Shown here: in pieces, positions 1 through 64,000 of the stretch
How positions within the stretch are numbered: the stretch's first letter is position 1
How the letters are laid out: every line of letters begins with the position of its first letter
Source of the DNA: Enterobacteria phage Ac3
Sequence record: OK040907
Direction: 5' to 3' (one strand)
Length of the DNA: 64,000 nt
Program-made: the position numbers and the translations under genes
Notes under the pieces: generated by a model
Database searches by the model: none
Told to the model about the DNA's origin: nothing
Seen by the model: the letters and a program-made list of their open reading frames with translations, nothing else

Positions 1-1981
<1,981 letters not shown>

Positions 1982-2009
1982 TATTAAAGCATATTAAAGA
2001 GGATTAAAA

Positions 2010-3989
2010 ATGACTTTATTATCTCCGGGCATTGAGCTCAAAGAAACTACGGTTCAAAGCACCGTGGTTAATAACTCTACTGGTACAGCAGCTTTGGCCG
2101 GTAAATTCCAGTGGGGTCCTGCTTTTCAGATTAAACAGGTTACAAATGAAGTAGATTTAGTTAATACTTTTGGTCAACCAACCGCTGAAACTGCTGACTA
2201 TTTTATGTCTGCGATGAATTTCTTGCAGTACGGAAATGACTTACGAGTAGTTCGTGCTGTTGATAGAGATACCGCTAAAAACTCATCTCCGATTGCTGGT
2301 AATATTGAATACACAATTTCTACCCCAGGTAGTAACTATGCAGTTGGAGATAAAATCACGGTCAAATATGTTTCAGATGATATTGAAACTGAAGGTAAAA
2401 TTACCGAAGTAGACGCAGATGGAAAAATTAAGAAAATTAATATTCCTACTGCAAAAATTATTGCTAAAGCTAAAGAAGTTGGCGAATACCCAACATTAGG
2501 TTCTAACTGGACTGCAGAAATTTCTTCATCTTCTTCCGGTTTAGCTGCAGTAATAACTCTTGGAAAAATTATTACTGATTCCGGTATTTTATTAGCTGAA
2601 ATCGAGAGCGCTGAAACTGCTATGACAGCAGTTAATTTTCAGGAAAATCTTGAAAAATATGGAATTCCAGGAGTAGTAGCTCTCTATCCAGGCGAATTAG
2701 GCGATAAAATTGAAATTGAAATCGTATCTAAAGCTGACTATGCGAAAGGCGCTTCTGCATTACTGCCAATTTATCCAGGTGGTGGTACTCGTGCATCTAC
2801 TGCCAAGGCAGTATTTGGATATGGGCCGCAGACTGACTCACAGTACGCTATTATAGTTCGTCGAAATGATGCTATTGTTCAAAGCGTTGTTCTTTCAACT
2901 AAGCGTGGTGAAAAAGATATTTACGATAGTAACATCTATATCGATGACTTTTTCGCAAAAGGCGGCTCAGAATATATTTTTGCAACTGCACAAAACTGGC
3001 CAGAAGGCTTCTCTGGAATTTTAACTCTGTCTGGTGGATTATCATCAAATGCTGAAGTAACAGCAGGAGATTTGATGGAAGCTTGGGACTTCTTTGCTGA
3101 CCGTGAATCCGTTGATGTTCAACTGTTTATTGCGGGTTCTTGTGCCGGTGAATCTTTGGAAACAGCATCTACTGTCCAAAAACACGTCGTTTCAATTGGT
3201 GATGCTCGCCAGGATTGCTTAGTATTGTGCTCACCACCGCGTGAAACTGTAGTTGGAATTCCTGTAACCCGTGCTGTTGATAACTTAGTCAATTGGAGAA
3301 CTGCCGCAGGTTCATATACTGATAATAACTTTAATATTAGTTCAACCTACGCAGCAATTGATGGTAACTACAAATATCAGTATGACAAATATAATGATGT
3401 GAATCGTTGGGTTCCATTAGCAGCTGATATTGCTGGTTTATGCGCAAGAACTGATAACGTATCTCAGACTTGGATGTCACCAGCTGGTTATAATCGTGGC
3501 CAGATTCTTAACGTTATTAAACTTGCTATTGAAACTCGCCAGGCCCAACGTGACCGCTTATATCAAGAAGCTATCAACCCAGTAACTGGTACAGGTGGTG
3601 ATGGTTATGTATTGTATGGTGATAAAACAGCTACTTCTGTTCCTTCTCCATTTGATCGTATTAACGTTCGTCGTCTGTTTAATATGTTGAAAACGAATAT
3701 CGGACGTAGTTCAAAATATCGTTTGTTCGAATTAAACAACGCGTTTACTCGTTCTTCATTCCGTACAGAAACTGCTCAGTACTTGCAAGGAATTAAAGCT
3801 CTTGGCGGAATTTATGAATATCGTGTAGTTTGCGATACAACAAATAACACTCCGTCAGTAATTGATAGAAATGAGTTTGTTGCAACATTCTACATCCAAC
3901 CGGCGCGCAGTATAAATTATATCCAGCTTAACTTCGTTGCGACTGCTACTGGTGCAGATTTCGATGAGTTAACTGGTCTTGCTGGTTAA
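2010..3989 (+). CDS. 18: Contractile tail sheath protein
   Basis: 659 aa, same length as T4 gp18; strong RBS aagagga. Confidence 0.95.
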   Translation: MTLLSPGIELKETTVQSTVVNNSTGTAALAGKFQWGPAFQIKQVTNEVDLVNTFGQPTAETADYFMSAMNFLQYGNDLRVVRAVDRDTAKNSSPIAGNIEYTISTPGSNYAVGDKITVKYVSDDIETEGKITEVDADGKIKKINIPTAKIIAKAKEVGEYPTLGSNWTAEISSSSSGLAAVITLGKIITDSGILLAEIESAETAMTAVNFQENLEKYGIPGVVALYPGELGDKIEIEIVSKADYAKGASALLPIYPGGGTRASTAKAVFGYGPQTDSQYAIIVRRNDAIVQSVVLSTKRGEKDIYDSNIYIDDFFAKGGSEYIFATAQNWPEGFSGILTLSGGLSSNAEVTAGDLMEAWDFFADRESVDVQLFIAGSCAGESLETASTVQKHVVSIGDARQDCLVLCSPPRETVVGIPVTRAVDNLVNWRTAAGSYTDNNFNISSTYAAIDGNYKYQYDKYNDVNRWVPLAADIAGLCARTDNVSQTWMSPAGYNRGQILNVIKLAIETRQAQRDRLYQEAINPVTGTGGDGYVLYGDKTATSVPSPFDRINVRRLFNMLKTNIGRSSKYRLFELNNAFTRSSFRTETAQYLQGIKALGGIYEYRVVCDTTNNTPSVIDRNEFVATFYIQPARSINYIQLNFVATATGADFDELTGLAG

Positions 3990-4024
3990 TACGGTGCATT
4001 CTAAAGGCCTGTTTCGACAGGCCA

Positions 4025-4032
4025 TATAAATA
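4025..4032 (+). promoter_or_regulatory. Late promoter TATAAATA (first of two upstream of gene 19)
   Basis: Exact TATAAATA following a hairpin ggcctgtttcgacaggcc. Confidence 0.5.
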
Positions 4033-4083
4033 CACTATATCCTTAATTCTTTAATTCTATATGCCCTAGGTTAAACATAGGGA

Positions 4084-4091
4084 TATAAATA
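4084..4091 (+). promoter_or_regulatory. Late promoter TATAAATA upstream of gene 19
   Basis: Exact TATAAATA 15 nt upstream of gene 19 ATG. Confidence 0.6.
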
Positions 4092-4105
4092 CTACAGAGG
4101 CTAAT

Positions 4106-4597
4106 ATGTTTGTAGATGATGTAACACGAGCGTTTGAATCTGGTGATTTTGCGCGACCTAACTTATTCCAAGTAGAGATTTCTTATCTTGGCCAAAATTT
4201 TACGTTCCAATGTAAAGCTACTGCTTTACCAGCTGGTATTGTAGAAAAAATTCCAGTCGGATTTATGAACCGTAAAATTAATGTAGCAGGAGACCGTACA
4301 TTCGATGATTGGACTGTTACAGTGATGAATGATGAAGCTCATGATGCTCGTCAGAAGTTTGTTGATTGGCAAAGCATTGCTGCTGGTCAAGGAAACGAAA
4401 TTACTGGTGGAAAACCTGCAGAGTATAAAAAGAGCGCTATTGTTCGTCAATATGCTCGTGATGCTAAAACAGTAACAAAAGAAATTGAAATTAAAGGTCT
4501 ATGGCCTACTAACGTGGGTGAACTTCAATTAGATTGGGATTCAAACAATGAAATCCAAACATTTGAAGTAACTCTTGCTCTCGATTATTGGGAATAA
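4106..4597 (+). CDS. 19: Tail tube protein
   Basis: 163 aa, length and order as T4 gp19. Confidence 0.95.
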   Translation: MFVDDVTRAFESGDFARPNLFQVEISYLGQNFTFQCKATALPAGIVEKIPVGFMNRKINVAGDRTFDDWTVTVMNDEAHDARQKFVDWQSIAAGQGNEITGGKPAEYKKSAIVRQYARDAKTVTKEIEIKGLWPTNVGELQLDWDSNNEIQTFEVTLALDYWE

Positions 4598-4629
4598 AAT
4601 GAATGGGGAGAAATCCCCATCCTGCTTAA

Positions 4630-6254
<1,625 letters not shown>

Positions 6255-6255
<1 letters not shown>

Positions 6256-6491
6256 TGGAAGGTTTAATTGAAGCTATTAAATCAAACGACCTCGTAGCCG
6301 CTCGTAAATTATTTGCTGAAGCCATGGCTGCAAGAACGACTGATTTAATCAAAGAAGAAAAAATCACTATCGCTCGTAATTTCTTAATCGAGGGTGAAGA
6401 ACCTGATGACGAGGATGACGACGAAGATAGCGATGATGATAAAGACGACAAAAAAGACAAAGACTCTGATGAAGACGAGGATGATGAATAA
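6255..6491 (+). CDS. 67: Prohead core protein with acidic C-terminus
   Basis: 78 aa, D/E-rich tail, position between 20 and 68. Confidence 0.85.
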
Positions 6492-6916
6492 TGATTCTAA
6501 TCCCTGAAACTCATGAATTAGTTCTCGAGAATGTCGAAGCACTTATTCCTGAAGCACAGGGTCGCTTTGACGAGTTGTCTTCTGCTTTAAATAAAGACGA
6601 TATAAATAAAATTATCGAGAATATGCTTGATGATGAAACTGATTTAGCGGTTGCATTAGCTTCTATTAATGAAAATATGCCGTTAAATGAATTTATCGTT
6701 AAACATGTTTCTGCCCGTGGTGAAATTACTCGCACTAAAGATCGCAAAACCCGCGAACGTAATGCATTTCAAACTACCGGGTTGTCTAAAGCAAAACGTA
6801 GACAAATTGCTCGTAAAGCTACCAAAACGAAGATTGCCAATCCAGCAGGTCAATCTCGTGCTCAGCGTAAGCGTAAAAAAGCTCTTAAACGCCGTAAAGC
6901 ATTAGGATTAAGCTAA
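6491..6916 (+). CDS. 68: Prohead core protein
   Basis: 141 aa, basic C-terminus, position as T4 gene 68. Confidence 0.85.
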
Positions 6917-7554
6917 TGAATGAACCCCAATTGCTAATTGAAACTTGGGGTCAACCTGGCGAAATTATTGATGGTGTGCCAATGCTTGAATCCCATGATG
7001 GGAAAGACTTAGGTTTAAAACCTGGTTTATACATCGAAGGAATATTCATGCAAGCAGAAGTCGTCAATAGAAATAAACGTCTTTATCCAAAACGTATATT
7101 AGAAAAAGCGGTAAAAGACTATATTAATGAGCAAGTTTTAACTAAACAAGCTCTCGGAGAATTAAATCATCCTCCACGCGCTAATGTTGACCCGATGCAA
7201 GCCGCTATCATTATAGAAGATATGTGGTGGAAAGGAAATGACGTATACGGACGAGCTCGTGTTATTGAAGGTGACCATGGTCCTGGAGATAAATTAGCAG
7301 CTAATATTCGTGCCGGATGGATTCCAGGAGTTTCTTCTCGTGGATTAGGTTCATTGACTGACACAAATAAAGGTTATCGTATCGTAAACGAAGGATTCAA
7401 ATTAACTGTAGGTGTTGATGCAGTATGGGGTCCAAGTGCTCCAGATGCATGGGTAACTCCTAAGGAAATTACAGAATCACAGACGGCGGAAGCCGATACA
7501 AGTGCCGATGACGCCTATATGGCTCTCGCAGAGGCCATGAAAAAAGCGTTATAA
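6916..7554 (+). CDS. 21: Prohead core protease
   Basis: 212 aa, order and length as T4 gp21. Confidence 0.93.
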   Translation: MNEPQLLIETWGQPGEIIDGVPMLESHDGKDLGLKPGLYIEGIFMQAEVVNRNKRLYPKRILEKAVKDYINEQVLTKQALGELNHPPRANVDPMQAAIIIEDMWWKGNDVYGRARVIEGDHGPGDKLAANIRAGWIPGVSSRGLGSLTDTNKGYRIVNEGFKLTVGVDAVWGPSAPDAWVTPKEITESQTAEADTSADDAYMALAEAMKKAL

Positions 7555-7557
7555 ATA
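7550..7557 (+). promoter_or_regulatory. Late promoter TATAAATA upstream of gene 22
   Basis: Exact TATAAATA overlapping gene 21 stop, 28 nt upstream of gene 22 ATG. Confidence 0.6.
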
Positions 7558-7584
7558 TTATTATCTAAACAACAGGACTACAAA

Positions 7585-8394
7585 ATGCTTAAAGAACAAC
7601 TGATTGCCGAAGCGCAGAAAATTGATGCTTCCGTTGCTCTTGATAGTATTTTCGAATCAGTTAATATTTCTCCGGAAGCAAAAGAAACTTTCGGCACTGT
7701 ATTCGAAGCTACCGTCAAGCAGCACGCCGTTAAATTAGCTGAATCTCATATCGCTAAAATTGCTGAAAAAGCAGAAGAAGAAGTAGAAAAAAATAAAGAA
7801 GAAGCAGAAGAAAAAGCTGAGAAGAAAATCGCTGAGCAAGCTTCTAAATTCCTTGACCATCTTGCAAAAGAATGGCTCACTGAAAATAAATTAGCAGTAG
7901 ATAAAGGTATCAAAGCCGAACTGTTTGAATCCATGCTTGGTGGATTGAAAGAGCTCTTCGTTGAACACAACGTTGTTGTTCCAGAAGAATCAGTTGATGT
8001 TGTAGCTGAAATGGAAGAAGAACTGCAAGAACATAAAGAAGAATCAGCTCGTCTGTTCGAAGAACTCAATAAGCGTGACGCATATATCAATTATGTGCAG
8101 CGTGAAGTGGCATTGAGCGAAAGTACTAAAGATCTGACTGAGTCTCAAAAAGAAAAAGTCTCTGCTCTGGTCGAAGGTATTGATTATTCAGATGCATTCT
8201 CAAGCAAATTGAGTGCCATCGTAGAAATGGTGAAGAAATCTAATAAAGATGAAAGCACTATTACTGAGAGTATAAATACTCCTGATACTGAAGCAGCCGG
8301 ACTGAATTTCGTCACTGAAGCTGTAGAAGATAAATCTGCACAAGGTGCAGAAGATATTGTAAGTGTATATGCGAAAGTCGCATCTCGTTTCTAA
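7585..8394 (+). CDS. 22: Prohead core scaffold protein
   Basis: 269 aa, coiled-coil E/K-rich, order as T4. Confidence 0.9.
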   Translation: MLKEQLIAEAQKIDASVALDSIFESVNISPEAKETFGTVFEATVKQHAVKLAESHIAKIAEKAEEEVEKNKEEAEEKAEKKIAEQASKFLDHLAKEWLTENKLAVDKGIKAELFESMLGGLKELFVEHNVVVPEESVDVVAEMEEELQEHKEESARLFEELNKRDAYINYVQREVALSESTKDLTESQKEKVSALVEGIDYSDAFSSKLSAIVEMVKKSNKDESTITESINTPDTEAAGLNFVTEAVEDKSAQGAEDIVSVYAKVASRF

Positions 8395-8412
8395 TTTTAA
8401 AGGTTAACACAA

Positions 8413-9978
8413 ATGACTATCAAAACTAAAGCTGAACTTTTGAACAAATGGAAGCCATTACTGGAAGGTGAAGGTTTACCGGAAATTGCTAATAGCAAAC
8501 AAGCGATTATCGCTAAAATCTTTGAAAACCAGGAAAAAGATTTCCAGACAGCTCCGGAATATAAAGACGAAAAAATTGCTCAGGCATTCGGTTCTTTCTT
8601 AACAGAAGCTGAAATCGGTGGTGACCACGGTTATAATGCTACTAACATTGCTGCAGGTCAGACTTCTGGCGCGGTAACTCAGATTGGCCCAGCTGTTATG
8701 GGTATGGTACGTCGTGCTATTCCTAACCTGATTGCCTTCGATATTTGTGGTGTTCAGCCGATGAACAGCCCGACTGGCCAGGTATTCGCACTGCGCGCAG
8801 TATACGGTAAAGACCCAATCGCTTCCGATGCTAAAGAAGCATTCCATCCAATGTATGGTCCAGATGCAATGTTCTCTGGTCAGGGTGCTGCTAAGAAATT
8901 CACAGCTCTGGCTGCTAGCACACAAACCACAGTAGGTGATATCTATACTCACTTCTTCCAGGACACTGGTACTGTGTATCTGCAAGCTTCTGCTCAAGTA
9001 ACAATTAGTGCAAGCGCAACTGACGCAGCTAAATTAGATGCTGAAATTAAGAAACAAATGGAAGCTGGTGTACTGGTAGAAATCGCTGAAGGTATGGCTA
9101 CTTCTATCGCTGAACTCCAGGAAGGTTTCAATGGTTCTACCGATAACCCATGGAATGAAATGGGCTTCCGTATCGATAAGCAAGTTATCGAAGCTAAATC
9201 TCGTCAGCTGAAAGCTGCTTACTCTATCGAATTAGCACAGGACCTCCGCGCTGTTCACGGTATGGATGCTGATGCTGAACTGTCTGGCATTCTGGCTACA
9301 GAAATTATGCTGGAAATCAACCGCGAAGTTGTTGATTGGATTAACTACTCAGCTCAGGTTGGTAAATCTGGTATGACCCTGACTCCGGGTTCTAAAGCTG
9401 GTGTATTTGACTTCCAGGACCCAATCGATATTCGTGGTGCTCGCTGGGCAGGTGAATCCTTTAAAGCTCTGTTGTTCCAGATTGACAAAGAAGCAGTTGA
9501 AATTGCTCGTCAGACTGGTCGCGGCGAAGGTAACTTCATTATCGCTTCCCGTAACGTAGTTAACGTTCTGGCTTCAGTTGATACCGGCATTTCTTATGCT
9601 GCACAGGGTCTGGCTACTGGCTTTAACACTGATACTACCAAGTCAGTATTTGCTGGTGTTCTGGGTGGTAAATACCGTGTATATATCGACCAGTATGCTA
9701 AACAGGATTATTTCACTGTAGGTTATAAAGGTCCGAACGAAATGGATGCTGGTATTTACTACGCTCCATATGTAGCTCTGACTCCACTGCGTGGTTCTGA
9801 TCCGAAGAACTTCCAACCAGTAATGGGATTCAAAACTCGTTACGGTATCGGTATCAACCCATTTGCAGAATCCGCTGCTCAGGCTCCGGCTTCTCGCATT
9901 CAGAGTGGTATGCCTTCTATCCTGAACAGCCTTGGTAAGAACGCTTACTTCCGCCGTGTATATGTTAAAGGTATCTAA
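8413..9978 (+). CDS. 23: Major capsid protein
   Basis: 521 aa; contains the g23 marker primer regions (gatatttgtggtgttcagccgatga); biased codon usage typical of a highly expressed gene. Confidence 0.97.
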   Translation: MTIKTKAELLNKWKPLLEGEGLPEIANSKQAIIAKIFENQEKDFQTAPEYKDEKIAQAFGSFLTEAEIGGDHGYNATNIAAGQTSGAVTQIGPAVMGMVRRAIPNLIAFDICGVQPMNSPTGQVFALRAVYGKDPIASDAKEAFHPMYGPDAMFSGQGAAKKFTALAASTQTTVGDIYTHFFQDTGTVYLQASAQVTISASATDAAKLDAEIKKQMEAGVLVEIAEGMATSIAELQEGFNGSTDNPWNEMGFRIDKQVIEAKSRQLKAAYSIELAQDLRAVHGMDADAELSGILATEIMLEINREVVDWINYSAQVGKSGMTLTPGSKAGVFDFQDPIDIRGARWAGESFKALLFQIDKEAVEIARQTGRGEGNFIIASRNVVNVLASVDTGISYAAQGLATGFNTDTTKSVFAGVLGGKYRVYIDQYAKQDYFTVGYKGPNEMDAGIYYAPYVALTPLRGSDPKNFQPVMGFKTRYGIGINPFAESAAQAPASRIQSGMPSILNSLGKNAYFRRVYVKGI

Positions 9979-9993
9979 TCTTTGACGATTTAA

Positions 9994-10009
9994 GGGACCT
10001 TCGGGTCCC
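9994..10009 (+). terminator. Hairpin gggaccttcgggtccc after gene 23
   Basis: Perfect 6-bp GC stem with tetraloop, followed by T-rich run. Confidence 0.6.
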
Positions 10010-10026
10010 TTTAGTTGTTTTTATGG

Positions 10027-10034
10027 TATAAATA
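10027..10034 (+). promoter_or_regulatory. Late promoter TATAAATA upstream of gene 24
   Basis: Exact TATAAATA 27 nt upstream of ATG. Confidence 0.6.
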
Positions 10035-10061
10035 AATCATATAAACCAAAAGGAAAGCGCA

Positions 10062-11345
10062 ATGGCTAAAATCAACGAACTTCTGCGCGAATCAACCACA
10101 ACGAATAGCAACTCAATCGGTCGCCCAAATCTCGTTGCTTTGACTCGCGCTACCACTAAATTAATATATTCTGACATTGTAGCAACGCAAAGAACTAATC
10201 AACCTGTTGCTGCTTTTTATGGTATCAAATACCTTAACCCAGACAACGAATTTACATTTAAAACTGGTGCTACTTATGCTGGCGAAGCTGGATATGTAGA
10301 CCGAGAACAAATCACAGAATTAACAGAAGAGTCTAAATTAACTCTCAATAAAGGCGATTTATTCAAATATAATAATATCGTTTATAAAGTATTAGAAGAT
10401 ACACCATTTGCTGATATTGAAGAAAGTGATTTAGAATTAGCTCTTCAGATTGCAATTGTTCTTTTAAAGGTTCGTCTATTTTCTGACGCGGCGTCAACAA
10501 GCAAATTTGAAAGCTCTGATAGTGAAATTGCGGATGCTAGATTCCAGATTAATAAATGGCAAACCGCAGTTAAATCTCGTAAACTTAAAACTGGTATCAC
10601 AGTTGAATTAGCACAAGATTTAGAAGCAAATGGATTCGATGCTCCTAATTTCTTGGAAGATTTGCTTGCAACTGAAATGGCAGATGAAATCAATAAAGAT
10701 ATTCTGCAGTCTTTGATTACAGTATCAAAACGTTATAAAGTTACAGGAATTACTGATACTGGATTCATTGATTTGAGTTATGCATCTGCACCTGAAGCTG
10801 GTCGTTCATTATACCGAATGGTATGTGAAATGGTTTCGCATATCCAAAAAGAATCAACTTATACAGCAACGTTCTGTGTTGCTTCAGCTCGTGCCGCTGC
10901 GATTCTTGCTGCATCAGGTTGGTTAAAACATAAACCAGAAGATGATAAGTATCTTTCACAAAATGCCTACGGGTTCTTAGCTAATGGTTTACCGCTTTAT
11001 TGCGATACTAACAGCCCATTAGATTATGTAATCGTTGGCGTAGTAGAAAATATCGGTGAAAAAGAAATTGTTGGATCAATTTTCTATGCTCCGTATACAG
11101 AAGGTCTCGACTTAGATGACCCTGAACATGTAGGTGCATTTAAAGTTGTTGTTGATCCAGAAAGCTTGCAACCGTCTATCGGTTTATTAGTTAGATATGC
11201 TTTATCTGCAAATCCTTATACTGTAGCAAAAGATGAAAAAGAAGCAAGAGTAATTGACGGTGGAGACATGGATAAAATGGCGGGTCGTTCAGATTTGTCT
11301 GTTTTATTAGGTGTTAAATTACCAAAAATTATTATCGATGAATAA
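10062..11345 (+). CDS. 24: Capsid vertex protein (gp23 paralog)
   Basis: 427 aa, order and length as T4 gp24. Confidence 0.93.
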   Translation: MAKINELLRESTTTNSNSIGRPNLVALTRATTKLIYSDIVATQRTNQPVAAFYGIKYLNPDNEFTFKTGATYAGEAGYVDREQITELTEESKLTLNKGDLFKYNNIVYKVLEDTPFADIEESDLELALQIAIVLLKVRLFSDAASTSKFESSDSEIADARFQINKWQTAVKSRKLKTGITVELAQDLEANGFDAPNFLEDLLATEMADEINKDILQSLITVSKRYKVTGITDTGFIDLSYASAPEAGRSLYRMVCEMVSHIQKESTYTATFCVASARAAAILAASGWLKHKPEDDKYLSQNAYGFLANGLPLYCDTNSPLDYVIVGVVENIGEKEIVGSIFYAPYTEGLDLDDPEHVGAFKVVVDPESLQPSIGLLVRYALSANPYTVAKDEKEARVIDGGDMDKMAGRSDLSVLLGVKLPKIIIDE

Positions 11346-11351
11346 AACAAA

Positions 11352-11367
11352 GGGACCGAAAGGTCCC
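11352..11367. terminator. Bidirectional hairpin gggaccgaaaggtccc between convergent genes 24 and rnlB
   Basis: Perfect inverted repeat flanked by A and T runs. Confidence 0.6.
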
Positions 11368-11374
11368 TTTTTAT

Positions 11375-12379
11375 TTAGCTCACCAACTCAATCCAAGCTG
11401 GACGAAGTACATCTTGCACCATTTTAACTAATTCCTTTTTAATCAAAGAAGGATTATCTGCTTGAGTTAGAGTAATACCTTCACGAGAAGTTTCTTCCAA
11501 AATATCTTGGACAGTTAGCCCCATCACCTTTCCAAAATCCTTTGGACCAATTTCGCCAATTTTAGAAATAACGTTATTTACTCGGTTCAGTGTAACGTAA
11601 CAAGCTAAAATTCCCACCAATTTGTTATCAGCTTCTGACAATTCAACTTTAGCTTTAATAGGCTTATCAGACTTTTTCTTTTCACTAAATTTAGAATTCT
11701 TGCATTTGATGGCTACACGATTGCGATTAGGCAGCCAAGAAGGATAACAAGGTTTCAATACATATCCTTCAGCGGTAAATACTTCGCCTTTGGCTTCGGC
11801 ATTCCAAACGCATTTATTTGCATCAACTAATCCAGCATGGTCTACTGTAAAATTATAATCTTGGACGACAGAATCTAAATCATTTGGCAATTTAATAAGC
11901 TCTTCAAATTTACCGCGGCCTAAAAGTGGAGCGATTTTAAACCCAAATGAATTACAAAATGATTCCATCATATAATCATCGACATAAGTCACATCGCCAC
12001 TTTCTGTAGTGACAATAATGTCAAATACATAAAAATCTTTATCGCCATAATCAACATTCTTCTGAATGCCAGGTCCAGCGAATTCGCCAAAAACTTGATA
12101 AGATACAACCGCTGAAATTTCCATAATATCTTGTACTGCTTTAATGGAATCAGCGTAATTCTTTAGAATAATTTCATACCCAAAGAAATCTTCAGCAGGA
12201 AGAATCGGTCCAGTACGTTTAGCGCAAGTTACTTTATCACGCTCAATAATCAATGAGAAATTTGTGCCGTGAATCTTTTCACGAGCTACCCATTCGCCGC
12301 CAGTCAATCCCAAGCTATAAAGTTTTTCAATAAATTTAGAGTTGTAATGATTTTCAAGACTGCTATACTTTTTAAACAT
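11375..12379 (-). CDS. rnlB: RNA ligase 2
   Basis: 334 aa; nucleotidyltransferase motif KIHGTN; position after gene 24 as T4 rnlB. Confidence 0.9.
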
Positions 12380-12391
12380 AATTAATCCTTA

Positions 12392-12670
12392 AAATGTAAT
12401 TTCTAACCAATCACCATCACGCTGATCACTATTGACTTTAAAATTAAATCCTTCTTTTCTCAGCCAATCACCAATTTCTTCAGTAATCAATTTATCACGA
12501 GCAGTACAATAATAACTAAAATATGTTTTACCTTGTTCAGCTGCTTTATTAGCAAGTTCTGAAAAATCTTTAATAAAACACTCTAGCTTAAACTGTTTAC
12601 TTTTTAATGCTTTTTCACGTAATTGATTAGCAAAAGATTCATTTTCATAAAGATTACACAGTGCCGTTTT
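12392..12670 (-). pseudogene. 93-codon open frame with protein-like translation but no ATG/GTG/TTG start; possible N-terminally truncated 24.2-like gene
   Basis: Manual translation ends ...RDGDWLEITF* 12 nt before rnlB start; frame opens exactly where the GC-rich block ends. Confidence 0.35.
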
Positions 12671-12869
12671 TCACCTTTTTGTTGATGTGACGTTTGCGGT
12701 AAACCACTTTTTCGCGGGTTTCGAACTTGTTTTTAGCGGTCATGGCACGTGCCCACAGAACGGCAACTTCTTTGGCCTGCAGGTTCAGTTCACGAGCAAT
12801 TTCGATGAAGCTTTTACCGGATTCGTGCAGGGTGAACACTACAACCTCGGTGCGCATAATCAATCTCAT
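12654..12869 (-). CDS. Small protein with helix-turn-helix-like segment; GC3-rich codon usage
   Basis: 71 aa ORF (67 aa from second ATG at 12857); codons ctg/cgt/acc/gaa dominate, unlike neighbours. Confidence 0.5.
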   Translation of the reverse strand: MRLIMRTEVVVFTLHESGKSFIEIARELNLQAKEVAVLWARAMTAKNKFETREKVVYRKRHINKKVKNGTV

Positions 12870-12937
12870 GTTATCGAGTTGGTGCCATTATATACATCAT
12901 TTTCTGATTGTGTTTTGTGTGCTTTCAAAATGAAAAA

Positions 12938-12951
12938 GGGGCCGAAGCCCC
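12938..12951 (-). terminator. Hairpin ggggccgaagcccc downstream of hoc
   Basis: Perfect GC stem with tetraloop immediately after hoc stop. Confidence 0.55.
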
Positions 12952-12957
12952 TTTCGA

Positions 12958-14088
12958 TTATGGATAAGTATAGATGATACCAGTTTCTAAAGCAGTTTTA
13001 TGGATGATGTATCCATTACGTGATTCTTGAACATCAACTTCTGGATAATCTTTCATCATCTTCTGAAGCGTATAACGATGCAAGTAGTACTTACTATCTG
13101 GATCTTCAGTTTTCCAATCTTTACCTTCTTCAGTCATTTTTTGGATTTCATCCATAACCCACCAACCGCACCAGATGTAAGCTGAAGTACGATGTGGAAG
13201 AGGATGAACATAAGGTAATTCACCTTCCGGTTCTGGAGCAACTTTATCAGTTACCTGAACTTGACCCGTCGTTTTAACTGTTTTACTATCATAATCAGTT
13301 GCAGTAACAACTACAGTAACTTCAATAGTTTGACTTCCAATAGATGAGGTATCAACTGTATATACATTAGTTGACCCTTCTACAGGAGAAGAATCTTTCT
13401 TCCATGAATACTCAATTTGCGCTTCTTCTGGAGCATCAGTGACATTAGCGGTAAATGTAGCTGAAGCATCTTGCTGAACGTTAATAGAAGGAGGAGTCAA
13501 TGTAACCTGTGGATTCATTGTCTTCTTATTAACTGTTAATGATACTTCATTAGAAGTAACTTCCTTTTCATTGTAATTTTCTGCTGTTACTTGGGCTACG
13601 CATTTAATTCTTTTTACTCCACTTGTAGTTGGAGTATAGCTAAATGTAGAGTTAGTTTCTCCACCAACTTGAGAATCATCTACATACCATTTATATGTAG
13701 CAGACGCTCCATCAGGTTGAGAAGCTAAGGCAGCAGTAAATTGAACTGGGGTTCCAATTACTCCAGCAGCGGGACTATTGGGAGTTACTGCCAATGTAGT
13801 TGTCTGAGTTTTGTTTTTGACTGTGATAGTTGTAGTAGCTTCTGCTGTTTCAGCTTCAGATTCTGGAACTGTATTTGTTGCAACAACTTTAATAGTCTTT
13901 TGACCAGCAGGACCTTTTAATACATAATCAAAAGTTGCTTCAGACCCATCTTGTGGAGCATTATCTACACTCCAAGCATAAGTAATAGTTCCACCTCCAG
14001 TTTCACCACTGGGTGCAGCAGTAAACTGCTTGGTTTCATCAATAACCCCTGTCGGTGTTTTAGGAGTTATATCAACTGTAAAAGCCAT
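12958..14088 (-). CDS. hoc: Highly immunogenic outer capsid protein (Ig-like domains)
   Basis: 376 aa as T4 Hoc; repeated Ig-like segments; position. Confidence 0.9.
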   Translation of the reverse strand: MAFTVDITPKTPTGVIDETKQFTAAPSGETGGGTITYAWSVDNAPQDGSEATFDYVLKGPAGQKTIKVVATNTVPESEAETAEATTTITVKNKTQTTTLAVTPNSPAAGVIGTPVQFTAALASQPDGASATYKWYVDDSQVGGETNSTFSYTPTTSGVKRIKCVAQVTAENYNEKEVTSNEVSLTVNKKTMNPQVTLTPPSINVQQDASATFTANVTDAPEEAQIEYSWKKDSSPVEGSTNVYTVDTSSIGSQTIEVTVVVTATDYDSKTVKTTGQVQVTDKVAPEPEGELPYVHPLPHRTSAYIWCGWWVMDEIQKMTEEGKDWKTEDPDSKYYLHRYTLQKMMKDYPEVDVQESRNGYIIHKTALETGIIYTYP

Positions 14089-14097
14089 AAGTTATCC

Positions 14098-14778
14098 TTA
14101 TTTTAATGTTACGAAAGAAGAATTGCGTGTTTCACGAATTAAAACTGATCCGTCGCGATTAATGTAATAAATTAAGCTAAACAAAGTTTGGTGTGCTGAC
14201 GCGTGTTCAAAACTAGTTGGATGAGATTTCCAATCAGGAGTTTCAGCGATCCATTGATAAATCCACCAAGGAACCGTACAGAATCCTGGATTTTTCCCCA
14301 ATAATTGAAGATTCGGGCTAAAGTTTTCCGGAAGAGTAAATACAGACGGCTTTTCAGATTCAATAATCTTATCTACAGCTTGTTCAAACTTTTCTTCAAC
14401 AAAAGGAGTGTCTTCAATCAAAACATCAGTATTTTCAGGAATTTTATCCGTTTCTACCACTTCAATTTTAATATCAGATTTAACTGGAGAATCAATCAGA
14501 AGTGCTGCTTCTGGATTAACTTCTTCATCGTCATATTTTAATCCCTCTGCAGCATCAGCAGCATCAATTAAGTCTTTAATAGATAACCCATCAGTCTCTG
14601 GCATAGGTTCACTAGCGAGCTTCTGGAGGGCTTCTTCAATATCAACAACGATATTATCAAAAGATTTATTCTTTTTGACCTTTATACCAAATTGCTCAGC
14701 ATATTCAGCTAATTTAGCTTTAGCTTCTTTATTATCATCAAGAGCCTTTAACTCTGCAATATAATCTTTATCTATCAT
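14098..14778 (-). CDS. inh: Inhibitor of prohead protease
   Basis: 226 aa as T4 Inh; position downstream of hoc. Confidence 0.8.
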   Translation of the reverse strand: MIDKDYIAELKALDDNKEAKAKLAEYAEQFGIKVKKNKSFDNIVVDIEEALQKLASEPMPETDGLSIKDLIDAADAAEGLKYDDEEVNPEAALLIDSPVKSDIKIEVVETDKIPENTDVLIEDTPFVEEKFEQAVDKIIESEKPSVFTLPENFSPNLQLLGKNPGFCTVPWWIYQWIAETPDWKSHPTSFEHASAHQTLFSLIYYINRDGSVLIRETRNSSFVTLK

Positions 14779-14791
14779 AATATTTCCTCAG

Positions 14792-14799
14792 TATAAATA
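14792..14799 (+). promoter_or_regulatory. Late promoter TATAAATA upstream of uvsW
   Basis: Exact TATAAATA 29 nt upstream of uvsW ATG. Confidence 0.6.
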
Positions 14800-14828
14800 T
14801 AGATATATTTATTACATGGTATTTAGAC

Positions 14829-16340
14829 ATGACTGACATTAAAGTACATTTTTATGATTTTAGTCACGTGAGAATTGATTGTGAAGAAAGTACATTTCAT
14901 GAACTCCGTGATTTCTTTAGCTTCGAAGCTGATGGGTATCGTTTTAATCCGAAATACAAATATGGCCACTGGGATGGACGAATCCGTCTTTTAGATTATA
15001 ATCGTCTTCTTCCATTCGGCTTAGTCGGGCAAATTAAAAAGTTCTGTGATAACTTTGGCTATAAAGCCTGGATTGACCCACAAATTAACGAAAAAGAAGA
15101 ATTATCAAGAAAAGATTTTGATGAATGGCTTTCTAAATTAGAAATCTATTCAGGAAATAAAAGAATTGAACCACACTGGTATCAAAAAGATGCAGTGTTC
15201 GAAGGATTAGTTAATCGTCGTAGAATTCTTAATCTTCCAACATCCGCTGGTAAATCTTTAATTCAGGCTCTGCTCGCTCGGTATTATTTGGAAAATTACG
15301 AAGGTAAAATTCTTATCATTGTTCCAACAACTGCTCTAACAACTCAGATGGCTGATGACTTCGTTGACTATCGTTTATTCAGTCATGCAATGATAAAGAA
15401 AATTGGTGGCGGAGCATCAAAAGATGATAAATATAAAAATGATGCACCAGTCGTTGTTGGTACATGGCAAACTGTAGTTAAACAACCAAAAGAATGGTTC
15501 TCACAGTTTGGAATGATGATGAATGATGAATGTCATCTTGCTACAGGAAAAAGTATTTCATCTATCATATCAGGTTTAAATAACTGCATGTTCAAATTTG
15601 GTCTATCTGGTTCATTACGTGATGGCAAAGCCAATATCATGCAGTATGTTGGAATGTTTGGTGAAATATTTAAGCCAGTAACGACTTCTAAGTTAATGGA
15701 AGATGGACAAGTAACTGAGCTAAAAATTAATAGTATTTTTCTTCGCTATCCCGATGAGTTCACTACTAAATTAAAGGGAAAAACTTATCAAGAAGAAATA
15801 AAAATTATTACGGGGCTTAGTAAAAGAAATAAATGGATCGCTAAATTAGCTATTAAGCTTGCGCAAAAAGATGAAAACGCTTTTGTCATGTTTAAACATG
15901 TATCACATGGTAAAGCTATTTTCGATTTAATTAAAAATGAATATGATAAAGTTTATTACGTATCAGGGGAAGTTGATACCGAAACCCGCAATATAATGAA
16001 AACCTTAGCTGAAAATGGTAAAGGAATAATTATAGTAGCTAGTTATGGTGTATTTTCTACTGGTATTTCAGTTAAAAATCTGCACCACGTTGTTTTAGCA
16101 CACGGTGTTAAATCAAAAATCATTGTATTACAAACAATCGGTCGTGTATTACGTAAGCATGGTTCTAAGACAATAGCAACAGTCTGGGACCTCATAGATG
16201 ATTGTGGTGTTAAGCCAAAATCTGCTAATACGAAAAAGAAATATGTTCATTTGAACTATCTTTTAAAACACGGCATTGATCGTATTCAGCGCTACGCAGA
16301 TGAAAAATTTAATTACGTAATGAAAACAGTTAATTTATAA
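14829..16340 (+). CDS. uvsW: UvsW SF2 DNA helicase
   Basis: 503 aa; Walker A PTSAGKS and DECH box; matches T4 UvsW. Confidence 0.95.
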   Translation: MTDIKVHFYDFSHVRIDCEESTFHELRDFFSFEADGYRFNPKYKYGHWDGRIRLLDYNRLLPFGLVGQIKKFCDNFGYKAWIDPQINEKEELSRKDFDEWLSKLEIYSGNKRIEPHWYQKDAVFEGLVNRRRILNLPTSAGKSLIQALLARYYLENYEGKILIIVPTTALTTQMADDFVDYRLFSHAMIKKIGGGASKDDKYKNDAPVVVGTWQTVVKQPKEWFSQFGMMMNDECHLATGKSISSIISGLNNCMFKFGLSGSLRDGKANIMQYVGMFGEIFKPVTTSKLMEDGQVTELKINSIFLRYPDEFTTKLKGKTYQEEIKIITGLSKRNKWIAKLAIKLAQKDENAFVMFKHVSHGKAIFDLIKNEYDKVYYVSGEVDTETRNIMKTLAENGKGIIIVASYGVFSTGISVKNLHHVVLAHGVKSKIIVLQTIGRVLRKHGSKTIATVWDLIDDCGVKPKSANTKKKYVHLNYLLKHGIDRIQRYADEKFNYVMKTVNL

Positions 16341-16352
16341 GGGCTTCGGCCC
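16341..16352 (+). terminator. Hairpin gggcttcggccc after uvsW
   Basis: GC stem with UUCG-type loop. Confidence 0.45.
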
Positions 16353-16353
16353 T

Positions 16354-16596
16354 TTGGAGAAAAAGATGTTACTAGAATTTAAACAATTTCTTTATGAAGC
16401 TTCTATTGATGAATTTATGGGTAAAATTGCCTCTTGCCAAACGATAGAAGGTTTAGAAGAACTTGAAGCTTATTATAAGAAAAGAGTTAAAGAAACTGAA
16501 TTAAAAGATACTGATGACATCTCAGTCAGAGATGCTTTGGCAGGAAAAAGAGCTGAATTAGAAGATTCAGACGATGAAGTAGAAGAAAGCTTTTAA
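16354..16596 (+). CDS. uvsW.1: UvsW.1 small acidic protein
   Basis: 80 aa ORF directly after uvsW, as in T4. Confidence 0.8.
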   Translation: MEKKMLLEFKQFLYEASIDEFMGKIASCQTIEGLEELEAYYKKRVKETELKDTDDISVRDALAGKRAELEDSDDEVEESF

Positions 16597-16651
16597 ATTA
16601 AAAAAGGCCCAACCAAAAAGGAAGGGCCAAAACTATAGACTAAAGGTCACA

Positions 16652-16819
16652 CTATAGCAAAAGTTGTGTTTCATTTAATTGTTCTTCCGAACTTTCTGAA
16701 ACTGGTAGTTCTTTAATGTAATTATAGCAAGGCCCAGGATGTACAGGACCTTTGTCTGTTTCAACAACCAATGCAGAATCGATTGGAGTTTTACAGACAA
16801 CACAAATCTTATCTGACAT
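16652..16819 (-). CDS. Small Cys-containing protein (uvsY.-2-like), 55 aa
   Basis: Manual translation MSDKICVVCKTPID...; below the ORF-track length cut-off; late promoter just upstream. Confidence 0.5.
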   Translation of the reverse strand: MSDKICVVCKTPIDSALVVETDKGPVHPGPCYNYIKELPVSESSEEQLNETQLLL

Positions 16820-16844
16820 GATTGTCTCCTCTGAATTATATATC

Positions 16845-16852
16845 TATTTATA
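16845..16852 (-). promoter_or_regulatory. Late promoter TATAAATA (minus strand) upstream of the 55-aa ORF
   Basis: Plus-strand tatttata, 25 nt upstream of the minus-strand ATG at 16819. Confidence 0.5.
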
Positions 16853-16942
16853 ACCCCATCTTAAAGCGCATTTCTTGTACACGCTTTAAACATGCTTCCA
16901 TTTCTGCTAAAAGTCTAAATACTTCTTTATAATTTGTCATAT

Positions 16943-17170
16943 TTACCCCATATCTCTCATATGCATATCAATGCCCATATCTTTAGAATAAAAATATTCA
17001 TCAAGATATCCGGCAAATTTTCCTTTAATATAAAGGACATCTTCACCACACGGGTGGTCGGCCAGGATACGAATATCCTGACGCTTAAGATTATGCTTTT
17101 TCATTAAGAATTGAATTTCCGTTTCAAATTCTTCTTCATAATTAAAAGCGTCATCAATGTTATATCTCAT
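16943..17170 (-). CDS. Hypothetical protein (uvsY.-1-like)
   Basis: 75 aa ORF translationally coupled to uvsY (ATGA-style overlap). Confidence 0.6.
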   Translation of the reverse strand: MRYNIDDAFNYEEEFETEIQFLMKKHNLKRQDIRILADHPCGEDVLYIKGKFAGYLDEYFYSKDMGIDMHMRDMG

Positions 17171-17583
17171 TATTTTCCAGCCTCAAATGCCCGCATGTCT
17201 TGAATATGCTTAATAGCAAATCCTCGTGATTTGATAGCATCAAGAGCTCCGCTACAGAAATCTAATAAAATTCCCCAATATTGTAATGAAGTATCAACCT
17301 TTAAAACATCCTTATCAGCTGATAGAACTGTTTTCATTTCTGATTTCTCGTAACGATCCATACTAAATTCATCACCATCTCCTCGTCCCGAGTAGTAGTC
17401 TAATTTAGCTTTAAGAGCAACTTTTTTCTGTGCTTCAATTCTAAGCATTTCCTTTTTAATACTTGAATGCTTATTAAGCCATTTACTATATAACATCACA
17501 TTATTAGCTGCTTCATACTGTAATTTAGTCGAATCTATAAACACATCTTTCTTCAATTCTTCTTGAAGATCTTCTAATCTCAT
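17170..17583 (-). CDS. uvsY: UvsY recombination mediator
   Basis: 137 aa, matches T4 UvsY. Confidence 0.9.
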   Translation of the reverse strand: MRLEDLQEELKKDVFIDSTKLQYEAANNVMLYSKWLNKHSSIKKEMLRIEAQKKVALKAKLDYYSGRGDGDEFSMDRYEKSEMKTVLSADKDVLKVDTSLQYWGILLDFCSGALDAIKSRGFAIKHIQDMRAFEAGK

Positions 17584-17649
17584 ATTGTTCTCTATTCAAT
17601 TGTTATTGGATGGACTTAGATTCATTATACCACGTTTATACGTGAAGCA

Positions 17650-18048
17650 TTATACTCTATTACTGGAAGCCAGTTGTAGTTTTATCTGCTCAATATCATC
17701 AGGGTTATCGATGACTGAAAAGCGTATTTCTACTATCAAAGTATAATCATCATAAACCGGTATTACATTAACTGCTAATTTATCAATACGTGGCTCATAG
17801 TTTCTTACTGCGCTTTCGATATTACGCTCAACCGTGTCAGCAGTAAGAGGAGTCATATTCTCAAAAAGTTGGTCAGATAAATCGCATCCAAATTCAGGGT
17901 CAAACGGTCTTGAACCTTTTCTTGTTGTAATAATTCCTAAAAGACTATTTTTAATTGACCTTAATCCAAGTGATCTTGAAACGTCTTTGTTCCAATCCAT
18001 TTTCATCTCTGGGTCAATATCAGAATAAAGCTTATTAATATTTGCCAT
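17650..18048 (-). CDS. 25: Baseplate wedge protein (lysozyme-fold)
   Basis: 132 aa as T4 gp25; position. Confidence 0.9.
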   Translation of the reverse strand: MANINKLYSDIDPEMKMDWNKDVSRSLGLRSIKNSLLGIITTRKGSRPFDPEFGCDLSDQLFENMTPLTADTVERNIESAVRNYEPRIDKLAVNVIPVYDDYTLIVEIRFSVIDNPDDIEQIKLQLASSNRV

Positions 18049-18674
18049 TACAATAGCTCAAAGAATTCTTTGAGTCCTCTTATTACATGAGCGTGGGTTT
18101 TTCCACACTCTGGACACTTAATTGGAACAGCCAAATAAACAGTAGGCTTTAAAAGCATATCTTTTATAGCTACAATATCTGACTCTGTGATGATAGAATA
18201 TAAATCTTCCAATTCTTTTTCATTTAAGTCTTCAACTGGAATGCTTTCACCGTTAGCATGAATCGTTTCTATACATGATACTATCATGTGGGCTATATTT
18301 TTATCATCAAAAATTTTAGGGTAATGGAATTTAATTTTAATGTCACCCAGTGTATACCAGAGGTCTTCTGGTGCATCTATTTGTGTATGTAATAGATTTA
18401 TATGGGTTGGTATTTCAGTTCCACAGGTGCACTTCCAGGAGTTTTCGTGATTAACTTCTCCAAGAGAATGCGCCCATAAATGAATCAGTAATAGTTCTGA
18501 TTCTTGGCGGTTTAAATCTTTTGCATTTGTACAGTCTTTGATTAGCTTTTTAACAATCTCTTCTACTGAACCATTCTTTTTAGCAGTAATAAGTTCTAGA
18601 TATTCTTTAAGAGTAAATGCGCGACAGTTGATTATTTTAGAACCAACTCTCACATCAAATTTGTATTCATACAT
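18048..18674 (-). CDS. 26: Baseplate hub protein
   Basis: 208 aa as T4 gp26; position. Confidence 0.85.
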   Translation of the reverse strand: MYEYKFDVRVGSKIINCRAFTLKEYLELITAKKNGSVEEIVKKLIKDCTNAKDLNRQESELLLIHLWAHSLGEVNHENSWKCTCGTEIPTHINLLHTQIDAPEDLWYTLGDIKIKFHYPKIFDDKNIAHMIVSCIETIHANGESIPVEDLNEKELEDLYSIITESDIVAIKDMLLKPTVYLAVPIKCPECGKTHAHVIRGLKEFFELL

Positions 18675-18700
18675 ATTTAGCTCCTTTATTTATCATATCT

Positions 18701-18708
18701 TATAAATA
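18701..18708 (+). promoter_or_regulatory. Late promoter TATAAATA upstream of gene 51
   Basis: Exact TATAAATA 18 nt upstream of ATG; strong RBS aaaggag. Confidence 0.6.
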
Positions 18709-18725
18709 GAATAAAAGGAGCATCT

Positions 18726-19478
18726 ATGGCAAACATTATTCGTTGTAAATTACCAGATGGTGTTCATCGTTTTAAACCATTTACGGTAGAAGATTATCGA
18801 GATTTTTTGTTAGTTCGAAACGATATAGAACATCGGTCACCACAAGAACAAAAAGAAGTAATTGCTGATTTAATTGCTGATTATTTTGGAGACTATCCAA
18901 AGACTTGGCAACCGTTTATATTTTTGCAGGTATTTGTAGGTTCAATAGGTAAAACTAAAGTACCAGTCACATTCATATGTCCAAAATGTAAAAAAGAAAA
19001 GACAGTTCCATTTGAAATATATCAAAAAGAATTAAAGGAACCTATTTTTGATGTAGCTAATGTTAAAATTAAATTAAATTTTCCTTCTGAGTTTTATGAA
19101 AATAAAGCAAAGATGATTACTGAAAATATTCATTCTGTTCAAGTAGATGAAATGTGGTATGATTGGAAGGAAATTAGTGAATCAAGTCAAATAGAACTTG
19201 TTGACGCCATCGAGATAGAAACATTAGAAAAAATTCTCGATGCAATGAATCCTATTAATTTAACATTGCACATGTCGTGTTGTGATAAGTACATTAAAAA
19301 ATACACTGATATAGTAGATGTGTTTAAGCTATTAGTTAATCCAGATGAGATATTTACTTTTTATCAAATTAATCACACGCTTGTAAAAAGTAATTATAGC
19401 TTAAATTCAATAATGAAAATGATTCCTGCCGAGCGCGGATTCGTATTAAAACTGATTGAGAAGGATAAACATCAATGA
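18726..19478 (+). CDS. 51: Baseplate hub assembly catalyst
   Basis: 250 aa; position and similarity to T4 gp51. Confidence 0.85.
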
Positions 19479-20647
19479 GTATGTTACAACGTCCTGGATA
19501 TCCAAATCTCAGCGTTAAATTATTTGAGAGTTATGACGCTTGGAGTAATAATAGATTTGTTGAATTAGCTGCTACTATTACCACATTAACTATGCGTGAC
19601 TCTCTTTATGGTCGAAATGAAGGAATGCTACAATTTTATGATTCTAAAAACATTCATACAAAAATGGATGGAAATGAAATAATTCAGATTTCTGTAGCTA
19701 ATGCAAACGATATTAATAATGTTAAAACCCGAATTTATGGATGCAAGCATTTTTCCGTGTCAGTAGATTCAAAAGGCGATAACATCATTGCTATTGAATT
19801 AGGAACTATTCATTCTATAGAAAATCTTAAATTTGGTAGACCATTTTTCCCTGATGCCGGTGAATCTATAAAGGAAATGCTTGGCGTAATTTATCAAGAT
19901 CGTACATTATTAACTCCAGCGATAAATGCTATTAATGCTTATGTTCCTGATATTCCATGGACTAGCACATTTGAAAACTATTTGTCATATGTAAGAGAAG
20001 TTGCTCTAGCGGTAGGAAGCGATAAGTTCGTATTTGTATGGCAAGACATCATGGGAGTTAACATGATGGACTATGATATGATGATAAATCAAGAACCATA
20101 TCCAATGATTGTAGGTGAGCCAACTTTAATAGGTCAATTCGTCCAAGAATTGAAATATCCATTAGCATATGATTTTGTTTGGTTGACTAAATCAAACCCG
20201 CATAAACGTGATCCAATGAAAAATGCTACTATCTATGCTCATTCATTTTTAGATTCTTCATTACCAATGATTACTACAGGAAAGGGTGAAAACTCTATTG
20301 TAGTGTCAAGGTCAGGTGCTTATTCTGAAATGACTTATAGAAATGGATATGAAGAAGCTATTCGTCTTCAGACTATGGCGCAGTATGATGGTTACGCTAA
20401 ATGTTCTACTGTCGGTAATTTTAACTTGACTCCTGGCGTTAAAATTATTTTTAATGATAGTAAAAACCAATTTAAAACAGAATTTTACGTTGATGAAGTT
20501 ATTCACGAATTATCAAATAATAATTCCGTAACTCATCTTTATATGTTCACTAATGCAACGAAACTGGAAACAATCGACCCAGTTAAGGTTAAAAATGAAT
20601 TTAAAACTGATACTACCACTGAAGAAAGTAGTTCTTCCGATAAGTAA
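19475..20647 (+). CDS. 27: Baseplate hub protein
   Basis: 390 aa; ATGA overlap with gene 51. Confidence 0.9.
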
Positions 20648-21128
20648 TAAAGAAGTTTCTATTCCTAAGATGGGTCTTAAACATTATAACATTTTAAAAG
20701 ATGTTAAAGGTCCTGATGAAAATTTAAAGCTTCTTATTGATTCTATTTGTCCAAATTTATCACCGGCAGAAGTTGATTTCGTTTCTATTCATTTGCTAGA
20801 ATTTAATGGAAAGATTAAATCTCGTAAAGAAATAGATGGTTATACTTATGATATTAATGACGTTTATGTATGCCAAAGATTGGAATTTCAATACCAAGGA
20901 AATACATTTTATTTTAGACCTCCTGGAAAATTTGAACAATTTTTAACTGTAAGCGATATGTTATCCAAATGCTTGCTTAAGGTCAATGATGAAGTTAAAG
21001 AAATTAATTTTCTTGAGATGCCAGCATTTGTTTTAAAATGGGCAAATGATATTTCTACAACTTTAGCAATTCCTGGCCCTAATGGTCCAATAACCGGAAT
21101 TGGCAATATTATTGGATTATTTGAATGA
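20595..21128 (+). CDS. 28: Baseplate hub distal subunit
   Basis: Start set at internal ATG (MNLKLILP) giving 177 aa as T4 gp28; the track ORF begins upstream inside gene 27. Confidence 0.75.
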
Positions 21129-22897
21129 AAAAGCCACAAGAAATGCAAACGATGCGTAGAAAAGTTATTTCAGATAATAAACCAACACAGGAAGCGGCTA
21201 AATCCGCTTCTAATACTTTATCTGGACTTAACGATATATCTACGAAATTGGATGATGCTCAAGCTGCTTCTGAATTAATAGCTCAGACTGTTGAAGAAAA
21301 ATCAAATGAAATAGTTGGAGCAATTGATAACGTTGAAAGCGCAGTAAGTGATACTACTGCCGGTTCTGAGTTAATTGCTGAAACTGTTGAAATTGGAAAC
21401 AATATTAATAAAGAAATCGGTGAATCGCTCGGAAGCAAATTAGATAAATTAACAAGTTTACTGGAACAAAAAATTCAGACAGCTGGAATTCAGCAAACTG
21501 GAACGAGTTTAGCAGTAGTCGAAAATGCTATTCCTGTTAAAGTCGTCGAGGATGATACAGCTGAATCTGTGGGTCCTTTATTACCGGCTCCTGAAGCAGT
21601 TAATAATGATCCTGATGCTGATTTTTTCCCTACTCCTCAGCCAATTGAACCAAAACAAGAGTCTCCAGAAGAGAAGCAAAAAAGAGACGCATTTAACTTA
21701 AAATTATCTCAAGCTTTAGATAAATTAACAAAGACAGTTGATTTCGGATTTAAGAAATCTATTTCAATTACTGATAAAATATCTAGCATGCTATTTAAGT
21801 ATACCGTCAGTGCTGCTATTGAAGCTGCTAAAATGGTTGCATTGATAATGGCTGTTGTTATTGGAATAGACCTGCTGATGGTTCATTTTAAATACTGGTC
21901 AGATAAATTTTCAAAAGCCTGGGATTTATTTAGCACTGATTTTACTAAATTCTCTAGCGAAACCGGAACATGGGGTCCTTTATTACAGAGCATCTTTGAT
22001 TCTATTGATGAAATTAAAAAGTTCTGGGAAGCTGGAGATTGGGGCGGATTAACAGTAGCTATTGTTGAAGGGCTTGGAAGTGTTCTTTATAATTTAGGAG
22101 AGCTTATTCAATTAGGTATGGCTAAATTATCTGCAGCAATTCTTCGAGTCATTCCTGGCATGAAGGATACTGCTGATGAAGTAGAAGGAAGAGCATTAGA
22201 AAATTTCCAAAATTCTACTGGAGCATCTCTTAATAAAGAAGACCAAGAAAAAGTAGCAAATTATCAAGATAAACGAATGAATGATGATCTTGGCCCAATA
22301 GCAAAAGGATTAGACAAAATTGCGAACTGGAAAACTCGTGCATCTAACTGGATTCGTGGTGTAGATAATAAAGAAGCATTGACTACTGACGAAGAACGTG
22401 CAGCAGAAGAAGAAAAATTAAAACAACTTTCACCGGAAGAAAGAAAAAATGCTTTAATGAAAGCTAATGAAGCTCGTGCTGCGATGATTCGTTTTGAAAA
22501 ATACGCTGATTCAGCTGATATGAGCAAAGACTCGACAGTTAAATCAATTGAAGCTGCTCATGAAGACCTTAAAAAACGAATGAATGATCCGGATTTAAAT
22601 AATTCACCAGCAGTTAAAAAAGAACTTGCTTCTAGATTTGCTAAAATTGATGCCACTTATCAAGAGCTCAAGAAAAATCAACCTGAAGCAAAACCTGAAA
22701 CTTCTGCTAAATCACCAGAAGCAAAACAGGTCCAGGTGATTGAAAAGAACAAAGCACAACAAGCTCCTGTTCAACAAGCATCTCCTTCAATCAATAATAC
22801 TAATAATGTTATTAAGAAAAATACTGTCGTTCATAATATGACACCTGTCACAAGCACAACTGCTCCTGGTGTATTTGGTGCGACGGGAGTTAATTAA
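21125..22897 (+). CDS. 29: Baseplate hub / tail length determinator
   Basis: 590 aa as T4 gp29. Confidence 0.9.
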   Translation: MKKPQEMQTMRRKVISDNKPTQEAAKSASNTLSGLNDISTKLDDAQAASELIAQTVEEKSNEIVGAIDNVESAVSDTTAGSELIAETVEIGNNINKEIGESLGSKLDKLTSLLEQKIQTAGIQQTGTSLAVVENAIPVKVVEDDTAESVGPLLPAPEAVNNDPDADFFPTPQPIEPKQESPEEKQKRDAFNLKLSQALDKLTKTVDFGFKKSISITDKISSMLFKYTVSAAIEAAKMVALIMAVVIGIDLLMVHFKYWSDKFSKAWDLFSTDFTKFSSETGTWGPLLQSIFDSIDEIKKFWEAGDWGGLTVAIVEGLGSVLYNLGELIQLGMAKLSAAILRVIPGMKDTADEVEGRALENFQNSTGASLNKEDQEKVANYQDKRMNDDLGPIAKGLDKIANWKTRASNWIRGVDNKEALTTDEERAAEEEKLKQLSPEERKNALMKANEARAAMIRFEKYADSADMSKDSTVKSIEAAHEDLKKRMNDPDLNNSPAVKKELASRFAKIDATYQELKKNQPEAKPETSAKSPEAKQVQVIEKNKAQQAPVQQASPSINNTNNVIKKNTVVHNMTPVTSTTAPGVFGATGVN

Positions 22898-22905
22898 GGA
22901 ATAAT

Positions 22906-24000
22906 ATGGCAATTGTTAAAGAAATAACTGCTGATTTAATTAAAAAGTCCGGTGAAACAATTTCAGCCGGACAGAGTACTAAATCAGAAGTAGGAACTAA
23001 AACATACACAGCCCAGTTTCCAACTGGGCGTGCTAGTGGTAATGACACTACAGGGGACTTCCAGGTAACAGATCTATATAAGAATGGATTATTATTTACT
23101 GCATACAATATGTCATCTAGGGATTCTGGAAGTCTTAGAACGATGAGATCTAACTACTCTTCTTCATCTTCGAGTATTTTACGTACAGCCAGAAACACTA
23201 TCAGTAATACAGTATCAAAACTATCAAATGGACTAATATCAGATAATAATTCAGGAACAATAAGTAAAGTTCCTGTTGCAAATATTCTTTTACCTAGATC
23301 TAAATCTGACGTCGATACGTCATCACATAGATTTAATGATGTTCAAGATAGTCTTATTACAAAAGGCGGAGGTACTGCTACTGGTGTGCTAAGTAATATG
23401 GCTTCAACTGCAGTATTTGGTGCGCTTGAAAGTATAACACAAGGAATAATGGCTGATAATAATGAACAGATCTATACAACAGCTAGAAGTATGTATGGCG
23501 GTGCTGAAAATAGAACAAAAGTGTTCACCTGGGATTTGACTCCACGCTCAACAGAAGATTTAATGGCTATTATTAATATCTATCAGTATTTTAACTATTT
23601 TTCTTACGGTGAAACTGGTAAATCTCAATATGCTGCTGAAATAAAAGGATATTTAGATGAGTGGTATCGTTCTACATTTATTGAACCATTAACGCCAGAA
23701 GACGCGATTAAAAACAAGACGTTATTTGAAAAAATGACATCGAGTTTAACGAACGTTCTTGTAGTTTCAAACCCGACAATTTGGATGGTGAAAAACTTTG
23801 GTGCAACTTCTAAATTTGATGGAAAGACTGAAGTATTCGGTCCATGCCAAATACAGAGTATTAGATTTGATAAAACACCAAATGGTAACTTTAATGGATT
23901 AGCTATTGCTCCTAACCTTCCAAGTTCTTTTACACTCGAGATTACTATGAGAGAGATTATTACGTTAAACCGTGCTTCTTTATATACGGGGACTTTCTAA
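22906..24000 (+). CDS. 48: Baseplate tail tube cap
   Basis: 364 aa as T4 gp48. Confidence 0.9.
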   Translation: MAIVKEITADLIKKSGETISAGQSTKSEVGTKTYTAQFPTGRASGNDTTGDFQVTDLYKNGLLFTAYNMSSRDSGSLRTMRSNYSSSSSSILRTARNTISNTVSKLSNGLISDNNSGTISKVPVANILLPRSKSDVDTSSHRFNDVQDSLITKGGGTATGVLSNMASTAVFGALESITQGIMADNNEQIYTTARSMYGGAENRTKVFTWDLTPRSTEDLMAIINIYQYFNYFSYGETGKSQYAAEIKGYLDEWYRSTFIEPLTPEDAIKNKTLFEKMTSSLTNVLVVSNPTIWMVKNFGATSKFDGKTEVFGPCQIQSIRFDKTPNGNFNGLAIAPNLPSSFTLEITMREIITLNRASLYTGTF

Positions 24001-24965
24001 TGTATTCTTTAGAGGAATTTAATAATCAAGCAATAAACGCAGACTTCCAACGTAATAATATGTTCAGCTGTGTTTTTGCTACAACTCCATCAACTAAAAG
24101 CTCATCGTTAATAAGCTCAATTAGTAACTTTGCTTATAATAACTTGGGTCTAAATTCAGATTGGTTGGGATTAACTCAAGGTGATATTAATCAGGGAATT
24201 ACTACGCTAATTACCGCTGGCACACAAAAACTGATAAGAAAATCAGGGGTTAGTAAATATCTTATTGGTGCCATGAGTCAACGTACAGTTCAAAGTTTAT
24301 TAGGCTCATTTACAGTTGGTACATATTTAATTGACTTCTTTAACATGGCATATAACTCATCTGGATTGATGATATATTCTGTAAAAATGCCAGAGAATAG
24401 ATTATCCTATGAAACTGACTGGAACTATAATTCTCCTAATATTCGTATAACTGGAAGAGAATTAGACCCTTTGGTTATTTCATTTAGAATGGATTCAGAA
24501 GCTTGTAACTATCGTGCAATGCAAGACTGGGTTAACGCTGTTCAAGACCCAGTAACTGGATTGCGTGCTTTACCGCAAGATGTCGAGGCAGATATTCAGG
24601 TCAATCTTCATTCTCGCAATGGATTACCACATACTGCGGTGATGTTCACTGGCTGTATTCCAATATCTGTGAGTGCTCCTGAGTTATCATATGATGGAGA
24701 TAACCAAATAACTACATTTGATGTTACTTTCGCTTATAGAGTCATGCAGGCTGGAGCAGTTGATAGACAAGCTGCCCTTGAATGGCTTGAATCTGCTACT
24801 ATAAATGGTATTCAAAGCGTTCTCGGAAATAGTGGAGGTGTTACTGGACTATCTAATTCGCTTTCACGACTTAGTAGATTAGGGGGAACTGCAGGAAGCA
24901 TTTCAAATATTAATACTATGACAGGAATTGTCAATTCGCAAAGTAAAATATTAGGAGCAATATAA
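24000..24965 (+). CDS. 54: Baseplate tail tube initiator
   Basis: 321 aa; tail-tube fold relative of gp19; position. Confidence 0.9.
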   Translation: MYSLEEFNNQAINADFQRNNMFSCVFATTPSTKSSSLISSISNFAYNNLGLNSDWLGLTQGDINQGITTLITAGTQKLIRKSGVSKYLIGAMSQRTVQSLLGSFTVGTYLIDFFNMAYNSSGLMIYSVKMPENRLSYETDWNYNSPNIRITGRELDPLVISFRMDSEACNYRAMQDWVNAVQDPVTGLRALPQDVEADIQVNLHSRNGLPHTAVMFTGCIPISVSAPELSYDGDNQITTFDVTFAYRVMQAGAVDRQAALEWLESATINGIQSVLGNSGGVTGLSNSLSRLSRLGGTAGSISNINTMTGIVNSQSKILGAI

Positions 24966-24969
24966 CAAT

Positions 24970-24987
24970 GGGGACCTTTCGGTCCCC
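24970..24987. terminator. Bidirectional hairpin ggggacctttcggtcccc between convergent genes
   Basis: Perfect 7-bp GC stem flanked by T/A runs. Confidence 0.55.
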
Positions 24988-24993
24988 ATATTT

Positions 24994-25284
24994 TTATTTA
25001 CGGAATGAAATAAAAGCAGCAACTGAAGCAACAGAGGTTTCTTCAATATAAACCTCAATTTTTACCGGAGCTTCTGACTCAAATTTACCTGTTACTACAC
25101 CTTGGAAAATACTTTCAGTCTGTTCTGGCTTTGAAAAATTTTCAGAAGGAAAAATTCCGAACTTTTTATCTGTTCCAAAAATTTTGATAAATTCATCGTA
25201 AACTGCTTCATTGAAAGCGTTATCAGCGGGAATAACGCCTTCAACGACGAGTTCTTGACCTAAAAAGCGCAAAGAAGATTTCAT
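24994..25284 (-). CDS. Hypothetical early protein (alt.-3 position)
   Basis: 96 aa ORF with early promoter and gaggaa RBS upstream. Confidence 0.6.
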   Translation of the reverse strand: MKSSLRFLGQELVVEGVIPADNAFNEAVYDEFIKIFGTDKKFGIFPSENFSKPEQTESIFQGVVTGKFESEAPVKIEVYIEETSVASVAAFISFRK

Positions 25285-25315
25285 TTTGTGTTCCTCATGT
25301 TATGTCAGTAAGACT

Positions 25316-25345
25316 ACTATAACACAACATGAGGGACTTGTAAAC
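25316..25345 (-). promoter_or_regulatory. Early promoter: -35 GTTTAC, 18-nt spacer, -10 TATAGT
   Basis: Minus-strand GTTTAC at 25340-25345 and TATAGT at 25316-25321; part of the 54-bp repeat. Confidence 0.55.
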
Positions 25346-27402
25346 TACATTTTGAACTTTTTAGACATTCCGTTGATGTTAACCAAAGAAGCTAAGATTT
25401 GAGAAACTTCGTTTTCCTCTTCTTTTGATTCTTCTACAAGGAATTGATTAAATCCAGCCATTGGACGAACTTCACCAGTTTCCATTAGATGGTCGCCATC
25501 ATATACTGATTCTTCTAATTGTTCAGAAGGAGGAACGATTGTACCTTCGATTAGATACTTGTTATAAGCAGTTTCTTTCATAAAGTAAGTACTTACTTTA
25601 TTAATCTTCAGTAAAATTCCACGTGGTAGAATAACTTCAGCTTCTGATGGAAATCCTGATAAATGACCTGGAACGATAACTTTAACTCGTTCAGCTCCTT
25701 TAATTACCATACCCACGCTAGTTTCAGCATCTTCATTAGCATATGTAGAATGACTACCCATATGCATCAAATCTTCTGCATCAACGGAACCTTCTCCTTC
25801 ACCAGAAAATACTGCTCCGGAATTATCTAAGGCCATATAATTTTTACCATACTCACCAAAGATATTTGGTTTAAGTGATGTCGATACGAAGTTCTTGAAA
25901 TAGAACATTTTATTTTCAATGTTATGACGCAAAGTTTTAAAAGTAACTTCTTGTCCACGGTAAAGTGTAGTTCCTGGAGGAAGAACTGAACCTTTAGCGA
26001 ATGCAGAATCCAGCGTCTCAATATGTTTAATAGCTCGTTCCATATATTCTTCACGTGTAGAATCAGGTTTACCTAAAAGGAATGAGTTCATTTCAACATA
26101 CGAATCTGCGCAATAATCTTCAATTACATCAGACTCAGCCTGAGTCAATCCTTTTGGAGTTACTTCAGTGCTTGCATATTCATACGCCTGAGCAGCGGAT
26201 TCATCAATTAATTTATAAATTCCATTCATTACAAATTGAATAATAGCTGTCTTTTCATCTGGTGTAGCTTTAGAACCTTTAACTAAATCATTGATAATTT
26301 TCTTAATAACATCAAAACTATTAGAAATATTAATATCAGCAAGATCGCTTAAAATTTTATCAGTTTTGTAATTAAAGAAGTCTTTATTCTTTAAATATTC
26401 CTGGGAACCTTGATATGATGTATCGCTCTGCAACTTGATAGATGGATCGCGTAAACGCGCATGGGCTAATGCAATATGATTTCGGAAACTTTCTAGTTCA
26501 TAATCGTTAGATTTAAAACGAGAAGCACTTCTCATACCGCCGATAGCTCCTTTGCCGAAGTTTGAACCAATCTGAATAACGCCAGAGTTCATTGGTCCTT
26601 CTGCTTTATATACCGGAACTTTAGATTCAAATTCTTGATATTTCTTAGCAGCGAAGCTATCACCCTGAAGTGAAGCATCAACAGTAGAATATTGAGCTTG
26701 TGCTGCTAATCGACGACTAATTTTAGTTTTCTGAATAACAGCTTGATCCGTACGCTTATCATTTTCTAAAGCAATAGAAGCAGCAACTGCGACAGCTTTA
26801 GGAACAGCATTACCTGTTTTAACGTCTACATAAACATCACCGACTTTCGATTCAACTTTTGTGAATAACTCAGTTGAAATAGGAGGTACACCTGGAATGT
26901 CTTCTAAATTGGCATTTTTACGGTAAACCATAATATATGCATATTTCTTATCATAGTCCCAGATTTCCTTTAAAAGAACATATCGACCTGCTCCTTTAGT
27001 ACGTACTAAACGGTCAGCAATAACTTGCATTTGACGAGCAGCGCCATTTGTTTTACTTTTTAGTACGCGGAATAGGCATGCATCAATTTTATACTGTTTC
27101 ATTGTTTGAAGAGCAGTATCAAAAACCGCATTAATGACACCAATTGGATTTCCACCCAAGTTTTTAAGCTTAACTAACGATAATTTCTCATTAACACCTA
27201 TCATTACGATATGCATCATTTTGTCGCCTGGCTTAACGTTTTTATTCGTATCACCGCCAGAGGTGTATGTACAAAATCGAAATCCAGGAAGAACGCTTTC
27301 TTCACCGGCTTGAATAGCAAAAATTTGAGGTATTTTATGCTTAGGATTTAAGTTAACAACCGGCGCCGAAGCGCCGTCAAATAATTCTGTAATAAGTTCC
27401 AT
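25345..27402 (-). CDS. Alt-like ADP-ribosyltransferase paralog (alt.-1 position)
   Basis: 685 aa; shares N-terminal MELITELF and C-terminal ART motifs (YRGQ, FVSTS, EAEVILPRG) with the adjacent alt gene. Confidence 0.85.
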   Translation of the reverse strand: MELITELFDGASAPVVNLNPKHKIPQIFAIQAGEESVLPGFRFCTYTSGGDTNKNVKPGDKMMHIVMIGVNEKLSLVKLKNLGGNPIGVINAVFDTALQTMKQYKIDACLFRVLKSKTNGAARQMQVIADRLVRTKGAGRYVLLKEIWDYDKKYAYIMVYRKNANLEDIPGVPPISTELFTKVESKVGDVYVDVKTGNAVPKAVAVAASIALENDKRTDQAVIQKTKISRRLAAQAQYSTVDASLQGDSFAAKKYQEFESKVPVYKAEGPMNSGVIQIGSNFGKGAIGGMRSASRFKSNDYELESFRNHIALAHARLRDPSIKLQSDTSYQGSQEYLKNKDFFNYKTDKILSDLADINISNSFDVIKKIINDLVKGSKATPDEKTAIIQFVMNGIYKLIDESAAQAYEYASTEVTPKGLTQAESDVIEDYCADSYVEMNSFLLGKPDSTREEYMERAIKHIETLDSAFAKGSVLPPGTTLYRGQEVTFKTLRHNIENKMFYFKNFVSTSLKPNIFGEYGKNYMALDNSGAVFSGEGEGSVDAEDLMHMGSHSTYANEDAETSVGMVIKGAERVKVIVPGHLSGFPSEAEVILPRGILLKINKVSTYFMKETAYNKYLIEGTIVPPSEQLEESVYDGDHLMETGEVRPMAGFNQFLVEESKEEENEVSQILASLVNINGMSKKFKM

Positions 27403-27405
27403 GAT

Positions 27406-29502
27406 TTATCCTTGAACGAACTTGTAAGGCATGTTTGTAATATCTATGCAAGACGCAATAATTCCAAGAGATGATTCTACTTTCTGTTTAACGTTTGATG
27501 AAACAAATGATGCAAAGTCAACTCTGTCTTCTATTTCAGTATCACCTGTCATTGCAACTACTTCACCGGTTTCCATTAAATGGTCTCCGTCATAGATTAC
27601 CGATTCGGTGAGCTCTTCCGTGGTCATAACTTCAGCTTGAATGAGTTTTGTATTATTAGATGTTGTTCCGTCATTATTAGAAGCATCAGTTATTTTATTA
27701 ACTTTGACCATCAATCCACGCGGTAGAATAACTTCAGCTTCTGTTGCTATTCCGAGACTTCCTGGATATACAACATTAACTTTATGAGCTCCATCAATTG
27801 CCCATCCTATTTGAACTTTAACGTATTCAGGATTTTCTTTATACGCTCTTATTTCGTTTGGATTAATAGTTATTCCTTCTTCATTTTTATCAACTGTTAA
27901 TTCATTGCGAGCTTCTGGTTCTAAAAGACCAATACCAGCATGTGTGATTCCAAAACGTCCAAAAATGATAGGAGTTAAAGAAGTAGATACAAAATTTCTG
28001 AAGTAGAACACTTTATTTTTAACTAACGCTTCATATATAGGAGCAGTCATACTTTGAGCACGATAAACTGTAATGCCTTCTGGTATACGGTCACCATTTT
28101 CAAAAGCTGAATCTAAGTTATTTATAGCAGATTCAATTTCTTTTTCACTCATTACATCATATCGTTCTGGATTGTAACGACCTAAAAGAAGATTATTGAT
28201 GTCAGTATATCCTGAACCACAATATTCTCTAATGCCACGCTTTTGTGATGGAGTATATTTAGAACCATCGCGGGCAATAGTAATATCAATCATTGGACCA
28301 GCACCAATTCCAGAAAAACTGTAAATCATTCGTTTGAGGAATTTAGTTTTTGCTGCGTTCCAGGAATTTTTAGTTATTTCTTCCCAGACTTCATCTGGTT
28401 GTCCTTTACGATTTTTATTATGATTAGCAAGCCATTTATCTTTATAATCTTCAAAGAATTGATTTACAGCTGCTGCGTATTTCTCTAAACATTTTATTGA
28501 AGTAGTTGGTTCATTTTTAATTGCATTAAAAATTACTTCTTTAATTTTTTCTGAAACTTCACCGACTTGACTCATTGGAAAGAATTTATAATCATAGTGA
28601 AGTTCATCTGCCGTTCCTTCAGCAATAATTTTTGCTGCCTTTGTTTTAGAAGCTAATGAATTAATTCCAATTTTCATTTCTTCTGCTTCGGGAATTAAAG
28701 GTGCAGTAGCTGGTTTATTAAAATTAGCTGCTGTAGATTCATACTTCTGGAATAATTCACTTTCAAATCTAGAAGATTCCAATGACTGACTTTGTGCAAT
28801 TGCTCTACGGGAAATTTTAACTTTAACGATTACGGCTTGGTCAGAACGTTTATCATTTTCTTGTGCAATAGATGCAGCAATTGCCTCATTTTTGGTTACT
28901 TGAGCTCCAGTATCTTTATTGATATAAACATCACCGACCTTCGATTCAACTTTAGTAAAGAGCTCGGTGCTAATTTCTGGAACTCCTGGAATGTCTTCTA
29001 GTGATACATTTTTACGATGTATAAGAATATATGCATACTTTTTATCGTAATCCCAGAGTTCCTTAAGAAGGACGTATCTGCCACCTGAACGACTGCGGAT
29101 GAGTCTATCAGCAATAAGTTGAATTTGTCGAGCTTGACCTGCGGTTTTAGACTTAAGAATACGAAGCATGCAGGCATCAATTTTATATTGACGCATTGTT
29201 TGCATTGCAACAGTAAAAACTGAATTGATATAATTAATCGGGCTTGGACCAAGACCTTTTAATTTAGCAATTGAACCTTTAGCAGTTAATGTAAAAGGAA
29301 CAATATGCATCATTTTATCGCCCATCTTTAAATCACGATTAGTATCACCTCCAGATGTATAGGTACATAAACGAAAGCCTGGTTGTTCAATTGCATCATC
29401 AACATGAACTGAAAAAATTTGTGGTATTTTCTTCTTTGGATTTAAGTTTGTAATCGGAAGAGTAGTATCTTCGTCAAATAATTCTGTAATGAGTTCCATC
29501 AT
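27406..29502 (-). CDS. alt: Alt ADP-ribosyltransferase (injected with DNA, modifies host RNA polymerase)
   Basis: 698 aa (697 from second Met); matches recalled T4 Alt N-terminus; ART motifs YRAQ, FVSTS, EAEVILPRG. Confidence 0.9.
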   Translation of the reverse strand: MMELITELFDEDTTLPITNLNPKKKIPQIFSVHVDDAIEQPGFRLCTYTSGGDTNRDLKMGDKMMHIVPFTLTAKGSIAKLKGLGPSPINYINSVFTVAMQTMRQYKIDACMLRILKSKTAGQARQIQLIADRLIRSRSGGRYVLLKELWDYDKKYAYILIHRKNVSLEDIPGVPEISTELFTKVESKVGDVYINKDTGAQVTKNEAIAASIAQENDKRSDQAVIVKVKISRRAIAQSQSLESSRFESELFQKYESTAANFNKPATAPLIPEAEEMKIGINSLASKTKAAKIIAEGTADELHYDYKFFPMSQVGEVSEKIKEVIFNAIKNEPTTSIKCLEKYAAAVNQFFEDYKDKWLANHNKNRKGQPDEVWEEITKNSWNAAKTKFLKRMIYSFSGIGAGPMIDITIARDGSKYTPSQKRGIREYCGSGYTDINNLLLGRYNPERYDVMSEKEIESAINNLDSAFENGDRIPEGITVYRAQSMTAPIYEALVKNKVFYFRNFVSTSLTPIIFGRFGITHAGIGLLEPEARNELTVDKNEEGITINPNEIRAYKENPEYVKVQIGWAIDGAHKVNVVYPGSLGIATEAEVILPRGLMVKVNKITDASNNDGTTSNNTKLIQAEVMTTEELTESVIYDGDHLMETGEVVAMTGDTEIEDRVDFASFVSSNVKQKVESSLGIIASCIDITNMPYKFVQG

Positions 29503-29551
29503 ATCCTCTCTAGTGTTTATTCTATTTATAAAATTAAAGGCCCGAAGGCCT

Positions 29552-29740
29552 TTAATAATCTATTGGTAATAGAGTACGATATATTTCAAACTTTGGACCT
29601 TTTTCATAAGCATCAAAAGTTTCTGTGAATTTATTATAAGCATATGCATCTATAAATTCAATCATGATTTGCGATACAGAAGTAGAAACATCTCCACCTT
29701 CTTTTTGAGCCACGACAATTGTTTCTAAGTAAGCTTTCAT
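29552..29740 (-). CDS. Hypothetical small protein
   Basis: 62 aa ORF overlapping ligase start by 4 nt. Confidence 0.5.
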   Translation of the reverse strand: MKAYLETIVVAQKEGGDVSTSVSQIMIEFIDAYAYNKFTETFDAYEKGPKFEIYRTLLPIDY

Positions 29741-31200
29741 AAACCAGTTACCTCATGAAAATCGCCAAATACATCTTCGAACGTATTAGCTTTAGTTTTA
29801 TCTTCACGTAAACGAATCGCAATTGGAAGAAATAATTTAACGTAATCGGTGCGGCCATCAGATTTTAACCAACCGTTGCATTCGCACTCTAGAATTTTTC
29901 CAATATAATAATTTTGGTTTTCCATAATGCGAGTACGGTCAAGTTCATGCGATTTTACACCAGCTTTATCTTTTAAGCCTGAACCAGCATTTACTTTAAT
30001 TTTTCCACACTCTGACTCAAGAATAAATCCACCCGCTTTAGTAGGGTCTTTACGGTGAGGATAAATTCCTACAATTTTTAAATCAACATCAATTACTTCT
30101 TTAAATTTATAAAGATTTTTTGAACGAGCATTTTCCCATAATCCATCGATATTTTTGAGAATAATACCTTCAAGACCTTGGTCAATATACTTTTTGTAAA
30201 TTACCTTAGCTTCATCTAGGTTATTTACTACTTGGTTTTCAATTAAAATTACTTTATCATAGCCTGATGTCATTTGTTCTAGTTTAGAAAAACGTACATC
30301 ATATTTTAAACGAAACGCTGGAAGACCATATATTTCTACTAATGGAACATAGTCCCAGACCTGAAACTTCATGCATTGTGCTTCTTTTTCAGAAATGGTT
30401 CCCTTTAAAGATTTATTAGCGATTCCATTAGAAGTAGTACGTGATTCAGCTACTTCGGCGAATTCTTTAGCTTTACTAATTTCAGGATAAGCATCAAAAA
30501 GAAAATCTAGGCCTTCTGGTTCCTTTTCAACTTGCTCATGGTATACCAATTCGCCATCAATTAACACACCTTCTGGATGAATCTGGCGAGCTTCTGCAGT
30601 CATTTTGATTAACTCTTCCTTGAGAAGATCTAATCCTAGATATTCATTACCAGCTCGTGATAAAAGACGAACATCATCTAATTCATCACCTCTGACTTCA
30701 GCAAAGCACCGAGCTCCATCAGCTTTTAATTGGGCAAAGGCTGGAAATTTGATATTCTTATTAATGCCTTTTTCATCATAAGAACTTGCCAGCATTTGAG
30801 GTTGTTCAGGAATTAAACCTGGCCAAACTTTGTTTGCAATAGATACTGATGCACCGCATTCAAGGTCTCGCATCATCACCCGACGCAAAACTTCAACATC
30901 ATCTTTTTTACCGTCAGCAATATATCCAGTTAATTCCTCAATTGCCGCATTTCCGGTCAATTTCCGAGTAGCTAACGTGAATTCAATGAAGTCAAGCATA
31001 TCGGTAAGAGTCAACATTCCAAAACTCTGGGTAGCAATACCAGGTTTAGGCCATTTCTTGATATAATACTGTAACCCACGAGAATAAGTCAGACGATATA
31101 CTCGTTTAAGCAATTCATTATCTTTATTCTTTTCAAGAATTGCTTGCTTCTGCTTAGTTGAACCAATAGATGCTATTTCGTTCAGAATTTTAAGAATCAT
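29737..31200 (-). CDS. 30: ATP-dependent DNA ligase
   Basis: 487 aa; adenylation motif KADGAR; matches T4 DNA ligase. Confidence 0.95.
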   Translation of the reverse strand: MILKILNEIASIGSTKQKQAILEKNKDNELLKRVYRLTYSRGLQYYIKKWPKPGIATQSFGMLTLTDMLDFIEFTLATRKLTGNAAIEELTGYIADGKKDDVEVLRRVMMRDLECGASVSIANKVWPGLIPEQPQMLASSYDEKGINKNIKFPAFAQLKADGARCFAEVRGDELDDVRLLSRAGNEYLGLDLLKEELIKMTAEARQIHPEGVLIDGELVYHEQVEKEPEGLDFLFDAYPEISKAKEFAEVAESRTTSNGIANKSLKGTISEKEAQCMKFQVWDYVPLVEIYGLPAFRLKYDVRFSKLEQMTSGYDKVILIENQVVNNLDEAKVIYKKYIDQGLEGIILKNIDGLWENARSKNLYKFKEVIDVDLKIVGIYPHRKDPTKAGGFILESECGKIKVNAGSGLKDKAGVKSHELDRTRIMENQNYYIGKILECECNGWLKSDGRTDYVKLFLPIAIRLREDKTKANTFEDVFGDFHEVTGL

Positions 31201-31466
31201 TGTTCATCCTTTAGAGTTTGGTTTACAGCTCTATTATAAATCAATTCATCATTAAGCTCAGTCAAAGACCTGTGGTACGTGGTTCTAACTTTATTTCCTT
31301 GCATCCAGTGCTTGACGTAAATGAAACCTTGCTCTACACATTTTTTAAAAATTCGTTCGTCTTTTTGAGCTCGAAATTCTGGATTGCATCTAAAAAATTG
31401 ATTTACGTGACCGTAATCACGTGTAGTATTACCTTCATTTTCATAAATAGTGTGAACGACAAACAT
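31197..31466 (-). CDS. Hypothetical protein (30.1 position)
   Basis: 89 aa ORF, 4-nt overlaps with both neighbours. Confidence 0.6.
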   Translation of the reverse strand: MFVVHTIYENEGNTTRDYGHVNQFFRCNPEFRAQKDERIFKKCVEQGFIYVKHWMQGNKVRTTYHRSLTELNDELIYNRAVNQTLKDEQ

Positions 31467-32302
31467 TAGAATGCTCCTTGGAAAATATTATCACCACCAG
31501 TAGGTCTATTATACAAATACTCTATGCCACCAGGTTTAATATAGTTCCATGTCTGAAACGGATGTGTCTGATATGGATGATATAGATTATAAGGATTAAA
31601 TCCAGGAGTTCTCCAGGTAGTGTTCCAAGGAAAAGAATCATTTTTAATCATCTTTTCAATTACATCTTTTATAGCTTTTTCACTATCAAAACTTTCTTTA
31701 TTTTCCTTCGATGGAAAAAGCTTATTCTCTACATCATTCCATGTATAAACTCGCTGCGCAGTTTTTGGAATACTGTCACGCTCTCCTCGAGCCATCCAAT
31801 AAACAGGAACATTTAATATTTCACTCGCGTGATCGCAGTGGTGAGCGAGATCGTCAATATAACAAATTACGTTATATTTCTCTTTTGCCTTTTTGAACAA
31901 CTCTTCTTTTGAAGAATCATGACCACACATCAATACTTCTGAGAAGGCACCAGGAAAAAGAGCATTCAAATTAAATTGACGATTTAGCAGAGCGTCAATA
32001 GAATCACCCAATGCTGTAACAGCTACAAAATTATAATCTTCTTTTAATTTGTTAATTACACACAGGGCATCTTTATACGGAGACAAGTAACGAATAAAAT
32101 CTGAACGATTGTATTTTTCAATTAACTTGACACCAAGTTCTTCATCGCAATTAAAGAGCTTACCAGGAGAAATAAATTTTTCGTCCTGAATCATTTTTAA
32201 AATATGTTCCAACGGAAGATTATATTTTTGAGCAAAATAAGGAAGACCTGATTGCCAGCTTAAACATACACCATCAATATCAGTCAAAATAGTAGGCTTC
32301 AT
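31466..32302 (-). CDS. HAD-superfamily hydrolase-like protein (30.2 position)
   Basis: 278 aa; N-terminal DxDG motif (TDIDGV) typical of HAD phosphatases. Confidence 0.65.
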   Translation of the reverse strand: MKPTILTDIDGVCLSWQSGLPYFAQKYNLPLEHILKMIQDEKFISPGKLFNCDEELGVKLIEKYNRSDFIRYLSPYKDALCVINKLKEDYNFVAVTALGDSIDALLNRQFNLNALFPGAFSEVLMCGHDSSKEELFKKAKEKYNVICYIDDLAHHCDHASEILNVPVYWMARGERDSIPKTAQRVYTWNDVENKLFPSKENKESFDSEKAIKDVIEKMIKNDSFPWNTTWRTPGFNPYNLYHPYQTHPFQTWNYIKPGGIEYLYNRPTGGDNIFQGAF

Positions 32303-32763
32303 AGAGAGTCTCTTAATAGGTTTAACACATCAATAAATTCAGCTTCGGTTAGTATTGTATCATCTTTTGTTAGACTACTAGCCATGCTGTGCTTCAAAAC
32401 TTTTCCTTTCGAGGCTTGTAATGCATCACGAAAGCCCTTGTTTTGAATCGCTGCCTCAAAATACGCATTTGTGTATAATTCTTTCCACGCTGGAGAGTAT
32501 CTTGAAAACGGAACTCCGAGCCAGAAGAGGGTCCCACGGTCCTGAGCTCTAGCATAAGACCTTCCAGCTTGTTGGGCGGCAAGCCCGGATAACCCAAATA
32601 CACGACGTTGCTGTTCAACATTTTTCACCTTACATCCTTGGAGAAATCCTTCAAGACCTCCAAATTGGATACCATCCATAACAAAAGGCCATTGGGCGAA
32701 ATTACTTAATGCACACGATGGCCATCTAAAATTGCTTCTAATCTCTAACTCAGACATTTTCAA
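32299..32763 (-). CDS. NADAR (YbiA/DUF1768)-like protein (30.3 position)
   Basis: 154 aa; LSNFAQWPFVMDG...LEGFLQGCK matches the YbiA core FSNFAAWP..DG...EHYFQAQK. Confidence 0.6.
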   Translation of the reverse strand: MKMSELEIRSNFRWPSCALSNFAQWPFVMDGIQFGGLEGFLQGCKVKNVEQQRRVFGLSGLAAQQAGRSYARAQDRGTLFWLGVPFSRYSPAWKELYTNAYFEAAIQNKGFRDALQASKGKVLKHSMASSLTKDDTILTEAEFIDVLNLLRDSL

Positions 32764-32956
32764 TACTTATAATTTCAACATCAGCCCAATGACCATAGCA
32801 AGGAAGACGAAATTCAACTGGCCAGTTAGGGTCCTTTTCTAATATAATAGACTTAACTTGTGGTTCTTCATGTTCATCAGTATATGGATTTTTATCTGTT
32901 ACTTTATATGTGACCTTAATGTACTGAATTCCAAAAATCTTATTAATTATATTCAT
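32750..32956 (-). CDS. Hypothetical protein
   Basis: 68 aa ORF in operon. Confidence 0.5.
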   Translation of the reverse strand: MNIINKIFGIQYIKVTYKVTDKNPYTDEHEEPQVKSIILEKDPNWPVEFRLPCYGHWADVEIISIENV

Positions 32957-33150
32957 ACTAATTCCTTTAATCCGTAAATAGGAGATAATTCATCACCCAT
33001 ACGAAGGTCTTCATTTCCATCTACCCAGGAAACAATATAAGCCTCTTTTATTTGAACACCACTCCATTTAAATGGAGGTAGAACCTTAGAAATTAATCCA
33101 GGTATACCAACTCCCTTTAATTCAACAGTTTGACCTAAAAAGAATTTCAT
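32953..33150 (-). CDS. Hypothetical protein
   Basis: 65 aa ORF, 4-nt overlap with the upstream gene. Confidence 0.5.
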   Translation of the reverse strand: MKFFLGQTVELKGVGIPGLISKVLPPFKWSGVQIKEAYIVSWVDGNEDLRMGDELSPIYGLKELV

Positions 33151-33488
33151 TAAAACCTCATCTGAAAACCATGCGATTTAACATTACCACCGCCAATATC
33201 AGAAATGTTAATTTCACTCGCAATTGAAGGGTCAATGTCAATTTCGCGATTGAGTTTAGTGATAGCTAAAGTATCGTGCCCATTTACTGTACGGAACTCT
33301 AGAGGACAAACCACATCAACGTAGTTTTTAATCGATTCACTGGTAGGCTGCAAATGAGCAGGAAGGTCTTTAGGCGCCTTTGAGAAAACAACTTCACAGA
33401 AATTTTTGCGGGTATCAAAATAAGTAGTCATAAACATAGTATTTTCCTCAGTAAGGGGCCGAAGCCCCTGTTTTATTTTAAATATCAA
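33150..33488 (-). CDS. Hypothetical protein
   Basis: 112 aa ORF. Confidence 0.55.
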   Translation of the reverse strand: MIFKIKQGLRPLTEENTMFMTTYFDTRKNFCEVVFSKAPKDLPAHLQPTSESIKNYVDVVCPLEFRTVNGHDTLAITKLNREIDIDPSIASEINISDIGGGNVKSHGFQMRF

Positions 33489-33843
33489 ATTCGTTAAGAA
33501 CTACATCAAAGATTGCTTCAAGATGCTCAGGTTTAGCTCTGTTACTCAAAATATGACGAATCCAAGTTTTAACCAGAAGCTTACGATTAGCGCCATTCCA
33601 GCAAGGATGGGTCCCTAAATCGCGTTGACGAAAATCATCATCCAGAGCGATTTTGAAGTTTGAACCTTCCATTGTGATTGAAACCGTGATGCCATTTTCA
33701 AATCGCATATAAACGTAATTAGGAGTCATATACTGTTCAATTTCGCATACTGATCCATTTTGATGTTTCCAAAGGCAAATAGTATCAATAGAACCTGCAA
33801 TACCATTAGAAACATATTTACGTTCAAAGTTGATGTAGTTCAT
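33478..33843 (-). CDS. Hypothetical protein
   Basis: 121 aa ORF with early promoter upstream. Confidence 0.55.
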   Translation of the reverse strand: MNYINFERKYVSNGIAGSIDTICLWKHQNGSVCEIEQYMTPNYVYMRFENGITVSITMEGSNFKIALDDDFRQRDLGTHPCWNGANRKLLVKTWIRHILSNRAKPEHLEAIFDVVLNEFDI

Positions 33844-33880
33844 TTTTATTCTCCGAGATGTTTAATTGCGGTACAGGTAT

Positions 33881-33909
33881 ATAATATCATATCCTGTACC
33901 AAAGTAAAC
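33881..33909 (-). promoter_or_regulatory. Early promoter: GTTTAC, 17-nt spacer, TATTAT
   Basis: Minus-strand GTTTAC at 33904-33909 and TATTAT at 33881-33886, upstream of the ORF starting at 33843. Confidence 0.5.
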
Positions 33910-33911
33910 AA

Positions 33912-34244
33912 TTATTTTACTACTTTCCAGTGCTTCATGTCAAGTTTACCAACTTTTTTCATCTTCTCAATCAAACGTTCGGCACGTTGGCGAGCTGTAA
34001 CATAATACCATTCGCCTAATTCATTTTGTTCAATTTTTCCAACGATTACTGTATTCAATTCATAAATCCAACCAGTAAAGAAATTATGAACTTGAATTGT
34101 AAAGGTGAAATCTGTTCCCATACCTTCTGTTGTTTCTACTTCAATAATATCACCTTCAACTGCCATTAAGAACCACATAGTTTCATCATATTTACCATTG
34201 AAGCATTTAGTCTTAACTGCAGCGTTCAGATTAATCGTTTTCAT
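33912..34244 (-). CDS. Hypothetical protein
   Basis: 110 aa ORF. Confidence 0.55.
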   Translation of the reverse strand: MKTINLNAAVKTKCFNGKYDETMWFLMAVEGDIIEVETTEGMGTDFTFTIQVHNFFTGWIYELNTVIVGKIEQNELGEWYYVTARQRAERLIEKMKKVGKLDMKHWKVVK

Positions 34245-34354
34245 TTTATTCTCCTTTGTTTGTGTAAGATAATACTATCACAAAGGAACCATATTGTAAA
34301 CAACTTTGTGTAATCTTTGGAAAATAAAAAAGGACTCCCGAAGGAGTCCTCAAC

Positions 34355-34531
34355 TTATGCTTTCTGCTTACCAAAACGAGAAGCATCATCTCGAAGAACC
34401 GCACGTGCTCGGCGCATGATCTTCTCAACAGTTTGATTGATACGAGAGTTCGACCCACGCTTGTAGCCAGCGCGTTTAGAATCACCAACTTTCTTTTCAA
34501 CTGCTTTCTTTGCTTTAGCTTGTTTTGCCAT
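34355..34531 (-). CDS. Small lysine/arginine-rich protein
   Basis: 58 aa from the ATG with aagaga RBS (MAKQAKAKK...); the 72-aa track ORF starts at an upstream ATG lacking an RBS. Confidence 0.5.
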   Translation of the reverse strand: MAKQAKAKKAVEKKVGDSKRAGYKRGSNSRINQTVEKIMRRARAVLRDDASRFGKQKA

Positions 34532-34774
34532 TATAAATTCTCTTTTAAATGAAAATGCAGGACTTATTGGCATTGCCTGCGCAAGCCCTCAAGGGGAACA
34601 TAGGTTTTGGATATTTAACGACAGGATAACCATAAACCCGTCATCATTCACATTCAAGAGGTACACCATAAAACTGCCGGGGTCTTAAAACTATAATGAT
34701 TCGCAAATCATTAATCAGACAGTTCGATGGCTCCTCGATTTTAGCTCACACTAAGGCAGTGAATCTCCAATAAA

Positions 34775-35023
34775 TTACTTCAGTGTTACCACAAAGTGAC
34801 GAACTGCTTTTCGTGCAGCAGAAGCCAGAGGCTTAGCATACTTAAGTTCATCTTTTTCCTGAAGCTCAGCAGCTAATGCAGTTTGAGCAGGATTCAGATG
34901 TTTGAAATAACGCAGGATTTCAAGAGCTTCGGCTTCAACATCAATAGATGCGCCATAGTTTTCGTGACCATTATTCCATGCGTTTCGTTGCAGTTCAAGA
35001 GCGTGTTGTAATTGTTTAATCAT
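34775..35023 (-). CDS. rIII: rIII lysis inhibition accessory protein
   Basis: 82 aa; matches T4 RIII. Confidence 0.85.
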   Translation of the reverse strand: MIKQLQHALELQRNAWNNGHENYGASIDVEAEALEILRYFKHLNPAQTALAAELQEKDELKYAKPLASAARKAVRHFVVTLK

Positions 35024-35170
35024 TTAAAAATTCTCGTTAGAGATTAAAACTCGGTAGTCACGTTCTTCTGAATTTCATCTTCTTTCGACAGATCTCTCAG
35101 TTGTAGACTACCACATAGAATTGTTCGGTTAACTTATTATTCCGACACCCAATTCATATTATTATTTATA

Positions 35171-35506
35171 TCACTTATAAAGACACGGAATAGCTTTATA
35201 GTGACAAGTAACGAATTTTTGTTTAATTTCTTTTGGCTGCTTAAGACCCAGAGCTACAAAAGGATGCGGAACATTTCGAATTTGACCAACTGGAAGAGAA
35301 GTCAAATCACCAACTTCGCAAAAACCTTCAGGAACATCAGGACCAACAGAGTGAACTACACACAGTTCAGGAACTTCACCTTGAACACGTTTACCGATAA
35401 TAAGTCCTGATTCTGTAACTTCTTCATCACCGGCTTGTGCGGGTTCAGAAACTAAAATAACATATTCACCGACAGCACGAATTGGTAGCTGTTGTACTTC
35501 AGACAT
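35171..35506 (-). CDS. 31: Co-chaperonin (GroES analogue) for capsid folding
   Basis: 111 aa; matches T4 gp31. Confidence 0.9.
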
Positions 35507-35562
35507 CGTTTTTCCTTTTTGTTAACAGATGAATTAATAATAACAAATAATTCTTAAAGCAT

Positions 35563-35871
35563 TTATTTACCAATAAATTGGAGTAAATGCTCAACTTTCA
35601 TACCATTAACAGAAATCAATTTGTCAATAGAAAAACCTCGCCATGCACCAAGTTCAACATCAAATATTGGAATCATGTCAGTAGATTCTTTCCGAGTCGA
35701 TTCAGTCAATTTACCAGTTTGCATGGTTGGCATAAAGTCTGCGTCACGAGTACCTTTCATAGTACGAATAGTACCATCAGACTTTTCAAAAACTACGTTT
35801 GAAACACCCATGGACAGTTTAGTTTTCAAAATTTCACGAATTGCTACTTTTTGTTCAGTCGTCAGTTTCAT
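35563..35871 (-). CDS. Hypothetical protein (31.1 position)
   Basis: 102 aa ORF. Confidence 0.6.
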   Translation of the reverse strand: MKLTTEQKVAIREILKTKLSMGVSNVVFEKSDGTIRTMKGTRDADFMPTMQTGKLTESTRKESTDMIPIFDVELGAWRGFSIDKLISVNGMKVEHLLQFIGK

Positions 35872-36108
35872 TTATTTACCTATCACAGTTTTAATATGAG
35901 TTGTTCCACGTTCTTTAAGAGTGGAAAGCAATTTTTGGCATTTTTCTAAATCAGATTTCCAACTATATGGTCTATCTATACTAGTCCAATCAGTTTTATA
36001 ATACTGCTTCCATTTAGAGAAAAAATATTTCTTATACTCTACAGCAAATGAGATGTTCTCGTTAGAATAAGAACTAATTGCTGTGAGCTTTACCAAACGA
36101 AATTTCAT
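35872..36108 (-). CDS. Hypothetical protein (31.2 position)
   Basis: 78 aa ORF. Confidence 0.5.
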   Translation of the reverse strand: MKFRLVKLTAISSYSNENISFAVEYKKYFFSKWKQYYKTDWTSIDRPYSWKSDLEKCQKLLSTLKERGTTHIKTVIGK

Positions 36109-36689
36109 TATTCACCACAGAATTCGTTGATATTTTCCCAGTTTAACTTATTCAAGTTTTTCTTAGGAACATTAAACACTTCAATACCTGCATTTCGCAG
36201 AATATCATCCCAGCCAGGTTTATTTTTATCGTATGTTTCGCAATAAACCAGTTTTTTAATACCAGATTGAGCTATCGCTTTTGCACAATCCGGACATGGA
36301 GAAAGTGTTACATACATAGTAGCACCTTCAATAGAAGAACCATTTCGTGCAGCAAACAAAATTGCATTTAGTTCAGCATGAATTTCATTTTTAGACGACC
36401 ATTCAGAGTGAGCGCTCCGGTGTTCTTTTGCCAAGACAAAACGATCAGTTGAACCAAATGATACACATTCGGGCTTATGACCTTGGATGATAGTATGTTT
36501 AGGTTTATTTAGCAACCAACCTTGCTCAGCAGCATAATCACAACAGTTCACACCCCCTGCGGGGGAACCATTATACCCAGTAGAAATAATACGTCCATTC
36601 TTTTCAATTACTGCTCCTACCTTCCAGGAGCAACATTTTGATTCCTGCGATACTAAATATGCAATTTGAAGTACTGTACTCGCTTTCAT
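36108..36689 (-). CDS. cd: dCMP deaminase
   Basis: 193 aa; zinc motifs HAELNA and SPCPDC. Confidence 0.9.
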   Translation of the reverse strand: MKASTVLQIAYLVSQESKCCSWKVGAVIEKNGRIISTGYNGSPAGGVNCCDYAAEQGWLLNKPKHTIIQGHKPECVSFGSTDRFVLAKEHRSAHSEWSSKNEIHAELNAILFAARNGSSIEGATMYVTLSPCPDCAKAIAQSGIKKLVYCETYDKNKPGWDDILRNAGIEVFNVPKKNLNKLNWENINEFCGE

Positions 36690-37024
36690 TTCATAATCAC
36701 CAGATAAGCAGATTTAGCAGTTTCAACACGATAAATTTCGTGACGAAGTTTAGTTATACTTTTAATAACAGAACTAATTATATTCTGCCCATCTTTAAAG
36801 CGGTTTTTCTTGTCAATAAAAATTGCGCCAATCATCTTTTTGTGAAGCTCAACTGGATACTTCGTCACAATAATAGCATCATATACAGAAGGATGAATAC
36901 TATTTACTAGAGTGTCATTCATTAAAGTTATTCTAATGAACTGTGCTGTTTCAGAGTCAAGCGCTCTATGATCGCCAGTATCATTTTCAAGACAATTATC
37001 AATTATATCAGTTAAATTCATCAT
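36686..37024 (-). CDS. Hypothetical protein (cd.1 position)
   Basis: 112 aa ORF. Confidence 0.5.
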   Translation of the reverse strand: MMNLTDIIDNCLENDTGDHRALDSETAQFIRITLMNDTLVNSIHPSVYDAIIVTKYPVELHKKMIGAIFIDKKNRFKDGQNIISSVIKSITKLRHEIYRVETAKSAYLVIMK

Positions 37025-37356
37025 AGTACGCCATACACCCTTTGTGCTTCAACTAATCCATCAAAATCTAATTTAAGATGCGATATTTGATCGCCATCAC
37101 CTGGATTCACAATTACTAATACTGAGCGAGGAGTTTCGGTAATAACACGAACCGATGTTTCAGGAAATCGTTCAGAAACCTTATTTACCAATTCCTGTGC
37201 AAATAGCTTAACTTTTTCTTGGAATTCTTTAACAGTAATCGGTTTTTCACTTAGCAGCATTTTGTTTTCCTCATTTGTTTGGTAGAGCCATAATATCACA
37301 ACTCTACCGTAAAGTAAACTATTAAATTGCTTTGAATTCTGCTGTCTGCGATTCAA
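37021..37356 (-). CDS. Hypothetical protein (cd.2 position)
   Basis: 111 aa ORF. Confidence 0.5.
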   Translation of the reverse strand: MNRRQQNSKQFNSLLYGRVVILWLYQTNEENKMLLSEKPITVKEFQEKVKLFAQELVNKVSERFPETSVRVITETPRSVLVIVNPGDGDQISHLKLDFDGLVEAQRVYGVL

Positions 37357-37627
37357 AACGAATATCGCCTTTGATAACTAACTCAGCATCAAGACCGAAT
37401 ACTACAATGATATGCGCGGAACCTGGATACAGCGTAATGGCAACAGAATCCACCTGGTCTGGAAGCAAAGTGTTCAATACATGAGTCACTTGAGCATGGA
37501 TTCGAAGTTCGGCTGCGTTATCAAGCTTTTCAAACATATTATTAGCGATAATTTGACTAAACACTACTTCTACAATTTTAGAATAAGTCGGAAACATATT
37601 TACCTCACATAATTTTCTTCGAGCCAA
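37322..37627 (-). CDS. Hypothetical protein (cd.3 position)
   Basis: 101 aa ORF. Confidence 0.5.
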   Translation of the reverse strand: MARRKLCEVNMFPTYSKIVEVVFSQIIANNMFEKLDNAAELRIHAQVTHVLNTLLPDQVDSVAITLYPGSAHIIVVFGLDAELVIKGDIRFESQTAEFKAI

Positions 37628-37792
37628 TCAATAACATCCAACGCATTATCAAAAGTTGAACCATCTACTTTGTCTTCTGTTTCATAATCAAGAACATCTA
37701 GGCCTACTCTTCCATCAACAATAGGCCATAAACAAAACAGGTATTTCTTTTCTTTTTCAATTTTATCGCAAAGACGATAAATCTTTTCTATG

Positions 37793-37800
<8 letters not shown>
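37600..37800 (-). CDS. Hypothetical protein (cd.4 position)
   Basis: 66 aa ORF. Confidence 0.5.
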
Positions 37801-39190
<1,390 letters not shown>

Positions 39191-39194
<4 letters not shown>

Positions 39195-39421
39195 TTATTT
39201 TTCTCAACCAATGATTGAATATAATCATGCAGGTCTTTAGATGCTTTACCCCACTTATTTTGATATTCATTTTTGAGATTAGCGCGTGATTGAGCTAATA
39301 AAACATCATTAGTTGGAGGTAAAGATTCTAATCGTTGAATCTGTCGTCCATAAATCATTGCAGCCATCTCGGATTCATAAATTAATCCTTTTAGATGTTC
39401 AAATTGATACCATGAAATCAT
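39191..39421 (-). CDS. Hypothetical protein (pseT.1 position)
   Basis: 76 aa ORF with AT-rich backbone codon usage. Confidence 0.55.
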
Positions 39422-39717
39422 TTACATTTATCCTCTTTTAGCTCTTGACGATAATAACATATCATAGTTTTCTGGTCATGTACATATCGTTTTACATCAT
39501 TAAGCCAAATACGAAATTCCTGAGAATCTTCAAATGGCATACCTACCCAAGCTTTACCATCAATAACTTTAACTTGCCAAGATAGTTTAGCTTCGTCATA
39601 TGACTTTATTTGCACAGGCCAATTAGGATGAACTGTTTCTTTCTTTACTTCTAGAGGCTTTGTCGAACAACCAACTAGAAGACCAATAGATAATATTACT
39701 GCAGATAATTTAATCAT
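39418..39717 (-). CDS. Outer-membrane spanin lipoprotein (pseT.2-like)
   Basis: 99 aa; signal peptide with lipobox LLVGC. Confidence 0.7.
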   Translation of the reverse strand: MIKLSAVILSIGLLVGCSTKPLEVKKETVHPNWPVQIKSYDEAKLSWQVKVIDGKAWVGMPFEDSQEFRIWLNDVKRYVHDQKTMICYYRQELKEDKCK

Positions 39718-40067
39718 TTAGAAAGGTCCTGGATGTCTTCTGCGAACTTGTTGAAGGAGTTGTTGATTTGTTTTTCAACCAATCCTGGCTTACGAGCCAC
39801 CACATCCGCCTTCTTTGCATCTTTGCGCAGTTTTTCATTTTCATGCTCAATAGCAGCAATCGCCTCACGATTTTTATTATTCATCGCATCAATATAATTA
39901 TACTGAATTCGCAAATTATTTAATGCTAAGGCGTTTTCATTGGCCGTTTTTGTAATTTCAGTAACTGATGTTTCTAATCTTTCTACCTTATTTTTTAAAA
40001 TAATAGATGTTCCGCCAAATGCTATTACAAGTAATAGCAATCCAGCTGTAAAATTACTTACATGCAT
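39714..40067 (-). CDS. Inner-membrane spanin (pseT.3-like)
   Basis: 117 aa; N-terminal transmembrane helix followed by coiled-coil region. Confidence 0.7.
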   Translation of the reverse strand: MHVSNFTAGLLLLVIAFGGTSIILKNKVERLETSVTEITKTANENALALNNLRIQYNYIDAMNNKNREAIAAIEHENEKLRKDAKKADVVARKPGLVEKQINNSFNKFAEDIQDLSK

Positions 40068-40564
40068 AAAGTTTTAATAACCTCTATAATATCGTCTTGA
40101 GAAAGACCGTTAATTAAAATATGATGTTCAACCGGAGATTTAGAAATTTTAAAGCACGCCGCAACATCTTCTGCCATATCCGATGCGCTACGATTTGGAT
40201 TACTAATTCCAAGACGATGCTTTCCCGTCAAAGGATTAACGATGATATAGCATTTGCAGCTATTGATGTGAACATTAGGTTGAGTCTGATTAATGAATAC
40301 TTCACAATCGTATTTCGCAAACTGATTTTCTAAAAAGACTTTCATCTCCTCAACCGCATCAGGAAGCATATCACGGGCTTGCTCAAGACGACGATTTCGA
40401 TATTCTTTAATGGTCGTTTTCCGCTTGACTTGCTTAGCTAAATCTTTCTTAAGATCGGTGATATATCCAACTCGACGATTTCCTTTGAATACAGAAATCC
40501 CATCTGTAGTATCACCGTATGCTTCAACGACCATTTCAGTAGTAATAAGCTGCAAATCCATCAT
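40058..40564 (-). CDS. alc: Alc, inhibitor of host transcription
   Basis: 168 aa; matches T4 Alc; early promoter upstream. Confidence 0.85.
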   Translation of the reverse strand: MMDLQLITTEMVVEAYGDTTDGISVFKGNRRVGYITDLKKDLAKQVKRKTTIKEYRNRRLEQARDMLPDAVEEMKVFLENQFAKYDCEVFINQTQPNVHINSCKCYIIVNPLTGKHRLGISNPNRSASDMAEDVAACFKISKSPVEHHILINGLSQDDIIEVIKTLCM

Positions 40565-40592
40565 AAAGTCCTCATGTTATGTCAGTAAGACT

Positions 40593-40622
40593 ACTATAAC
40601 ACAACATGAGGGACTTGTAAAC
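40593..40622 (-). promoter_or_regulatory. Early promoter: GTTTAC, 18-nt spacer, TATAGT (upstream of alc)
   Basis: Minus-strand GTTTAC at 40617-40622 and TATAGT at 40593-40598; part of the 54-bp repeat. Confidence 0.55.
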
Positions 40623-40625
40623 AGC

Positions 40626-42213
<1,588 letters not shown>

Positions 42214-42240
42214 AATAAAATGGGCCTTGCGGCCCACTCC

Positions 42241-43419
42241 TTAAAAGTATTTTTTAAAACTCATCATAACTTTATCATCAACATCATTATCAATCTGTGC
42301 AACAAGATAAGATGACAGTTCTACTTCTTGCGGCGCGGATTGAACATTATCAGAATTAAGGTATTCACGAATCCAAGGATATGGATGTTTAACCGGAGCA
42401 TCGGTAATCGGGCATGGAAGACCACACTGTTTCATACGAGATACAGTTAAGTAATCAATAAAGCTCCACATGCTATTTGTATTTAATCCAGGAACATCGC
42501 CATCTTTAAATAAATGAACTGCCCAATCTTTTTCTTGGCGGTTAACTTCCATGAAAATATCAACTGCTTCTTGTTCACACTCTTTGGCAATTTTAACCCA
42601 TTCATCACCATCAGTGCCAAGTTGAAGTTGACGAATAATATATTGTGTACCTTTAAGATGAAGCTGCTCATCACGTGCAATGAACTTCATAATCTTGGCA
42701 TTACCTTCCATGATTTCCATGTTTTTATGGAAGTTAAAGGTACACGCAAAGGATACATAAAAACGAATAGCTTCTAATGCATTAATAACGTGCAAACAGA
42801 GGTAAAGAGAGCGCATTAGTTCACGTTTCCAATACATTTCATGCTCTATGGCATCTTTAATATCATCTTCGTCTGCGTTAATTTCTTTTTGGTACTCAAT
42901 ATCAGCTTTAGCATTCTGCCAATATCTAGTTTTCTCAATAACATCATCATAATAACGACCAATAGATTCAGCACGTTTCATGATAGCTTTATCTAATACA
43001 ATCTCATCAAATACCTTTGACGGATCAGTATAAAGATTTCGCATAATATGAGTGTATGAACGACTGTGAATAGTTTCACTAAAAGTCCATGTAGCAACCC
43101 ATGTATCAAGGCTTGGGTCTGAAATCAATGACATAAGTACAGCAGACGGTGCACGACCCTGAATGCTATCCAGAAGTGATTGATACTTCAGATTATTAGT
43201 AAAAATATTCTGCTGATATTGAGGAAGCTTATTAAACTGTGCAGCATCCATCATTAAGTTTACTTCTTCAGGACGCCAGAAAAATGACAACTGCTTTTCG
43301 GTTAAATCTTCAAAAACTTTATGACGTTGAATATCATAACGCGCAATACCAAGACCTGAACCAAAAAACATAGGTTCTTTTAAAACATCAACTGGATTTG
43401 TATTAAAAACTGTGCTCAT
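42241..43419 (-). CDS. nrdB: Ribonucleotide reductase small subunit, uninterrupted
   Basis: 392 aa continuous ORF; di-iron/tyrosyl radical protein; no intron. Confidence 0.95.
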   Translation of the reverse strand: MSTVFNTNPVDVLKEPMFFGSGLGIARYDIQRHKVFEDLTEKQLSFFWRPEEVNLMMDAAQFNKLPQYQQNIFTNNLKYQSLLDSIQGRAPSAVLMSLISDPSLDTWVATWTFSETIHSRSYTHIMRNLYTDPSKVFDEIVLDKAIMKRAESIGRYYDDVIEKTRYWQNAKADIEYQKEINADEDDIKDAIEHEMYWKRELMRSLYLCLHVINALEAIRFYVSFACTFNFHKNMEIMEGNAKIMKFIARDEQLHLKGTQYIIRQLQLGTDGDEWVKIAKECEQEAVDIFMEVNRQEKDWAVHLFKDGDVPGLNTNSMWSFIDYLTVSRMKQCGLPCPITDAPVKHPYPWIREYLNSDNVQSAPQEVELSSYLVAQIDNDVDDKVMMSFKKYF

Positions 43420-43470
43420 AAATTTTCCGCTTAGTTAATAGTTGGTGACTCGTCCGTGAGTCAAATTATA

Positions 43471-45735
43471 TCATAATTTACAGGATGAACAATCTTCAGC
43501 TTTTGGAGTTTCTATTTCATAATCATCAGTACCAGAACCATCACGGGTATTATGATAATAGAAATTTTTTCCGCCAAAATACCAAAAATACAAAAGGTCA
43601 TCAATCATTATTGACATTGGAACCTTTCCTTTTGGAAAAATCTGCGGGTCATAATATGTATTCGCTGAAGCTGATTGACATACCCATTTCAGCATAATAG
43701 CTACCTGCGTAAGATAAGGTTTATTACCTTTCTTAGCTAATTTCCATGTATAATCATATAGGTCTATGTTATGTTCAATATTGGGCACGACTTGATTAAA
43801 GGAACCCTCTTTTGATTCTTTAACAGAGACTGGTCCACGTGGAGGCTCGATACCGTTTGTACTGTTAGAAACTTGGGAAGATGACTCACATGGCATAAGT
43901 GCTGATAGTGTGCTATTACGGATGCCAAAGAGCTTAAGGTCTTCCCGCAGCGACGACCAGTCACAAACGTATTTTGGAGCTGCGATTTGGTCAATCTTTT
44001 TATTGTACCAGTCGATAGGTAATTCGCCTCGAGACCAACGAGTGTCTGAATAATATTCGCAAGGTCCTTTTTCTTTGGCGAGCTTAATGGATGCTTTAAT
44101 GAGTCCATACTGTAATCTCTCAAATAGTTCATGTGTTAAATCGTTAGCATCTTCATAAGAAGCAAAGTTACTTGCCAACCAAGCTGCATAGTTAGTAACA
44201 CCTACACCGAGGTTACGACGCTTTTTAGCTTTTTCTGCTTCAGGAACTGGATATCCTTGGTAATCCAAAAGATTATCAAGAGCACGAACCTGGACTTCTG
44301 CCAATTCATTAATTTTATCTTGGTCTTGCCAGTCAAAATTATCCAGTACGAATGCAGAGAGAGTACACAATCCAATTTCAGCATCAGGACTATTCACATC
44401 ATTTGTTGGAATAGCAATTTCACAGCACAAGTTACTCTGACGAATAGGTGCCTTTTCACGAATAAACGGAGTATAGTTATTCGTATTATCAATGAACTGT
44501 ACATAAATCCTTGCTGTTCCTGAGCGTTCAGTCATGAGCAATTCAAATAGTTCACGAGCTTTAATACGCTTTTTACGAATATTAGGGTCTTTTTCTGCTG
44601 CTTCGTATAATTCACGGAAACGGTCTTGGTCTTTAAAATAAGAATAATAAAGCTCTCCGCCCATTTCATGGGGACTGAACAAAGTAATGTAATCGTTCTT
44701 TCCAAAACGTTCCATCATCAAATCATTCAGTTGAACACCATAATCCATATGACGAATGCGGTTTTCTTCTACGCCTTTGTTATTTTTCAAAACAAGAAGA
44801 TTTTCAACTTCCAAATGCCAAATAGGATAATAAGCAGTAGCAGCGCCGCCACGAATTCCACCCTGTGAGCATGATTTAACAGCAGTCTGAAAATGTTTCC
44901 AAAAAGGAATAACACCAGTATGGCGTACTTCACCCATGCCAATCTTAGAACCTTCAGCACGAATCATACCAACGTTAATACCAATTCCAGCGCGTTTAGA
45001 GATATATTCAACAATTGAAGCGGAAGCCTTATTGATAGACTTTAATGAATCACCTGCCTCAATAACAACGCATGAACTAAACTGCCGAGTTGGAGTACGG
45101 CAACCAGCCATAATAGGAGTTGGTAATGAAATCTGTCGAGTAGATACCGCTTCATAAAAACGGATAACATGTTTTAATCTATCAGCAGGTTCATCTTGAT
45201 GCAATGCCATTCCAATAGTCATAAATGCAAACTGTGGAGTTTCATAAATTTGACCAGTGGTTTTATCTTTAACTAGATATTTTTCTTTTAATTGCATCGC
45301 CCCGGAATAAGTAAATTCCATATCCCGCTCGTGCTTAATTTTTGATTCTAAAAATGTAATTTCTTCTGCTGAATATTTTGACAATAATTCAGGGTCATAT
45401 TTACCTTCATTTACACAGTAAGAAATATGGTCAATAAATGAACGTGGTTCATACTGCCCATAAACATGCTTACGAAGAGCAAACATTAAACAGCGTGCAG
45501 CTACATATTGATAATCAGGTTCTTCAACCGAAATAGAATTCGCAGCGGCCTTAATGACAATAGTCTGAATATCATCAGTTGTCATTCCATCACGGAGATA
45601 AGATTTAATATTTTCATATAATTCATAAGGATCTACTGATGTTCCTTCAGCTGCCCAAGATAAAACTTTAATAATTTTTTGTGGGTCAAAGCTCTGAGAA
45701 ACACCACTACTTTTGATAACATTAATTAATTGCAT
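43471..45735 (-). CDS. nrdA: Ribonucleotide reductase large subunit
   Basis: 754 aa as T4 NrdA; C-terminal redox cysteines (CSSCKL). Confidence 0.95.
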   Translation of the reverse strand: MQLINVIKSSGVSQSFDPQKIIKVLSWAAEGTSVDPYELYENIKSYLRDGMTTDDIQTIVIKAAANSISVEEPDYQYVAARCLMFALRKHVYGQYEPRSFIDHISYCVNEGKYDPELLSKYSAEEITFLESKIKHERDMEFTYSGAMQLKEKYLVKDKTTGQIYETPQFAFMTIGMALHQDEPADRLKHVIRFYEAVSTRQISLPTPIMAGCRTPTRQFSSCVVIEAGDSLKSINKASASIVEYISKRAGIGINVGMIRAEGSKIGMGEVRHTGVIPFWKHFQTAVKSCSQGGIRGGAATAYYPIWHLEVENLLVLKNNKGVEENRIRHMDYGVQLNDLMMERFGKNDYITLFSPHEMGGELYYSYFKDQDRFRELYEAAEKDPNIRKKRIKARELFELLMTERSGTARIYVQFIDNTNNYTPFIREKAPIRQSNLCCEIAIPTNDVNSPDAEIGLCTLSAFVLDNFDWQDQDKINELAEVQVRALDNLLDYQGYPVPEAEKAKKRRNLGVGVTNYAAWLASNFASYEDANDLTHELFERLQYGLIKASIKLAKEKGPCEYYSDTRWSRGELPIDWYNKKIDQIAAPKYVCDWSSLREDLKLFGIRNSTLSALMPCESSSQVSNSTNGIEPPRGPVSVKESKEGSFNQVVPNIEHNIDLYDYTWKLAKKGNKPYLTQVAIMLKWVCQSASANTYYDPQIFPKGKVPMSIMIDDLLYFWYFGGKNFYYHNTRDGSGTDDYEIETPKAEDCSSCKL

Positions 45736-46052
45736 AAGTCCTCAACTTGAAAATCGTCTTTAAACAATCGGTTAACTATATGAGCTATTATATCACCATG
45801 ACACGGCTTTGGTTTACATGTGCATCCTAGCCTCATTCCACGTAAAGGCTCTAAATGTGCTTTAGTTATTTCTCCGGATTTAATTCGACGTATAAAATCT
45901 TTTTTGAATAATTCAATGGCAGCCTCCCGGCTGCCAGCATCTTTACCGACGTAATTTCCCCAAAATGTACCACGGTGAATATTAACATCAAAGTCGGATT
46001 TATATTTATTCACTACTCGGCATATACGGCCTGCGCGGTTGTAAGTGTTCAT
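45726..46052 (-). CDS. Hypothetical protein (nrdA.1 position)
   Basis: 108 aa ORF. Confidence 0.55.
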
Positions 46053-46281
46053 ATTGTTCTTCCGTTAAAACAGTAATATCGTAGTAACAGTCAGAAGAAG
46101 TTTTAACTGTGGAAATTTTATTATCAAAATACTCACGAGTCATTTTATGAGTATAATATTTTTTGCCATAAATGATAATAGGCTGATTTGGTCCTGGAAC
46201 TTCTAACTCACTTGGATTAGGAAGTGTAAAAAGAACTACACCAGAAGTATCTTTAAATCGTAAAATCATATATCCTCGCAA
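46006..46281 (-). CDS. Hypothetical protein (nrdA.2 position)
   Basis: 91 aa ORF. Confidence 0.5.
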
Positions 46282-46289
46282 TAATAAAA

Positions 46290-47150
46290 TTACACCGCCA
46301 TCTTTCCTTTAATAGGAGGATGTGATTCATAGTTGTTAAGAACAAAATTATGAGGCTTTGCAAATTGACTCAACCAAAATACCTGCGATTCTGTGTCCCA
46401 TTCATCAAATTCATCTGGAAATTTTAATTGTAATTCGCATAAATCCATAGGTTCACGACATAAAATTTCTTTACATTGTTCTACGTGATTCATATAGATA
46501 TGAGTATTACCACCAGAAAATATCAAATCTCCCGGAATAAGATTACACATCTTAGCTACAATATGAACTAACGTAGCATATGATGCAATATTAAATGGAA
46601 GACCGAGGAAAACATCTACCGAACGTTGATACCACTGAAGGTCAAGGTATCCATTACGCACATTAAACTGATAGAACATATGACAAGGCGGTAATGCCAT
46701 ATATTTAAGTTCAGCTGGATTCCACGCAGAAACAATTTGACGCCTATCATTTGGCAGTTTTTTAATACGATCAATAACTTCTATAATTTGATCTACACCG
46801 CCAAAATCACGCCACTGTTTTCCATAAATTGGACCAAGTTCACCGCTATGGTATCCTAAATCTTTTGCTTGATTTTCGTAATTTTCATCCCAGACTGTTT
46901 TGCCTTGAATTAATGAATCATGTTGAATTAATCGCAAATCATTGACATTTGTGCTTCCTGATAAAAACCATATTAGCTCAGCAATGCATGCATTCCAGGC
47001 GAGCTTTTTAGTTGTTACTGCAGGAAAACCTTTGGTTAAATCCCAACGCAATTTAGTACCGAACAAAGCAATTGTTCCTGTGCCCGTTCGGTCATCGGTT
47101 TCATAGCCATTTTCAAAAATGTCTTTAATTAAATCTTGGTATTGTTTCAT
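46290..47150 (-). CDS. td: Thymidylate synthase, uninterrupted
   Basis: 286 aa continuous ORF; active-site region ALPPCH; no intron. Confidence 0.95.
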
Positions 47151-47195
47151 TTAGTACCTTATATAAATTATAATACATTTTATGAAGCTAAATAA

Positions 47196-47543
47196 TCAAT
47201 ACGGTTTAGCATCAAATTTTCTCCCAATTTCAGGCGTGAAATATAATTCTTTACCGCGTTTGGAAAAGCGACCAATAATATGATAATTATTCTCATCAAA
47301 CGTGATATTACCAATATCCATAGCTTTCAACCAAATATCGATATTTCTATCCAGCTTTATGTCAAAATTCCAATACGGAGAACTATTACCGAAAATACTA
47401 CAAGCGGATTCAGTGAAACAACTGCTATAAATCTTGTCTTTAGGAACTACTAATTGATAGACACCTTTAATAAACTGAGGACCCTGCCACTTTGGCTGTT
47501 TCTCATCTTTTTCTAATAGAATAGGGTAATAATTAAAATTCAT
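47196..47543 (-). CDS. Hypothetical protein between frd and td
   Basis: 115 aa ORF, AT-rich codon usage; preceded by unusually GC-rich ccgccgcgcg. Confidence 0.55.
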   Translation of the reverse strand: MNFNYYPILLEKDEKQPKWQGPQFIKGVYQLVVPKDKIYSSCFTESACSIFGNSSPYWNFDIKLDRNIDIWLKAMDIGNITFDENNYHIIGRFSKRGKELYFTPEIGRKFDAKPY

Positions 47544-47562
47544 ATTTCCGCCGCGCGTTATT

Positions 47563-48521
<959 letters not shown>

Positions 48522-48574
48522 TTTTTAAAGCATTGCATAATAGAATTCATCATTCATAAACTCAAATACAAAAA

Positions 48575-48934
48575 TTATATTATCTCCCATCGAAAAGGGT
48601 CAGGAGCATATCCGATAGAGTTAATCATTTTAACTAAAGTTACCATTCCTTTGTTAACTGCTTGTGCGATTTCATCAAAAACTTCATCGCTATCATCATA
48701 AAGGTCATTAAAAAGTTCTAACACGTTCTTCTGAACTTTTAATTTATGACCAACAATCTCGCCTACAGTAAATTCGTTTCCGCCGATTCCAGTGTAAAAC
48801 GTAATTACACCAGTTAACAGACTTTCGCGAGAATCTAGGTCATGTGATAAATTAATATAAGCCATCCCGGGTGCAGTTTTAAGTTGGCAACGAATTCTTA
48901 CTTGGGTAATTCCGGTTACATGAATGTCGGACAT
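48575..48934 (-). CDS. Hypothetical protein
   Basis: 119 aa from MSDIH with aaggaaa RBS; the longer track ORF runs back through the GC-rich ORF in another frame. Confidence 0.55.
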   Translation of the reverse strand: MSDIHVTGITQVRIRCQLKTAPGMAYINLSHDLDSRESLLTGVITFYTGIGGNEFTVGEIVGHKLKVQKNVLELFNDLYDDSDEVFDEIAQAVNKGMVTLVKMINSIGYAPDPFRWEII

Positions 48935-48944
48935 ATTATTTTCC

Positions 48945-49184
48945 TTAAGCTTTCTTGGCAACTTTCCAGTCAGCTTTGAACTGATCGACGTCGCTGTGAT
49001 GGATCCAGAAGCCGGAGCTGGAACCGTCTTCATAGAGTGGGCAACCGTCACATTCATCTTCCCAACCCATATCACGCAGGAGATGTTCTGCCTTTTCGAT
49101 CAGCTCGGAATCTTTACCAATGATGTTGAAGTACCATTTGCCGCGTACTTCAGAGTCTTTAATGGACTGACGCTGCAGACGCAT
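48945..49184 (-). CDS. Small Cys-containing protein with GC3-rich codon usage
   Basis: 79 aa from MRLQRQ with gaggag RBS and own early promoter; the 109-aa track ORF starts upstream. Confidence 0.55.
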   Translation of the reverse strand: MRLQRQSIKDSEVRGKWYFNIIGKDSELIEKAEHLLRDMGWEDECDGCPLYEDGSSSGFWIHHSDVDQFKADWKVAKKA

Positions 49185-49210
49185 TTTATTCTCCTCAAGT
49201 TGATAGGGTA

Positions 49211-49240
49211 ATAGTATCACACTACTACCCTGTTGTAAAC
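49211..49240 (-). promoter_or_regulatory. Early promoter: GTTTAC, spacer, TACTAT
   Basis: Minus-strand GTTTAC at 49235-49240 and TACTAT at 49211-49216. Confidence 0.5.
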
Positions 49241-49242
49241 AA

Positions 49243-49503
49243 TTATTTTTGAATTTTATCGAGCCACTTACCAAGCTTAATCATTTCTTTAGTAGCCTTT
49301 TCCATACTTCTGAACTTAACCAATAGAGGATAGGTATCGACACCCATAACTAAACTGGTTACAAGACTGTGTTCACCCACAAGCCATAACGAATACGTTT
49401 GAATATCGAGTCCGTAATTTCTGTCTTTATGGACCCGTACACCCATCACTTCAAATTTCTCACTAGCTTTTTCTACCGCATCCAGGAAATCATCTTTAGT
49501 CAT
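49243..49503 (-). CDS. Hypothetical protein
   Basis: 86 aa from MTKDD with aagg RBS; start adjacent to upstream stop. Confidence 0.5.
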   Translation of the reverse strand: MTKDDFLDAVEKASEKFEVMGVRVHKDRNYGLDIQTYSLWLVGEHSLVTSLVMGVDTYPLLVKFRSMEKATKEMIKLGKWLDKIQK

Positions 49504-49504
49504 A

Positions 49505-49891
49505 TTAGGCCTTAAAAGTTTTTCGCAAAAGTTCAATGATTTCATCTACATTGTTTTCGTCAACAATGCAGTGAATTTTTGTTACGCCAGAAACTATACC
49601 TTCATTAGCGGATTGAGGCTTTTCTAAAGTTACCTCAGTAAAGTATTTGAATTCTTCAGAGTAAATCTCAAAATACGTCTCAAGTGGGCCACCCGCCATG
49701 TATTCAGTACCATCTTCCATAGTTACACGTACCACACATTCACCAGCACAATCATCACTTTCCATTTCATCTACAACAAAACTAGGTCCGTGCTTCTCTA
49801 TTAAATTTAGCATCATTACATTGCAACGGCACTCGTTAGCAAAGTCATTTTTAAATAAAGGGTTAATGATATAAGTTTTTCCAACTTCCAC
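49505..49891 (-). CDS. Hypothetical protein
   Basis: 128 aa ORF. Confidence 0.55.
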   Translation of the reverse strand: MEVGKTYIINPLFKNDFANECRCNVMMLNLIEKHGPSFVVDEMESDDCAGECVVRVTMEDGTEYMAGGPLETYFEIYSEEFKYFTEVTLEKPQSANEGIVSGVTKIHCIVDENNVDEIIELLRKTFKA

Positions 49892-49937
49892 TTTGATTTC
49901 CTCATTTTAACGGGGCTATCAAATAGCCCCTTGATAA

Positions 49938-50168
49938 TTACTGTTCGATGAGACCCATGTAGAATTCCGCATCTTCGGAGTCCATACCGTCGCAGTATTC
50001 GTTAGCCATGAAGCGGGTCAGGTCCTCCAGTGGACCCTCAATAACAATGCTAAAGTTACAATAGTTCGGGTCATCATGGATGGAAGTAATAGACAGCTCC
50101 GGGTAACGGTTGCGGATAATTTCCTCGATGTATTCGAAATCAACGATGTCGATGTCTACTTTAGCCAT
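49938..50168 (-). CDS. Small acidic protein with GC3-rich codon usage
   Basis: 76 aa from MAKVDID with aggaaa RBS and own early promoter. Confidence 0.55.
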
Positions 50169-50211
50169 ATTATTTTCCTCTTTGATCATCAGCAGTATTG
50201 CCGATAGTTGT

Positions 50212-50241
50212 ATAGTACCATGGAAGGACAAGGATGTAAAC
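50212..50241 (-). promoter_or_regulatory. Early promoter: GTTTAC, 18-nt spacer, TACTAT
   Basis: Minus-strand GTTTAC at 50236-50241 and TACTAT at 50212-50217. Confidence 0.5.
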
Positions 50242-50314
50242 AGTTTTGTGAAAAAATTTTTGAAATAAAAAAGGGGACCTCTAGGGTCCCCAATTAATTA
50301 GTAATTATAATCTA

Positions 50315-51223
50315 TTACAGGTCGTTCAGGAGGTCATCCAGGTCGGTATCGTCGGCGCTGGAAGAGGAGCCGCTAGAGGAAGACATGAAGTCATCTTCGG
50401 TTTTAGTGTTAAAATCGTCAACGTTAAAGGCGTCCAGGTCATCCGCTACCTTATCGGCTTTCTTAGCCGCAGTAGCCGCAGCACCGCCCATCACAGCAGT
50501 GCCCATAACCTGACCGAACTTGGTGTTGAGTTCCTCAAAAGATTTAAATTTATCTTTGGAGGTCATCTCAGACAGATCTACCATCTGCTCAAACAGTTCT
50601 TTTTGGAAAGATTCGTCATCGATGTTCGGGATAGCAGACTGGTTCAGAAATTTGCTCTCGTCGTAATTGGAGAAACCAGAAACCTGTTTAACCTTCAGAA
50701 CGAAGTTGGCACCCTCCCACGGGCAGGTGACGTCGACCGGGGTTTCACCCATCTCCACGTCCACCGCAATCATAGCGTTAATTTTATCCCAGATTTTCTT
50801 ACCAAAGCGGTATTTGAAAACCTTACCCTCGTTTTCTGGCGCAGCTGGATCCTTTACAACCAGGATGTTAGCCCAGTAAGAGGTTTTACGTTTCACCAGG
50901 CCGTATTCTTTATTGTCGGTATTATACAGATCGTTTTTGGAAATGTACTGACACACCGGGCAAGAGTCGTAGTCGCCGTGGGTGGAAGAACAGTTTTCGA
51001 TGTACCATTTGCCGTTTTTCTTAAAACCGTGGTTCACCAGGATAGCGAACGGAGCCTGTTCGTCATTTTTGCTCGGCAGGAAGCGGATCACCGCCTGACC
51101 GTTGCCCGCGTTGTCCAGTTTCAGTTTCCATTCGCCTTTGTCCTCAGAGCTGAAGCCACCTTTGTTGCCCGCCAGCTTGGCCATCTGCGCAGCCAGTTCT
51201 GCCGTGCTCTTACGCTTGAACAT
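50315..51223 (-). CDS. 32: Single-stranded DNA-binding protein
   Basis: 302 aa; zinc ligands H/C/C/C in HGF...ENC...DSCPVC; acidic C-terminus; operator directly upstream. Confidence 0.95.
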
Positions 51224-51255
51224 TTTTATTTCCTTTTTAATTTAATTAACAGTTG
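51224..51255 (-). promoter_or_regulatory. Gene 32 translational operator (AU-rich unstructured leader)
   Basis: Minus-strand ttaattaaattaaaaaggaaataaaa immediately 5' of the ATG, as in T4 gene 32 autoregulation. Confidence 0.6.
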
Positions 51256-51306
51256 GTGCTATGACGATGTATGACCTCATAGCTGGTCAGTGAGATAATT
51301 ATAATT

Positions 51307-51314
51307 TATTTATA
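51307..51314 (-). promoter_or_regulatory. Late promoter TATAAATA upstream of gene 32
   Basis: Plus-strand tatttata about 85 nt upstream of the gene 32 ATG. Confidence 0.4.
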
Positions 51315-51322
51315 ATAAGCAA

Positions 51323-51976
51323 TTAATACTTACAAGATTTCACAGTTTCAATAAAAACTTTTTTAGCTTCCTGTGAATCGATATTTAAAATTTTTCTATA
51401 AGCTTTTAACTTTATAGAATAATTGTTCCAAACTAAATTATCAGTTTGTTCATCATGTTTATCAATTATATTTAAAAACGAATCAAGCAAGATAAACGTC
51501 TCAAACGAAATTATGTTCGATTGCAGAAGTTTAAAAATATAACTTGATTGAACTTTTGGATTATATTCAAAAATTTCTTTAAAAGCAGAAACTTCAACTT
51601 TTTTACTAAAATAATAAATGTTGCGAATATCTTCTTCAAACTTAAATTTAATTTGCTTTAAGCGTCCGATATATTCACGATAAAACACAAGTGCATCAGC
51701 GTCAGAGATGTCACCAATCCAAGCATCTTGGTTAGCAACCAAATTACTTATAAAGATTAAAGCAAGTTCCTTTAATTTATATTTTTCTGATAACTTCTGA
51801 AAAAAATACTTATCCCTTCGCTTTTGATAAGCGGCATCAGACACCCGCATGCACCAATTATACTTAATTACATCATACTTTCCATTCATATGTTGTTTTA
51901 TCATTAAGTATAATTTATAAACTGATTTACCATCAATGTATCTTTCACCACCAGCAGGCATGCGGAGTTTAATCAT
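51323..51976 (-). CDS. 59: Helicase loader (gp41 loading protein)
   Basis: 217 aa; matches T4 gp59. Confidence 0.9.
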   Translation of the reverse strand: MIKLRMPAGGERYIDGKSVYKLYLMIKQHMNGKYDVIKYNWCMRVSDAAYQKRRDKYFFQKLSEKYKLKELALIFISNLVANQDAWIGDISDADALVFYREYIGRLKQIKFKFEEDIRNIYYFSKKVEVSAFKEIFEYNPKVQSSYIFKLLQSNIISFETFILLDSFLNIIDKHDEQTDNLVWNNYSIKLKAYRKILNIDSQEAKKVFIETVKSCKY

Positions 51977-52320
51977 AGCAGAAAATCTAATGTATTAGTT
52001 TTTTCACAACGAACAACAGAAGGACGTAAAAGATTTTCGTCAATAGCTTCTGACTGAATTTTTTCAATTATACCCGAAGGAATAAATTTAGCAAATTGAG
52101 TTTCAGGAATAGAATTTTCTTCCAAGAATGCTGTCGTAGCTTCAAGATAACTCATTCCAAACTCTTCTACCATTTTTTCAATAATAAATCCATTTTCTTG
52201 GCGGTCAAGAAGCTTTGCAATTTCATCCTTTTCTTTCTTAATTGAAAGTTCTTTTTCTGAAAGCCCGGCCTCATCGACCGGGCGAATATCATTTAGAGAA
52301 AACTGTGTCATAAAGTTCAA
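51973..52320 (-). CDS. 33: Late transcription co-activator
   Basis: 115 aa ORF (112 aa from second Met); position between dsbA and 59. Confidence 0.75.
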   Translation of the reverse strand: MNFMTQFSLNDIRPVDEAGLSEKELSIKKEKDEIAKLLDRQENGFIIEKMVEEFGMSYLEATTAFLEENSIPETQFAKFIPSGIIEKIQSEAIDENLLRPSVVRCEKTNTLDFLL

Positions 52321-52558
52321 CTACCTCTTCAGTTTCAGCTTCAAACACATCACGGTTATCTTTATGATATAGAGCCAAAAGACGATTAAACATCTTGCCA
52401 TCAACACCAAGTTCATCTTTGGCACGAATTCGAATATCTTTAATTAATTCATTATAACCGGAAATTTTCAGTTTATGATCAGATGCTTCTTTAATAAATT
52501 TAGCCAAGTCTTCGCCGTGGATAGCTTCATCAAATTCAACCATTTCTTTTTTAGCCAT
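52289..52558 (-). CDS. dsbA: Double-stranded DNA-binding protein
   Basis: 89 aa; position between rnh and 33. Confidence 0.75.
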   Translation of the reverse strand: MAKKEMVEFDEAIHGEDLAKFIKEASDHKLKISGYNELIKDIRIRAKDELGVDGKMFNRLLALYHKDNRDVFEAETEEVVELYDTVFSK

Positions 52559-52566
52559 TATTCACC

Positions 52567-53484
52567 TCAAAATTCATTAATGCTATTGGTTAATTTAGAA
52601 AGACCCGCTTTTACAAAATATGAATAAATTTTGCCACGCGGTGGTAATTTATATGAATTATAGTAATTCACAATGTTTGAAGCAATATTATCAGGAATAT
52701 AATCAAAATCAATTAGAACTAAATTTTCTTTATAACGATTATATTCAGATTCTGTGAGAAGCACCTTAGCTTGCTCACGGTCATTAGCAATAGCTTCAAC
52801 GATTGAAGTTTTCATTGAAGGAGTTCGTTCACCTTCAACTTTGGTAAACCAAAAGTCAGATCGTACTTTAACTGAAGCAACGTTATCCTTTTTATCGCCT
52901 TTAAGGATTTTAGTCATACAGTCAATTTCAGCAGAACCGCTTTTAATTTTAACCCATTTCTTGTGCATCGGTGACCATTGCTTAACATTTGGATATTTGT
53001 GAAGTTGAGTAAAGTCACCATCAGATGAAATGATTAAAATCTTGTGTCCTTCTAAAGAGAACTTTTTAACAAGAACAGCAATGTGGTCATCTGCTTCATA
53101 CTTATCGATATCCATAACAATGTATGGCATATAAGCTTTCAATTCATCTATAACTTTATGACTGGATTCAAAATAACCTTCCCAGTCCCAAATAGATTCT
53201 TCTCGTGCTTTTCCACGGTTTTTCTTATAATAATACGCGAAATCACGACGCCAATATCCAGATTTCGCATTATCAATACACAGTACAATTTTAGTGTATC
53301 CAAGAGTTTTTGCTTTTTTGACATTAAACTTAATTGAGTTCAATATCAAATGACGAACCATTGATAAATTAATTTTTTCTTTATCTGGAAAGTTTACCAA
53401 AGCAGTTGAAAGCGCAATTTGACTAAAGTCAATAAAGCAAATTCCTTCTTTGTAATCTTCATCCAGCATCATTTCTAAATCCAT
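52567..53484 (-). CDS. rnh: RNase H (5'-3' exonuclease / flap endonuclease)
   Basis: 305 aa from MDLEMM (the track ORF has 5 extra codons); matches T4 RNase H. Confidence 0.85.
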   Translation of the reverse strand: MDLEMMLDEDYKEGICFIDFSQIALSTALVNFPDKEKINLSMVRHLILNSIKFNVKKAKTLGYTKIVLCIDNAKSGYWRRDFAYYYKKNRGKAREESIWDWEGYFESSHKVIDELKAYMPYIVMDIDKYEADDHIAVLVKKFSLEGHKILIISSDGDFTQLHKYPNVKQWSPMHKKWVKIKSGSAEIDCMTKILKGDKKDNVASVKVRSDFWFTKVEGERTPSMKTSIVEAIANDREQAKVLLTESEYNRYKENLVLIDFDYIPDNIASNIVNYYNSYKLPPRGKIYSYFVKAGLSKLTNSINEF

Positions 53485-53546
53485 ATGAACCTCGTTCAAT
53501 TAGTGAGATTTCTATTATATACCATCCAAATCTTAAAGTAAACAAG

Positions 53547-53554
53547 TATAAATA
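53547..53554 (+). promoter_or_regulatory. Late promoter TATAAATA upstream of gene 34
   Basis: Exact TATAAATA 35 nt upstream of ATG. Confidence 0.6.
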
Positions 53555-53588
53555 CTTATTATTGAAAACACAATAGGAGCCCGGGAGA

Positions 53589-56500
53589 ATGGCCGAGATT
53601 AAAAGAAAGTTCAGAGCAGAAGATGGTCTGGACGCAGGTGGTGATAAAATAATCAACGTAGCTTTAGCTGATCGTGCCGTAGGAACTGACGGTGTAAACG
53701 TTGATTACTTAATTCAAGAAAACACAGTTCAACAATATGATCCAACTCGTGGATATTTAAAAGATTTTGTAATCATTTATGATAACCGCTTTTGGGCTGC
53801 TATAAATGATATTCCAAAACCAGCAGGAGCTTTTAATAGCGTACGATGGAGAGCGTTACGCACTGATGCAAACTGGACAACTGTTTCGTCAGGACCTTAT
53901 CAATTAAAATCAGGCGAATCGATTTCAGTTAACACCGCAGCGGGTAATGACATTACATTTACTTTGCCATCTTCTCCAATTGATGGTGATACTATCGTTC
54001 TCCAAGATATTGGAGGAAAACCTGGAGTTAACCAGGTTTTAATTACAGCTCCGGTACAAAGCATTGTAAATTTTAGAGGTCAACAAGTACGCTCAGTACT
54101 AATGACTCATCCAAAATCACAGATAGTTTTAATTTTTAGTAATCGTCTGTGGCAAATGTATGTTGCTGATTATAGCAGAGAAGCGGCAGTTGTAACACCG
54201 GCAAGTCTTTATCAAGCGCAATCAAACGATTTTATCGTGCGTAGATTTACTTCTGCTTCAGCAATTAATATTAAACTTCCTAGATTTGCTAATCATGGGG
54301 ATATTATTAATTTTGTTGATTTAGATAAATTAAATCCACTTTATCACACAATTGTTACCACATATGATGAAACAACTTCAGTACAAGAAGTTGGAACTCA
54401 TTCCATTGAAGGCCGTACATCTATTGATGGTTTCTTAATGTTTGATGATAATGAGAAATTGTGGAGATTGTTTGACGGGGATAGTAAAGCACGTTTACGC
54501 ATTATAACGACTAATTCTAATATTCGTCCAAATGAAGAAGTCATGGTATTTGGCGCGAATAATGGAACAACCCAAACAATTGAACTTCAGCTTCCAACTG
54601 ATATTTCTATCGGTGATACTGTTAAGATTTCCATGAATTATATGAGAAAAGGACAAACAGTTAAAATCAAAGCTGCCGGTGAAGATAAAATTGCTTCTTC
54701 AGTTCAATTGCTGCAATTTCCAAAACGTTCAGAATACCCACCTGAAACTAAATGGGTGACTGTTCAAGAATTAGTTTTTAATGGCGAAACCAATTATGTT
54801 CCAGTTTTACAGCTTGCTTATATCGAAGATTCCGATGGAAAATATTGGGTTGTACAGCAAAACGTTCCAACTGTAGAAAGAGTAGACTCTTTAAATAATT
54901 CTACTAGAGCAAGATTAGGCGTAATTGCTTTAGCTACACAGGCTCAAGCTAATGCTGATCTAGAAAATTCTCCACAAAAAGAACTGGCAATTACTCCAGA
55001 AACGTTAGCTAATCGTACTGCTACAGAAACTCGTAGAGGTATTGCAAGAATAGCAACAACTGCGCAAGTAAACCAGGATACCACATTCTCTTTTGCAGAT
55101 GACCTTATCATCACTCCTAAAAAGTTGAATGAAAGAACTGCTACAGAAACTCGTAGGGGTGTCGCTGAAATTGCTACGCAACAGGAAACTAATACAGGTA
55201 CTGATGATACGACAATCATCACTCCTAAAAAGCTTCAAGCTCGCCAAGGTTCTGAATCATTATCTGGTATTGTAACTTTTGTATCTACTGCAGGTGCTAC
55301 TCCAGCTTCTAGCCGTGAATTAAATGGTACGAATGTTTATAATAAAAACACTAATAATTTAGTTGTTTCGCCAAAAGCTTTGGACCAGTATAAAGCTACG
55401 CCTACTCAACAGGGTGCAGTAATTTTAGCAGTTGAAAGTGAAGTAATTGCTGGTCAAAGTCAAGAAGGATGGGCAAATGCTGTTGTGACGCCAGAAACGT
55501 TACATAAAAAGACATCAACTGATGGAAGAATTGGTTTAATTGAAATTGCTACGCAAAGTGAAGTTAATACAGGAACTGATTATACTCGTGCAGTCACTCC
55601 TAAAACTTTAAATGACCGTAGAGCAACTGAAAGTTTAAGTGGTATAGCTGAAATTGCTACACAAGTTGAATTCGACGCAGGCGTCGACGATACTCGTATC
55701 TCTACACCATTAAAAATTAAAACTAGATTTAATAGTACTGATCGTACTTCTGTTGTTGCTCTATCTGGATTAGTTGAATCAGGAACTCTCTGGGACCATT
55801 ATACCCTTAATATTCTTGAAGCAAATGAGACACAACGTGGTACACTTCGTGTGGCTACACAAGTTGAAGCTGCTGCTGGAAAATTAGATAATGTTTTAAT
55901 AACTCCTAAAAAGCTTTTAGGTACTAAATCTACTGAAGCACAAGAAGGTGTTATTAAAGTTGCAACACAAACCGAAACTGTTGCTGGAACATCGGCAAAT
56001 ACTGCTGTATCTCCAAAAAATTTAAAATGGATTGTGCAGAGTGAACCTACTTGGGCAGCTACTACTGCAGTAAGAGGCTTTGTTAAAACTTCATCTGGTT
56101 CAATTACATTCGTTGGTAATGATACAGCCGGTTCTACTCAGGACTTAGAGCTATACGAGAAAAATAGCTATGCAGTATCACCATACGAATTAAACCGTGT
56201 ATTAGCAAATTATTTGCCATTAAAAGCAAAAGCTGCAGATAGTAATTTATTGGATGGTCTAGATTCATCTCAGTTCATTCGTAGGGATATTGCGCAGACG
56301 GTTAATGGTTCACTAACCTTAACTCAACAAACGAATCTGAGTGCCCCTCTTGTATCATCTAGTACTGCTACGTTCGGTGGATCAGTTTCAGCAAATAGTA
56401 CATTAACTATTTCTAATACTGGAACAGCAACTCGATTGATTTTTGAGAAAGGACCTCAAACTGGAACAAACCCAGCCCAAACGATGACTGTTAGAGTGTG

Positions 56501-57458
56501 GGGAAATCAATTTAGTGGGGAATTAGATACAACACGTTCTACCGTATTTGAAGTTAGTGATGAAACATCTAGTCATTTTTATTCTCAGCGCAATAAAGCC
56601 GGAAATATAACATTTAATATCAACGGTACAGTAACACCGATAAATGTTAATGCTTCAGGAACATTGAATGCAAATGGCGTAGCAACATTTGGTAATTCAG
56701 TCACTGCAACTGGTGAAATTATTTCTCGAAGCGCAAATGCTTTCCGTGCTATTAACGGAAATTATGGTTTCATTGTTCGCAATGATGGATCAGTAACGAA
56801 TTTTATGCTTACTGCATCGGGTGATCAGACTGGTGGATTTAACGGATTACGCCCATTAGCTATTAATAATGCATCTGGTCAAGTAACGATTGGTGAAAGC
56901 TTAATCATCGCCAAAGGTGCTACTATAAATTCTGGTGGTTTAACTGTTAACTCGAGAATTCGTTCTCAAGGTACTAAAACATCTGACTTATATACACGTG
57001 CGCCAACATCTGATACTGTAGGATTCTGGTCAATTGATATTAACGATTCAGCTACTTATAACCAGTTCCCAGGTTATTTTAAAATGGTTGAAAAAACTAA
57101 TGAAGTGACTGGTCTTCCATATTTAGAACGTGGCGAAGAAGTTAAATCTCCTGGTACACTGACTCAGTTTGGTAACACACTTGATTCGCTTTACCAAGAT
57201 TGGATTACTTATCCAACAACGCCAGAAGCGCGTACCACTCGCTGGACACGTACATGGCAGAAAACCAAAAATTCTTGGTCAAGTTTTGTTCAGGTATTTG
57301 ATGGAGGTAATCCTCCTCAACCATCTGATATTGGTGCTTTACCATCTGATAATGCTACAATGGGTAATCTTACTATTCGTGATTTCTTACGAATTGGTAA
57401 TGTTCGCATTATTCCTGACCCAGTGAATAAAACTGTTAAATTTGAATGGGTTGAATAA
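53589..57458 (+). CDS. 34: Long tail fibre proximal subunit
   Basis: 1289 aa as T4 gp34; internal fibre repeats. Confidence 0.95.
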   Translation: MAEIKRKFRAEDGLDAGGDKIINVALADRAVGTDGVNVDYLIQENTVQQYDPTRGYLKDFVIIYDNRFWAAINDIPKPAGAFNSVRWRALRTDANWTTVSSGPYQLKSGESISVNTAAGNDITFTLPSSPIDGDTIVLQDIGGKPGVNQVLITAPVQSIVNFRGQQVRSVLMTHPKSQIVLIFSNRLWQMYVADYSREAAVVTPASLYQAQSNDFIVRRFTSASAINIKLPRFANHGDIINFVDLDKLNPLYHTIVTTYDETTSVQEVGTHSIEGRTSIDGFLMFDDNEKLWRLFDGDSKARLRIITTNSNIRPNEEVMVFGANNGTTQTIELQLPTDISIGDTVKISMNYMRKGQTVKIKAAGEDKIASSVQLLQFPKRSEYPPETKWVTVQELVFNGETNYVPVLQLAYIEDSDGKYWVVQQNVPTVERVDSLNNSTRARLGVIALATQAQANADLENSPQKELAITPETLANRTATETRRGIARIATTAQVNQDTTFSFADDLIITPKKLNERTATETRRGVAEIATQQETNTGTDDTTIITPKKLQARQGSESLSGIVTFVSTAGATPASSRELNGTNVYNKNTNNLVVSPKALDQYKATPTQQGAVILAVESEVIAGQSQEGWANAVVTPETLHKKTSTDGRIGLIEIATQSEVNTGTDYTRAVTPKTLNDRRATESLSGIAEIATQVEFDAGVDDTRISTPLKIKTRFNSTDRTSVVALSGLVESGTLWDHYTLNILEANETQRGTLRVATQVEAAAGKLDNVLITPKKLLGTKSTEAQEGVIKVATQTETVAGTSANTAVSPKNLKWIVQSEPTWAATTAVRGFVKTSSGSITFVGNDTAGSTQDLELYEKNSYAVSPYELNRVLANYLPLKAKAADSNLLDGLDSSQFIRRDIAQTVNGSLTLTQQTNLSAPLVSSSTATFGGSVSANSTLTISNTGTATRLIFEKGPQTGTNPAQTMTVRVWGNQFSGELDTTRSTVFEVSDETSSHFYSQRNKAGNITFNINGTVTPINVNASGTLNANGVATFGNSVTATGEIISRSANAFRAINGNYGFIVRNDGSVTNFMLTASGDQTGGFNGLRPLAINNASGQVTIGESLIIAKGATINSGGLTVNSRIRSQGTKTSDLYTRAPTSDTVGFWSIDINDSATYNQFPGYFKMVEKTNEVTGLPYLERGEEVKSPGTLTQFGNTLDSLYQDWITYPTTPEARTTRWTRTWQKTKNSWSSFVQVFDGGNPPQPSDIGALPSDNATMGNLTIRDFLRIGNVRIIPDPVNKTVKFEWVE

Positions 57459-57466
57459 GAGGTATT

Positions 57467-58582
57467 ATGGAAAAATTTATGGCAGAGTTTGGACAAGGAT
57501 ATGTCCAAACGCCATTTTTATCGGAAAGCAATTCAGTAAGATATAAAATAAGTATAGCGGGTTCTTGCCCGCTTTCTACCGCAGGACCATACGTTAAATT
57601 TCAAGATAATCCTGTAGGAAGTCAAACATTTAGTGCAGGTCTTCATTTAAGAGTTTTTGACCCTTCCACGGGAGCATTGGTTGATAGTAAGTCATATGTT
57701 TTTTCTACTTCAAATGATACAACATCTGCTGCTTTTGTTAGTTTTATGAATTCTTTTTCAAGCAATAGACTTGTTGCTATATTAACTAGCGGAAAGGTTA
57801 ATTTTCCTCCTGAAGTAGTATCTTGGTTAAGAACGGCAGGAACATCTGCTTTTCCATCTGATTCTTTATTGTCAAGATTTGACGTATCATATGCTGCCTT
57901 TTACACTTCTTCTAAAAGAGCTATCGCACTAGAGCATGTTAAACTGAGTAACAGAAAAAGCACAGATGACTATCAAACTATATTAGATGTAGTATTTGAT
58001 AGTTTAGAAGATGTTGGAGCGACAGGATTTCCTAAAAGAACATATGAAAGCGTTGAGCAATTTATGTCAGCTGTTGGTGGAACTAATAACGAAATTGCAC
58101 GTCTACCTACAGCATCTGCAATAAGTAAACTTTCTGACTATAATTTAATTCCTGGAGATGTTCTTTATCTTAAAGCACAACTATATGCTGATGCTGATTT
58201 ATTAGCGTTGGGAACTACTAATATTTCAATTCGTTTTTATAATGCGTCGAATGGATATATTTCCTCGACACAAGCTGAGTTTACCGGACAAGCTGGATCT
58301 TGGGAATTAAAAGAAGATTATGTAGTTGTTCCTGAAAATGCAGTAGGATTTACGATATACGCACAGAGAACTGCACAAGCGGGTCAAGGCGGTATGAGAA
58401 ATTTAAGCTTTTCTGAAGTGTCAAGAAATGGTGGCATTTCAAAACCTGCTGAGTTTGGCGTCAATGGTATTCGAGTTAATTATATCTGTGAATCTGCTTC
58501 ACCTCCGGATATAATGGTACTTCCTACGCAAGCATCGTCTAAAACTGGTAAAGTGTTTGGGCAGGAATTTAGAGAAGTTTAA
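57467..58582 (+). CDS. 35: Long tail fibre hinge connector
   Basis: 371 aa; position. Confidence 0.9.
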   Translation: MEKFMAEFGQGYVQTPFLSESNSVRYKISIAGSCPLSTAGPYVKFQDNPVGSQTFSAGLHLRVFDPSTGALVDSKSYVFSTSNDTTSAAFVSFMNSFSSNRLVAILTSGKVNFPPEVVSWLRTAGTSAFPSDSLLSRFDVSYAAFYTSSKRAIALEHVKLSNRKSTDDYQTILDVVFDSLEDVGATGFPKRTYESVEQFMSAVGGTNNEIARLPTASAISKLSDYNLIPGDVLYLKAQLYADADLLALGTTNISIRFYNASNGYISSTQAEFTGQAGSWELKEDYVVVPENAVGFTIYAQRTAQAGQGGMRNLSFSEVSRNGGISKPAEFGVNGIRVNYICESASPPDIMVLPTQASSKTGKVFGQEFREV

Positions 58583-58587
58583 ATTGA

Positions 58588-58605
58588 GGGAGCCTTCGGG
58601 TTCCC
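58588..58605 (+). terminator. Hairpin gggagccttcgggttccc after gene 35
   Basis: GC stem with UUCG-type loop, followed by T-run. Confidence 0.5.
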
Positions 58606-58613
58606 TTTTTCTT

Positions 58614-58621
58614 TATAAATA
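58614..58621 (+). promoter_or_regulatory. Late promoter TATAAATA upstream of gene 36
   Basis: Exact TATAAATA 24 nt upstream of ATG. Confidence 0.6.
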
Positions 58622-58644
58622 CTATTAAAATAAAGGGGCATACA

Positions 58645-59301
58645 ATGGCTGATTTAAAAGTAGGTTCAACAACTGGAGGCTCTGTCATTTGGCATCAAGG
58701 AAATTTTCCATTGAATCCAGCCGGTGACGATGTACTCTACAAATCATTTAAAATATATTCAGAATATAATAAACCACAAGCAACTGATAACGATTTCGTT
58801 TCTAAAGCTAATGGTGGTACTTATTTAAATAAAGTAATTTTTAATAAAGGAATGACTGTTCCTGGTGCTGGGTCAGGTGACAACGGTATTTTTGCCGGTC
58901 CTGGTGATAATGCCACATATGATACTACAAATATGGATATTGTTTCATGGTATGGTATCGGCTTTAAATCATCACAAGGGGCAGCAGGTAGAACTGTAGT
59001 AATTAACACACGAAACGGAGATATTAGCTCAAAGGGTGTAATTGAAGCATCACAAATACGCGCAACTTCGTTATCACCAGTAAATAATTATGACCTTACG
59101 AGAAAAGATTATGTTGATGGGGCAATAAATATTGTTACAACAAATGCAAACTCTAGAGTATTACGCTCTGGAGACACTATGACAGGAAATTTAACTGCGC
59201 CAAACCTTTTTTCACAGAATCCTGCATCTCAACCCTCGCATGTTCCGCGATTTGACCAAATCGTAATTAAGGATTCTGTTCAAGATTTCGGCTATTATTA
59301 A
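58645..59301 (+). CDS. 36: Long tail fibre distal connector
   Basis: 218 aa; GDTMTG fibre motif. Confidence 0.9.
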   Translation: MADLKVGSTTGGSVIWHQGNFPLNPAGDDVLYKSFKIYSEYNKPQATDNDFVSKANGGTYLNKVIFNKGMTVPGAGSGDNGIFAGPGDNATYDTTNMDIVSWYGIGFKSSQGAAGRTVVINTRNGDISSKGVIEASQIRATSLSPVNNYDLTRKDYVDGAINIVTTNANSRVLRSGDTMTGNLTAPNLFSQNPASQPSHVPRFDQIVIKDSVQDFGYY

Positions 59302-59309
59302 GAGGACTT

Positions 59310-62300
59310 ATGGCTACTTTAAAACAAATACAATTTAAAAGAAGCAAAACCGCAGGAGCACGTCCTGCCGCTTCAGTATTAGCCGAAGGTGAATTGGCTA
59401 TAAACTTAAAAGACCGTGTACTTTTTACTAAAGATGACCAAGGAAATATTATTGATCTGGGTTTTGCTAAGGGCGGTAGTATTGACGGGAATGTTATTCA
59501 TATAGGAAACTATAACCAAACTGGTGATTATACTTTAAATGGCGCATTAACTCAGACAGGTAATTTTAATTTAACTGGTATTGCTCGAGTAACTCGCGAT
59601 ATTATTGCCGCTGGGCAGATTATGACTGAAGGCGGAGAACTTATTACAAAAAGTTCAGGTACAGCGCATGTTCGTTTTTTCGATGGCAATAGTCGCGAAC
59701 GCGGAATCATTTATGCCCCGGCTAATGATGGTTTAACTACACAAGTACTTAATATCAGGGTTCAAGACTATGCCGCTGGTAGCGAAACGACTTATCGATT
59801 TTCAGGCAGTGGCCTATTTACTTCACCTGAAGTATCAGCATGGAAATCTATTTCGTCTCCACAAATTCTGACCGATAAAGTTATTACAAATGGGAAGAAG
59901 ACAGGCGATTATGATATCTATTCATTATCAAATAACACTCCAATGGCAGAAGGCGAAACGGCTATTAACCACCTCCGTGTTATGCGAAATGCTGTAGGAG
60001 CAGGTATTTTCCACGAAGTTAATGTTAATGACGGAATAACCTGGTATTCCGGACATGGCTTAGACACTTATCTTTGGTCGTTTAACTGGGCCGGTGGATT
60101 GAAAGCTGGTCATTCTATTGCTGTGGCCTTCCTCACGGTTCTAAAATTATTCAGAAATGGGCACGGCTTCTATTGCTTTAGGAGAGTAGATGATACCGGA
60201 TTTAAATGGCATCAGGATGGATATTATTTCAGCGTTAATAATGGAACAAAAACATTTTTATTTAGTCCTAGTGAAACAACTAGCCTAAGAAAATTTGTAG
60301 CTGGATATTCTACTAACGGAACCGATTTAACGACTCCTCCAACTGAAAACTATGCTCTTGCTACTGTCGTGACATATCACGATAATAACGCGTTTGGAGA
60401 TGGTCAGACTCTTTTAGGATATTATCAAGGCGGTAATTATCATCACTATTTCCGCGGTAAAGGTACTACAAACATTAATACTCACGGCGGTTTGTTAGTT
60501 ATTACTCCCGGTAATGTAGATGTGGTCGGCGGCATGGTTACCATTGATGGTAAAAATTATGCTTCTAGTGTGCTTTTTAAAGGAAATACTACAGGATATA
60601 GTTCAGTTGATAATATAGAGCTCAAAGTTTGGGGTGACACTTTTAATACAGTAGGTGGTACTCGTAAAAACGTAATGGAAACATCTGATGCTACTGGCTG
60701 GATGCATTATATTCAACGAACTACAGCAGGTAAAGTTGAGTCCTATTTAAATGGTACCATGAATGTAAATGAAAGCATCAACGTCAGTAAAGAAGTTAAC
60801 GCCTCTGGCACTATTGCTAGTAATGCTGTCAATGCGCTTCGCATTTGGAATGCAGATTATGGAGCTATTTTTAGACGTTCAGAAGGAAGTCTTCATATTA
60901 TTCCAACTGCTTATGGTGAAGGCAAAAATGGTGATATCGGTCCACTTCGCCCGTTTAGTATGGCTTTAGATACCGGTAAAGTTACTATTCCAGATTTACA
61001 ATCAAGTTACAATACGTTCGCTGCGAACGGCTATATTAAATTTGTTGGTCATGGAGCGGGTGCCGGCGGTTATGACATTCAATATGCTCAAGCGGCTCCT
61101 ATTTTCCAGGAAATTGATGGATGCTGTAAGCAAATATTTATCCCTATTGTTAAACAGAAGTTTTTAAATGGTAAAGCCGTTTGGTCTTTAGGTACTGAAA
61201 TTAATTCTGGTACATTTGTTTTACATCATCTGAAAGAAGATGGACACAAGGTCATACATCAAGATTTAATGCTGACGGTACAGTTAATTTCCCTGATAAC
61301 GTTCAAGTCGGTGGTGGTGAAGCTACTATTGCTCGTAATGGTAATATTTTCTCGGATATTTGGAAACTGTTTACTTCTGCTGGAGACACTACAAATATTC
61401 GGTGATGCAATAGCTACTCGTGTTGCTAAAGAAGGTGATACGATGACCGGTAGGTTGACTTTATCAGCTGGAAATGATGCACTTGTTTTAACTGCAGGCG
61501 TGGGTGCTTCATCACACATCCGTAGTGATGTAGGTGGTATAGGTAACTGGTATATAGGCAAAGGCGGCGGCGACAATGGTCTAGGTTTTTACAGTTACAT
61601 TACACAAGGCGGTGTATACATAACAAATAACGGCGAAATAGCGCTTTCTCCTCAAGGTCAAGGAACATTTAATTTTAATAGGGATCGCCTTTATATAAAT
61701 GCTAGTCAATGGGTTGCACATAAATCTGGCGCTTGGGGTGACCAATGGGGCTTAGAAGCTCCTGTATTTGTGGATTTTGGTAGTGTCGGTAATGATAGTT
61801 ATTATCCTATTATTAAAGGAAAATCTGTTATTACGAATGAAGGATACATATCTGGCGTTGATTTTGGTATGCGTCGCATTACTAATACATGGGCACAAGG
61901 TATTATTCGTGTAGGTAACCAGGAAAACGGTTCTGACCCACAAGCTATCTATGAATTCCACCACAATGGAGTTATGTATGTTCCTAACATGGTTAAAACC
62001 GGAGCAAGATTATCGGCTGGCGGTGGTGACCCGGTGTGGACTGGACCATGTCTTGTTATTGGTGATAATGTATCCGGATTAGTTCATGGTGGTGATGGGC
62101 GAATTAACATGGTTGCAAATGGAGCGCATATTGCTTCGTGGTCTTCATCTTATCATTCTCATCCTGGCCTTTGGGATTCAAACGGTGCTTTGTGGACGGA
62201 AGTTGGCAAAGCAGTTATTTCTCATGGTCATTTAGTTCAGGCGAATGACAACTATTCAACATATGTCCGCGATGTTTATGTCCGCTCTGATATTCGTGTT

Positions 62301-62621
62301 AAAAAGAACCTCGTTAAATTTGAAAATGCTTCTGAGAAGCTTTCTAAAATTAACGGTTACACTTATATGCAGAAACGTGGAACAGATGAAGAAGGTAATC
62401 AGAAATGGGAACCTAACGCAGGTTTGATAGCTCAAGAAGTTCAAGATATTTTACCAGAATTCGTTGAAGGTGACCCGGATGGTGAAGCTTTACTTCGTTT
62501 GAACTATAACGGTGTAATTGGTTTAAATACAGCTGCAATCAATGAGCATACTGCAGAAATTGCAGAACTTAAGTCAGAGATTGAAGAGCTTAAAAAATTA
62601 GTTAAATCATTGTTAAAATAA
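59310..62621 (+). CDS. 37: Long tail fibre distal subunit with C-terminal intramolecular chaperone-like domain; internal out-of-frame segment
   Basis: 1103 aa; conserved N-terminus [13 protein letters not shown]; C-terminal coiled coil; about 52 codons at 61245-61401 read in a shifted frame. Confidence 0.88.
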
Positions 62622-62626
62622 TAAGA

Positions 62627-62640
62627 GGGGCTTCGGCCCC
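62627..62640 (+). terminator. Hairpin ggggcttcggcccc after gene 37
   Basis: Perfect GC stem with UUCG loop. Confidence 0.5.
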
Positions 62641-62652
62641 TTGGAGGTTTAT

Positions 62653-63426
62653 ATGGCAGTTGAAGGACCGTGGGTAGGATGGTCTGCGAGGGTACAGACT
62701 GGAGATCCTTGGATGGGTGGTGCCGCGCAGAGATTGAGAATGGGAATTCCGTTTTGGATGAGTAATATGATAGGTCGATCTGTTGAAATAATTCACACGC
62801 TTGGAGCAGACCATAACTTCAATGGTCAATGGTTCCGAGATAGATGTTTTGAGGCAGGTAGTACACCTATAGTGTTTAATATCACTGGAGATTTAGTATC
62901 ATATTCTAAAGATGTTCCTTTATTCTTCATGTACGGAGATACACCGAATGAATATGTTCAGTTGAATATACACGGCGTAGCGATGTATGGCCGTGGCGGT
63001 AATGGCGGTAGCAATAGTCCTGGTTCAGCTGGAGGTCATTGTATTCAAAACGATATTGGTGGGAGACTAAGAATTAATAATGGCGGAGCTATTGCAGGCG
63101 GTGGCGGCGGTGGCGGTGGCGGTAACAGGGGTCGACTAGTATTTGGTGGTGGCGGTGGTCGCCCATTCGGTAGTGGCGGGTCTTCCCTCTCTCACATGAG
63201 TGCTGGTGCAACCGCCGGCACCATTTACGCTCCGGGTGCAGGATCTGTCGGTGAGGGGTCTCTTAGTGCATATACAGGCGGGTCTGGTGGTGAAGTTGGC
63301 TCCGCAGGAGGTAGAAATACTCACGGTACCGGTACAGAATATGACGGCGGAGCTGCTGGTTATGCTGTTATAGGGTCGTCTCCAACGTGGATAAATGTTG
63401 GAGCAATATATGGTCCAAGAGTATAA
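62653..63426 (+). CDS. 38: T2-type receptor-recognising adhesin with glycine-rich motifs
   Basis: 257 aa from MAVEGPW with ggagg RBS; poly-Gly stretches; conserved [22 protein letters not shown]. Confidence 0.85.
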
Positions 63427-63445
63427 ATGGTAATACCTCTCAGCA

Positions 63446-63453
63446 TATAAATA
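63446..63453 (+). promoter_or_regulatory. Late promoter TATAAATA upstream of t
   Basis: Exact TATAAATA 18 nt upstream of ATG; RBS aaggagg. Confidence 0.6.
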
Positions 63454-63471
63454 TCCTTAAAAGGAGGGTCT

Positions 63472-64000
63472 ATGGCAGCACCTAGAATATCACTTTCGCC
63501 CTCTGATATTCTATTTGGTGTTCTAGATCGCTTGTTCAAAGATAACGCTACCGGGAAAGTTCTTGCTTCCCGGGTAGCTGTCGTAATTCTTTTGTTTATG
63601 ATGGCGATTGTTTGGTATAGGGGAGATAGTTTCTTTGAGTACTATAAGCAATCAAAGTATGAAACATACAGTGAAATTATTGAAAAGGAAAGAAATGCAC
63701 GCTTTGAATCTGTCGCCCTGGAACAACTCCAGATAGTTCACATATCATCTGAGGCAGACTTTAGTGCGGTGTATTCTTTCCGCCCTAAAAACTTAAACTA
63801 TTTTGTTGATATTATAGCATATGAAGGAAAATTACCTTCAACAATAAGTGAAAAATCACTTGGAGGATATCCTGTTGATAAAACTATGGATGAATATGCA
63901 GTTCATTTAAATGGACGTCATTATTATTCCAACTCAAAATTTGCTTTTTTACCAACTAAAAAGCCTACTCCCGAAATAAACTACATGTACAGTTGTCCAT
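63472..64000 (+). CDS. t: Holin, N-terminal part (3' end outside window)
   Basis: Open frame MAAPRISLSPSDILFGVLDRLFKDN... to window edge; single transmembrane segment VAVVILLFMMAIVWY; matches T4 holin. Confidence 0.85.
   Translation, partial: MAAPRISLSPSDILFGVLDRLFKDNATGKVLASRVAVVILLFMMAIVWYRGDSFFEYYKQSKYETYSEIIEKERNARFESVALEQLQIVHISSEADFSAVYSFRPKNLNYFVDIIAYEGKLPSTISEKSLGGYPVDKTMDEYAVHLNGRHYYSNSKFAFLPTKKPTPEINYMYSCP

Follow-up and report, generated by a model that had tools for sequence, protein, structure and literature searches.

In phages RB51, T4T and a51, hoc, a terminator, 24.3, 24.2 and rnlB follow one another in a common order. The same placement of 24.3 between hoc and 24.2/rnlB is found in two Mosigvirus annotations. 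In the RB51 annotation, 24.3 is a DUF2774 domain protein, and 24.2 is a hypothetical protein. Nine natural homologues were compared, namely those of RB51, T4T, a51, four IMG/VR contigs and two Mosigvirus phages. The third-position GC content (GC3) of 24.3 is 0.23-0.28 in these nine, and 24.2 starts in each of them with an ATG behind AAGGTG-N4/5 (at the equivalent position in Mosigvirus). The sequence AAAAAGGTGAA(A/G)AA followed by the ATG of 24.2 is conserved across Tequatrovirus and Mosigvirus. The Mosigvirus 24.3/24.2 overlap is only 4 nt long (ATGA), and 24.2 of these phages lacks the 9-residue N-terminal extension of Tequatrovirus.

Overlapping genes are a known hazard of genome refactoring and recoding. 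In T7.1 and decompressed phiX174, virus genomes were reportedly refactored or synonymously recoded with their overlaps purposely separated. Literature searches brought up no paper that deals with DUF2774 or a recoded RB51 and none of use for T4 24.2/24.3; those on Ac3 and RB51 revealed nothing about engineering.

The window considered here (the whole analysed stretch of DNA, 64,000 nt) corresponds to bases 96001-160000 of Enterobacteria phage RB51 (NC_012635.1). The gene order is of the T4 type, with gene 24, rnlB, two small minus-strand ORFs, hoc and inh, and the synteny from hoc through the terminator, 24.3 and 24.2 to rnlB is that of RB51, T4T and a51 (Table 1). Within this order, 24.3 differs sharply in composition from its surroundings. 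The most probable reading, with a probability of about 0.93, is that 24.3 is an artificial synonymous back-translation made with a weighted E. coli codon table, guided by the annotation and blind to the overlapping 24.2.

Table 1. Features of the 24.3 locus and the other recoded genes, in window coordinates
Feature	Position	Strand	Remarks
gene 24	10062-11345	+	ORF list and sequence
rnlB	11375-12379	-	ORF list and sequence
24.2 homologue, start codon lost	12389..12667	-	92 aa in RB51 (108389-108667), phrog_2416
First canonical in-frame start remaining in the 24.2 frame, TTG	12488..12490	-	33-aa C-terminal fragment only
24.3/24.2 overlap, 14 nt	12654..12667	-	RB51 annotation and alignment
Former 24.2 start, now ACG	12665..12667	-	ATG in every natural homologue examined
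24.2 Shine-Dalgarno AAGGTG, intact	12672..12677	-	4 nt upstream of the former start
24.3 CDS (67 aa, DUF2774)	12654..12857	-	recoded synonymously from codon 2 to the stop; RB51 counterpart 108654-108857; 53 nt changes, 0 aa changes, GC3 0.28→0.60
In-frame extension to the upstream ATG, unrecoded	12858..12869	-	identical to RB51; yields a 71-aa ORF
Terminator-like hairpin between the end of hoc and 24.3	12934..12955	-	identical to RB51
hoc	12958-14088	-	ORF list and sequence
RB32ORF217c	38892..39194	-	80 nt changes, 0 aa changes, GC3 0.25→0.61
frd.1	48945..49184	-	54 nt changes, 0 aa changes, GC3 0.29→0.54
frd.3	49938..50168	-	51 nt changes, 0 aa changes, GC3 0.25→0.61
gene 32 (ssDNA-binding protein)	50315..51223	-	190 nt changes, 0 aa changes, GC3 0.29→0.62

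Extent of the recoding in 24.3

The best megablast match of positions 9000-16000 was RB51 at 99.3% identity. When 12300-13000 was used as the query alone, the best phage record reached only 92.6%, so that nearly all of the differences fall within this 701-base stretch. Base-by-base and ungapped comparison demonstrated that window positions 1-18698 equal RB51 96001-114698 apart from 53 substitutions, all of them at 12655-12854. These substitutions affect 26% of the nucleotides of 24.3 and none of its 68 amino-acid positions, and 44 of them hit third codon positions. The first change is in codon 2 and the last in the stop codon (TGA to TAA). The flanks are unaltered, including the 12 nt to the alternative upstream ATG, the promoter/terminator region and everything downstream.

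The ORF encodes 71 aa when read from the upstream ATG (12654-12869); with the annotated ATG at 12857 as the start, the product has 67 aa. The longer form, with its ATG four codons upstream, is the one annotated in phage a51. Recoding sets in just behind the start codon given in the RB51 and T4 annotations, which indicates that annotated CDS coordinates were used.

The first-pass annotation had described a GC3-rich minus-strand ORF with E. coli-like codons at 12654-12869, and this description was confirmed. GC3 of 24.3 is 0.28 in RB51 and 0.60 in the window, as compared with 0.243±0.048 (maximum 0.36) in 76 unrecoded annotated genes, which gives z=7.4. The baseline consisted of the annotated window genes identical or near-identical to RB51; a ranking of all ATG-ORFs of at least 50 codons was dropped in favour of annotated genes because out-of-frame spurious ORFs also showed values of about 0.6. 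In 100-nt windows, GC content is 0.44-0.51 across 12650-12849 versus 0.25-0.33 just downstream. The changed fraction of synonymous sites (pS) is about 1.0 between the window 24.3 and RB51, whereas it is 0.16-0.21 between RB51 and T4T or a51. The CTGCAG (12777-12782) and AAGCTT (12808-12813) sites reported for the ORF are located as claimed. The 24.3 anomaly is a true feature of the sequence and lies well outside what chance would give.

The late-promoter-like motif TATAAATA was looked for in the window and RB51 versions of the 24.3 block and found in neither. A promoter or terminator gained or lost inside the block was ruled out, since only chance-level sigma-70-like matches were obtained there and the hoc terminator is unchanged.

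Other recoded genes, codon usage and origin of the sequence

When the entire window was compared with RB51 with gaps allowed, nine clusters of differences emerged, five of which are CDS-shaped with a difference density of 0.21-0.27. Besides 24.3, these are RB32ORF217c, frd.1, frd.3 and gene 32. In the five genes, GC3 rises from 0.25-0.29 to 0.54-0.62 (z-scores of 6.3-7.9 against the 76 unrecoded genes for the four other than 24.3), and every TGA stop is converted into TAA. Identical recoding of four genes other than 24.3 points to an artificial, annotation-driven edit and not to an evolutionary event.

The pooled codon usage of the five genes is strongly biased: CTG makes up 0.80 of the Leu codons, and AAC (0.89), CAG (0.94), ACC (0.71) and TAC (0.80) predominate likewise. 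Glycine is encoded only by GGT/GGC and arginine only by CGT/CGC. Seventeen rare codons are never used (AGA, AGG, CGA, CGG, ATA, CTA, CTT, TTA, TTG, GGA, GGG, TCA, TCG, AGT, ACA, CCC and CCT). The pooled usage correlates with that of E. coli at r=0.74 and with the phage background at 0.21. The profile resembles that of highly expressed E. coli genes.

Of the 619 codons, 252 are unchanged versus 264.7 expected under draws independent of the native codon, where each new codon is drawn from the pooled distribution regardless of the original. This count is what weighted back-translation produces. In addition, 25 serine codons of the recoded genes have passed from the TCN to the AGY box or the reverse, which takes 2-3 simultaneous base changes per codon; several AGR→CGN and TTR→CTN switches are multi-base too. 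Common cloning sites (PstI, HindIII, BamHI, EcoRI, SalI, BsaI) occur inside the recoded blocks, so the design did not come from a cloning-aware tool.

For 24.3, the proposed procedure would have back-translated gp24.3 one residue at a time, with codons chosen by a weighted E. coli table of the highly-expressed-gene type. The replacement would take in codon 2, the stop codon and everything between them, with the flanks left alone. The features of an artificial recode are found together at this locus: the protein is unchanged at saturated synonymous sites, the edits are bounded by the CDS, and the codon usage is that of an expression host. The edit was probably made by software or by gene synthesis and did not arise by evolution. 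A point against artificial recoding is that there is no obvious rationale for the choice of these five genes.

In RB32ORF217c, the recoding at 38892-38910 replaced TTAGGAATTAAATGATG by CTCGGTATTAAATAATG immediately ahead of the start of pseT, which overlaps this gene. The ATG of pseT is retained, and its likely Shine-Dalgarno sequence (AGGA) is lost, which is a second collateral effect of recoding.

A natural origin of the block was considered as well. In that case, 24.3 would have been swapped by mosaicism or horizontal transfer for a divergent phage allele or a copy adapted to host codons. T-even genomes are mosaic, and the window itself contains a natural-looking gp37/gp38 swap related to phage Ac3. 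However, a pS of about 1 with no amino-acid change does not fit such an exchange; the Mosigvirus 24.3 allele, of similar nucleotide divergence (~73-75% DNA identity, GC3 0.23), differs at many residues. The breakpoints lie exactly at codon 2 and at the stop codon, the same pattern is repeated in five unlinked genes, and the codon usage is foreign to the phage.

Searches for a donor were also against this origin. The native RB51 segment shares at least 95% identity with 496 phage records. Positions 12300-13000 of the window are matched by 557 phage records, none of them above 92.6%. Exact 39- and 48-mers of the recoded DNA were absent from viral, genome and metagenome contig collections. On this basis a natural 24.3 allele was ruled out. 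Acquisition from the host or a plasmid was rejected too, as blastn of 12640-12880 gave no match in 5,426 complete E. coli genomes or 72,556 plasmids. No donor-like sequence was thus available in phages, plasmids, E. coli genomes or the three contig collections. Taken together, the lack of nonsynonymous changes, the codon-exact boundaries, the five genes affected, the foreign codons and the lack of a donor exclude natural recombination or host transfer for practical purposes, and its probability is negligible.

Two possibilities had been offered in the first-pass annotation, an insertion or a synonymous replacement that clipped the start of the neighbouring gene. The former does not hold, given the unchanged length and gene order and the absence of anything similar in E. 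coli genomes or plasmids. The latter was borne out by the RB51 alignment, with 53 nucleotide and 0 amino-acid changes and with the ATG of 24.2 turned into ACG. In the proposed alignment to T-even references, RB51, T4T and a51 all keep the ATG, and the identical recoded sequence is present in none of them.

Codon-optimised sequences from expression constructs could also have been merged into the phage assembly during assembly or curation. The blocks are indeed in the style of expression constructs, with E. coli-preferred codons and TAA stops, and cover exactly the annotated CDSs. Still, the blocks join the phage sequence base-perfectly at the ATG and behind the stop codon, without any vector, tag or linker. 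Five separate constructs would need to have been merged free of error, and no such construct was found in the plasmid collection. Merging of this kind is considered highly improbable; in practice, it is a sub-case of an artificial sequence and inseparable from it by the window alone. Deliberate or algorithmic recoding of annotated CDSs is the only explanation that fits all of the evidence, and both an in silico and a physical edit are compatible with it.

Other differences of the window from RB51 are of a different kind. Genes 37 and 38 (59351-63424), for the distal tail fibre and the adhesin, differ from RB51 non-synonymously and with indels, and they are 99.9% identical to the partial phage Ac3 record AF060870.1. 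In ungapped comparison, which is inflated by the indels, gp37 differs from that of RB51 at 260 of 1104 positions. The backbone is accordingly RB51-like and carries an Ac3-type host-range module, as would be seen in a natural mosaic or in the Ac3 genome itself. Relative to RB51, one base (C) is inserted at 18699, between genes 26 and 51 and immediately upstream of a motif that resembles the late promoter TATAAATA (CATAT-C-TTATAAATAG). This insertion was found in 0 of 501 matching phage records, the best identity being 99.5% over 201 nt. Two isolated substitutions, both non-synonymous, were found: RB51 G to window A at 28799, in the second alt gene, and RB51 G to window T at 49699, in frd.2. The private 1-bp insertion, the two SNPs and the Ac3-type gp37/38 set the backbone apart from the RB51 record itself.

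Loss of the 24.2 start codon

In RB51, the end of 24.3 reads ...AAA AAG GTG AAA AAT GGA ACA GTA TGA, and 24.2 reads there ATG GAA CAG TAT GAT. In the window, the overlap is AAC GGC ACT GTG TAA, and the 24.2 frame reads ACG GCA CTG TGT AAT. Recoding of Asn65 (AAT→AAC) made the 24.2 start ATG (AAGGTG-AAAA-ATG) into ACG at 12667-12665, and the N-terminus MEQYD became TALCN. In total, 24.2 differs from RB51 by 5 nt and 5 aa, all within the 14-nt overlap with 24.3, and is identical from codon 6 on.

These changes would follow from the proposed back-translation. The procedure would have ignored 24.2, whose first 14 nt lie within the end of 24.3. As a result, recoding of Asn65-Gly-Thr-Val-stop (AAT GGA ACA GTA TGA → AAC GGC ACT GTG TAA) would have turned the 24.2 ATG into ACG and altered the next four residues. 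That 24.2 lost its start is a side effect of overwriting the overlap.

The start-less frame of 93 codons reported in the first-pass annotation is indeed open from 12670 down to 12392 (stop at 12391-12389), gives the quoted translation and contains no ATG or GTG. The TTG at 12490-12488, which is codon 61 of the 24.2 frame and opens a 33-aa ORF, had been overlooked. The start was said to have been lost by a change of ATG to CTG at 12661-12659. This is the wrong base, as the actual change is the ACG at 12667-12665, two codons upstream. The frame was also said to open exactly at the composition switch. It does open there, after the TGA at 12673-12671, located in the native Shine-Dalgarno region GGTGAAAA. 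The same TGA is present in RB51, and the coincidence is therefore the native arrangement.

It could be supposed that 24.2 still works in the window through a programmed ACG or CTG start, possibly coupled to 24.3 termination, or that the 33-aa product from the TTG is functional. The AAGGTG is intact 4 nt upstream of the ACG, and low-level initiation at non-AUG codons occurs in E. coli, where GFP initiated from ACG was seen by mass spectrometry (bioRxiv 10.1101/063800). The altered residues fall in the 9-residue N-terminal extension that the Mosigvirus homologues are without; any residual 24.2 product would accordingly be predicted to retain the conserved core.

On the other hand, the position behind the conserved AAGGTG is occupied by ACG in place of a canonical start, and only this ACG (12667) or the CTG (12661) is available near the intact Shine-Dalgarno sequence. 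A conserved non-canonical start of 24.2 was not found, as all nine natural homologues examined use ATG. In E. coli, initiation at codons outside the AUG/GUG/UUG set reaches about 0.01-3% of that at AUG; AUA, AUC, AUU and CUG give about 1-2%, and others including ACG give 0.1-1% or less (bioRxiv 10.1101/063800). For the TTG at 12490, an AGGAGG-like Shine-Dalgarno run was sought in the 20 nt upstream (ATTGTACTGCTCGTGATAAA), and none was found. The start change is, moreover, fully accounted for as a by-product of 24.3 recoding. A working 24.2 is consequently very unlikely. Its translation is probably at ~1% of the normal level or less, so that the gene would be effectively knocked out.

RNA folding at the 24.3/24.2 junction was no better than in shuffled controls (z=0.32 for the window and z=0.44 for RB51). 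Since both versions fold like the controls, an RNA structure explaining or compensating for the changed junction was ruled out.

Encoded proteins and comparison with known systems

The gp24.3 protein gives a full-length match to Pfam DUF2774 (PF11242; E=3e-31, 107.7 bits versus a cut-off of 29.2), in which residues 1-64 align to profile positions 1-63 of 63, and also matches phrog_1566 (E=6.8e-33). The family is small, with 31 representatives at E ≤ 1e-3 in an exhaustive HMMER search. It is characterized by an F..IA helix and a nearly invariant VYRKR motif, mostly within KVVYRKR.

A helix-turn-helix (HTH)-like regulator had been proposed in the first-pass annotation from a segment of the small protein, and this proposal is reasonable. 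The AlphaFold model built from the family alignment (pLDDT 87) has helices at 3-12, 17-24 and 28-47, and this three-helix arrangement resembles LuxR/GerE and sigma region 4. It superposes on RcsB, NarL, GerE, TraR and SigW domain 4 with an rmsd of 1.1-1.3 Å over 40-46 residues, the Foldseek E-values being weak (0.2 or higher). By contrast, the HTH profiles stay below threshold: GerE scores 18.3 bits versus a cut-off of 23.5, and HTH_38, Sigma70_r4_2, HTH_40 and HTH_35 likewise do not reach theirs. A search by sequence among solved structures gave nothing significant for gp24.3. An HTH fold of the ordinary T4 gp24.3 is thus plausible on the model and unproven. The likeness is unrelated to the composition anomaly.

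Distant relatives of gp24.3 include seven long proteins of 270-2393 aa. Most of them match the DUF2774-like unit 4-8 times, and the 2393-aa protein matches it twice. These repeated matches suggest that the HTH-like module also occurs as tandem arrays.

For gp24.2, a run on the RB51 protein gave a match to phrog_2416 (E=3.7e-41, residues 10-92). Its matches are limited to families of unknown function.

There is no new natural biology in the 24.3 anomaly: a known gene was recoded, and its neighbour lost the start as a side effect. A compositional anomaly that fits an annotated CDS exactly, with no amino-acid changes at saturated synonymous sites, is a signature of artificial recoding. It points away from horizontal transfer and from a new regulator, and its value is that of a caution and a diagnostic. 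The locus also illustrates a hazard of compact phage genomes, in which a 'silent' edit of 24.3 became a start-codon knockout of 24.2 through an overlap of 14 nt.

It is unlikely that the sequence comes from a physically existing, viable engineered phage of the RB51/Ac3 type. If such a phage exists, phenotypes ascribed to 24.3 recoding would be confounded by the loss of 24.2. Such a phage would amount to an unplanned experiment. Its viability would mean that the conserved 24.2 is either not needed or still expressed, from ACG, and that complete recoding into host-optimal codons is tolerated by five genes, the autoregulated gene 32 among them.

Among known systems, the closest is the 24.3-24.2 pair of T4 and RB51. 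The gp24.3 protein is 100% identical in the window, RB51, T4T and a51. In contrast to the natural pair, GC3 in the window is 0.60 versus 0.23-0.28, and 24.2 is without its ATG and altered at residues 1-5. A natural gp37/gp38 exchange in T-even phages likewise gives a sharply bounded divergent block in an otherwise identical backbone. Such natural blocks, however, carry amino-acid changes, indels and phage codon usage (GC3 0.27), none of which is found in the 24.3 block.

The window 24.3 has more in common with codon-optimised synthetic genes, in which the protein is kept, rare codons are gone, codons are drawn independently of the originals, TGA becomes TAA, serine codons change box and no edit falls outside the CDS. 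Unlike these genes, it is situated in the native phage locus, with no vector and no avoidance of restriction sites, and the overlapping gene was left unprotected. The refactoring of T7.1 and decompressed phiX174 is similar in that coding sequence was reportedly rewritten with the proteins kept. Unlike in those genomes, the 14-nt overlap in the window was overwritten, and the neighbouring gene lost its start.

Follow-up and report, generated by a model that had tools for sequence, protein, structure and literature searches.

Gene content of the frd-gene 32 interval

The window, by which we mean the whole stretch of 64,000 nucleotides that was analysed, is a segment of a Tequatrovirus (T4-like) genome, and on its minus strand lie, in order, td, an RB32ORF229c-like ORF, frd, six small ORFs, gene 32 and gene 59. 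One of the six small ORFs is markedly GC-rich in comparison to its neighbours, and a sequence-only reading of this DNA had singled it out with the implication that it is a novel or extra gene of the interval. The features of this ORF and its surroundings are the following.

48945..49184, minus strand: frd.1 coding sequence, ATG start, 79 amino acids, TAA stop; DUF5417; protein identical to that of RB51; recoded
49196-49191, minus strand: frd.1 Shine-Dalgarno sequence GAGGAG, six bases before the ATG; native, identical in RB51
49211..49240, minus strand: predicted early-type promoter of frd.1, with GTTTAC at 49240-49235, a spacer of 18 nucleotides and TACTAT at 49216-49211, preceded by TG
49205..49231, minus strand: 12-bp hairpin AGGGUAGUAGUG / UACUAUUACCCU, dG -15.2 kcal/mol, z -2.6; conserved in T4
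48141-48482, minus strand: RB51ncORF236c, extra AT-rich ORF, named from the RB51 annotation
48575-48934, minus strand: RB51ncORF237c, extra AT-rich ORF, named from the RB51 annotation and with a match to DUF7247
49243-49503, minus strand: RB51ncORF239c, extra AT-rich ORF, named from the RB51 annotation
50212..50241, minus strand: predicted early-type promoter of frd.3, GTTTAC-N18-TACTAT with TG; native, conserved in T4

The protein encoded by the GC-rich ORF matches Pfam DUF5417 (PF17438) with 118.7 bits (E=1.3e-34; cutoff 23.9), the match extending over residues 1-78 of the protein and positions 1-90 of the 91 in the profile, and it also matches phrog_1254 (E=1.9e-38). Genes annotated as frd.1 are found at the equivalent position in RB51 (protein accession ACP31154), RB14, Bp7 and RB43, and the T4 counterpart is NP_049851. 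As in the RB51 and T4 annotations, the ORF follows frd.2 and precedes frd, all on one strand, and it stands behind the same GTTTAC...TACTAT promoter, and six public contigs show the same gene order as RB51 and T4. Its product is 100% identical in amino-acid sequence to the Frd.1 proteins of RB51, RB68 and wV7 and agrees with that of T4 at 71 of 78 residues; homologues of Frd.1 were detected by tblastn in 1416 phage records. Judged by this sequence evidence, the GC-rich ORF is an ordinary and already known gene of the T4 family, frd.1, which is one of the conserved three of the interval, and its presumed novelty did not survive the comparison. The gene count given by the sequence-only reading was correct: by synteny with RB51 and T4, the window has six ORFs in the stretch that separates frd from gene 32, as against three (frd.1, frd.2 and frd.3) in T4. 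The additional ORFs are RB51ncORF236c, RB51ncORF237c and RB51ncORF239c, all of them AT-rich and all of them present in RB51, RB68 and wV7 as well. Full-text literature searches on frd.1, frd.2 and frd.3 in T4 and on DUF5417 returned nothing on Frd.1.

The early promoter (GTTTAC / TACTAT) and the GAGGAG ribosome-binding site that had been reported ahead of the ORF were both found at their sites. A promoter scanner recognised the former as TTTACA-17-TACTAT with 9/12 matches and an extended TG. Over positions 49185-49242 the window does not differ from RB51, and the promoter element GTTTACATCAGGGTAGTAGTGTGATACTATTACCCTATCAA occurs upstream of T4 frd.1 too. The frd.1 promoter is native and is predicted to be of the T4 early (sigma-70) type, and it is the T4 early-promoter consensus that underlies the designation of this promoter, and of the one preceding frd.3, as early. 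The frd.3 promoter comes just after the terminator of gene 32 (50273-50291), in the window as in T4, and the frd.3 mRNA of T4 has been reported among the abundant NAD-capped RNAs (bioRxiv 10.1101/2024.04.04.588121). The hairpin listed above overlaps the spacer and -10 element of the frd.1 promoter and could form in read-through RNA only. In T4 (NC_000866 segment, 3506-3643, minus strand) an unannotated mini-ORF of 22 codons, MFAPYIMAAVMLVCLYLLIKAC, hydrophobic and equipped with its own Shine-Dalgarno sequence, lies between the promoter and frd.1; neither the window nor RB51 has this mini-ORF. Elsewhere in the window there is a perfect intergenic repeat of 54 nucleotides, at 25292-25345 (upstream of alt.-3) and 40569-40622 (upstream of alc), which is present in RB51 too and which on the minus strand constitutes an early-promoter cassette (GTTTAC...TATAGT) with a Shine-Dalgarno sequence.

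Base composition of frd.1 and of four other genes

The jump in codon usage that had been noted at the 79-aa ORF is real. The GC content at third codon positions (GC3) of frd.1 is 0.537, as compared to 0.228-0.356 in the four adjoining small genes, and stands about 3 standard deviations above the window median of 0.25 (sd 0.09, n=79 ORFs); local GC rises from about 0.32 to 0.48 at the gene. The frd.1 genes of T4 and RB51 have a GC3 of 0.272 and 0.287, respectively, and those of six further public contigs 0.287. The same anomaly is seen in four more genes of the window, namely 24.3, RB32ORF217c, frd.3 and gene 32, for which GC3 values of 0.58, 0.60, 0.60 and 0.62 were obtained, and here again the native orthologues are AT-rich: the GC3 of frd.1, frd.3 and gene 32 is 0.27-0.28 in T4 and 0.25-0.29 in the RB51 versions. 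The codon adaptation index (CAI) for E. coli, calculated with the w values of Sharp & Li 1987, is 0.59-0.66 in the five genes (0.62 in frd.1) versus 0.22-0.33 in their neighbours, and 0.32-0.45 in the T4 and RB51 orthologues. The natural high point of the window is gene 23, which encodes the major capsid protein, with a GC3 of 0.36 and a CAI of 0.60.

Alignment of the window with RB51

The whole window was aligned with positions 96001-159999 of RB51 (FJ839693), so that RB51, and not an unmodified parent, is the reference for all of the differences described here. Outside the gp37/38 tail-fibre genes and five blocks of dense substitution, only 3 single-base differences were found in about 57.5 kb. 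The gp37/gp38 segment (59300-63430) diverges from RB51 and is 99.9% identical to the Ac3 partial record AF060870; this match, together with the near-identity to RB51, indicates that the natural background is a phage of the Ac3/RB51 type. Each of the five blocks falls within one annotated coding sequence (CDS), and all five of the encoded proteins are identical to those of RB51.

12654..12857, minus strand: 24.3 CDS, recoded; 100% amino-acid identity to RB51; GC3 0.58; difference block 12655-12854
38892..39194, minus strand: RB32ORF217c-like CDS (100 aa), recoded; 100% amino-acid identity; GC3 0.60; TGA to TAA; difference block 38893-39186
48946..49181, minus strand: difference block of frd.1; 54 substitutions relative to RB51, all synonymous, 41/54 at codon position 3
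49938..50168, minus strand: frd.3 CDS, recoded; 100% amino-acid and 77.9% nucleotide identity to RB51; GC3 from 0.25 to 0.60; difference block 49941-50157
50315..51223, minus strand: gene 32 (ssDNA-binding protein) CDS, recoded; 100% amino-acid identity; GC3 from 0.29 to 0.62; difference block 50318-51218

Nucleotide identity to RB51 is 77.5% for frd.1, with a change of the stop codon from TGA to TAA and of GC3 from 0.27-0.29 (T4 and RB51) to 0.54, and it is equally low for frd.3 (77.9%) and gene 32 (about 79%; 79.1-79.4%). As a natural yardstick, gene 32 of T4 and gene 32 of RB51 share 97.5% of their nucleotides and 98.7% of their amino acids. The differences are concentrated at codon position 3 (41/54 in frd.1, 45/51 in frd.3 and 167/190 in gene 32), and the others lie at first and second positions of the six-fold degenerate Leu, Arg and Ser codons. 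In 24.3, RB32ORF217c, frd.3 and gene 32, about 56-66% of the codons have changed. In frd.1 there are 43 changed codons, every one of them synonymous; since a random single substitution in this gene would be synonymous in only 18.5% of cases, the probability of such an outcome is about 1e-31. The sequence-only reading had named in advance what would speak against it, a sequence found unchanged at this locus in reference T4-like genomes; such a sequence exists for the protein (100% in RB51) but not for the DNA, for which the best match is 78.9%, and it is this discrepancy that is unusual about the gene.

The edges of the blocks respect the edges of the coding sequences, in that the differences begin after the ATG and end in or before the stop codon, with flanks that are identical to RB51. 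In frd.1 the first of them is at the opening base of codon 2 and the last at the second base of the stop codon (TGA to TAA). In 24.3 they start after the annotated ATG (12857), the upstream in-frame ATGAGATTGATT having stayed native, and the edge of this block accordingly tracks the annotated start and not the longest ORF. The intervening and neighbouring genes RB32ORF229c, frd, ncORF236c, ncORF237c and ncORF239c are 100% identical to RB51 in both nucleotides and amino acids.

A GC-richer gene that was acquired horizontally, as a foreign island in a hypervariable frd-32 interval, would explain the local rise in GC and would be at home in an interval that is prone to indels, as its six ORFs versus three attest; moreover, DUF5417 homologues with a GC3 of 0.49-0.68 do exist, on viral contigs of roughly 50 kb with a locus GC of 0.47-0.52, and the Klebsiella phages with matches to Frd.1 belong to this size class. 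Natural DUF5417 homologues follow the composition of their own genomes (GC3 0.25-0.44 where the locus GC is 0.36-0.41, and 0.49-0.68 where it is about 0.5). The composition of frd.1, however, shifts at codon 2 and shifts back at the stop codon, i.e., inside the CDS, with no junction repeats or mobile-element genes, and four unlinked genes show the same change. Frd.1 is, furthermore, 100% identical to its RB51 counterpart, as compared to just 44-49% identity with the Klebsiella phage homologues, and on this pattern of amino-acid identity the foreign-gene reading was rejected; we assign it a vanishingly small probability.

The three scattered differences from RB51 are one inserted nucleotide in the intergenic space that separates gene 26 from gene 51 (position 18699) and two SNPs, one in alt (position 28799) and one in frd.2 (position 49699), the latter with an amino-acid replacement as its effect. 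The genes alt (25345-27402) and alt.-2 (27406-29502) are tandem paralogues with about 68% nucleotide identity over some 700 nt, as they are in RB51.

Damage to overlapping signals

At two places the recoded sequence overlaps a signal that belongs to the next gene.

12654..12667, minus strand: 14-nt overlap of 24.3 and 24.2, in which recoding has turned the 24.2 start codon ATG into ACG
48941..48947, minus strand: overlap of the frd.1 stop codon with the Shine-Dalgarno sequence of the next gene, the DUF7247 ORF, whose ATG is at 48934

With the recoding of the 3' end of 24.3, the first residues of gene 24.2 (12389-12667) have become TALCN in place of MEQYD, and the gene as written has no start codon left. 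The change of TGA to TAA in frd.1 converts the Shine-Dalgarno sequence of the DUF7247 ORF, GTGAGGAA, into the weaker TTAAGGAA. The loss of the 24.2 start is collateral damage of a recoding that was blind to overlapping signals. The damaged start and Shine-Dalgarno sequence, along with the position of the 24.3 block edge, count in favour of a recoding that was guided by annotation.

Codon choice in the five genes

Seventeen codons that are rare in E. coli are not used at all after recoding when the five genes are pooled: AGA, AGG, CGA, CGG, ATA, CTA, CTT, TTA and TTG, and likewise GGA, GGG, CCC, CCT, AGT, TCA, TCG and ACA. Three TGA stop codons among the five genes have become TAA. The codon frequencies of the recoded genes resemble a table for highly expressed E. 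coli genes (CTG 0.80, CTC 0.20, AAC 0.89, ACC 0.71, GGT 0.57, GGC 0.43). Some swaps, such as ATC to ATT and GAC to GAT, are toward the poorer of the allowed codons, which is expected when codons are sampled from a codon table. The number of unchanged codons, 252/619, is close to the 264.7 +/- 10.2 expected if each codon had been drawn again independently of the native one. In the choice of new codons, no memory of the native sequence is left.

Natural translational selection, by which frd.1, frd.3 and gene 32 would be highly expressed early genes with codons adapted to the tRNAs of E. coli, was considered as an alternative reading. A strong promoter and a Shine-Dalgarno sequence stand at each gene, the CAI of 0.62-0.66 equals or exceeds that of gene 23 (0.60), and the codon usage of T4 genes reportedly varies by expression class. 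The T4 and RB51 orthologues are nevertheless without the bias (GC3 0.25-0.29, CAI 0.32-0.45), and the 3 differences in about 57.5 kb leave no time for >400 synonymous changes with zero amino-acid changes. The missing codon memory and the broken 24.2 start also speak against selection, to which we would accord almost no probability. Native codon adaptation was rejected, as the bias is not shared by the frd.1 genes of T4, RB51 or the six contigs. The resemblance to native highly expressed genes, which was to have disposed of the anomaly, is only apparent: the similar bias of gene 32 and frd.3 stems solely from the recoding that these two genes have undergone as well. The T4 genes do offer a parallel to this extent, that their natural heterogeneity by expression class likewise leaves some genes more host-adapted than others; that heterogeneity, however, is common to orthologues and involves modest GC3 values, whereas in the recoded genes of the window GC3 is double that of the orthologues, with the protein unchanged.

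Searches for the recoded DNA

In a nucleotide search of 50,697 phage records with frd.1, the best match reached only 78.9%. An exact 42-mer of the recoded frd.1 was absent from IMG/VR, GTDB genomes and JGI metagenomes, and an exact 54-mer of the recoded gene 32 was absent from IMG/VR and JGI metagenomes; the native frd.1 42-mer, which served as positive control, was present in IMG/VR. Six public contigs code for the same Frd.1 protein, and all of them (6/6) have the AT-rich version of the gene. A search of the literature for recoded T4 genes found only the work on T7 and PhiX174 that is discussed below, and nothing on a T-even phage in which the five genes had been recoded. In E. coli genomes and plasmids (PLSDB), the region from gene 32 to frd.1 was matched only at the gene 32 terminator. 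The matching region, 50235-50340, has 93% identity over about 105 nt with E. coli genomes and plasmids, and the match is presumably to the T4 gene 32 terminator as it occurs in omega-type cloning cassettes.

A chimera of the assembly or of the data, in which reads from codon-optimised constructs (e.g., plasmids of the propagation host) were merged with those of the phage, or constructs of this kind recombined into the phage, would likewise yield proteins with 100% identity and a synonymous recoding bounded by the CDS. Codon-optimised genes for phage ssDNA-binding proteins are commonly synthesised, and gene 32 is such a gene. Such a chimera would nonetheless require constructs for five separate coding sequences, three of which are tiny genes of unknown function, and it would have to leave junctions that are seamless at the ATG and at the stop codon with native flanks. 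Constructs that consist of a CDS only provide no flanking homology for recombination, and a search of PLSDB found no plasmid with a sequence of this kind. We consider a chimera very improbable.

Origin of the recoded genes

The combination of features observed in frd.1, i.e., an identical protein encoded by diverged DNA, differences bounded by the CDS, a purge of rare codons and the absence of codon memory, is the one by which a synthetic CDS is recognised. It is very probable that the native Frd.1 protein was back-translated from a table for highly expressed E. coli genes, together with four other coding sequences, and that the result is of human design, either as an engineered phage or in silico. 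We infer that the agent was a codon optimisation designed by humans and guided by annotation. In such a scheme, the early promoter and the Shine-Dalgarno sequence would have been left native and the frd.1 CDS behind them replaced by a synthetic back-translation of the protein; the same operation would have been carried out on 24.3, RB32ORF217c, frd.3 and gene 32, in each case starting with codon 2 of the annotated CDS and including the stop codon. The recoding would have followed the annotation, with nothing outside the coding sequences touched. No obvious engineering rationale stands behind the choice of the five genes, and this counts against a deliberate recoding, as does the failure of the literature search to find such a phage. 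The contrary proposition, that we are dealing with a natural isolate in which some natural process rewrites whole genes synonymously toward host-optimal codons and leaves the proteins and flanks untouched, deserves hardly any credence, albeit routes for it are imaginable, such as repeated exchange with copies that reside in the host and have been ameliorated by selection, or an RNA- or protein-templated resynthesis of genes.

Recoded phage genes are known from other systems. The refactored phage T7 is reportedly the one designated T7.1. T7.1, T7 gene 10 and PhiX174 resemble the window in that synonymous sequence from a codon table replaces native sequence within gene boundaries in an otherwise native genome. 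Gene 10 of T7 has been codon-deoptimised (PMC5592923), and in PhiX174 this has been done across the whole genome (PMC7881332). The T7 and PhiX174 studies de-optimised or refactored their genes for stated purposes, whereas the change in the window is toward the codons of highly expressed E. coli genes and, unlike in those cases, affects five scattered genes that are mostly of unknown function.

With synthetic back-translation as the origin of the anomaly, the biology of the locus is little changed, for frd.1 is a known gene of the T4 family in its usual place behind its usual promoter, and its biological novelty is low. Any conclusion about transfer, expression or novelty that is drawn from the composition of these five genes would be an artefact of the recoding. 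The comparisons employed here, namely of protein with DNA identity, of block edges with CDS edges, and of the genes with respect to rare-codon purging, loss of memory and damage to overlaps, amount to a test for back-translated genes in a genome that is otherwise natural. If the phage exists physically, it would be an unrecorded engineered T-even phage, with 24.2 knocked out as a by-product and gene 32 perhaps expressed at an altered level. For the five genes, translation would then be expected to be faster or less limited by tRNAs and mRNA decay to be changed, and one would also expect a loss of 24.2 expression and a weaker initiation of translation at the DUF7247 ORF.

The Frd.1 protein and the DUF5417 family

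An AlphaFold2 model of Frd.1, built on an alignment of 9 sequences, has a pLDDT of 79 and a pTM of 0.70. In it, two strands (residues 2-6 and 16-22) are followed by a helix (26-38), a loop of lower confidence (39-58), another strand (59-62) and another helix (63-78), and Frd.1 is predicted from this model to be a small beta-beta-alpha-loop-beta-alpha domain. The loop harbours a motif that is family-wide, D-x-C-P-x-Y-[ED]-[DE]-G...G-[FWY]-W, and the conserved core over 57 domain rows comprises F19, I21, D46, C48-P49, Y51, G54, G58, [FWY]59-W60, F69-K70, K74 and K77. One may guess that Frd.1 is an early host-factor or ligand-binding module with the acidic C-P-x-Y-[ED]-[DE]-G loop as its functional surface.

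Apart from the matter of recoding, it had been suggested that CDGC and HH form a metal-binding pair, which would make Frd.1 a metal-binding protein of the Cys2-His2 type. The motifs are indeed present (CDGC, residues 45-48; HH, residues 62-63), and among nine close T-even relatives C45, C48 and H63 are invariant, H62 being replaced by Y, C or R in four; T4 Frd.1 has YH where the protein of the window has HH. Many distant members of the family have extra cysteines at positions 50 and 57. The site as a whole is not conserved across the DUF5417 family: C48 is found in 53/57 rows, but C45 in 26/57, H62 in 6/57 and H63 in 11/57, and a metal site of this type is in our estimation unlikely.

A word-indexed protein search with Frd.1 retrieved close relatives only, and an exhaustive profile search for DUF5417 yielded 71 cluster representatives. 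Many of these are proteins of 250-630 aa that have the domain at or near the N-terminus, with a few in which it is internal. A Pfam scan of the long proteins detected no second domain, and no relative of the long forms was encountered in the GTDB genomes that were searched. In IMG/VR the long forms occur on viral contigs of 73-99 kb (e.g., ORFs 6001-7383 and 6001-7419), which are possibly phage-plasmids. On one contig with a long form, a ParM-like segregation gene is situated about 3.6 kb away from it, its other neighbours being unannotated.

Follow-up and report, generated by a model that had tools for sequence, protein, structure and literature searches.

The gene frd.3 is a long-known and uncharacterised early gene of the T-even phages, and the T4 and RB51 annotations both place it between gene 32 and frd.2. 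UniProt lists its product as 'Uncharacterized 8.8 kDa protein in frd-Gp32 intergenic region', and the literature on frd.3 that we found consists of a pan-genome mention and a preprint on NAD capping, which reports frd.3 RNA as one of the NAD-capped RNAs of highest abundance in T4 (bioRxiv 10.1101/2024.04.04.588121). In the reference genomes the gene has AT-rich, phage-type codon usage; the fraction of G or C at third codon positions (GC3) is 0.15–0.32 in 19 natural alleles and 0.25 in that of RB51. Natural alleles that differ in DNA sequence differ in protein sequence as well: compared with RB51, the T4 allele is 92% identical in nucleotide sequence and has 9 amino acid changes, PTE-Eco15 is 82% identical with 16 changes, ECO07P3 80% with 17 and WG01 74% with 24, and in such alleles 55–64% of the changed codons alter the amino acid.

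The DNA analysed here is a stretch of 64,000 nucleotides from Enterobacteria phage Ac3 (record OK040907), called the window below; all coordinates are positions in it. Its minus strand carries, at 49938..50168, an open reading frame of 76 codons plus a TAA stop (ATG at 50168–50166, TAA at 49940–49938) that encodes an acidic protein. That protein matches the Pfam family PF05798 (Phage_FRD3) with an E value of 6.3e-38 and 129.6 bits against a cut-off of 28.1, over its full length (residues 1–76 on model positions 1–75 of 75), and it also matches PHROG 1764, whose function is unassigned. It is 100% identical to the RB51 frd.3 protein and agrees with T4 frd.3 at 66 of 75 aligned residues. PF05798 is present in all 37 of its database relatives, of which the named ones are T4-like phages or bacterial assemblies. 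In the assembly collection the exact 76 amino acid protein is encoded in 260 blocks, and in ten of the ten that are listed its gene lies between those for gp32 and FRD2, the same position as in the RB51 and T4 annotations. The surrounding region corresponds to the T-even td-frd-32-59-33-dsbA-rnh block, and its best public match is RB51 or RB68 (94.2% over 5 kb). Because of the full-length PF05798 match, the PHROG 1764 match and the gene order relative to gene 32 and frd.2, the reading frame is identified by homology as the early gene frd.3, native to an RB51-like T-even phage (Tequatrovirus) and in its normal location; the RB51 annotation likewise identifies the 79 amino acid reading frame nearby as frd.1.

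The AlphaFold model of the frd.3 protein is a confident one (pLDDT 93, pTM 0.81) and has the order beta-alpha-beta-beta-alpha-alpha, from which the protein appears to be a small, acidic, ferredoxin-like domain. A viral structure library matched it only to FRD3 relatives, themselves uncharacterised, in T4-like phages of Erwinia, Serratia and Klebsiella, and no catalytic family match was found for it. Our best guess, a tentative one, is that it may be non-enzymatic and, early in infection, bind or modulate a partner from the host or the phage.

The promoter and terminator context of frd.3 is standard for this region, and every element that the first-pass annotation had described here, a terminator hairpin, an early-type GTTTAC/TACTAT promoter, a ribosome-binding site and the reading frame itself, is present. 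A terminator scan places the gene 32 intrinsic terminator at 50263..50291 on the minus strand, where a hairpin, GGGGACCCTAGAGGTCCCC, is followed by a TTTTTT run, with scan coordinates of 50291..50273; it is unchanged relative to RB51, and related records, wV7 and fPS-90 for example, carry a terminator annotation. Directly after the hairpin and T run, a consensus scan finds a sigma-70 or T4 early-type promoter at 50212..50240 (minus strand), consisting of (G)TTTACA, a 17 nt spacer and TACTAT with a TG extended -10. The arrangement is that of T4 early promoters and of the T4-type gene 32 terminator region, related records annotate both terminator and promoter here, and the promoter region shows no difference from RB51. 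The same pair of hexamers lies upstream of frd.1 (49239..49211). Simple promoter scanning taken alone is not above chance in this region (7 found against 5.0 +/- 2.2 expected); across ten independent natural contigs, however, the -35 GTTTACA block and the -10 TGGTACTATAC block are both preserved and the intervening spacer is variable, being replaced in two, and this supports the frd.3 promoter as a real one. The abundance of NAD-capped frd.3 RNA in the T4 preprint also fits a strong promoter dedicated to the gene. Conservation and the published T4 RNA data together indicate that frd.3 is probably a separate transcription unit, which follows the gene 32 terminator and has a sigma-70 early promoter to itself. 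The Shine-Dalgarno sequence AGAGGAA (50175..50181, minus strand), read from the sequence 6 nt 5' of the ATG, is the same as in RB51 and is kept in the natural contigs.

A GC-rich hairpin, GGGGCTATTTGATAGCCCC, also read from the sequence, lies between frd.3 and frd.2 at 49912..49930 on the minus strand and is the same in RB51. It has no T run 3' of it on the minus (coding) strand, and its role might lie in RNA stability or processing and not in termination. In early mRNAs, the T4 endoribonuclease RegB cuts at the motif GGAG. We note that the frd.1 ribosome-binding site (49185–49200, minus strand) reads GAGGAG and contains this motif, and that the frd.3 site AGAGGAA does not.

Aligned with RB51 (FJ839693.1, compared from record position 96001 across the window), the window agrees with RB51 at every base of some 59 kb, save for three single-base differences, a tail-fibre block and five coding sequences. 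The td, frd, 59, 33, dsbA and rnh genes and the unnamed reading frames have no differences at all, and neither does the major capsid gene 23. The single-base differences are a 1-bp indel at 18699, which sits between genes 26 and 51, and substitutions at 28799, inside the alt gene region, and at 49699, in frd.2, where it changes one residue. BLAST comparison with RB51 also gives cross-matches that reveal an exact 54-bp repeat at 25292–25345 and 40569–40622; by RB51 coordinates one copy is beside alt.-3/alt.-2 and the other is between alc and rnlA.

The tail-fibre block, 59090–63426 on the plus strand, contains the distal tail-fibre genes 36, 37 and 38. Its identity to RB51 is only about 89%, compared with 99.6% to the 1998 partial phage Ac3 record AF060870.1 (12 mismatches and 2 gaps in 4341 nt). 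On these alignments, a block of this type on an RB51-like backbone looks like an ordinary natural T-even mosaic, and it suggests that the parent was Ac3, or a phage very closely related to it, and had a backbone like that of RB51. No genome that joins an RB51 backbone to an Ac3-type distal tail fibre, and could directly show native alleles of the five genes in this setting, was found by searches with the exact gp38 protein or, in metagenome and genome contigs, with a gp38 47-mer; a gp37 45-mer matched one IMG/VR contig, which is only 79% identical.

The five exceptional coding sequences are 24.3, a RB32ORF217c-type gene, frd.1, frd.3 and gene 32. As the first-pass annotation had seen, the small acidic reading frame beside gene 32 is rich in GC at third positions: the frd.3 GC3 is 0.60–0.61 compared with a median of 0.26 for the 101 window reading frames of at least 65 codons, which puts it among the five highest, and local GC content is 0.43–0.46 in the anomalous stretch versus about 0.30–0.38 in the adjoining native genes. 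The host-like character ascribed to its codons is likewise real, since they are the E. coli-preferred set, and frd.1 is indeed a compositional match. Gene 32 is equally anomalous (GC3 0.62), as are two distant genes of the window, and neither the former nor the latter had been flagged. What the window frd.3 lacks is the phage-type codon usage of the reference genomes, a feature of the DNA only that leaves its family membership unaffected. The possibility had been raised that this is simply the native frd.3-type gene, with the same composition in reference genomes; it is the native gene, but the reference genomes do not have such a composition, so the anomaly is real and is best explained by artificial codon optimisation.

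The window frd.3 differs from that of RB51 at 51 nucleotides, which affect 46 of 77 codons and are all synonymous; the two are thus 77.6% identical in DNA with no amino acid changes. Ten natural contigs that encode the identical frd.3 protein are 0–7 nucleotides from RB51 and 51–52 from the window, with GC3 values of 0.21–0.29.

The other four genes, all on the minus strand, are changed in the same way. The frd.1 coding sequence (48945..49184; 79 amino acids, Pfam DUF5417), which was the first GC3-rich reading frame of the first-pass annotation, has 54 nucleotide differences from RB51 in 44 of 80 codons and no amino acid change, so that its protein is 100% identical to RB51 frd.1; its stop is TAA in place of TGA and its GC3 is 0.54 versus 0.29. 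Gene 32 (50315..51223), which encodes the single-stranded DNA-binding protein, has 190 differences in 169 of 303 codons, again with no amino acid change, and a GC3 of 0.62 versus 0.29. The RB32ORF217c-type gene (38892..39194) encodes 100 amino acids that match PHROG 2364 and, weakly, GapR; 66 of its 101 codons are changed, none with an effect on the protein, and TGA has become TAA. It still overlaps the pseT start by one base after the recoding. Gene 24.3 (12654..12857; 67 amino acids, DUF2774) has 45 of 68 codons changed, no amino acid change and the same TGA to TAA replacement. Its 3'-end overlaps gene 24.2, and there the recoding has had a cost: alignment with RB51 shows that the former ATG of gene 24.2 (12665..12667, minus strand) is now ACG. 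The 92 amino acid gene 24.2 has lost its start codon in this way, a 33 amino acid reading frame with a TTG start is all that is left in frame, and the 24.3 changes would also alter four of the first five residues of the gene 24.2 protein. Together, the five genes differ from RB51 in 370 of 629 codons (59%) without a single amino acid change.

The differences respect the coding boundaries closely. In all five genes they begin at codons 2–4 and end at or before the stop, and the intergenic DNA is all identical to that of RB51, including the frd.3 promoter, ribosome-binding site and terminator, the hairpin between frd.3 and frd.2 and the gene 32 leader. They track the annotated starts and not the longest reading frames, as the stretches that follow upstream in-frame ATGs of 24.3 and frd.3 are untouched. 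All three TGA stops have been replaced by TAA. Codon families are switched at 25 of 47 serines (AGY/TCN), 5 of 25 arginines and 11 of 41 leucines; a serine change from AGY to TCN passes in nature through non-synonymous intermediates. About 16 rare or disfavoured codons are absent from the recoded genes (GGA, GGG, ATA, CTA, CTT, TTA, TTG, AGA, AGG, CGA, CGG, AGT, TCA, TCG, ACA, CCC and CCT); the native alleles carry 74 of these, and average E. coli usage would by our estimate give about 62. The recoded codon frequencies fit a table of E. coli highly expressed genes best and the phage's own usage worst, and the native alleles give the reverse order; the E. coli tables behind both the fits and the expectation are approximate ones. 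Examples of the recoded frequencies are counts of 25:13 for ATC:ATT, 15:10 for CGT:CGC and 15:8:12:3 for GTT:GTA:GTG:GTC.

We consider that the window frd.3 is very probably a known gene that has been artificially codon-optimised, and that it was not acquired horizontally. More generally, the recoding of the five genes is very probably artificial, and a natural recoding is extremely improbable; the agency of a person or an algorithm is our inference from the pattern. In the process we envisage, five coding sequences would have been rewritten, from the second codon through the stop, in the codons of highly expressed E. coli genes with their proteins unchanged, in a deliberate procedure that was guided by the annotation and was applied either to a construct in the laboratory or to the sequence in silico. 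Of the two, an automated edit is the likelier, in view of the broken start of 24.2, boundaries that follow the annotation and the lack of any record. Three properties expected of a designed recoding are found, namely a protein equal to a natural allele, synonymous sites changed to near saturation and changes limited to annotated coding sequence, and so are the use of host-preferred codons only, the removal of rare codons and the normalised stops. A documented construct or design record is the one such property that did not turn up: papers and sequence records yielded no description of recoded T4-like genes, nor any published construct for the recoding seen in the window. The choice of these five genes, which has no obvious rationale, also counts against an artificial origin.

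The recoded alleles themselves were not found elsewhere. Among 650 phage records with a homologue of frd.3 the best full-length match is 78.4%, and among 1492 phage records the best identity to the recoded gene 32 is 80.2%; no intermediates between native and recoded alleles occur in either set. An exact recoded 47-mer is absent from metagenome and genome contigs. It is absent from viral contigs as well, but there the native RB51 47-mer is missing too, which makes that negative uninformative. PLSDB contains no plasmid match to the recoded gene 32.

An assembly chimera, in which reads from codon-optimised expression plasmids of the five genes were merged with phage reads, would account for protein-identical, optimised alleles in an otherwise native genome. 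We nevertheless think it very unlikely. All ten boundaries are seamless at codon resolution, with no vector sequence, overlapping neighbours are joined in register, and no matching plasmid was found in PLSDB; an identity of 78% would, moreover, be expected to break an assembly graph rather than to merge with it.

The first-pass annotation had read the composition of frd.3 and frd.1 as a possible property of abundant early proteins, and natural selection for translational efficiency could in principle have given gp32 and small early proteins host-optimal codons. The gp32 protein is very abundant, as is T4 frd.3 RNA, and the codon set matches that of highly expressed E. coli genes. All of the differences from RB51 are, however, synonymous and lie inside coding sequence, and frd.3 does not owe its GC3-rich, host-like composition to its biology. 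About 59 kb with three differences stands beside genes with 59% of their codons changed, a contrast in rate of more than 1000-fold; there are no amino acid changes in 370 changed codons, compared with 55–64% of changed codons between natural frd.3 alleles; the switches of serine codon family are massive; and neither the 650 nor the 1492 records contain an intermediate. Other highly expressed genes, such as that of the major capsid protein, gene 23, are the same as in RB51. The overlapping gene 24.2 has lost its start codon, and selection that spared 67 of 67 residues of 24.3 is not expected to sacrifice 24.2, whereas an algorithm that works one coding sequence at a time would. Natural codon adaptation was rejected on the rate contrast, the zero amino acid changes, the serine family switches and the lack of intermediates, and we give it hardly any probability.

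Horizontal co-acquisition of frd.3 and frd.1, from the host or from a GC-richer donor whose codon usage was kept, is equally hard to credit. The two genes do have a GC3 of 0.54–0.61 against a background of 0.26, with E. coli-like codons, and the common origin proposed for their composition stands in so far as one cause explains both. That cause is not co-acquisition: both proteins are 100% identical to those of native RB51 frd.1 and frd.3, and the genes are in native order. The anomaly ends exactly at the coding boundaries with flanks that are 100% identical to RB51, codons that are rare in E. coli but expected in a genuine host gene are wholly absent, and three unlinked genes have the same pattern. 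The frd.3 family is confined to T4-like phages (its named relatives are T4-like phages or bacterial assemblies), and collections of phage, plasmid, genome and metagenome sequences yielded no donor. An origin of frd.3 in the host was rejected because its protein and flanks are those of RB51 and its family is phage-only.

Finally, the alleles would be natural if a T-even lineage had swapped whole early coding sequences for protein-identical, host-optimised versions, through some RNA- or reverse-transcription-mediated process not known at present or under selection to escape a sequence-specific RNA- or DNA-targeting host defence, and to this we assign next to no probability.

If, as we believe, the five genes were artificially recoded, the window is not a purely natural sequence, and the recoding is a flag of its provenance and quality. 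Since the five genes are recoded, any inference drawn from their composition, whether to horizontal transfer, expression level or host adaptation, is an artefact; the warning covers frd.3, frd.1 (48945–49184), gene 32, gene 24.3 and the gene at 38892–39194. If a physical phage has this sequence, it would be an engineered construct with a gene 24.2 that lacks a functional start codon; in a living phage none of the five proteins would be altered by the recoding. Predicted mRNA structure around the start of the coding region is stronger in the recoded than in the native form for gene 32 (-10.1 vs -2.3 kcal/mol) and frd.1 (-10.0 vs -2.9 kcal/mol) and changes little for frd.3 (-7.1 vs -5.6 kcal/mol). 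Because of the additional structure predicted at the gene 32 and frd.1 starts, higher expression is not guaranteed and translation could fall.

As a gene, then, the window frd.3 is of low biological novelty. Like the frd.3 genes of T4 and RB51 it has the protein, gene position, terminator, promoter and ribosome-binding site of the family, and it differs from them in its DNA, at 51 of 231 positions relative to RB51, all synonymous, and in a GC3 of 0.61 versus the natural 0.15–0.32. In these respects its nearest counterparts are codon-optimised or recoded synthetic genes such as those of the recoded phage phiX174 (PMC7881332), with which it and the other four genes share an unchanged protein, saturating synonymous changes, host-preferred codons, TAA stops, edits that stay within coding sequence and switched codon families. 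The window is distinguished from such synthetic genes by the setting of its recoding, which affects five scattered genes in an otherwise native 64-kb segment and damages an overlapping gene.

Follow-up and report, generated by a model that had tools for sequence, protein, structure and literature searches.

Gene 32 and four small coding sequences of a T4-like phage sequence are synonymously recoded, almost certainly by artificial back-translation

Large-scale synonymous rewriting of phage genes in their own genomic context has been described for the T7 capsid gene (PMC5592923) and, over the whole genome, for the ORFs of PhiX174 (PMC7881332). In both cases codons were de-optimised in situ with the protein kept, in order to attenuate the phage. 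For gene 32 of T4-type phages, the best described element is the translational operator of its mRNA. A 5' pseudoknot, which nucleates the binding of gp32, is followed by an unstructured stretch of more than 40 nt, rich in UUAAA/UAAA and containing the ribosome-binding site, and the whole operator lies 5' of the AUG (PMC535899). How does the gene 32 locus of the present phage compare with these systems? The window (the whole stretch of DNA analysed, 64,000 nucleotides of sequence record OK040907) carries a gene 32 for which a preliminary description had left two readings, an unusually strong host-adapted codon bias or a synonymous recoding of the ORF. Judged from its sequence, the gene is almost certainly an RB51/RB68-like Tequatrovirus gene that was artificially back-translated (codon-optimised), and four more CDSs of the window would have been treated likewise.

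50315..51223, minus strand: gene 32 CDS (gp32 single-stranded DNA-binding protein), 302 aa plus TAA, rewritten synonymously over codons 2-302

The product is a gp32. It matches Pfam PF08804 (E=5.9e-67, 226 bits against a cut-off of 26.8) and phrog_224, 'single strand DNA binding protein' (E=2.8e-117). In tblastn its residues 1-276 are 100% identical to gp32 of RB68, RB51, wV7 and other phages, and direct translation shows that the full-length protein equals RB68 gp32. The gene also sits in its conserved position between gene 59, encoding the helicase loader, and frd.3, in the order of the RB68 annotation (59 at 51323-51976, 32 at 50315-51223, frd.3 at 49938-50168). What is unusual about it is the composition of the coding DNA. 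The GC3 is 0.617 versus 0.287 in the native RB68 gene. Those CDSs of the window that were left unmodified, 75 in number, average 0.244 (sd 0.047) with a maximum of 0.356 in gene 23, which places gene 32 about 8 sd higher. In sliding windows, GC drops from 0.44-0.50 over the ORF to 0.26 directly upstream. The preliminary description had reported a GC3-rich ORF up to its start and stop codons, with CTG or CTC for every Leu, GAG for about 40 percent of Glu and frequent GCG, CCG, GGC, AGC and ACC, and the counts agree with it: the enrichment spans codons 2-302 of 303, Leu is encoded by 17 CTG and 2 CTC with zero others, GAG accounts for 8 of 19 Glu codons (42%), and the five other codons occur 9, 6, 10, 6 and 9 times, respectively. 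The usual high-expression bias that it had seen in gene 23 (8413-9978) was likewise recovered (GCT 0.74, GGT 0.80, CGT 0.55, AAA 0.77 and GAA 0.98).

The same description had listed four restriction-like sites in gene 32 as compatible with recoding. GGATCC (50847), GTCGAC (50732) and AGATCT (50574) are indeed present, and are new relative to the native gene; TCTAGA is absent. Are these sites a trace of cloning? We rejected them as such, since three matches to common 6-cutters in 909 nt are close to what chance would give, and for this reason they are uninformative either way. In the other recoded genes, restriction sites were gained and lost haphazardly.

How far is this gene from its natural counterparts? 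We infer the native sequence from RB68 (KM607004.1) and RB51, as the true parent genome is not in the collections, and against this reference gene 32 has 79.1% nucleotide identity. The 190 substitutions change 169 of the 303 codons and fall at 167 third, 13 first and 10 second positions. All of them are synonymous, and the protein is 100% identical. They are also strongly directional, with 128 AT>GC against 25 GC>AT changes (binomial p=7e-18). A near-identical gene in natural T-even genomes would have spoken against recoding, and none was found: a blastn search of 50,697 phage genomes gave 1,492 records with a match, the closest of them at 80.2% identity. For the RB68 allele, in turn, 20 phage records lie at >=99% and 477 at 95-99% identity, hence 497 at >=95%. 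Blastn found no match to the recoded gene in PLSDB plasmids or in 5,426 complete E. coli genomes, and an exact scan for a 40-mer of it found no copy in IMG/VR, JGI metagenomes or GTDB genomes. A 44-mer of recoded gene 24.3, one of the further genes described below, is equally absent from IMG/VR. The gene 32 of Mosigvirus JM17 illustrates what natural divergence looks like at a similar distance: at 81.5% nucleotide identity, 40 codons differ nonsynonymously, 8 columns of the alignment are gaps and the GC3 is 0.306. The window copy thus combines an identical protein with DNA far outside natural allelic variation, and its longest run of identity with the native gene is 23 nt. Alignment, directionality and the absence of a natural near-match together support the reading of gene 32 as synonymously recoded and reject that of an unusually strong host-adapted bias.

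Gene 32 is not alone. The 14 kb around it are closest to RB68 and RB51 (97.9% overall), and their alignment to RB68 (KM607004.1) is gapless with 295 mismatches, all of which lie in three blocks coinciding with three annotated CDSs. Over the whole window there are five such blocks, namely 24.3, RB68_220, frd.1, frd.3 and gene 32. The four additional genes are recoded in the same manner.

49938..50168, minus strand: frd.3 CDS (Pfam Phage_FRD3), 51 nt differences, 77.9% identity, GC3 0.597 vs 0.247 native, protein identical to that of RB68
48945..49184, minus strand: frd.1 CDS (DUF5417), 54 nt differences, 77.5% identity, GC3 0.537 vs 0.287, protein identical
38892..39194, minus strand: homologue of RB68_220, 80 nt differences, 73.6% identity, GC3 0.604 vs 0.248, protein identical
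12654..12857, minus strand: gene 24.3 CDS (DUF2774), 53 nt differences, 74.0% identity, GC3 0.588 vs 0.279, protein identical
12665..12667, minus strand: start codon of gene 24.2, changed from ATG to ACG as collateral of the recoded 3' end of 24.3

The RB68_220 homologue is a small ORF between pseT and pseT.1 (phrog_2364). Each recoded CDS carries 51-190 substitutions, all within its annotated coordinates, and the pooled count is 428 substitutions changing 370 of 629 codons (stops included) with 0 nonsynonymous changes. The 75 other mapped CDSs show zero differences from RB68. GC3 in the five genes is 0.54-0.62 versus 0.25-0.29 in the native versions, and the direction seen in gene 32 holds for the whole set (273 AT>GC against 56 GC>AT, p=2e-35). 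The changes begin at codon 2-4 and end at the last sense codon or at the stop in 5/5 genes, so that they are confined to the CDSs. Gene 24.3 shows how literally the annotation was followed. Its recoding begins at the annotated internal ATG (12857), and the four in-frame codons upstream (12858-12869) are untouched. At its other end, 24.3 overlaps 24.2 (12654-12667, minus strand), and the rewriting turned the native 24.2 N-terminus MEQYD into TALCN. Gene 24.2, 92 aa long in RB68, is reduced to a 33-aa remnant ORF with a TTG start (12389-12490).

Outside the recoded blocks, the window departs from the RB68 record at a few places. At the start of gene 24 (10062-10100, plus strand) CAACGAA occurs once in the window and twice in the RB68 record. 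The single copy gives gp24 a normal N-terminus, MAKINELLRES, which is also found in 290 other records, and the extra 7 nt in the RB68 record frameshift the 5' end of the gene, which is annotated there from a downstream ATG. At position 18699 the window has one extra C, which lies between gp26 and gp51, a short distance upstream of a late-promoter-like TATAAATA motif. The tail-fibre/adhesin module gp37-gp38 (59310-63426, plus strand) is of the Ac3 type and not RB68-like. Gene 37 is 100% identical to that of Ac3 (AF060870) and gene 38 differs from it by one 3-nt indel; relative to RB68, the two proteins have 79% and 66% aa identity, respectively, with GC3 of 0.27-0.32 (gp37 0.268). The gene 36 side is RB68-like, and identity to RB68 returns exactly at the gp38 stop. 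The module may reflect natural mosaicism or a swap, conceivably an engineered one; the backbone, too, departs from the RB68 record at sites that look natural. Taken together, the CAACGAA copy, the base at 18699 and the Ac3-type gp37-gp38 suggest that the parent was probably a natural relative of RB51/RB68. A 45-mer of the window's gp38 has no copy in IMG/VR, and the nearest complete genomes are those of RB68 and RB51. The comparison with RB68 also returned two secondary BLAST matches: an exact direct repeat of 54 nt, at 25292-25345 (alt.-3/alt.-2) and 40569-40622 (alc/rnlA), and a paralogous stretch of ~700 nt with 68% identity in alt.-2 and alt (26719-27412 and 28813-29507).

What kind of process produces such changes? 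Multi-nucleotide changes affect 38 codons, and the codon-box switches comprise 25 Ser TCN<->AGY, 5 Arg AGR>CGN and 11 Leu TTR>CTN. The Ser switches are impossible by single synonymous steps. If every degenerate codon had been redrawn independently of the original one, 239.7 +/- 8.8 of 594 would be expected to stay the same, and 227 did. The recoded genes hence keep no memory of the native codons, which is the behaviour of back-translation and not of mutation from the native sequence. The codons chosen are those of highly expressed E. coli genes. Usage in the five CDSs correlates at r=0.949 with a table compiled from 29 MG1655 genes (ribosomal proteins, EF and rpoA); the corresponding values are 0.752 for gene 23 of the phage, 0.654 for E. 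coli genes with weak expression and 0.424 for the five genes in their native form. The recoded genes make no use at all of 17 rare codons (TTA, TTG, CTT, CTA, ATA, AGA, AGG, CGA, CGG, GGA, GGG, TCA, TCG, AGT, ACA, CCC and CCT). TAA is the stop in 5/5 recoded CDSs, while three native versions, those of frd.1, the RB68_220 homologue and 24.3, end in TGA. The exact table is not matched by the empirical one, as CTC makes up 20% of Leu in the recoded genes and 5% in the high-expression table. The set of retained codons probably corresponds to the 'class II' table of Hénaut and Danchin, cut off at ~8-10%, as offered by gene-design programs. No TATAAATA motif occurs in the five CDSs, either native or recoded, and no embedded late promoter was lost.

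The rewriting stops at the gene borders, and the regulatory elements on both sides of gene 32 are those of RB68.

51224..51323, minus strand: native 5' control region of gene 32, 100 nt upstream, 100% identical to RB68
51307-51314, minus strand: late-promoter-like TATAAATA within the gene 32 upstream region
~51258-51288, minus strand: hairpin/pseudoknot-forming segment, with a predicted GCUAUGA...UCAUAGC hairpin
51224-51257, minus strand: AU-rich UUAAA/UAAA operator with Shine-Dalgarno GGA, 5' of the gene 32 AUG
50263..50291, minus strand: native intrinsic terminator of gene 32, GGGGACC-CTAGA-GGTCCCC followed by TTTTTTATTT (terminator scan)

The preliminary description had recognised a classic T4 operator in front of the recoded ORF, and this was correct: TTAATTAAATTAAAAAGGAAATAAAA-ATG lies directly 5' of the gene 32 ATG (51224-51249, minus strand) with the native sequence of RB68. 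The AU-rich UUAAA/UAAA stretch and the ribosome-binding site precede the AUG, and the segment ending in CUGUUAAUUAAAUUAAAAAGGAAAUAAAAAUG is 100% identical to RB68. A folding method that does not model pseudoknots predicts the GCUAUGA/UCAUAGC hairpin where it is expected, in the native RNA as well as in that of the window. A Rfam scan of 49800-51800 for the gene 32 operator family gave only a chance-level lncRNA match (E=0.4), Rfam having no model for this operator. Downstream, the 146-nt spacer between gene 32 and frd.3 is identical to RB68 over its whole length. The spacer between genes 59 and 32 (51224-51322) is only 99 nt long, including the TATAAATA at 51307-51314, and therefore has no room for a segG/32.1 homing-endonuclease ORF. 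This differs from T4, which carries that ORF between 59 and 32 (PMC535899).

What would the recoding do to gene 32? As the operator region is untouched and lies entirely 5' of the AUG, the function of gp32 and its operator-mediated autogenous repression should persist. The body of the mRNA is predicted to be more GC-rich and more structured. The calculated MFE of the gene 32 CDS is -281 kcal/mol when recoded versus -213 kcal/mol when native, and for the region from -75 to +45 it is -25.7 versus -15.4 kcal/mol. We considered that a GC-rich 5' coding region might occlude the ribosome-binding site and found no support for the idea, given that the predicted unpaired probability from -20 to +15 is 0.77 in the recoded and 0.64 in the native RNA. 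A further change concerns tRNA use. AGA, ATA, TTA, GGA, ACA, TCA and CAA are codons decoded by T4-encoded tRNAs; the first six do not occur in the recoded genes, and CAA occurs once.

Where does the recoded sequence come from? It is man-made, i.e. designed or computer-edited, and not the outcome of natural adaptation. In the proposed mechanism, codons would have been taken from a usage table resembling that of strongly expressed E. coli genes, rare codons being left out, and everything outside the annotated CDSs (late promoter, pseudoknot, operator, ribosome-binding site and terminator) would have been left native. The edit would have been keyed to CDS coordinates as given in a database and would have been blind to overlaps, as suggested by the internal ATG of 24.3 and the lost start of 24.2. 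The five genes are functionally unrelated and were chosen without an evident rationale. We lean toward an automated edit, because 24.2 was damaged, the annotated coordinates were adhered to, restriction sites were not avoided and the genes form no related set. Does the window then represent a phage that exists? A real and viable engineered T4-like phage, with an RB51/RB68-type backbone, Ac3-type tail fibres and a synthetic gene 32 and four ORFs in situ, is conceivable, although we would place it on the unlikely side. The plasmid, phage, E. coli, IMG/VR, metagenome and GTDB collections hold no construct record for the recoded genes, and literature searches gave no publication on a T4-like phage with these genes recoded or on the engineering of RB68 or Ac3.

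Among the alternatives to a deliberate or automated edit, the one that survives best is a chimera of assembly or consensus, in which the assembly of a native phage took up reads of codon-optimised expression or complementation plasmids for the five proteins. The signature is indeed that of gene-synthesis software, and many laboratories have codon-optimised gp32 expression constructs, RPA being one of their uses (PMC12357552). Such a merger would have to join ORFs that are 74-79% identical to the native ones seamlessly and in frame to native flanks, and to do so at five loci, which is not expected. Vector sequence is found at none of the junctions, and plasmids that carried native flanks would be editing templates, in other words deliberate engineering. 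The seamless joining of five ORFs and the maximum identical run of 23 nt in gene 32 make a chimera very unlikely.

Could the codons have evolved in place? A strong host-adapted bias in gene 32 is a natural first thought, considering that gp32 is abundant and highly expressed, that the recoded codon usage looks like that of highly expressed E. coli genes and that gene 23 shows some natural bias with a GC3 of 0.356. Adaptation of this kind would have had to accumulate 190 substitutions with zero amino acid changes and zero changes in the flanks. Around 500 natural Tequatrovirus alleles lie within ~5% of the native gene, and none approaches the window copy. Four of the recoded genes are tiny, of unknown function and without a reason for high expression; the Ser box switches, the missing memory of native codons and the destroyed start of overlapping 24.2 add to the case against it, and we give adaptation in place practically no chance. 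Horizontal replacement of the five genes by those of a divergent phage, or by a host-resident copy from a GC-richer codon environment, could appeal to the mosaicism of T-even genomes and to the Ac3-type gp37-gp38 in the RB68-like backbone of the window itself, and is nevertheless as good as ruled out: a donor 21-26% divergent in DNA would not give five proteins 100% identical to RB68, natural orthologues that divergent differ by 13-20% in amino acids and have indels, the edit boundaries equal the CDS ends in 5/5 genes, and none of the collections searched (phage, plasmid, E. coli, IMG/VR, metagenome and GTDB) contains a donor. Natural divergence brings nonsynonymous changes, indels and related alleles, and the gp37 and gp38 of the window, compared with those of RB68, show that such divergence alters the protein; here, none of the 370 changed codons is nonsynonymous. 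The evidence from alleles, divergence, codon memory, codon table, annotation and searches, when combined, excludes both natural adaptation and natural allelic replacement.

The recoding found here is a well-known human practice, codon optimisation, and not a new feature of nature. As the genome is artificially modified, analyses of codon usage, GC content or evolutionary rate that include the five genes would be misleading. The case also offers a compact quantitative recipe to tell designed recoding from natural codon adaptation, based on six signals: an identical protein whose codons keep no trace of the native choice, switches between codon boxes, TAA as the only stop, boundaries that match the CDS exactly, collateral damage where ORFs overlap, and no occurrence in collections of natural sequences. 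If the phage is physically real, it would test whether the gene 32 coding sequence has a role beyond the protein, through its AU-richness, low structure or dependence on phage tRNAs, and it could reveal such a role in gp32 autoregulation, mRNA stability and phage fitness. If it is real and viable, gene 24.2 would be dispensable.

How does the locus stand relative to what has been described? The closest natural counterpart is the native RB68/RB51 gene 32, with the same protein, operator region, terminator and position between gene 59 and frd.3; the difference is in the coding DNA, which is 21% divergent and has a GC3 of 0.617 instead of 0.287. With codon-optimised synthetic genes it shares the unchanged protein, the independent redraw of codons, the removal of rare codons, the TAA stops and the correlation with E. 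coli high-expression usage (r=0.95). Here, however, the synthetic ORFs stand in their native phage context with native promoters, operator and terminator, and not in an expression vector. Unlike the products of gene design, the recoded sequences do not avoid cloning sites and they damage an overlapping gene, 24.2. The T7 and PhiX174 recodings are likewise large-scale, synonymous and in situ. In those studies the codons were de-optimised, whereas here the change is toward the optimal codons of the host, and it affects a T4-like myovirus at five scattered genes, one of them essential and four of unknown function.

Follow-up and report, generated by a model that had tools for sequence, protein, structure and literature searches.

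Three compensated frameshifts in the gene 37 entries of Enterobacteria phage Ac3 and their probable origin as legacy base-calling errors

Long tail fibres of the T2/T6/S16 type have a distal subunit, gp37, that carries a C-terminal intramolecular chaperone, and a separate adhesin, gp38. Two kinds of precedent exist for a stretch of out-of-frame codons in a gene that nevertheless stays open. One is biological: intragenic frameshift suppression of the type seen in rIIB. The other is archival: compensated frameshift errors in database entries of the Sanger era are a known class of artefact, for which frameshift detection by similarity search was developed, and the adjacent-base inversions that old entries can also contain are typical of gel compressions. 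Genuine compensated pairs do occur in evolution, although a systematic survey of them passed only 6 of 624 candidates through quality filtering (PMC8935012).

The DNA analysed here, 'the window', is a stretch of 64,000 nucleotides from phage Ac3 (OK040907). An earlier, sequence-only reading of it had reported that part of gene 37 is out of frame between two single-base indels, and had offered three explanations: an error of sequencing or assembly, a natural compensated variant, or a deliberate edit. We find that the pair of indels is indeed in the sequence, but that it is one of three compensated sets in the gene, the other two having been missed. Comparisons of the sequences favor the first explanation: with a probability of roughly 0.92, the frameshifted stretch is a database artefact, comprising base-calling errors in a 1998 entry, AF060870, that were copied into the later Ac3 genome.

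Gene 37 of Ac3 and its relatives

The ORFs at 53589–57458, 57467–58582, 58645–59301, 59310–62621 and 62653–63426 are colinear with genes 34, 35, 36, 37 and 38 of phage RB51, and then comes t. Gene 37 thus occupies its usual place in the order 34-35-36-37-38-t; it is homologous over its full length to T-even gp37, and is the same length as in most close relatives, including all seven whose genes were retrieved. It is matched by 635 phage records, 146 of which cover at least 80% of the gene and are annotated as gp37 or as long tail fibre distal subunit. A protein collection searched with the repaired form of gp37 returned 1046 proteins at E ≤ 1e-50.

The domains of the protein are unremarkable. 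Residues 452–550 form a trimerisation domain like that of gp34, and residues 993–1052 a Peptidase_S74 chaperone domain (PF13884; 48 bits, against a cut-off of 22). Residues 913–1102 match chain A of PDB entry 6F45, the fibre tip of phage S16; for residues 560–910, no solved structure was matched by sequence. Downstream lies gene 38, whose product is identical to UJJ74629.1, 'receptor-recognizing adhesin protein'; the near-identical gene 38 of the independent assembly described below matches Gp38_N and GP38. Both hallmarks of T2/T6/S16-type gp37, the C-terminal chaperone domain and the separate downstream adhesin, are therefore present, and Ac3 gene 37 is an ordinary member of this class.

Two database records contain the same gene. 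Window gene 37 is 100% identical, over 3312 nt, to positions 323–3634 of AF060870, the 4475-bp tail-fibre locus of Ac3 deposited in 1998. The encoded protein is exactly that of AAC62007.1 (UniRef100_O80269), and exactly that of UJJ74628.1, which belongs to a 168,395-bp genome record of Enterobacteria phage Ac3. The gp38 entry, UJJ74629.1, comes from this same genome record; window gene 38 differs from that of 1998 by the absence of one TGT codon, at 63316.

Three out-of-frame segments

Nucleotide alignments of gene 37, first with KNP1, MLF4, vB_Eco_CP, VEc74 and RB51 and later with a set of eight full-length genes, bear out the out-of-frame stretch of ~157 nt and place both of the compensating indels that bound it (Table 1, segment 3). 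The sequence-only reading had the missing base in the right position but misidentified it: what has been lost is a T rather than an A, and the residue it restores is serine (EDGSQGH). The extra G had been located correctly. It lies in a GG pair, and it restores the reading frame three codons ahead of a TAG that would end the shifted frame. The absence of stops from the shifted stretch, also remarked upon earlier, can be put more precisely: a run of 59 codons without a stop starts at 61234, the two indels lie close to its ends, and only 4% of 52-codon windows in the alternative frame are free of stops. This pattern is more than chance, and it fits the escape of those errors alone that preserve the ORF.

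What the two frames encode is much as had been supposed. As annotated, the segment is strongly hydrophobic (LLLLVMVIF) and unlike fibre shaft; read in the alternative frame it is normal fibre sequence, identical at 51 of 53 residues to P0003, the closest independent gp37. Within the 157 nt, differences from the relatives concentrate at third positions of the old frame (1/1/12 over the codon positions in the comparison with RB51, for example), which contradicts the idea that the new frame is under selection. Programmed ribosomal frameshifting was also considered and set aside; some six recoding events would be required within a single structural gene.

The other two segments are shorter. Segment 1 has lost a T after 60124 and an A from the A-run at 60143–60146, and has gained a G at 60186 and another at 60189 (GGAGATAATGAT to GGAGAGTAGATGAT). 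Segment 2 has lost AT after 61119 (GATGATGATGCT to GATGGATGCT), and has gained a T in the run at 61137–61139 and a C in the run at 61142–61144, such that a 13-residue stretch replaces IDDDAVSKYYPIV. Each of the three sets is exactly length-neutral, and these two, among the sequences compared, occur only in gene 37 of Ac3. Several of the indels are in short runs: TT, AAAAA, TTT, CCC and GG. When the frameshifting indels are removed, a clean ORF of 1103 codons results. Elsewhere in the gene there is an in-frame insertion of three bases, and there are several swaps of neighboring bases (Table 1).

Table 1. Features of the window discussed in the text (positions numbered from the first base of the window)
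Feature	Positions	Strand	Details
Gene 37, long tail fibre distal subunit	59310–62621	+	3312 nt; 1103 aa as written
Gene 38, adhesin	62653–63426	+	257 aa
Frameshifted segment 1	60125–60189	+	22-residue stretch replaced; from alignments with relatives
Frameshifted segment 2	61120–61144	+	GCCKQIFI replaces DDAVSKYY
Frameshifted segment 3	61245–61401	+	52 codons (~646–697) out of frame, HKVIHQ...LQIF; from nucleotide alignments
Missing base (segment 3)	61244–61245	+	Closest relative (L025) GGATCACAAGG, other relatives GGTTCACAAGG, window GGA-CACAAGG
Extra G (segment 3)	61401–61402	+	8/8 relatives ATTCGTGAT or ATTCGCGAT, window ATTCGGTGAT
Adjacent-base swap, TC to CT	61367–61368	+	Inside segment 3; WKSF to WKLF in restored frame
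Two swaps, GC to CG	59788–59789, 59796–59797	+	SESTYAF to SETTYRF; L025, RB51 and VEc74 have GC
Swap, ATA to TAT	62071–62073	+	GDNDTG to GDNVSG
In-frame insertion, TTA	60499–60501	+	LLVTPGN to LLVITPGN; absent from L025 and all 7 other relatives
Left junction	59266–59350	+	Upstream as RB51, unlike 1998 Ac3 record and L025; downstream as 1998 Ac3 record
Right junction	63424–63427	+	Ac3-type sequence ends exactly with gene 38 stop TAA (63424–63426)
Codon-optimised 24.3	12654–12857		
Codon-optimised RB32ORF217c-like gene	38892–39194		
Codon-optimised frd.1	48945–49184		
Codon-optimised frd.3	49938–50168		
Codon-optimised gene 32	50315–51223		

No other carrier of the shift came to light, either as a protein or as a contig with the junctions. 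Scans of IMG/VR for the exact patterns at the two indel junctions gave 4 and 6 loci, none of them similar to gene 37 and all, therefore, chance matches; neither JGI metagenomes nor IMG/VR contained a match to a pattern that allows either allele in Ac3-specific context; and window gp37, looked up exactly among encoding contigs, was not there. When the shifted peptide was used to search proteins it likewise gave no match, a weak negative since the Ac3 protein itself was also missed. The literature searched contains no mention of AF060870 or of SRR547737, and the Ac3 papers found there say nothing about frameshifts.

The independent assembly L025 and the make-up of the window

The most informative comparison is with L025, a 6219-bp Logan de novo contig from run SRR547737. 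It encodes P0003 (1102 aa), the best match to repaired gp37 at 99%, ahead even of the deposited Ac3 protein at 93%. L025 is 99.2% identical to the complete 4475-nt record of 1998, from first base to last. In the 3' part of gene 36, it is 99.4% identical to that record, versus 80.5% to the window, and it has the short spacer between genes 38 and t that the 1998 record has. Because of these three resemblances we regard L025, on the strength of sequence identity, as the same locus as the 1998 record, determined independently. The phage of SRR547737 could in principle be a near-clonal relative of Ac3 rather than Ac3 itself.

L025, the only independent assembly of the locus, has none of the indels, including the two that bound segment 3. 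It has the bases of RB51 and VEc74 wherever an indel or swap occurs; the window, at these sites, agrees with AF060870 alone. An alignment of the window with L025 over gene 37 contains 13 gap columns and 16 columns with a substitution. By codon position the substitutions number 5/5/6; 4 are transitions and 12 transversions, several of them being swaps of adjacent bases, and ordinary synonymous transitions are lacking altogether. Natural pairs of gp37 genes are quite different: they have 0–3 gap columns per 187–506 substitutions, transitions outnumber transversions, and third positions are in two- to four-fold excess. On either side of the gene, too, inversions separate the 1998 record from L025: one in gene 36 (AT to TA) and one in gene 38 (TG to GT). 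Gene 37 has 127 singletons specific to the window (46/38/43 over the codon positions; 89 non-synonymous), an excess due in part to stretches for which no close relative of Ac3 was among the seven sequences of the panel; in the same analysis, every relative shows third-position skew.

Neither a natural spectrum of mutation, then, nor selection in the new frame is found in the window's version of the gene. What is found is what base-calling errors produce: indels in runs, together with inversions, in a record that stands apart from all relatives. Going by these alignments, the difference between the window and L025 is evidently an error spectrum rather than natural divergence, and gene 37 of the 1998 record and gene 37 of L025 are apparently one sequence read twice, once badly. 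The bad reading would be that of 1998, because L025 agrees with all of the relatives.

The window might be thought a second witness for the frameshifts, but its make-up suggests otherwise. Its start is equivalent to RB51 coordinate 96001; it has one extra base, at 18699, and is 100% identical to RB51 at 1–12654, at 51250–59265, and from 63424 onward. Elsewhere, recoded CDSs aside, the backbone differs from RB51 at only three places, two of which are alleles of RB68. (Apparent blocks of 7 and 13 bases at 41690, 51800 and 53307 proved to be products of BLAST masking and parsing, the sequences being identical when compared directly; so, likewise, were apparent blocks at 7765 and 31641.) The left junction interval includes the start codon of gene 37, at 59310. 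The right junction is sharper: from 63427 the sequence is the RB51 spacer, ATGGTAATACCTCTCAG..., and not the shorter spacer of the 1998 Ac3 record and L025, and at this point RB51 and Ac3 have no homology able to support a natural crossover. Within window gene 37, moreover, the non-homopolymer inversions of AF060870 are reproduced. Because of the RB51-like backbone, the switch at the gene 38 stop and the copied inversions, the window is evidently a patchwork in which gene 37 was taken over from the old entry, and it is no independent witness.

The window has a further peculiarity, away from the fibre genes. Five CDSs (Table 1) are codon-optimised copies of RB51 genes, without amino-acid changes. 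Their G+C content is raised from ~0.36 to ~0.48, every stop is TAA, the rare codons AGA, CGA, CTA, ATA, GGA and TTA have been removed, and the recoding does not extend beyond the CDSs. Gene 24.2, which overlaps 24.3, has lost its start codon to the recoding of the latter. In the region 49500–51400, phage records reach 87.6% at most. To judge by these features, the recoding looks like something done in silico or by design.

Origin of the frameshifts

One sequence of events seems to us by far the likeliest. Sequencing of the 1998 locus would have added or dropped single bases within short runs, and would have inverted neighboring bases. Frame-breaking errors would have been caught and corrected ahead of submission; sets that happened to cancel before a stop left a full-length ORF and so would have been retained. 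Gene 37 of AF060870 would then have passed, base for base, into the 168,395-bp Ac3 record, the remainder of which is RB51-like. The real gene would be in frame throughout, with ordinary fibre at residues 646–697 as in L025, and no biological mechanism would be called for. Ac3 gene 37 resembles other compensated errors of the Sanger era in that its protein is unique to one record, the out-of-frame stretches are short, the other frame matches all homologues, and the indels, found in short runs and accompanied by inversions, are absent from an independent assembly. It differs from them in having three exactly length-neutral sets, and in having been propagated into a much later genome record. Two considerations weigh against this account. 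Gene 37 is the same, base for base, in the 1998 locus and in the later genome, which at face value would be replication; and chance errors would not readily yield three exactly length-neutral compensations in a single gene, so that an extra assumption is needed, namely that the depositors fixed, or adjusted by hand, only those errors that broke the ORF.

Could the frameshifts be real? The Ac3 stock would then have accumulated three sets of frameshift plus suppressor in gene 37, by intragenic suppression of the rIIB type, and the shaft would have to tolerate ~80 out-of-frame residues because host recognition resides in gp38 and the C-terminal part of gp37. The gene is, after all, identical in both Ac3 database records, each of the sets is back in frame ahead of a stop, the length stays at 3312 nt, and, as in a genuine compensatory pair, −1 and +1 indels bracket a stop-free stretch with the frame restored downstream. 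The resemblance stops there. The second record was pieced together and does not represent independent sequencing; the indels lack independent support, since the near-clonal assembly L025 is without all of them, and the mutation spectrum that accompanies them—indels, swaps and transversions only—is the wrong one. Each intermediate with a single frameshift would have left the phage without a distal fibre, the stretch is long (52 codons) and falls where an essential virion protein is structural and conserved, its substitutions still follow the old frame, and its hydrophobic character does not suit a shaft. The attrition of candidate pairs in the published survey counts against it as well. A natural compensated variant of this kind, and the tolerant shaft that goes with it, we consider very unlikely, and it is a shade less likely still that Ac3 truly makes a gp37 with three out-of-frame segments in its shaft (~80 residues, including a hydrophobic stretch of 52) and assembles working fibres from it. 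Were that so, large parts of the distal shaft would tolerate arbitrary sequence, and the phage of SRR547737 would be an unmutated sister.

Two explanations that place the indels at the later genome are the least probable of all. One is that the sequence was edited, deliberately or in silico, during assembly of the genome, whether as a watermark, as an engineered change or as a planted anomaly. Deliberate-looking edits do occur elsewhere in the window, in the five codon-optimised CDSs, and the junctions between Ac3 and RB51 sequence fall on CDS boundaries, but all three shifted segments are already present in AAC62007.1, and the DNA of AF060870 is identical. Since the old entry has the shifted protein, the indels predate any such assembly or editing, and the genome assembler at most copied them; for segment 3, to which the proposal of an edit had originally been attached, it fails. 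The other is a fresh error of assembly or polishing, unrelated to the 1998 entry, such as long reads make in homopolymers. The position of several indels within short homopolymer runs would suit this well enough; that every base is the same as in the Sanger-era record, down to the non-homopolymer GC to CG swaps, would not, for independent errors would not coincide. We give each of these two almost no credence, and return to legacy base-calling errors as much the better explanation of the gene.

The practical consequences are several. If, as we believe, the errors of AF060870 are at fault, the gp37 entries of Ac3 (AAC62007.1, UniRef O80269 and UJJ74628.1) would contain ~80 wrong residues together with several wrong point residues, and would be unsuitable for alignments, structure prediction, host-range engineering or gene synthesis. 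The corrected sequence of Ac3 gp37 would be that of P0003, in L025 (SRR547737). The later Ac3 genome record is evidently a composite and not an independent sequence, and comparisons that draw on it are affected. None of this is new biology: freed of its errors, Ac3 gene 37 shows no biological difference from other genes for the T2/T6/S16-type fibre, and is an ordinary fibre gene.

A patchwork of Ac3-type and RB51-type sequence

The window is a chimera: genes 37 and 38, of Ac3 type, sit in a backbone of the type of phage RB51. The left junction lies within 59266–59350, at or near the start of gene 37, and the right junction falls at 63426/63427—exactly after the stop codon of gene 38, the adhesin gene. 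The genuine Ac3-type locus is represented both by the 1998 GenBank record of the Ac3 tail-fibre region (AF060870) and by a de novo contig that we refer to as L025 (Logan contig SRR547737_69, 6219 bp, from a public sequencing run). In this locus the 3' part of gene 36 differs from that of the window, and the spacer between gene 38 and gene t is shorter than in the window.

Beyond the chimera and the recoding described below, the backbone of approximately 59 kb differs from RB51 at only three positions: 18699, 28799 and 49699. At the first, the window has one C more, two bases 5' of a late-promoter-like motif, TATAAATA, that precedes gene 51. At 28799 and 49699, substitutions change T to I in Alt and L to M in Frd.2; RB68 has both of these proteins in identical form, and RB14 has the same Alt.

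Synonymous recoding of five genes

Five coding sequences have been recoded with respect to RB51, each by 51–190 nt changes, mostly at third positions, and without a single amino-acid change. Their G+C content is 0.46–0.49, versus 0.34–0.39 in RB51. Codons of the kind favored by E. coli predominate (CTG, CGT/CGC, AAC, CAG and ACC), rare codons are gone, and every one of the five ends in TAA. The synonymous changes are confined to these coding sequences, and for 49500–51400 the closest phage record matches at 87.6%, with none nearer. This looks like codon optimization, deliberate or in silico. Where gene 24.3 overlaps gene 24.2, recoding of the former has overwritten the first five codons of the latter (MEQYD to TALCN), ATG included; the recoding of 24.3 therefore took no account of the adjoining gene.

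Coordinates of recoded genes and of sites compared in the window
Feature	Position	Strand	Remark
Gene 24.3	12654-12857	-	Synonymously recoded vs RB51
RB32ORF217c-like gene	38892-39194	-	Synonymously recoded vs RB51
frd.1	48945-49184	-	Synonymously recoded vs RB51
frd.3	49938-50168	-	Synonymously recoded vs RB51
Gene 32	50315-51223	-	Synonymously recoded vs RB51
Overlap of genes 24.3 and 24.2	12654-12667	-	
Further gene 38 and 37-38 spacer sites	63186-63188, 63378-63379, 62626/62627		AF060870 vs Logan contig comparison

A counterpart of the 1998 Ac3 record

In its gene 36-37-38 locus, L025 corresponds to the 1998 record without the latter's errors. At 63316, both AF060870 and the contig have a TGT (Cys) codon that is missing from the window's gene 38. 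In two other respects the window's gene 38 follows AF060870 and not the contig: it has an additional CCT, and a TG is swapped to GT. The spacer between genes 37 and 38 has an extra C in AF060870 but not in the window, RB51 or the contig. Across about 554 bp 3' of gene 38, mostly gene t, L025 and the window differ at five positions. The phage sequenced in SRR547737 may be Ac3 itself.
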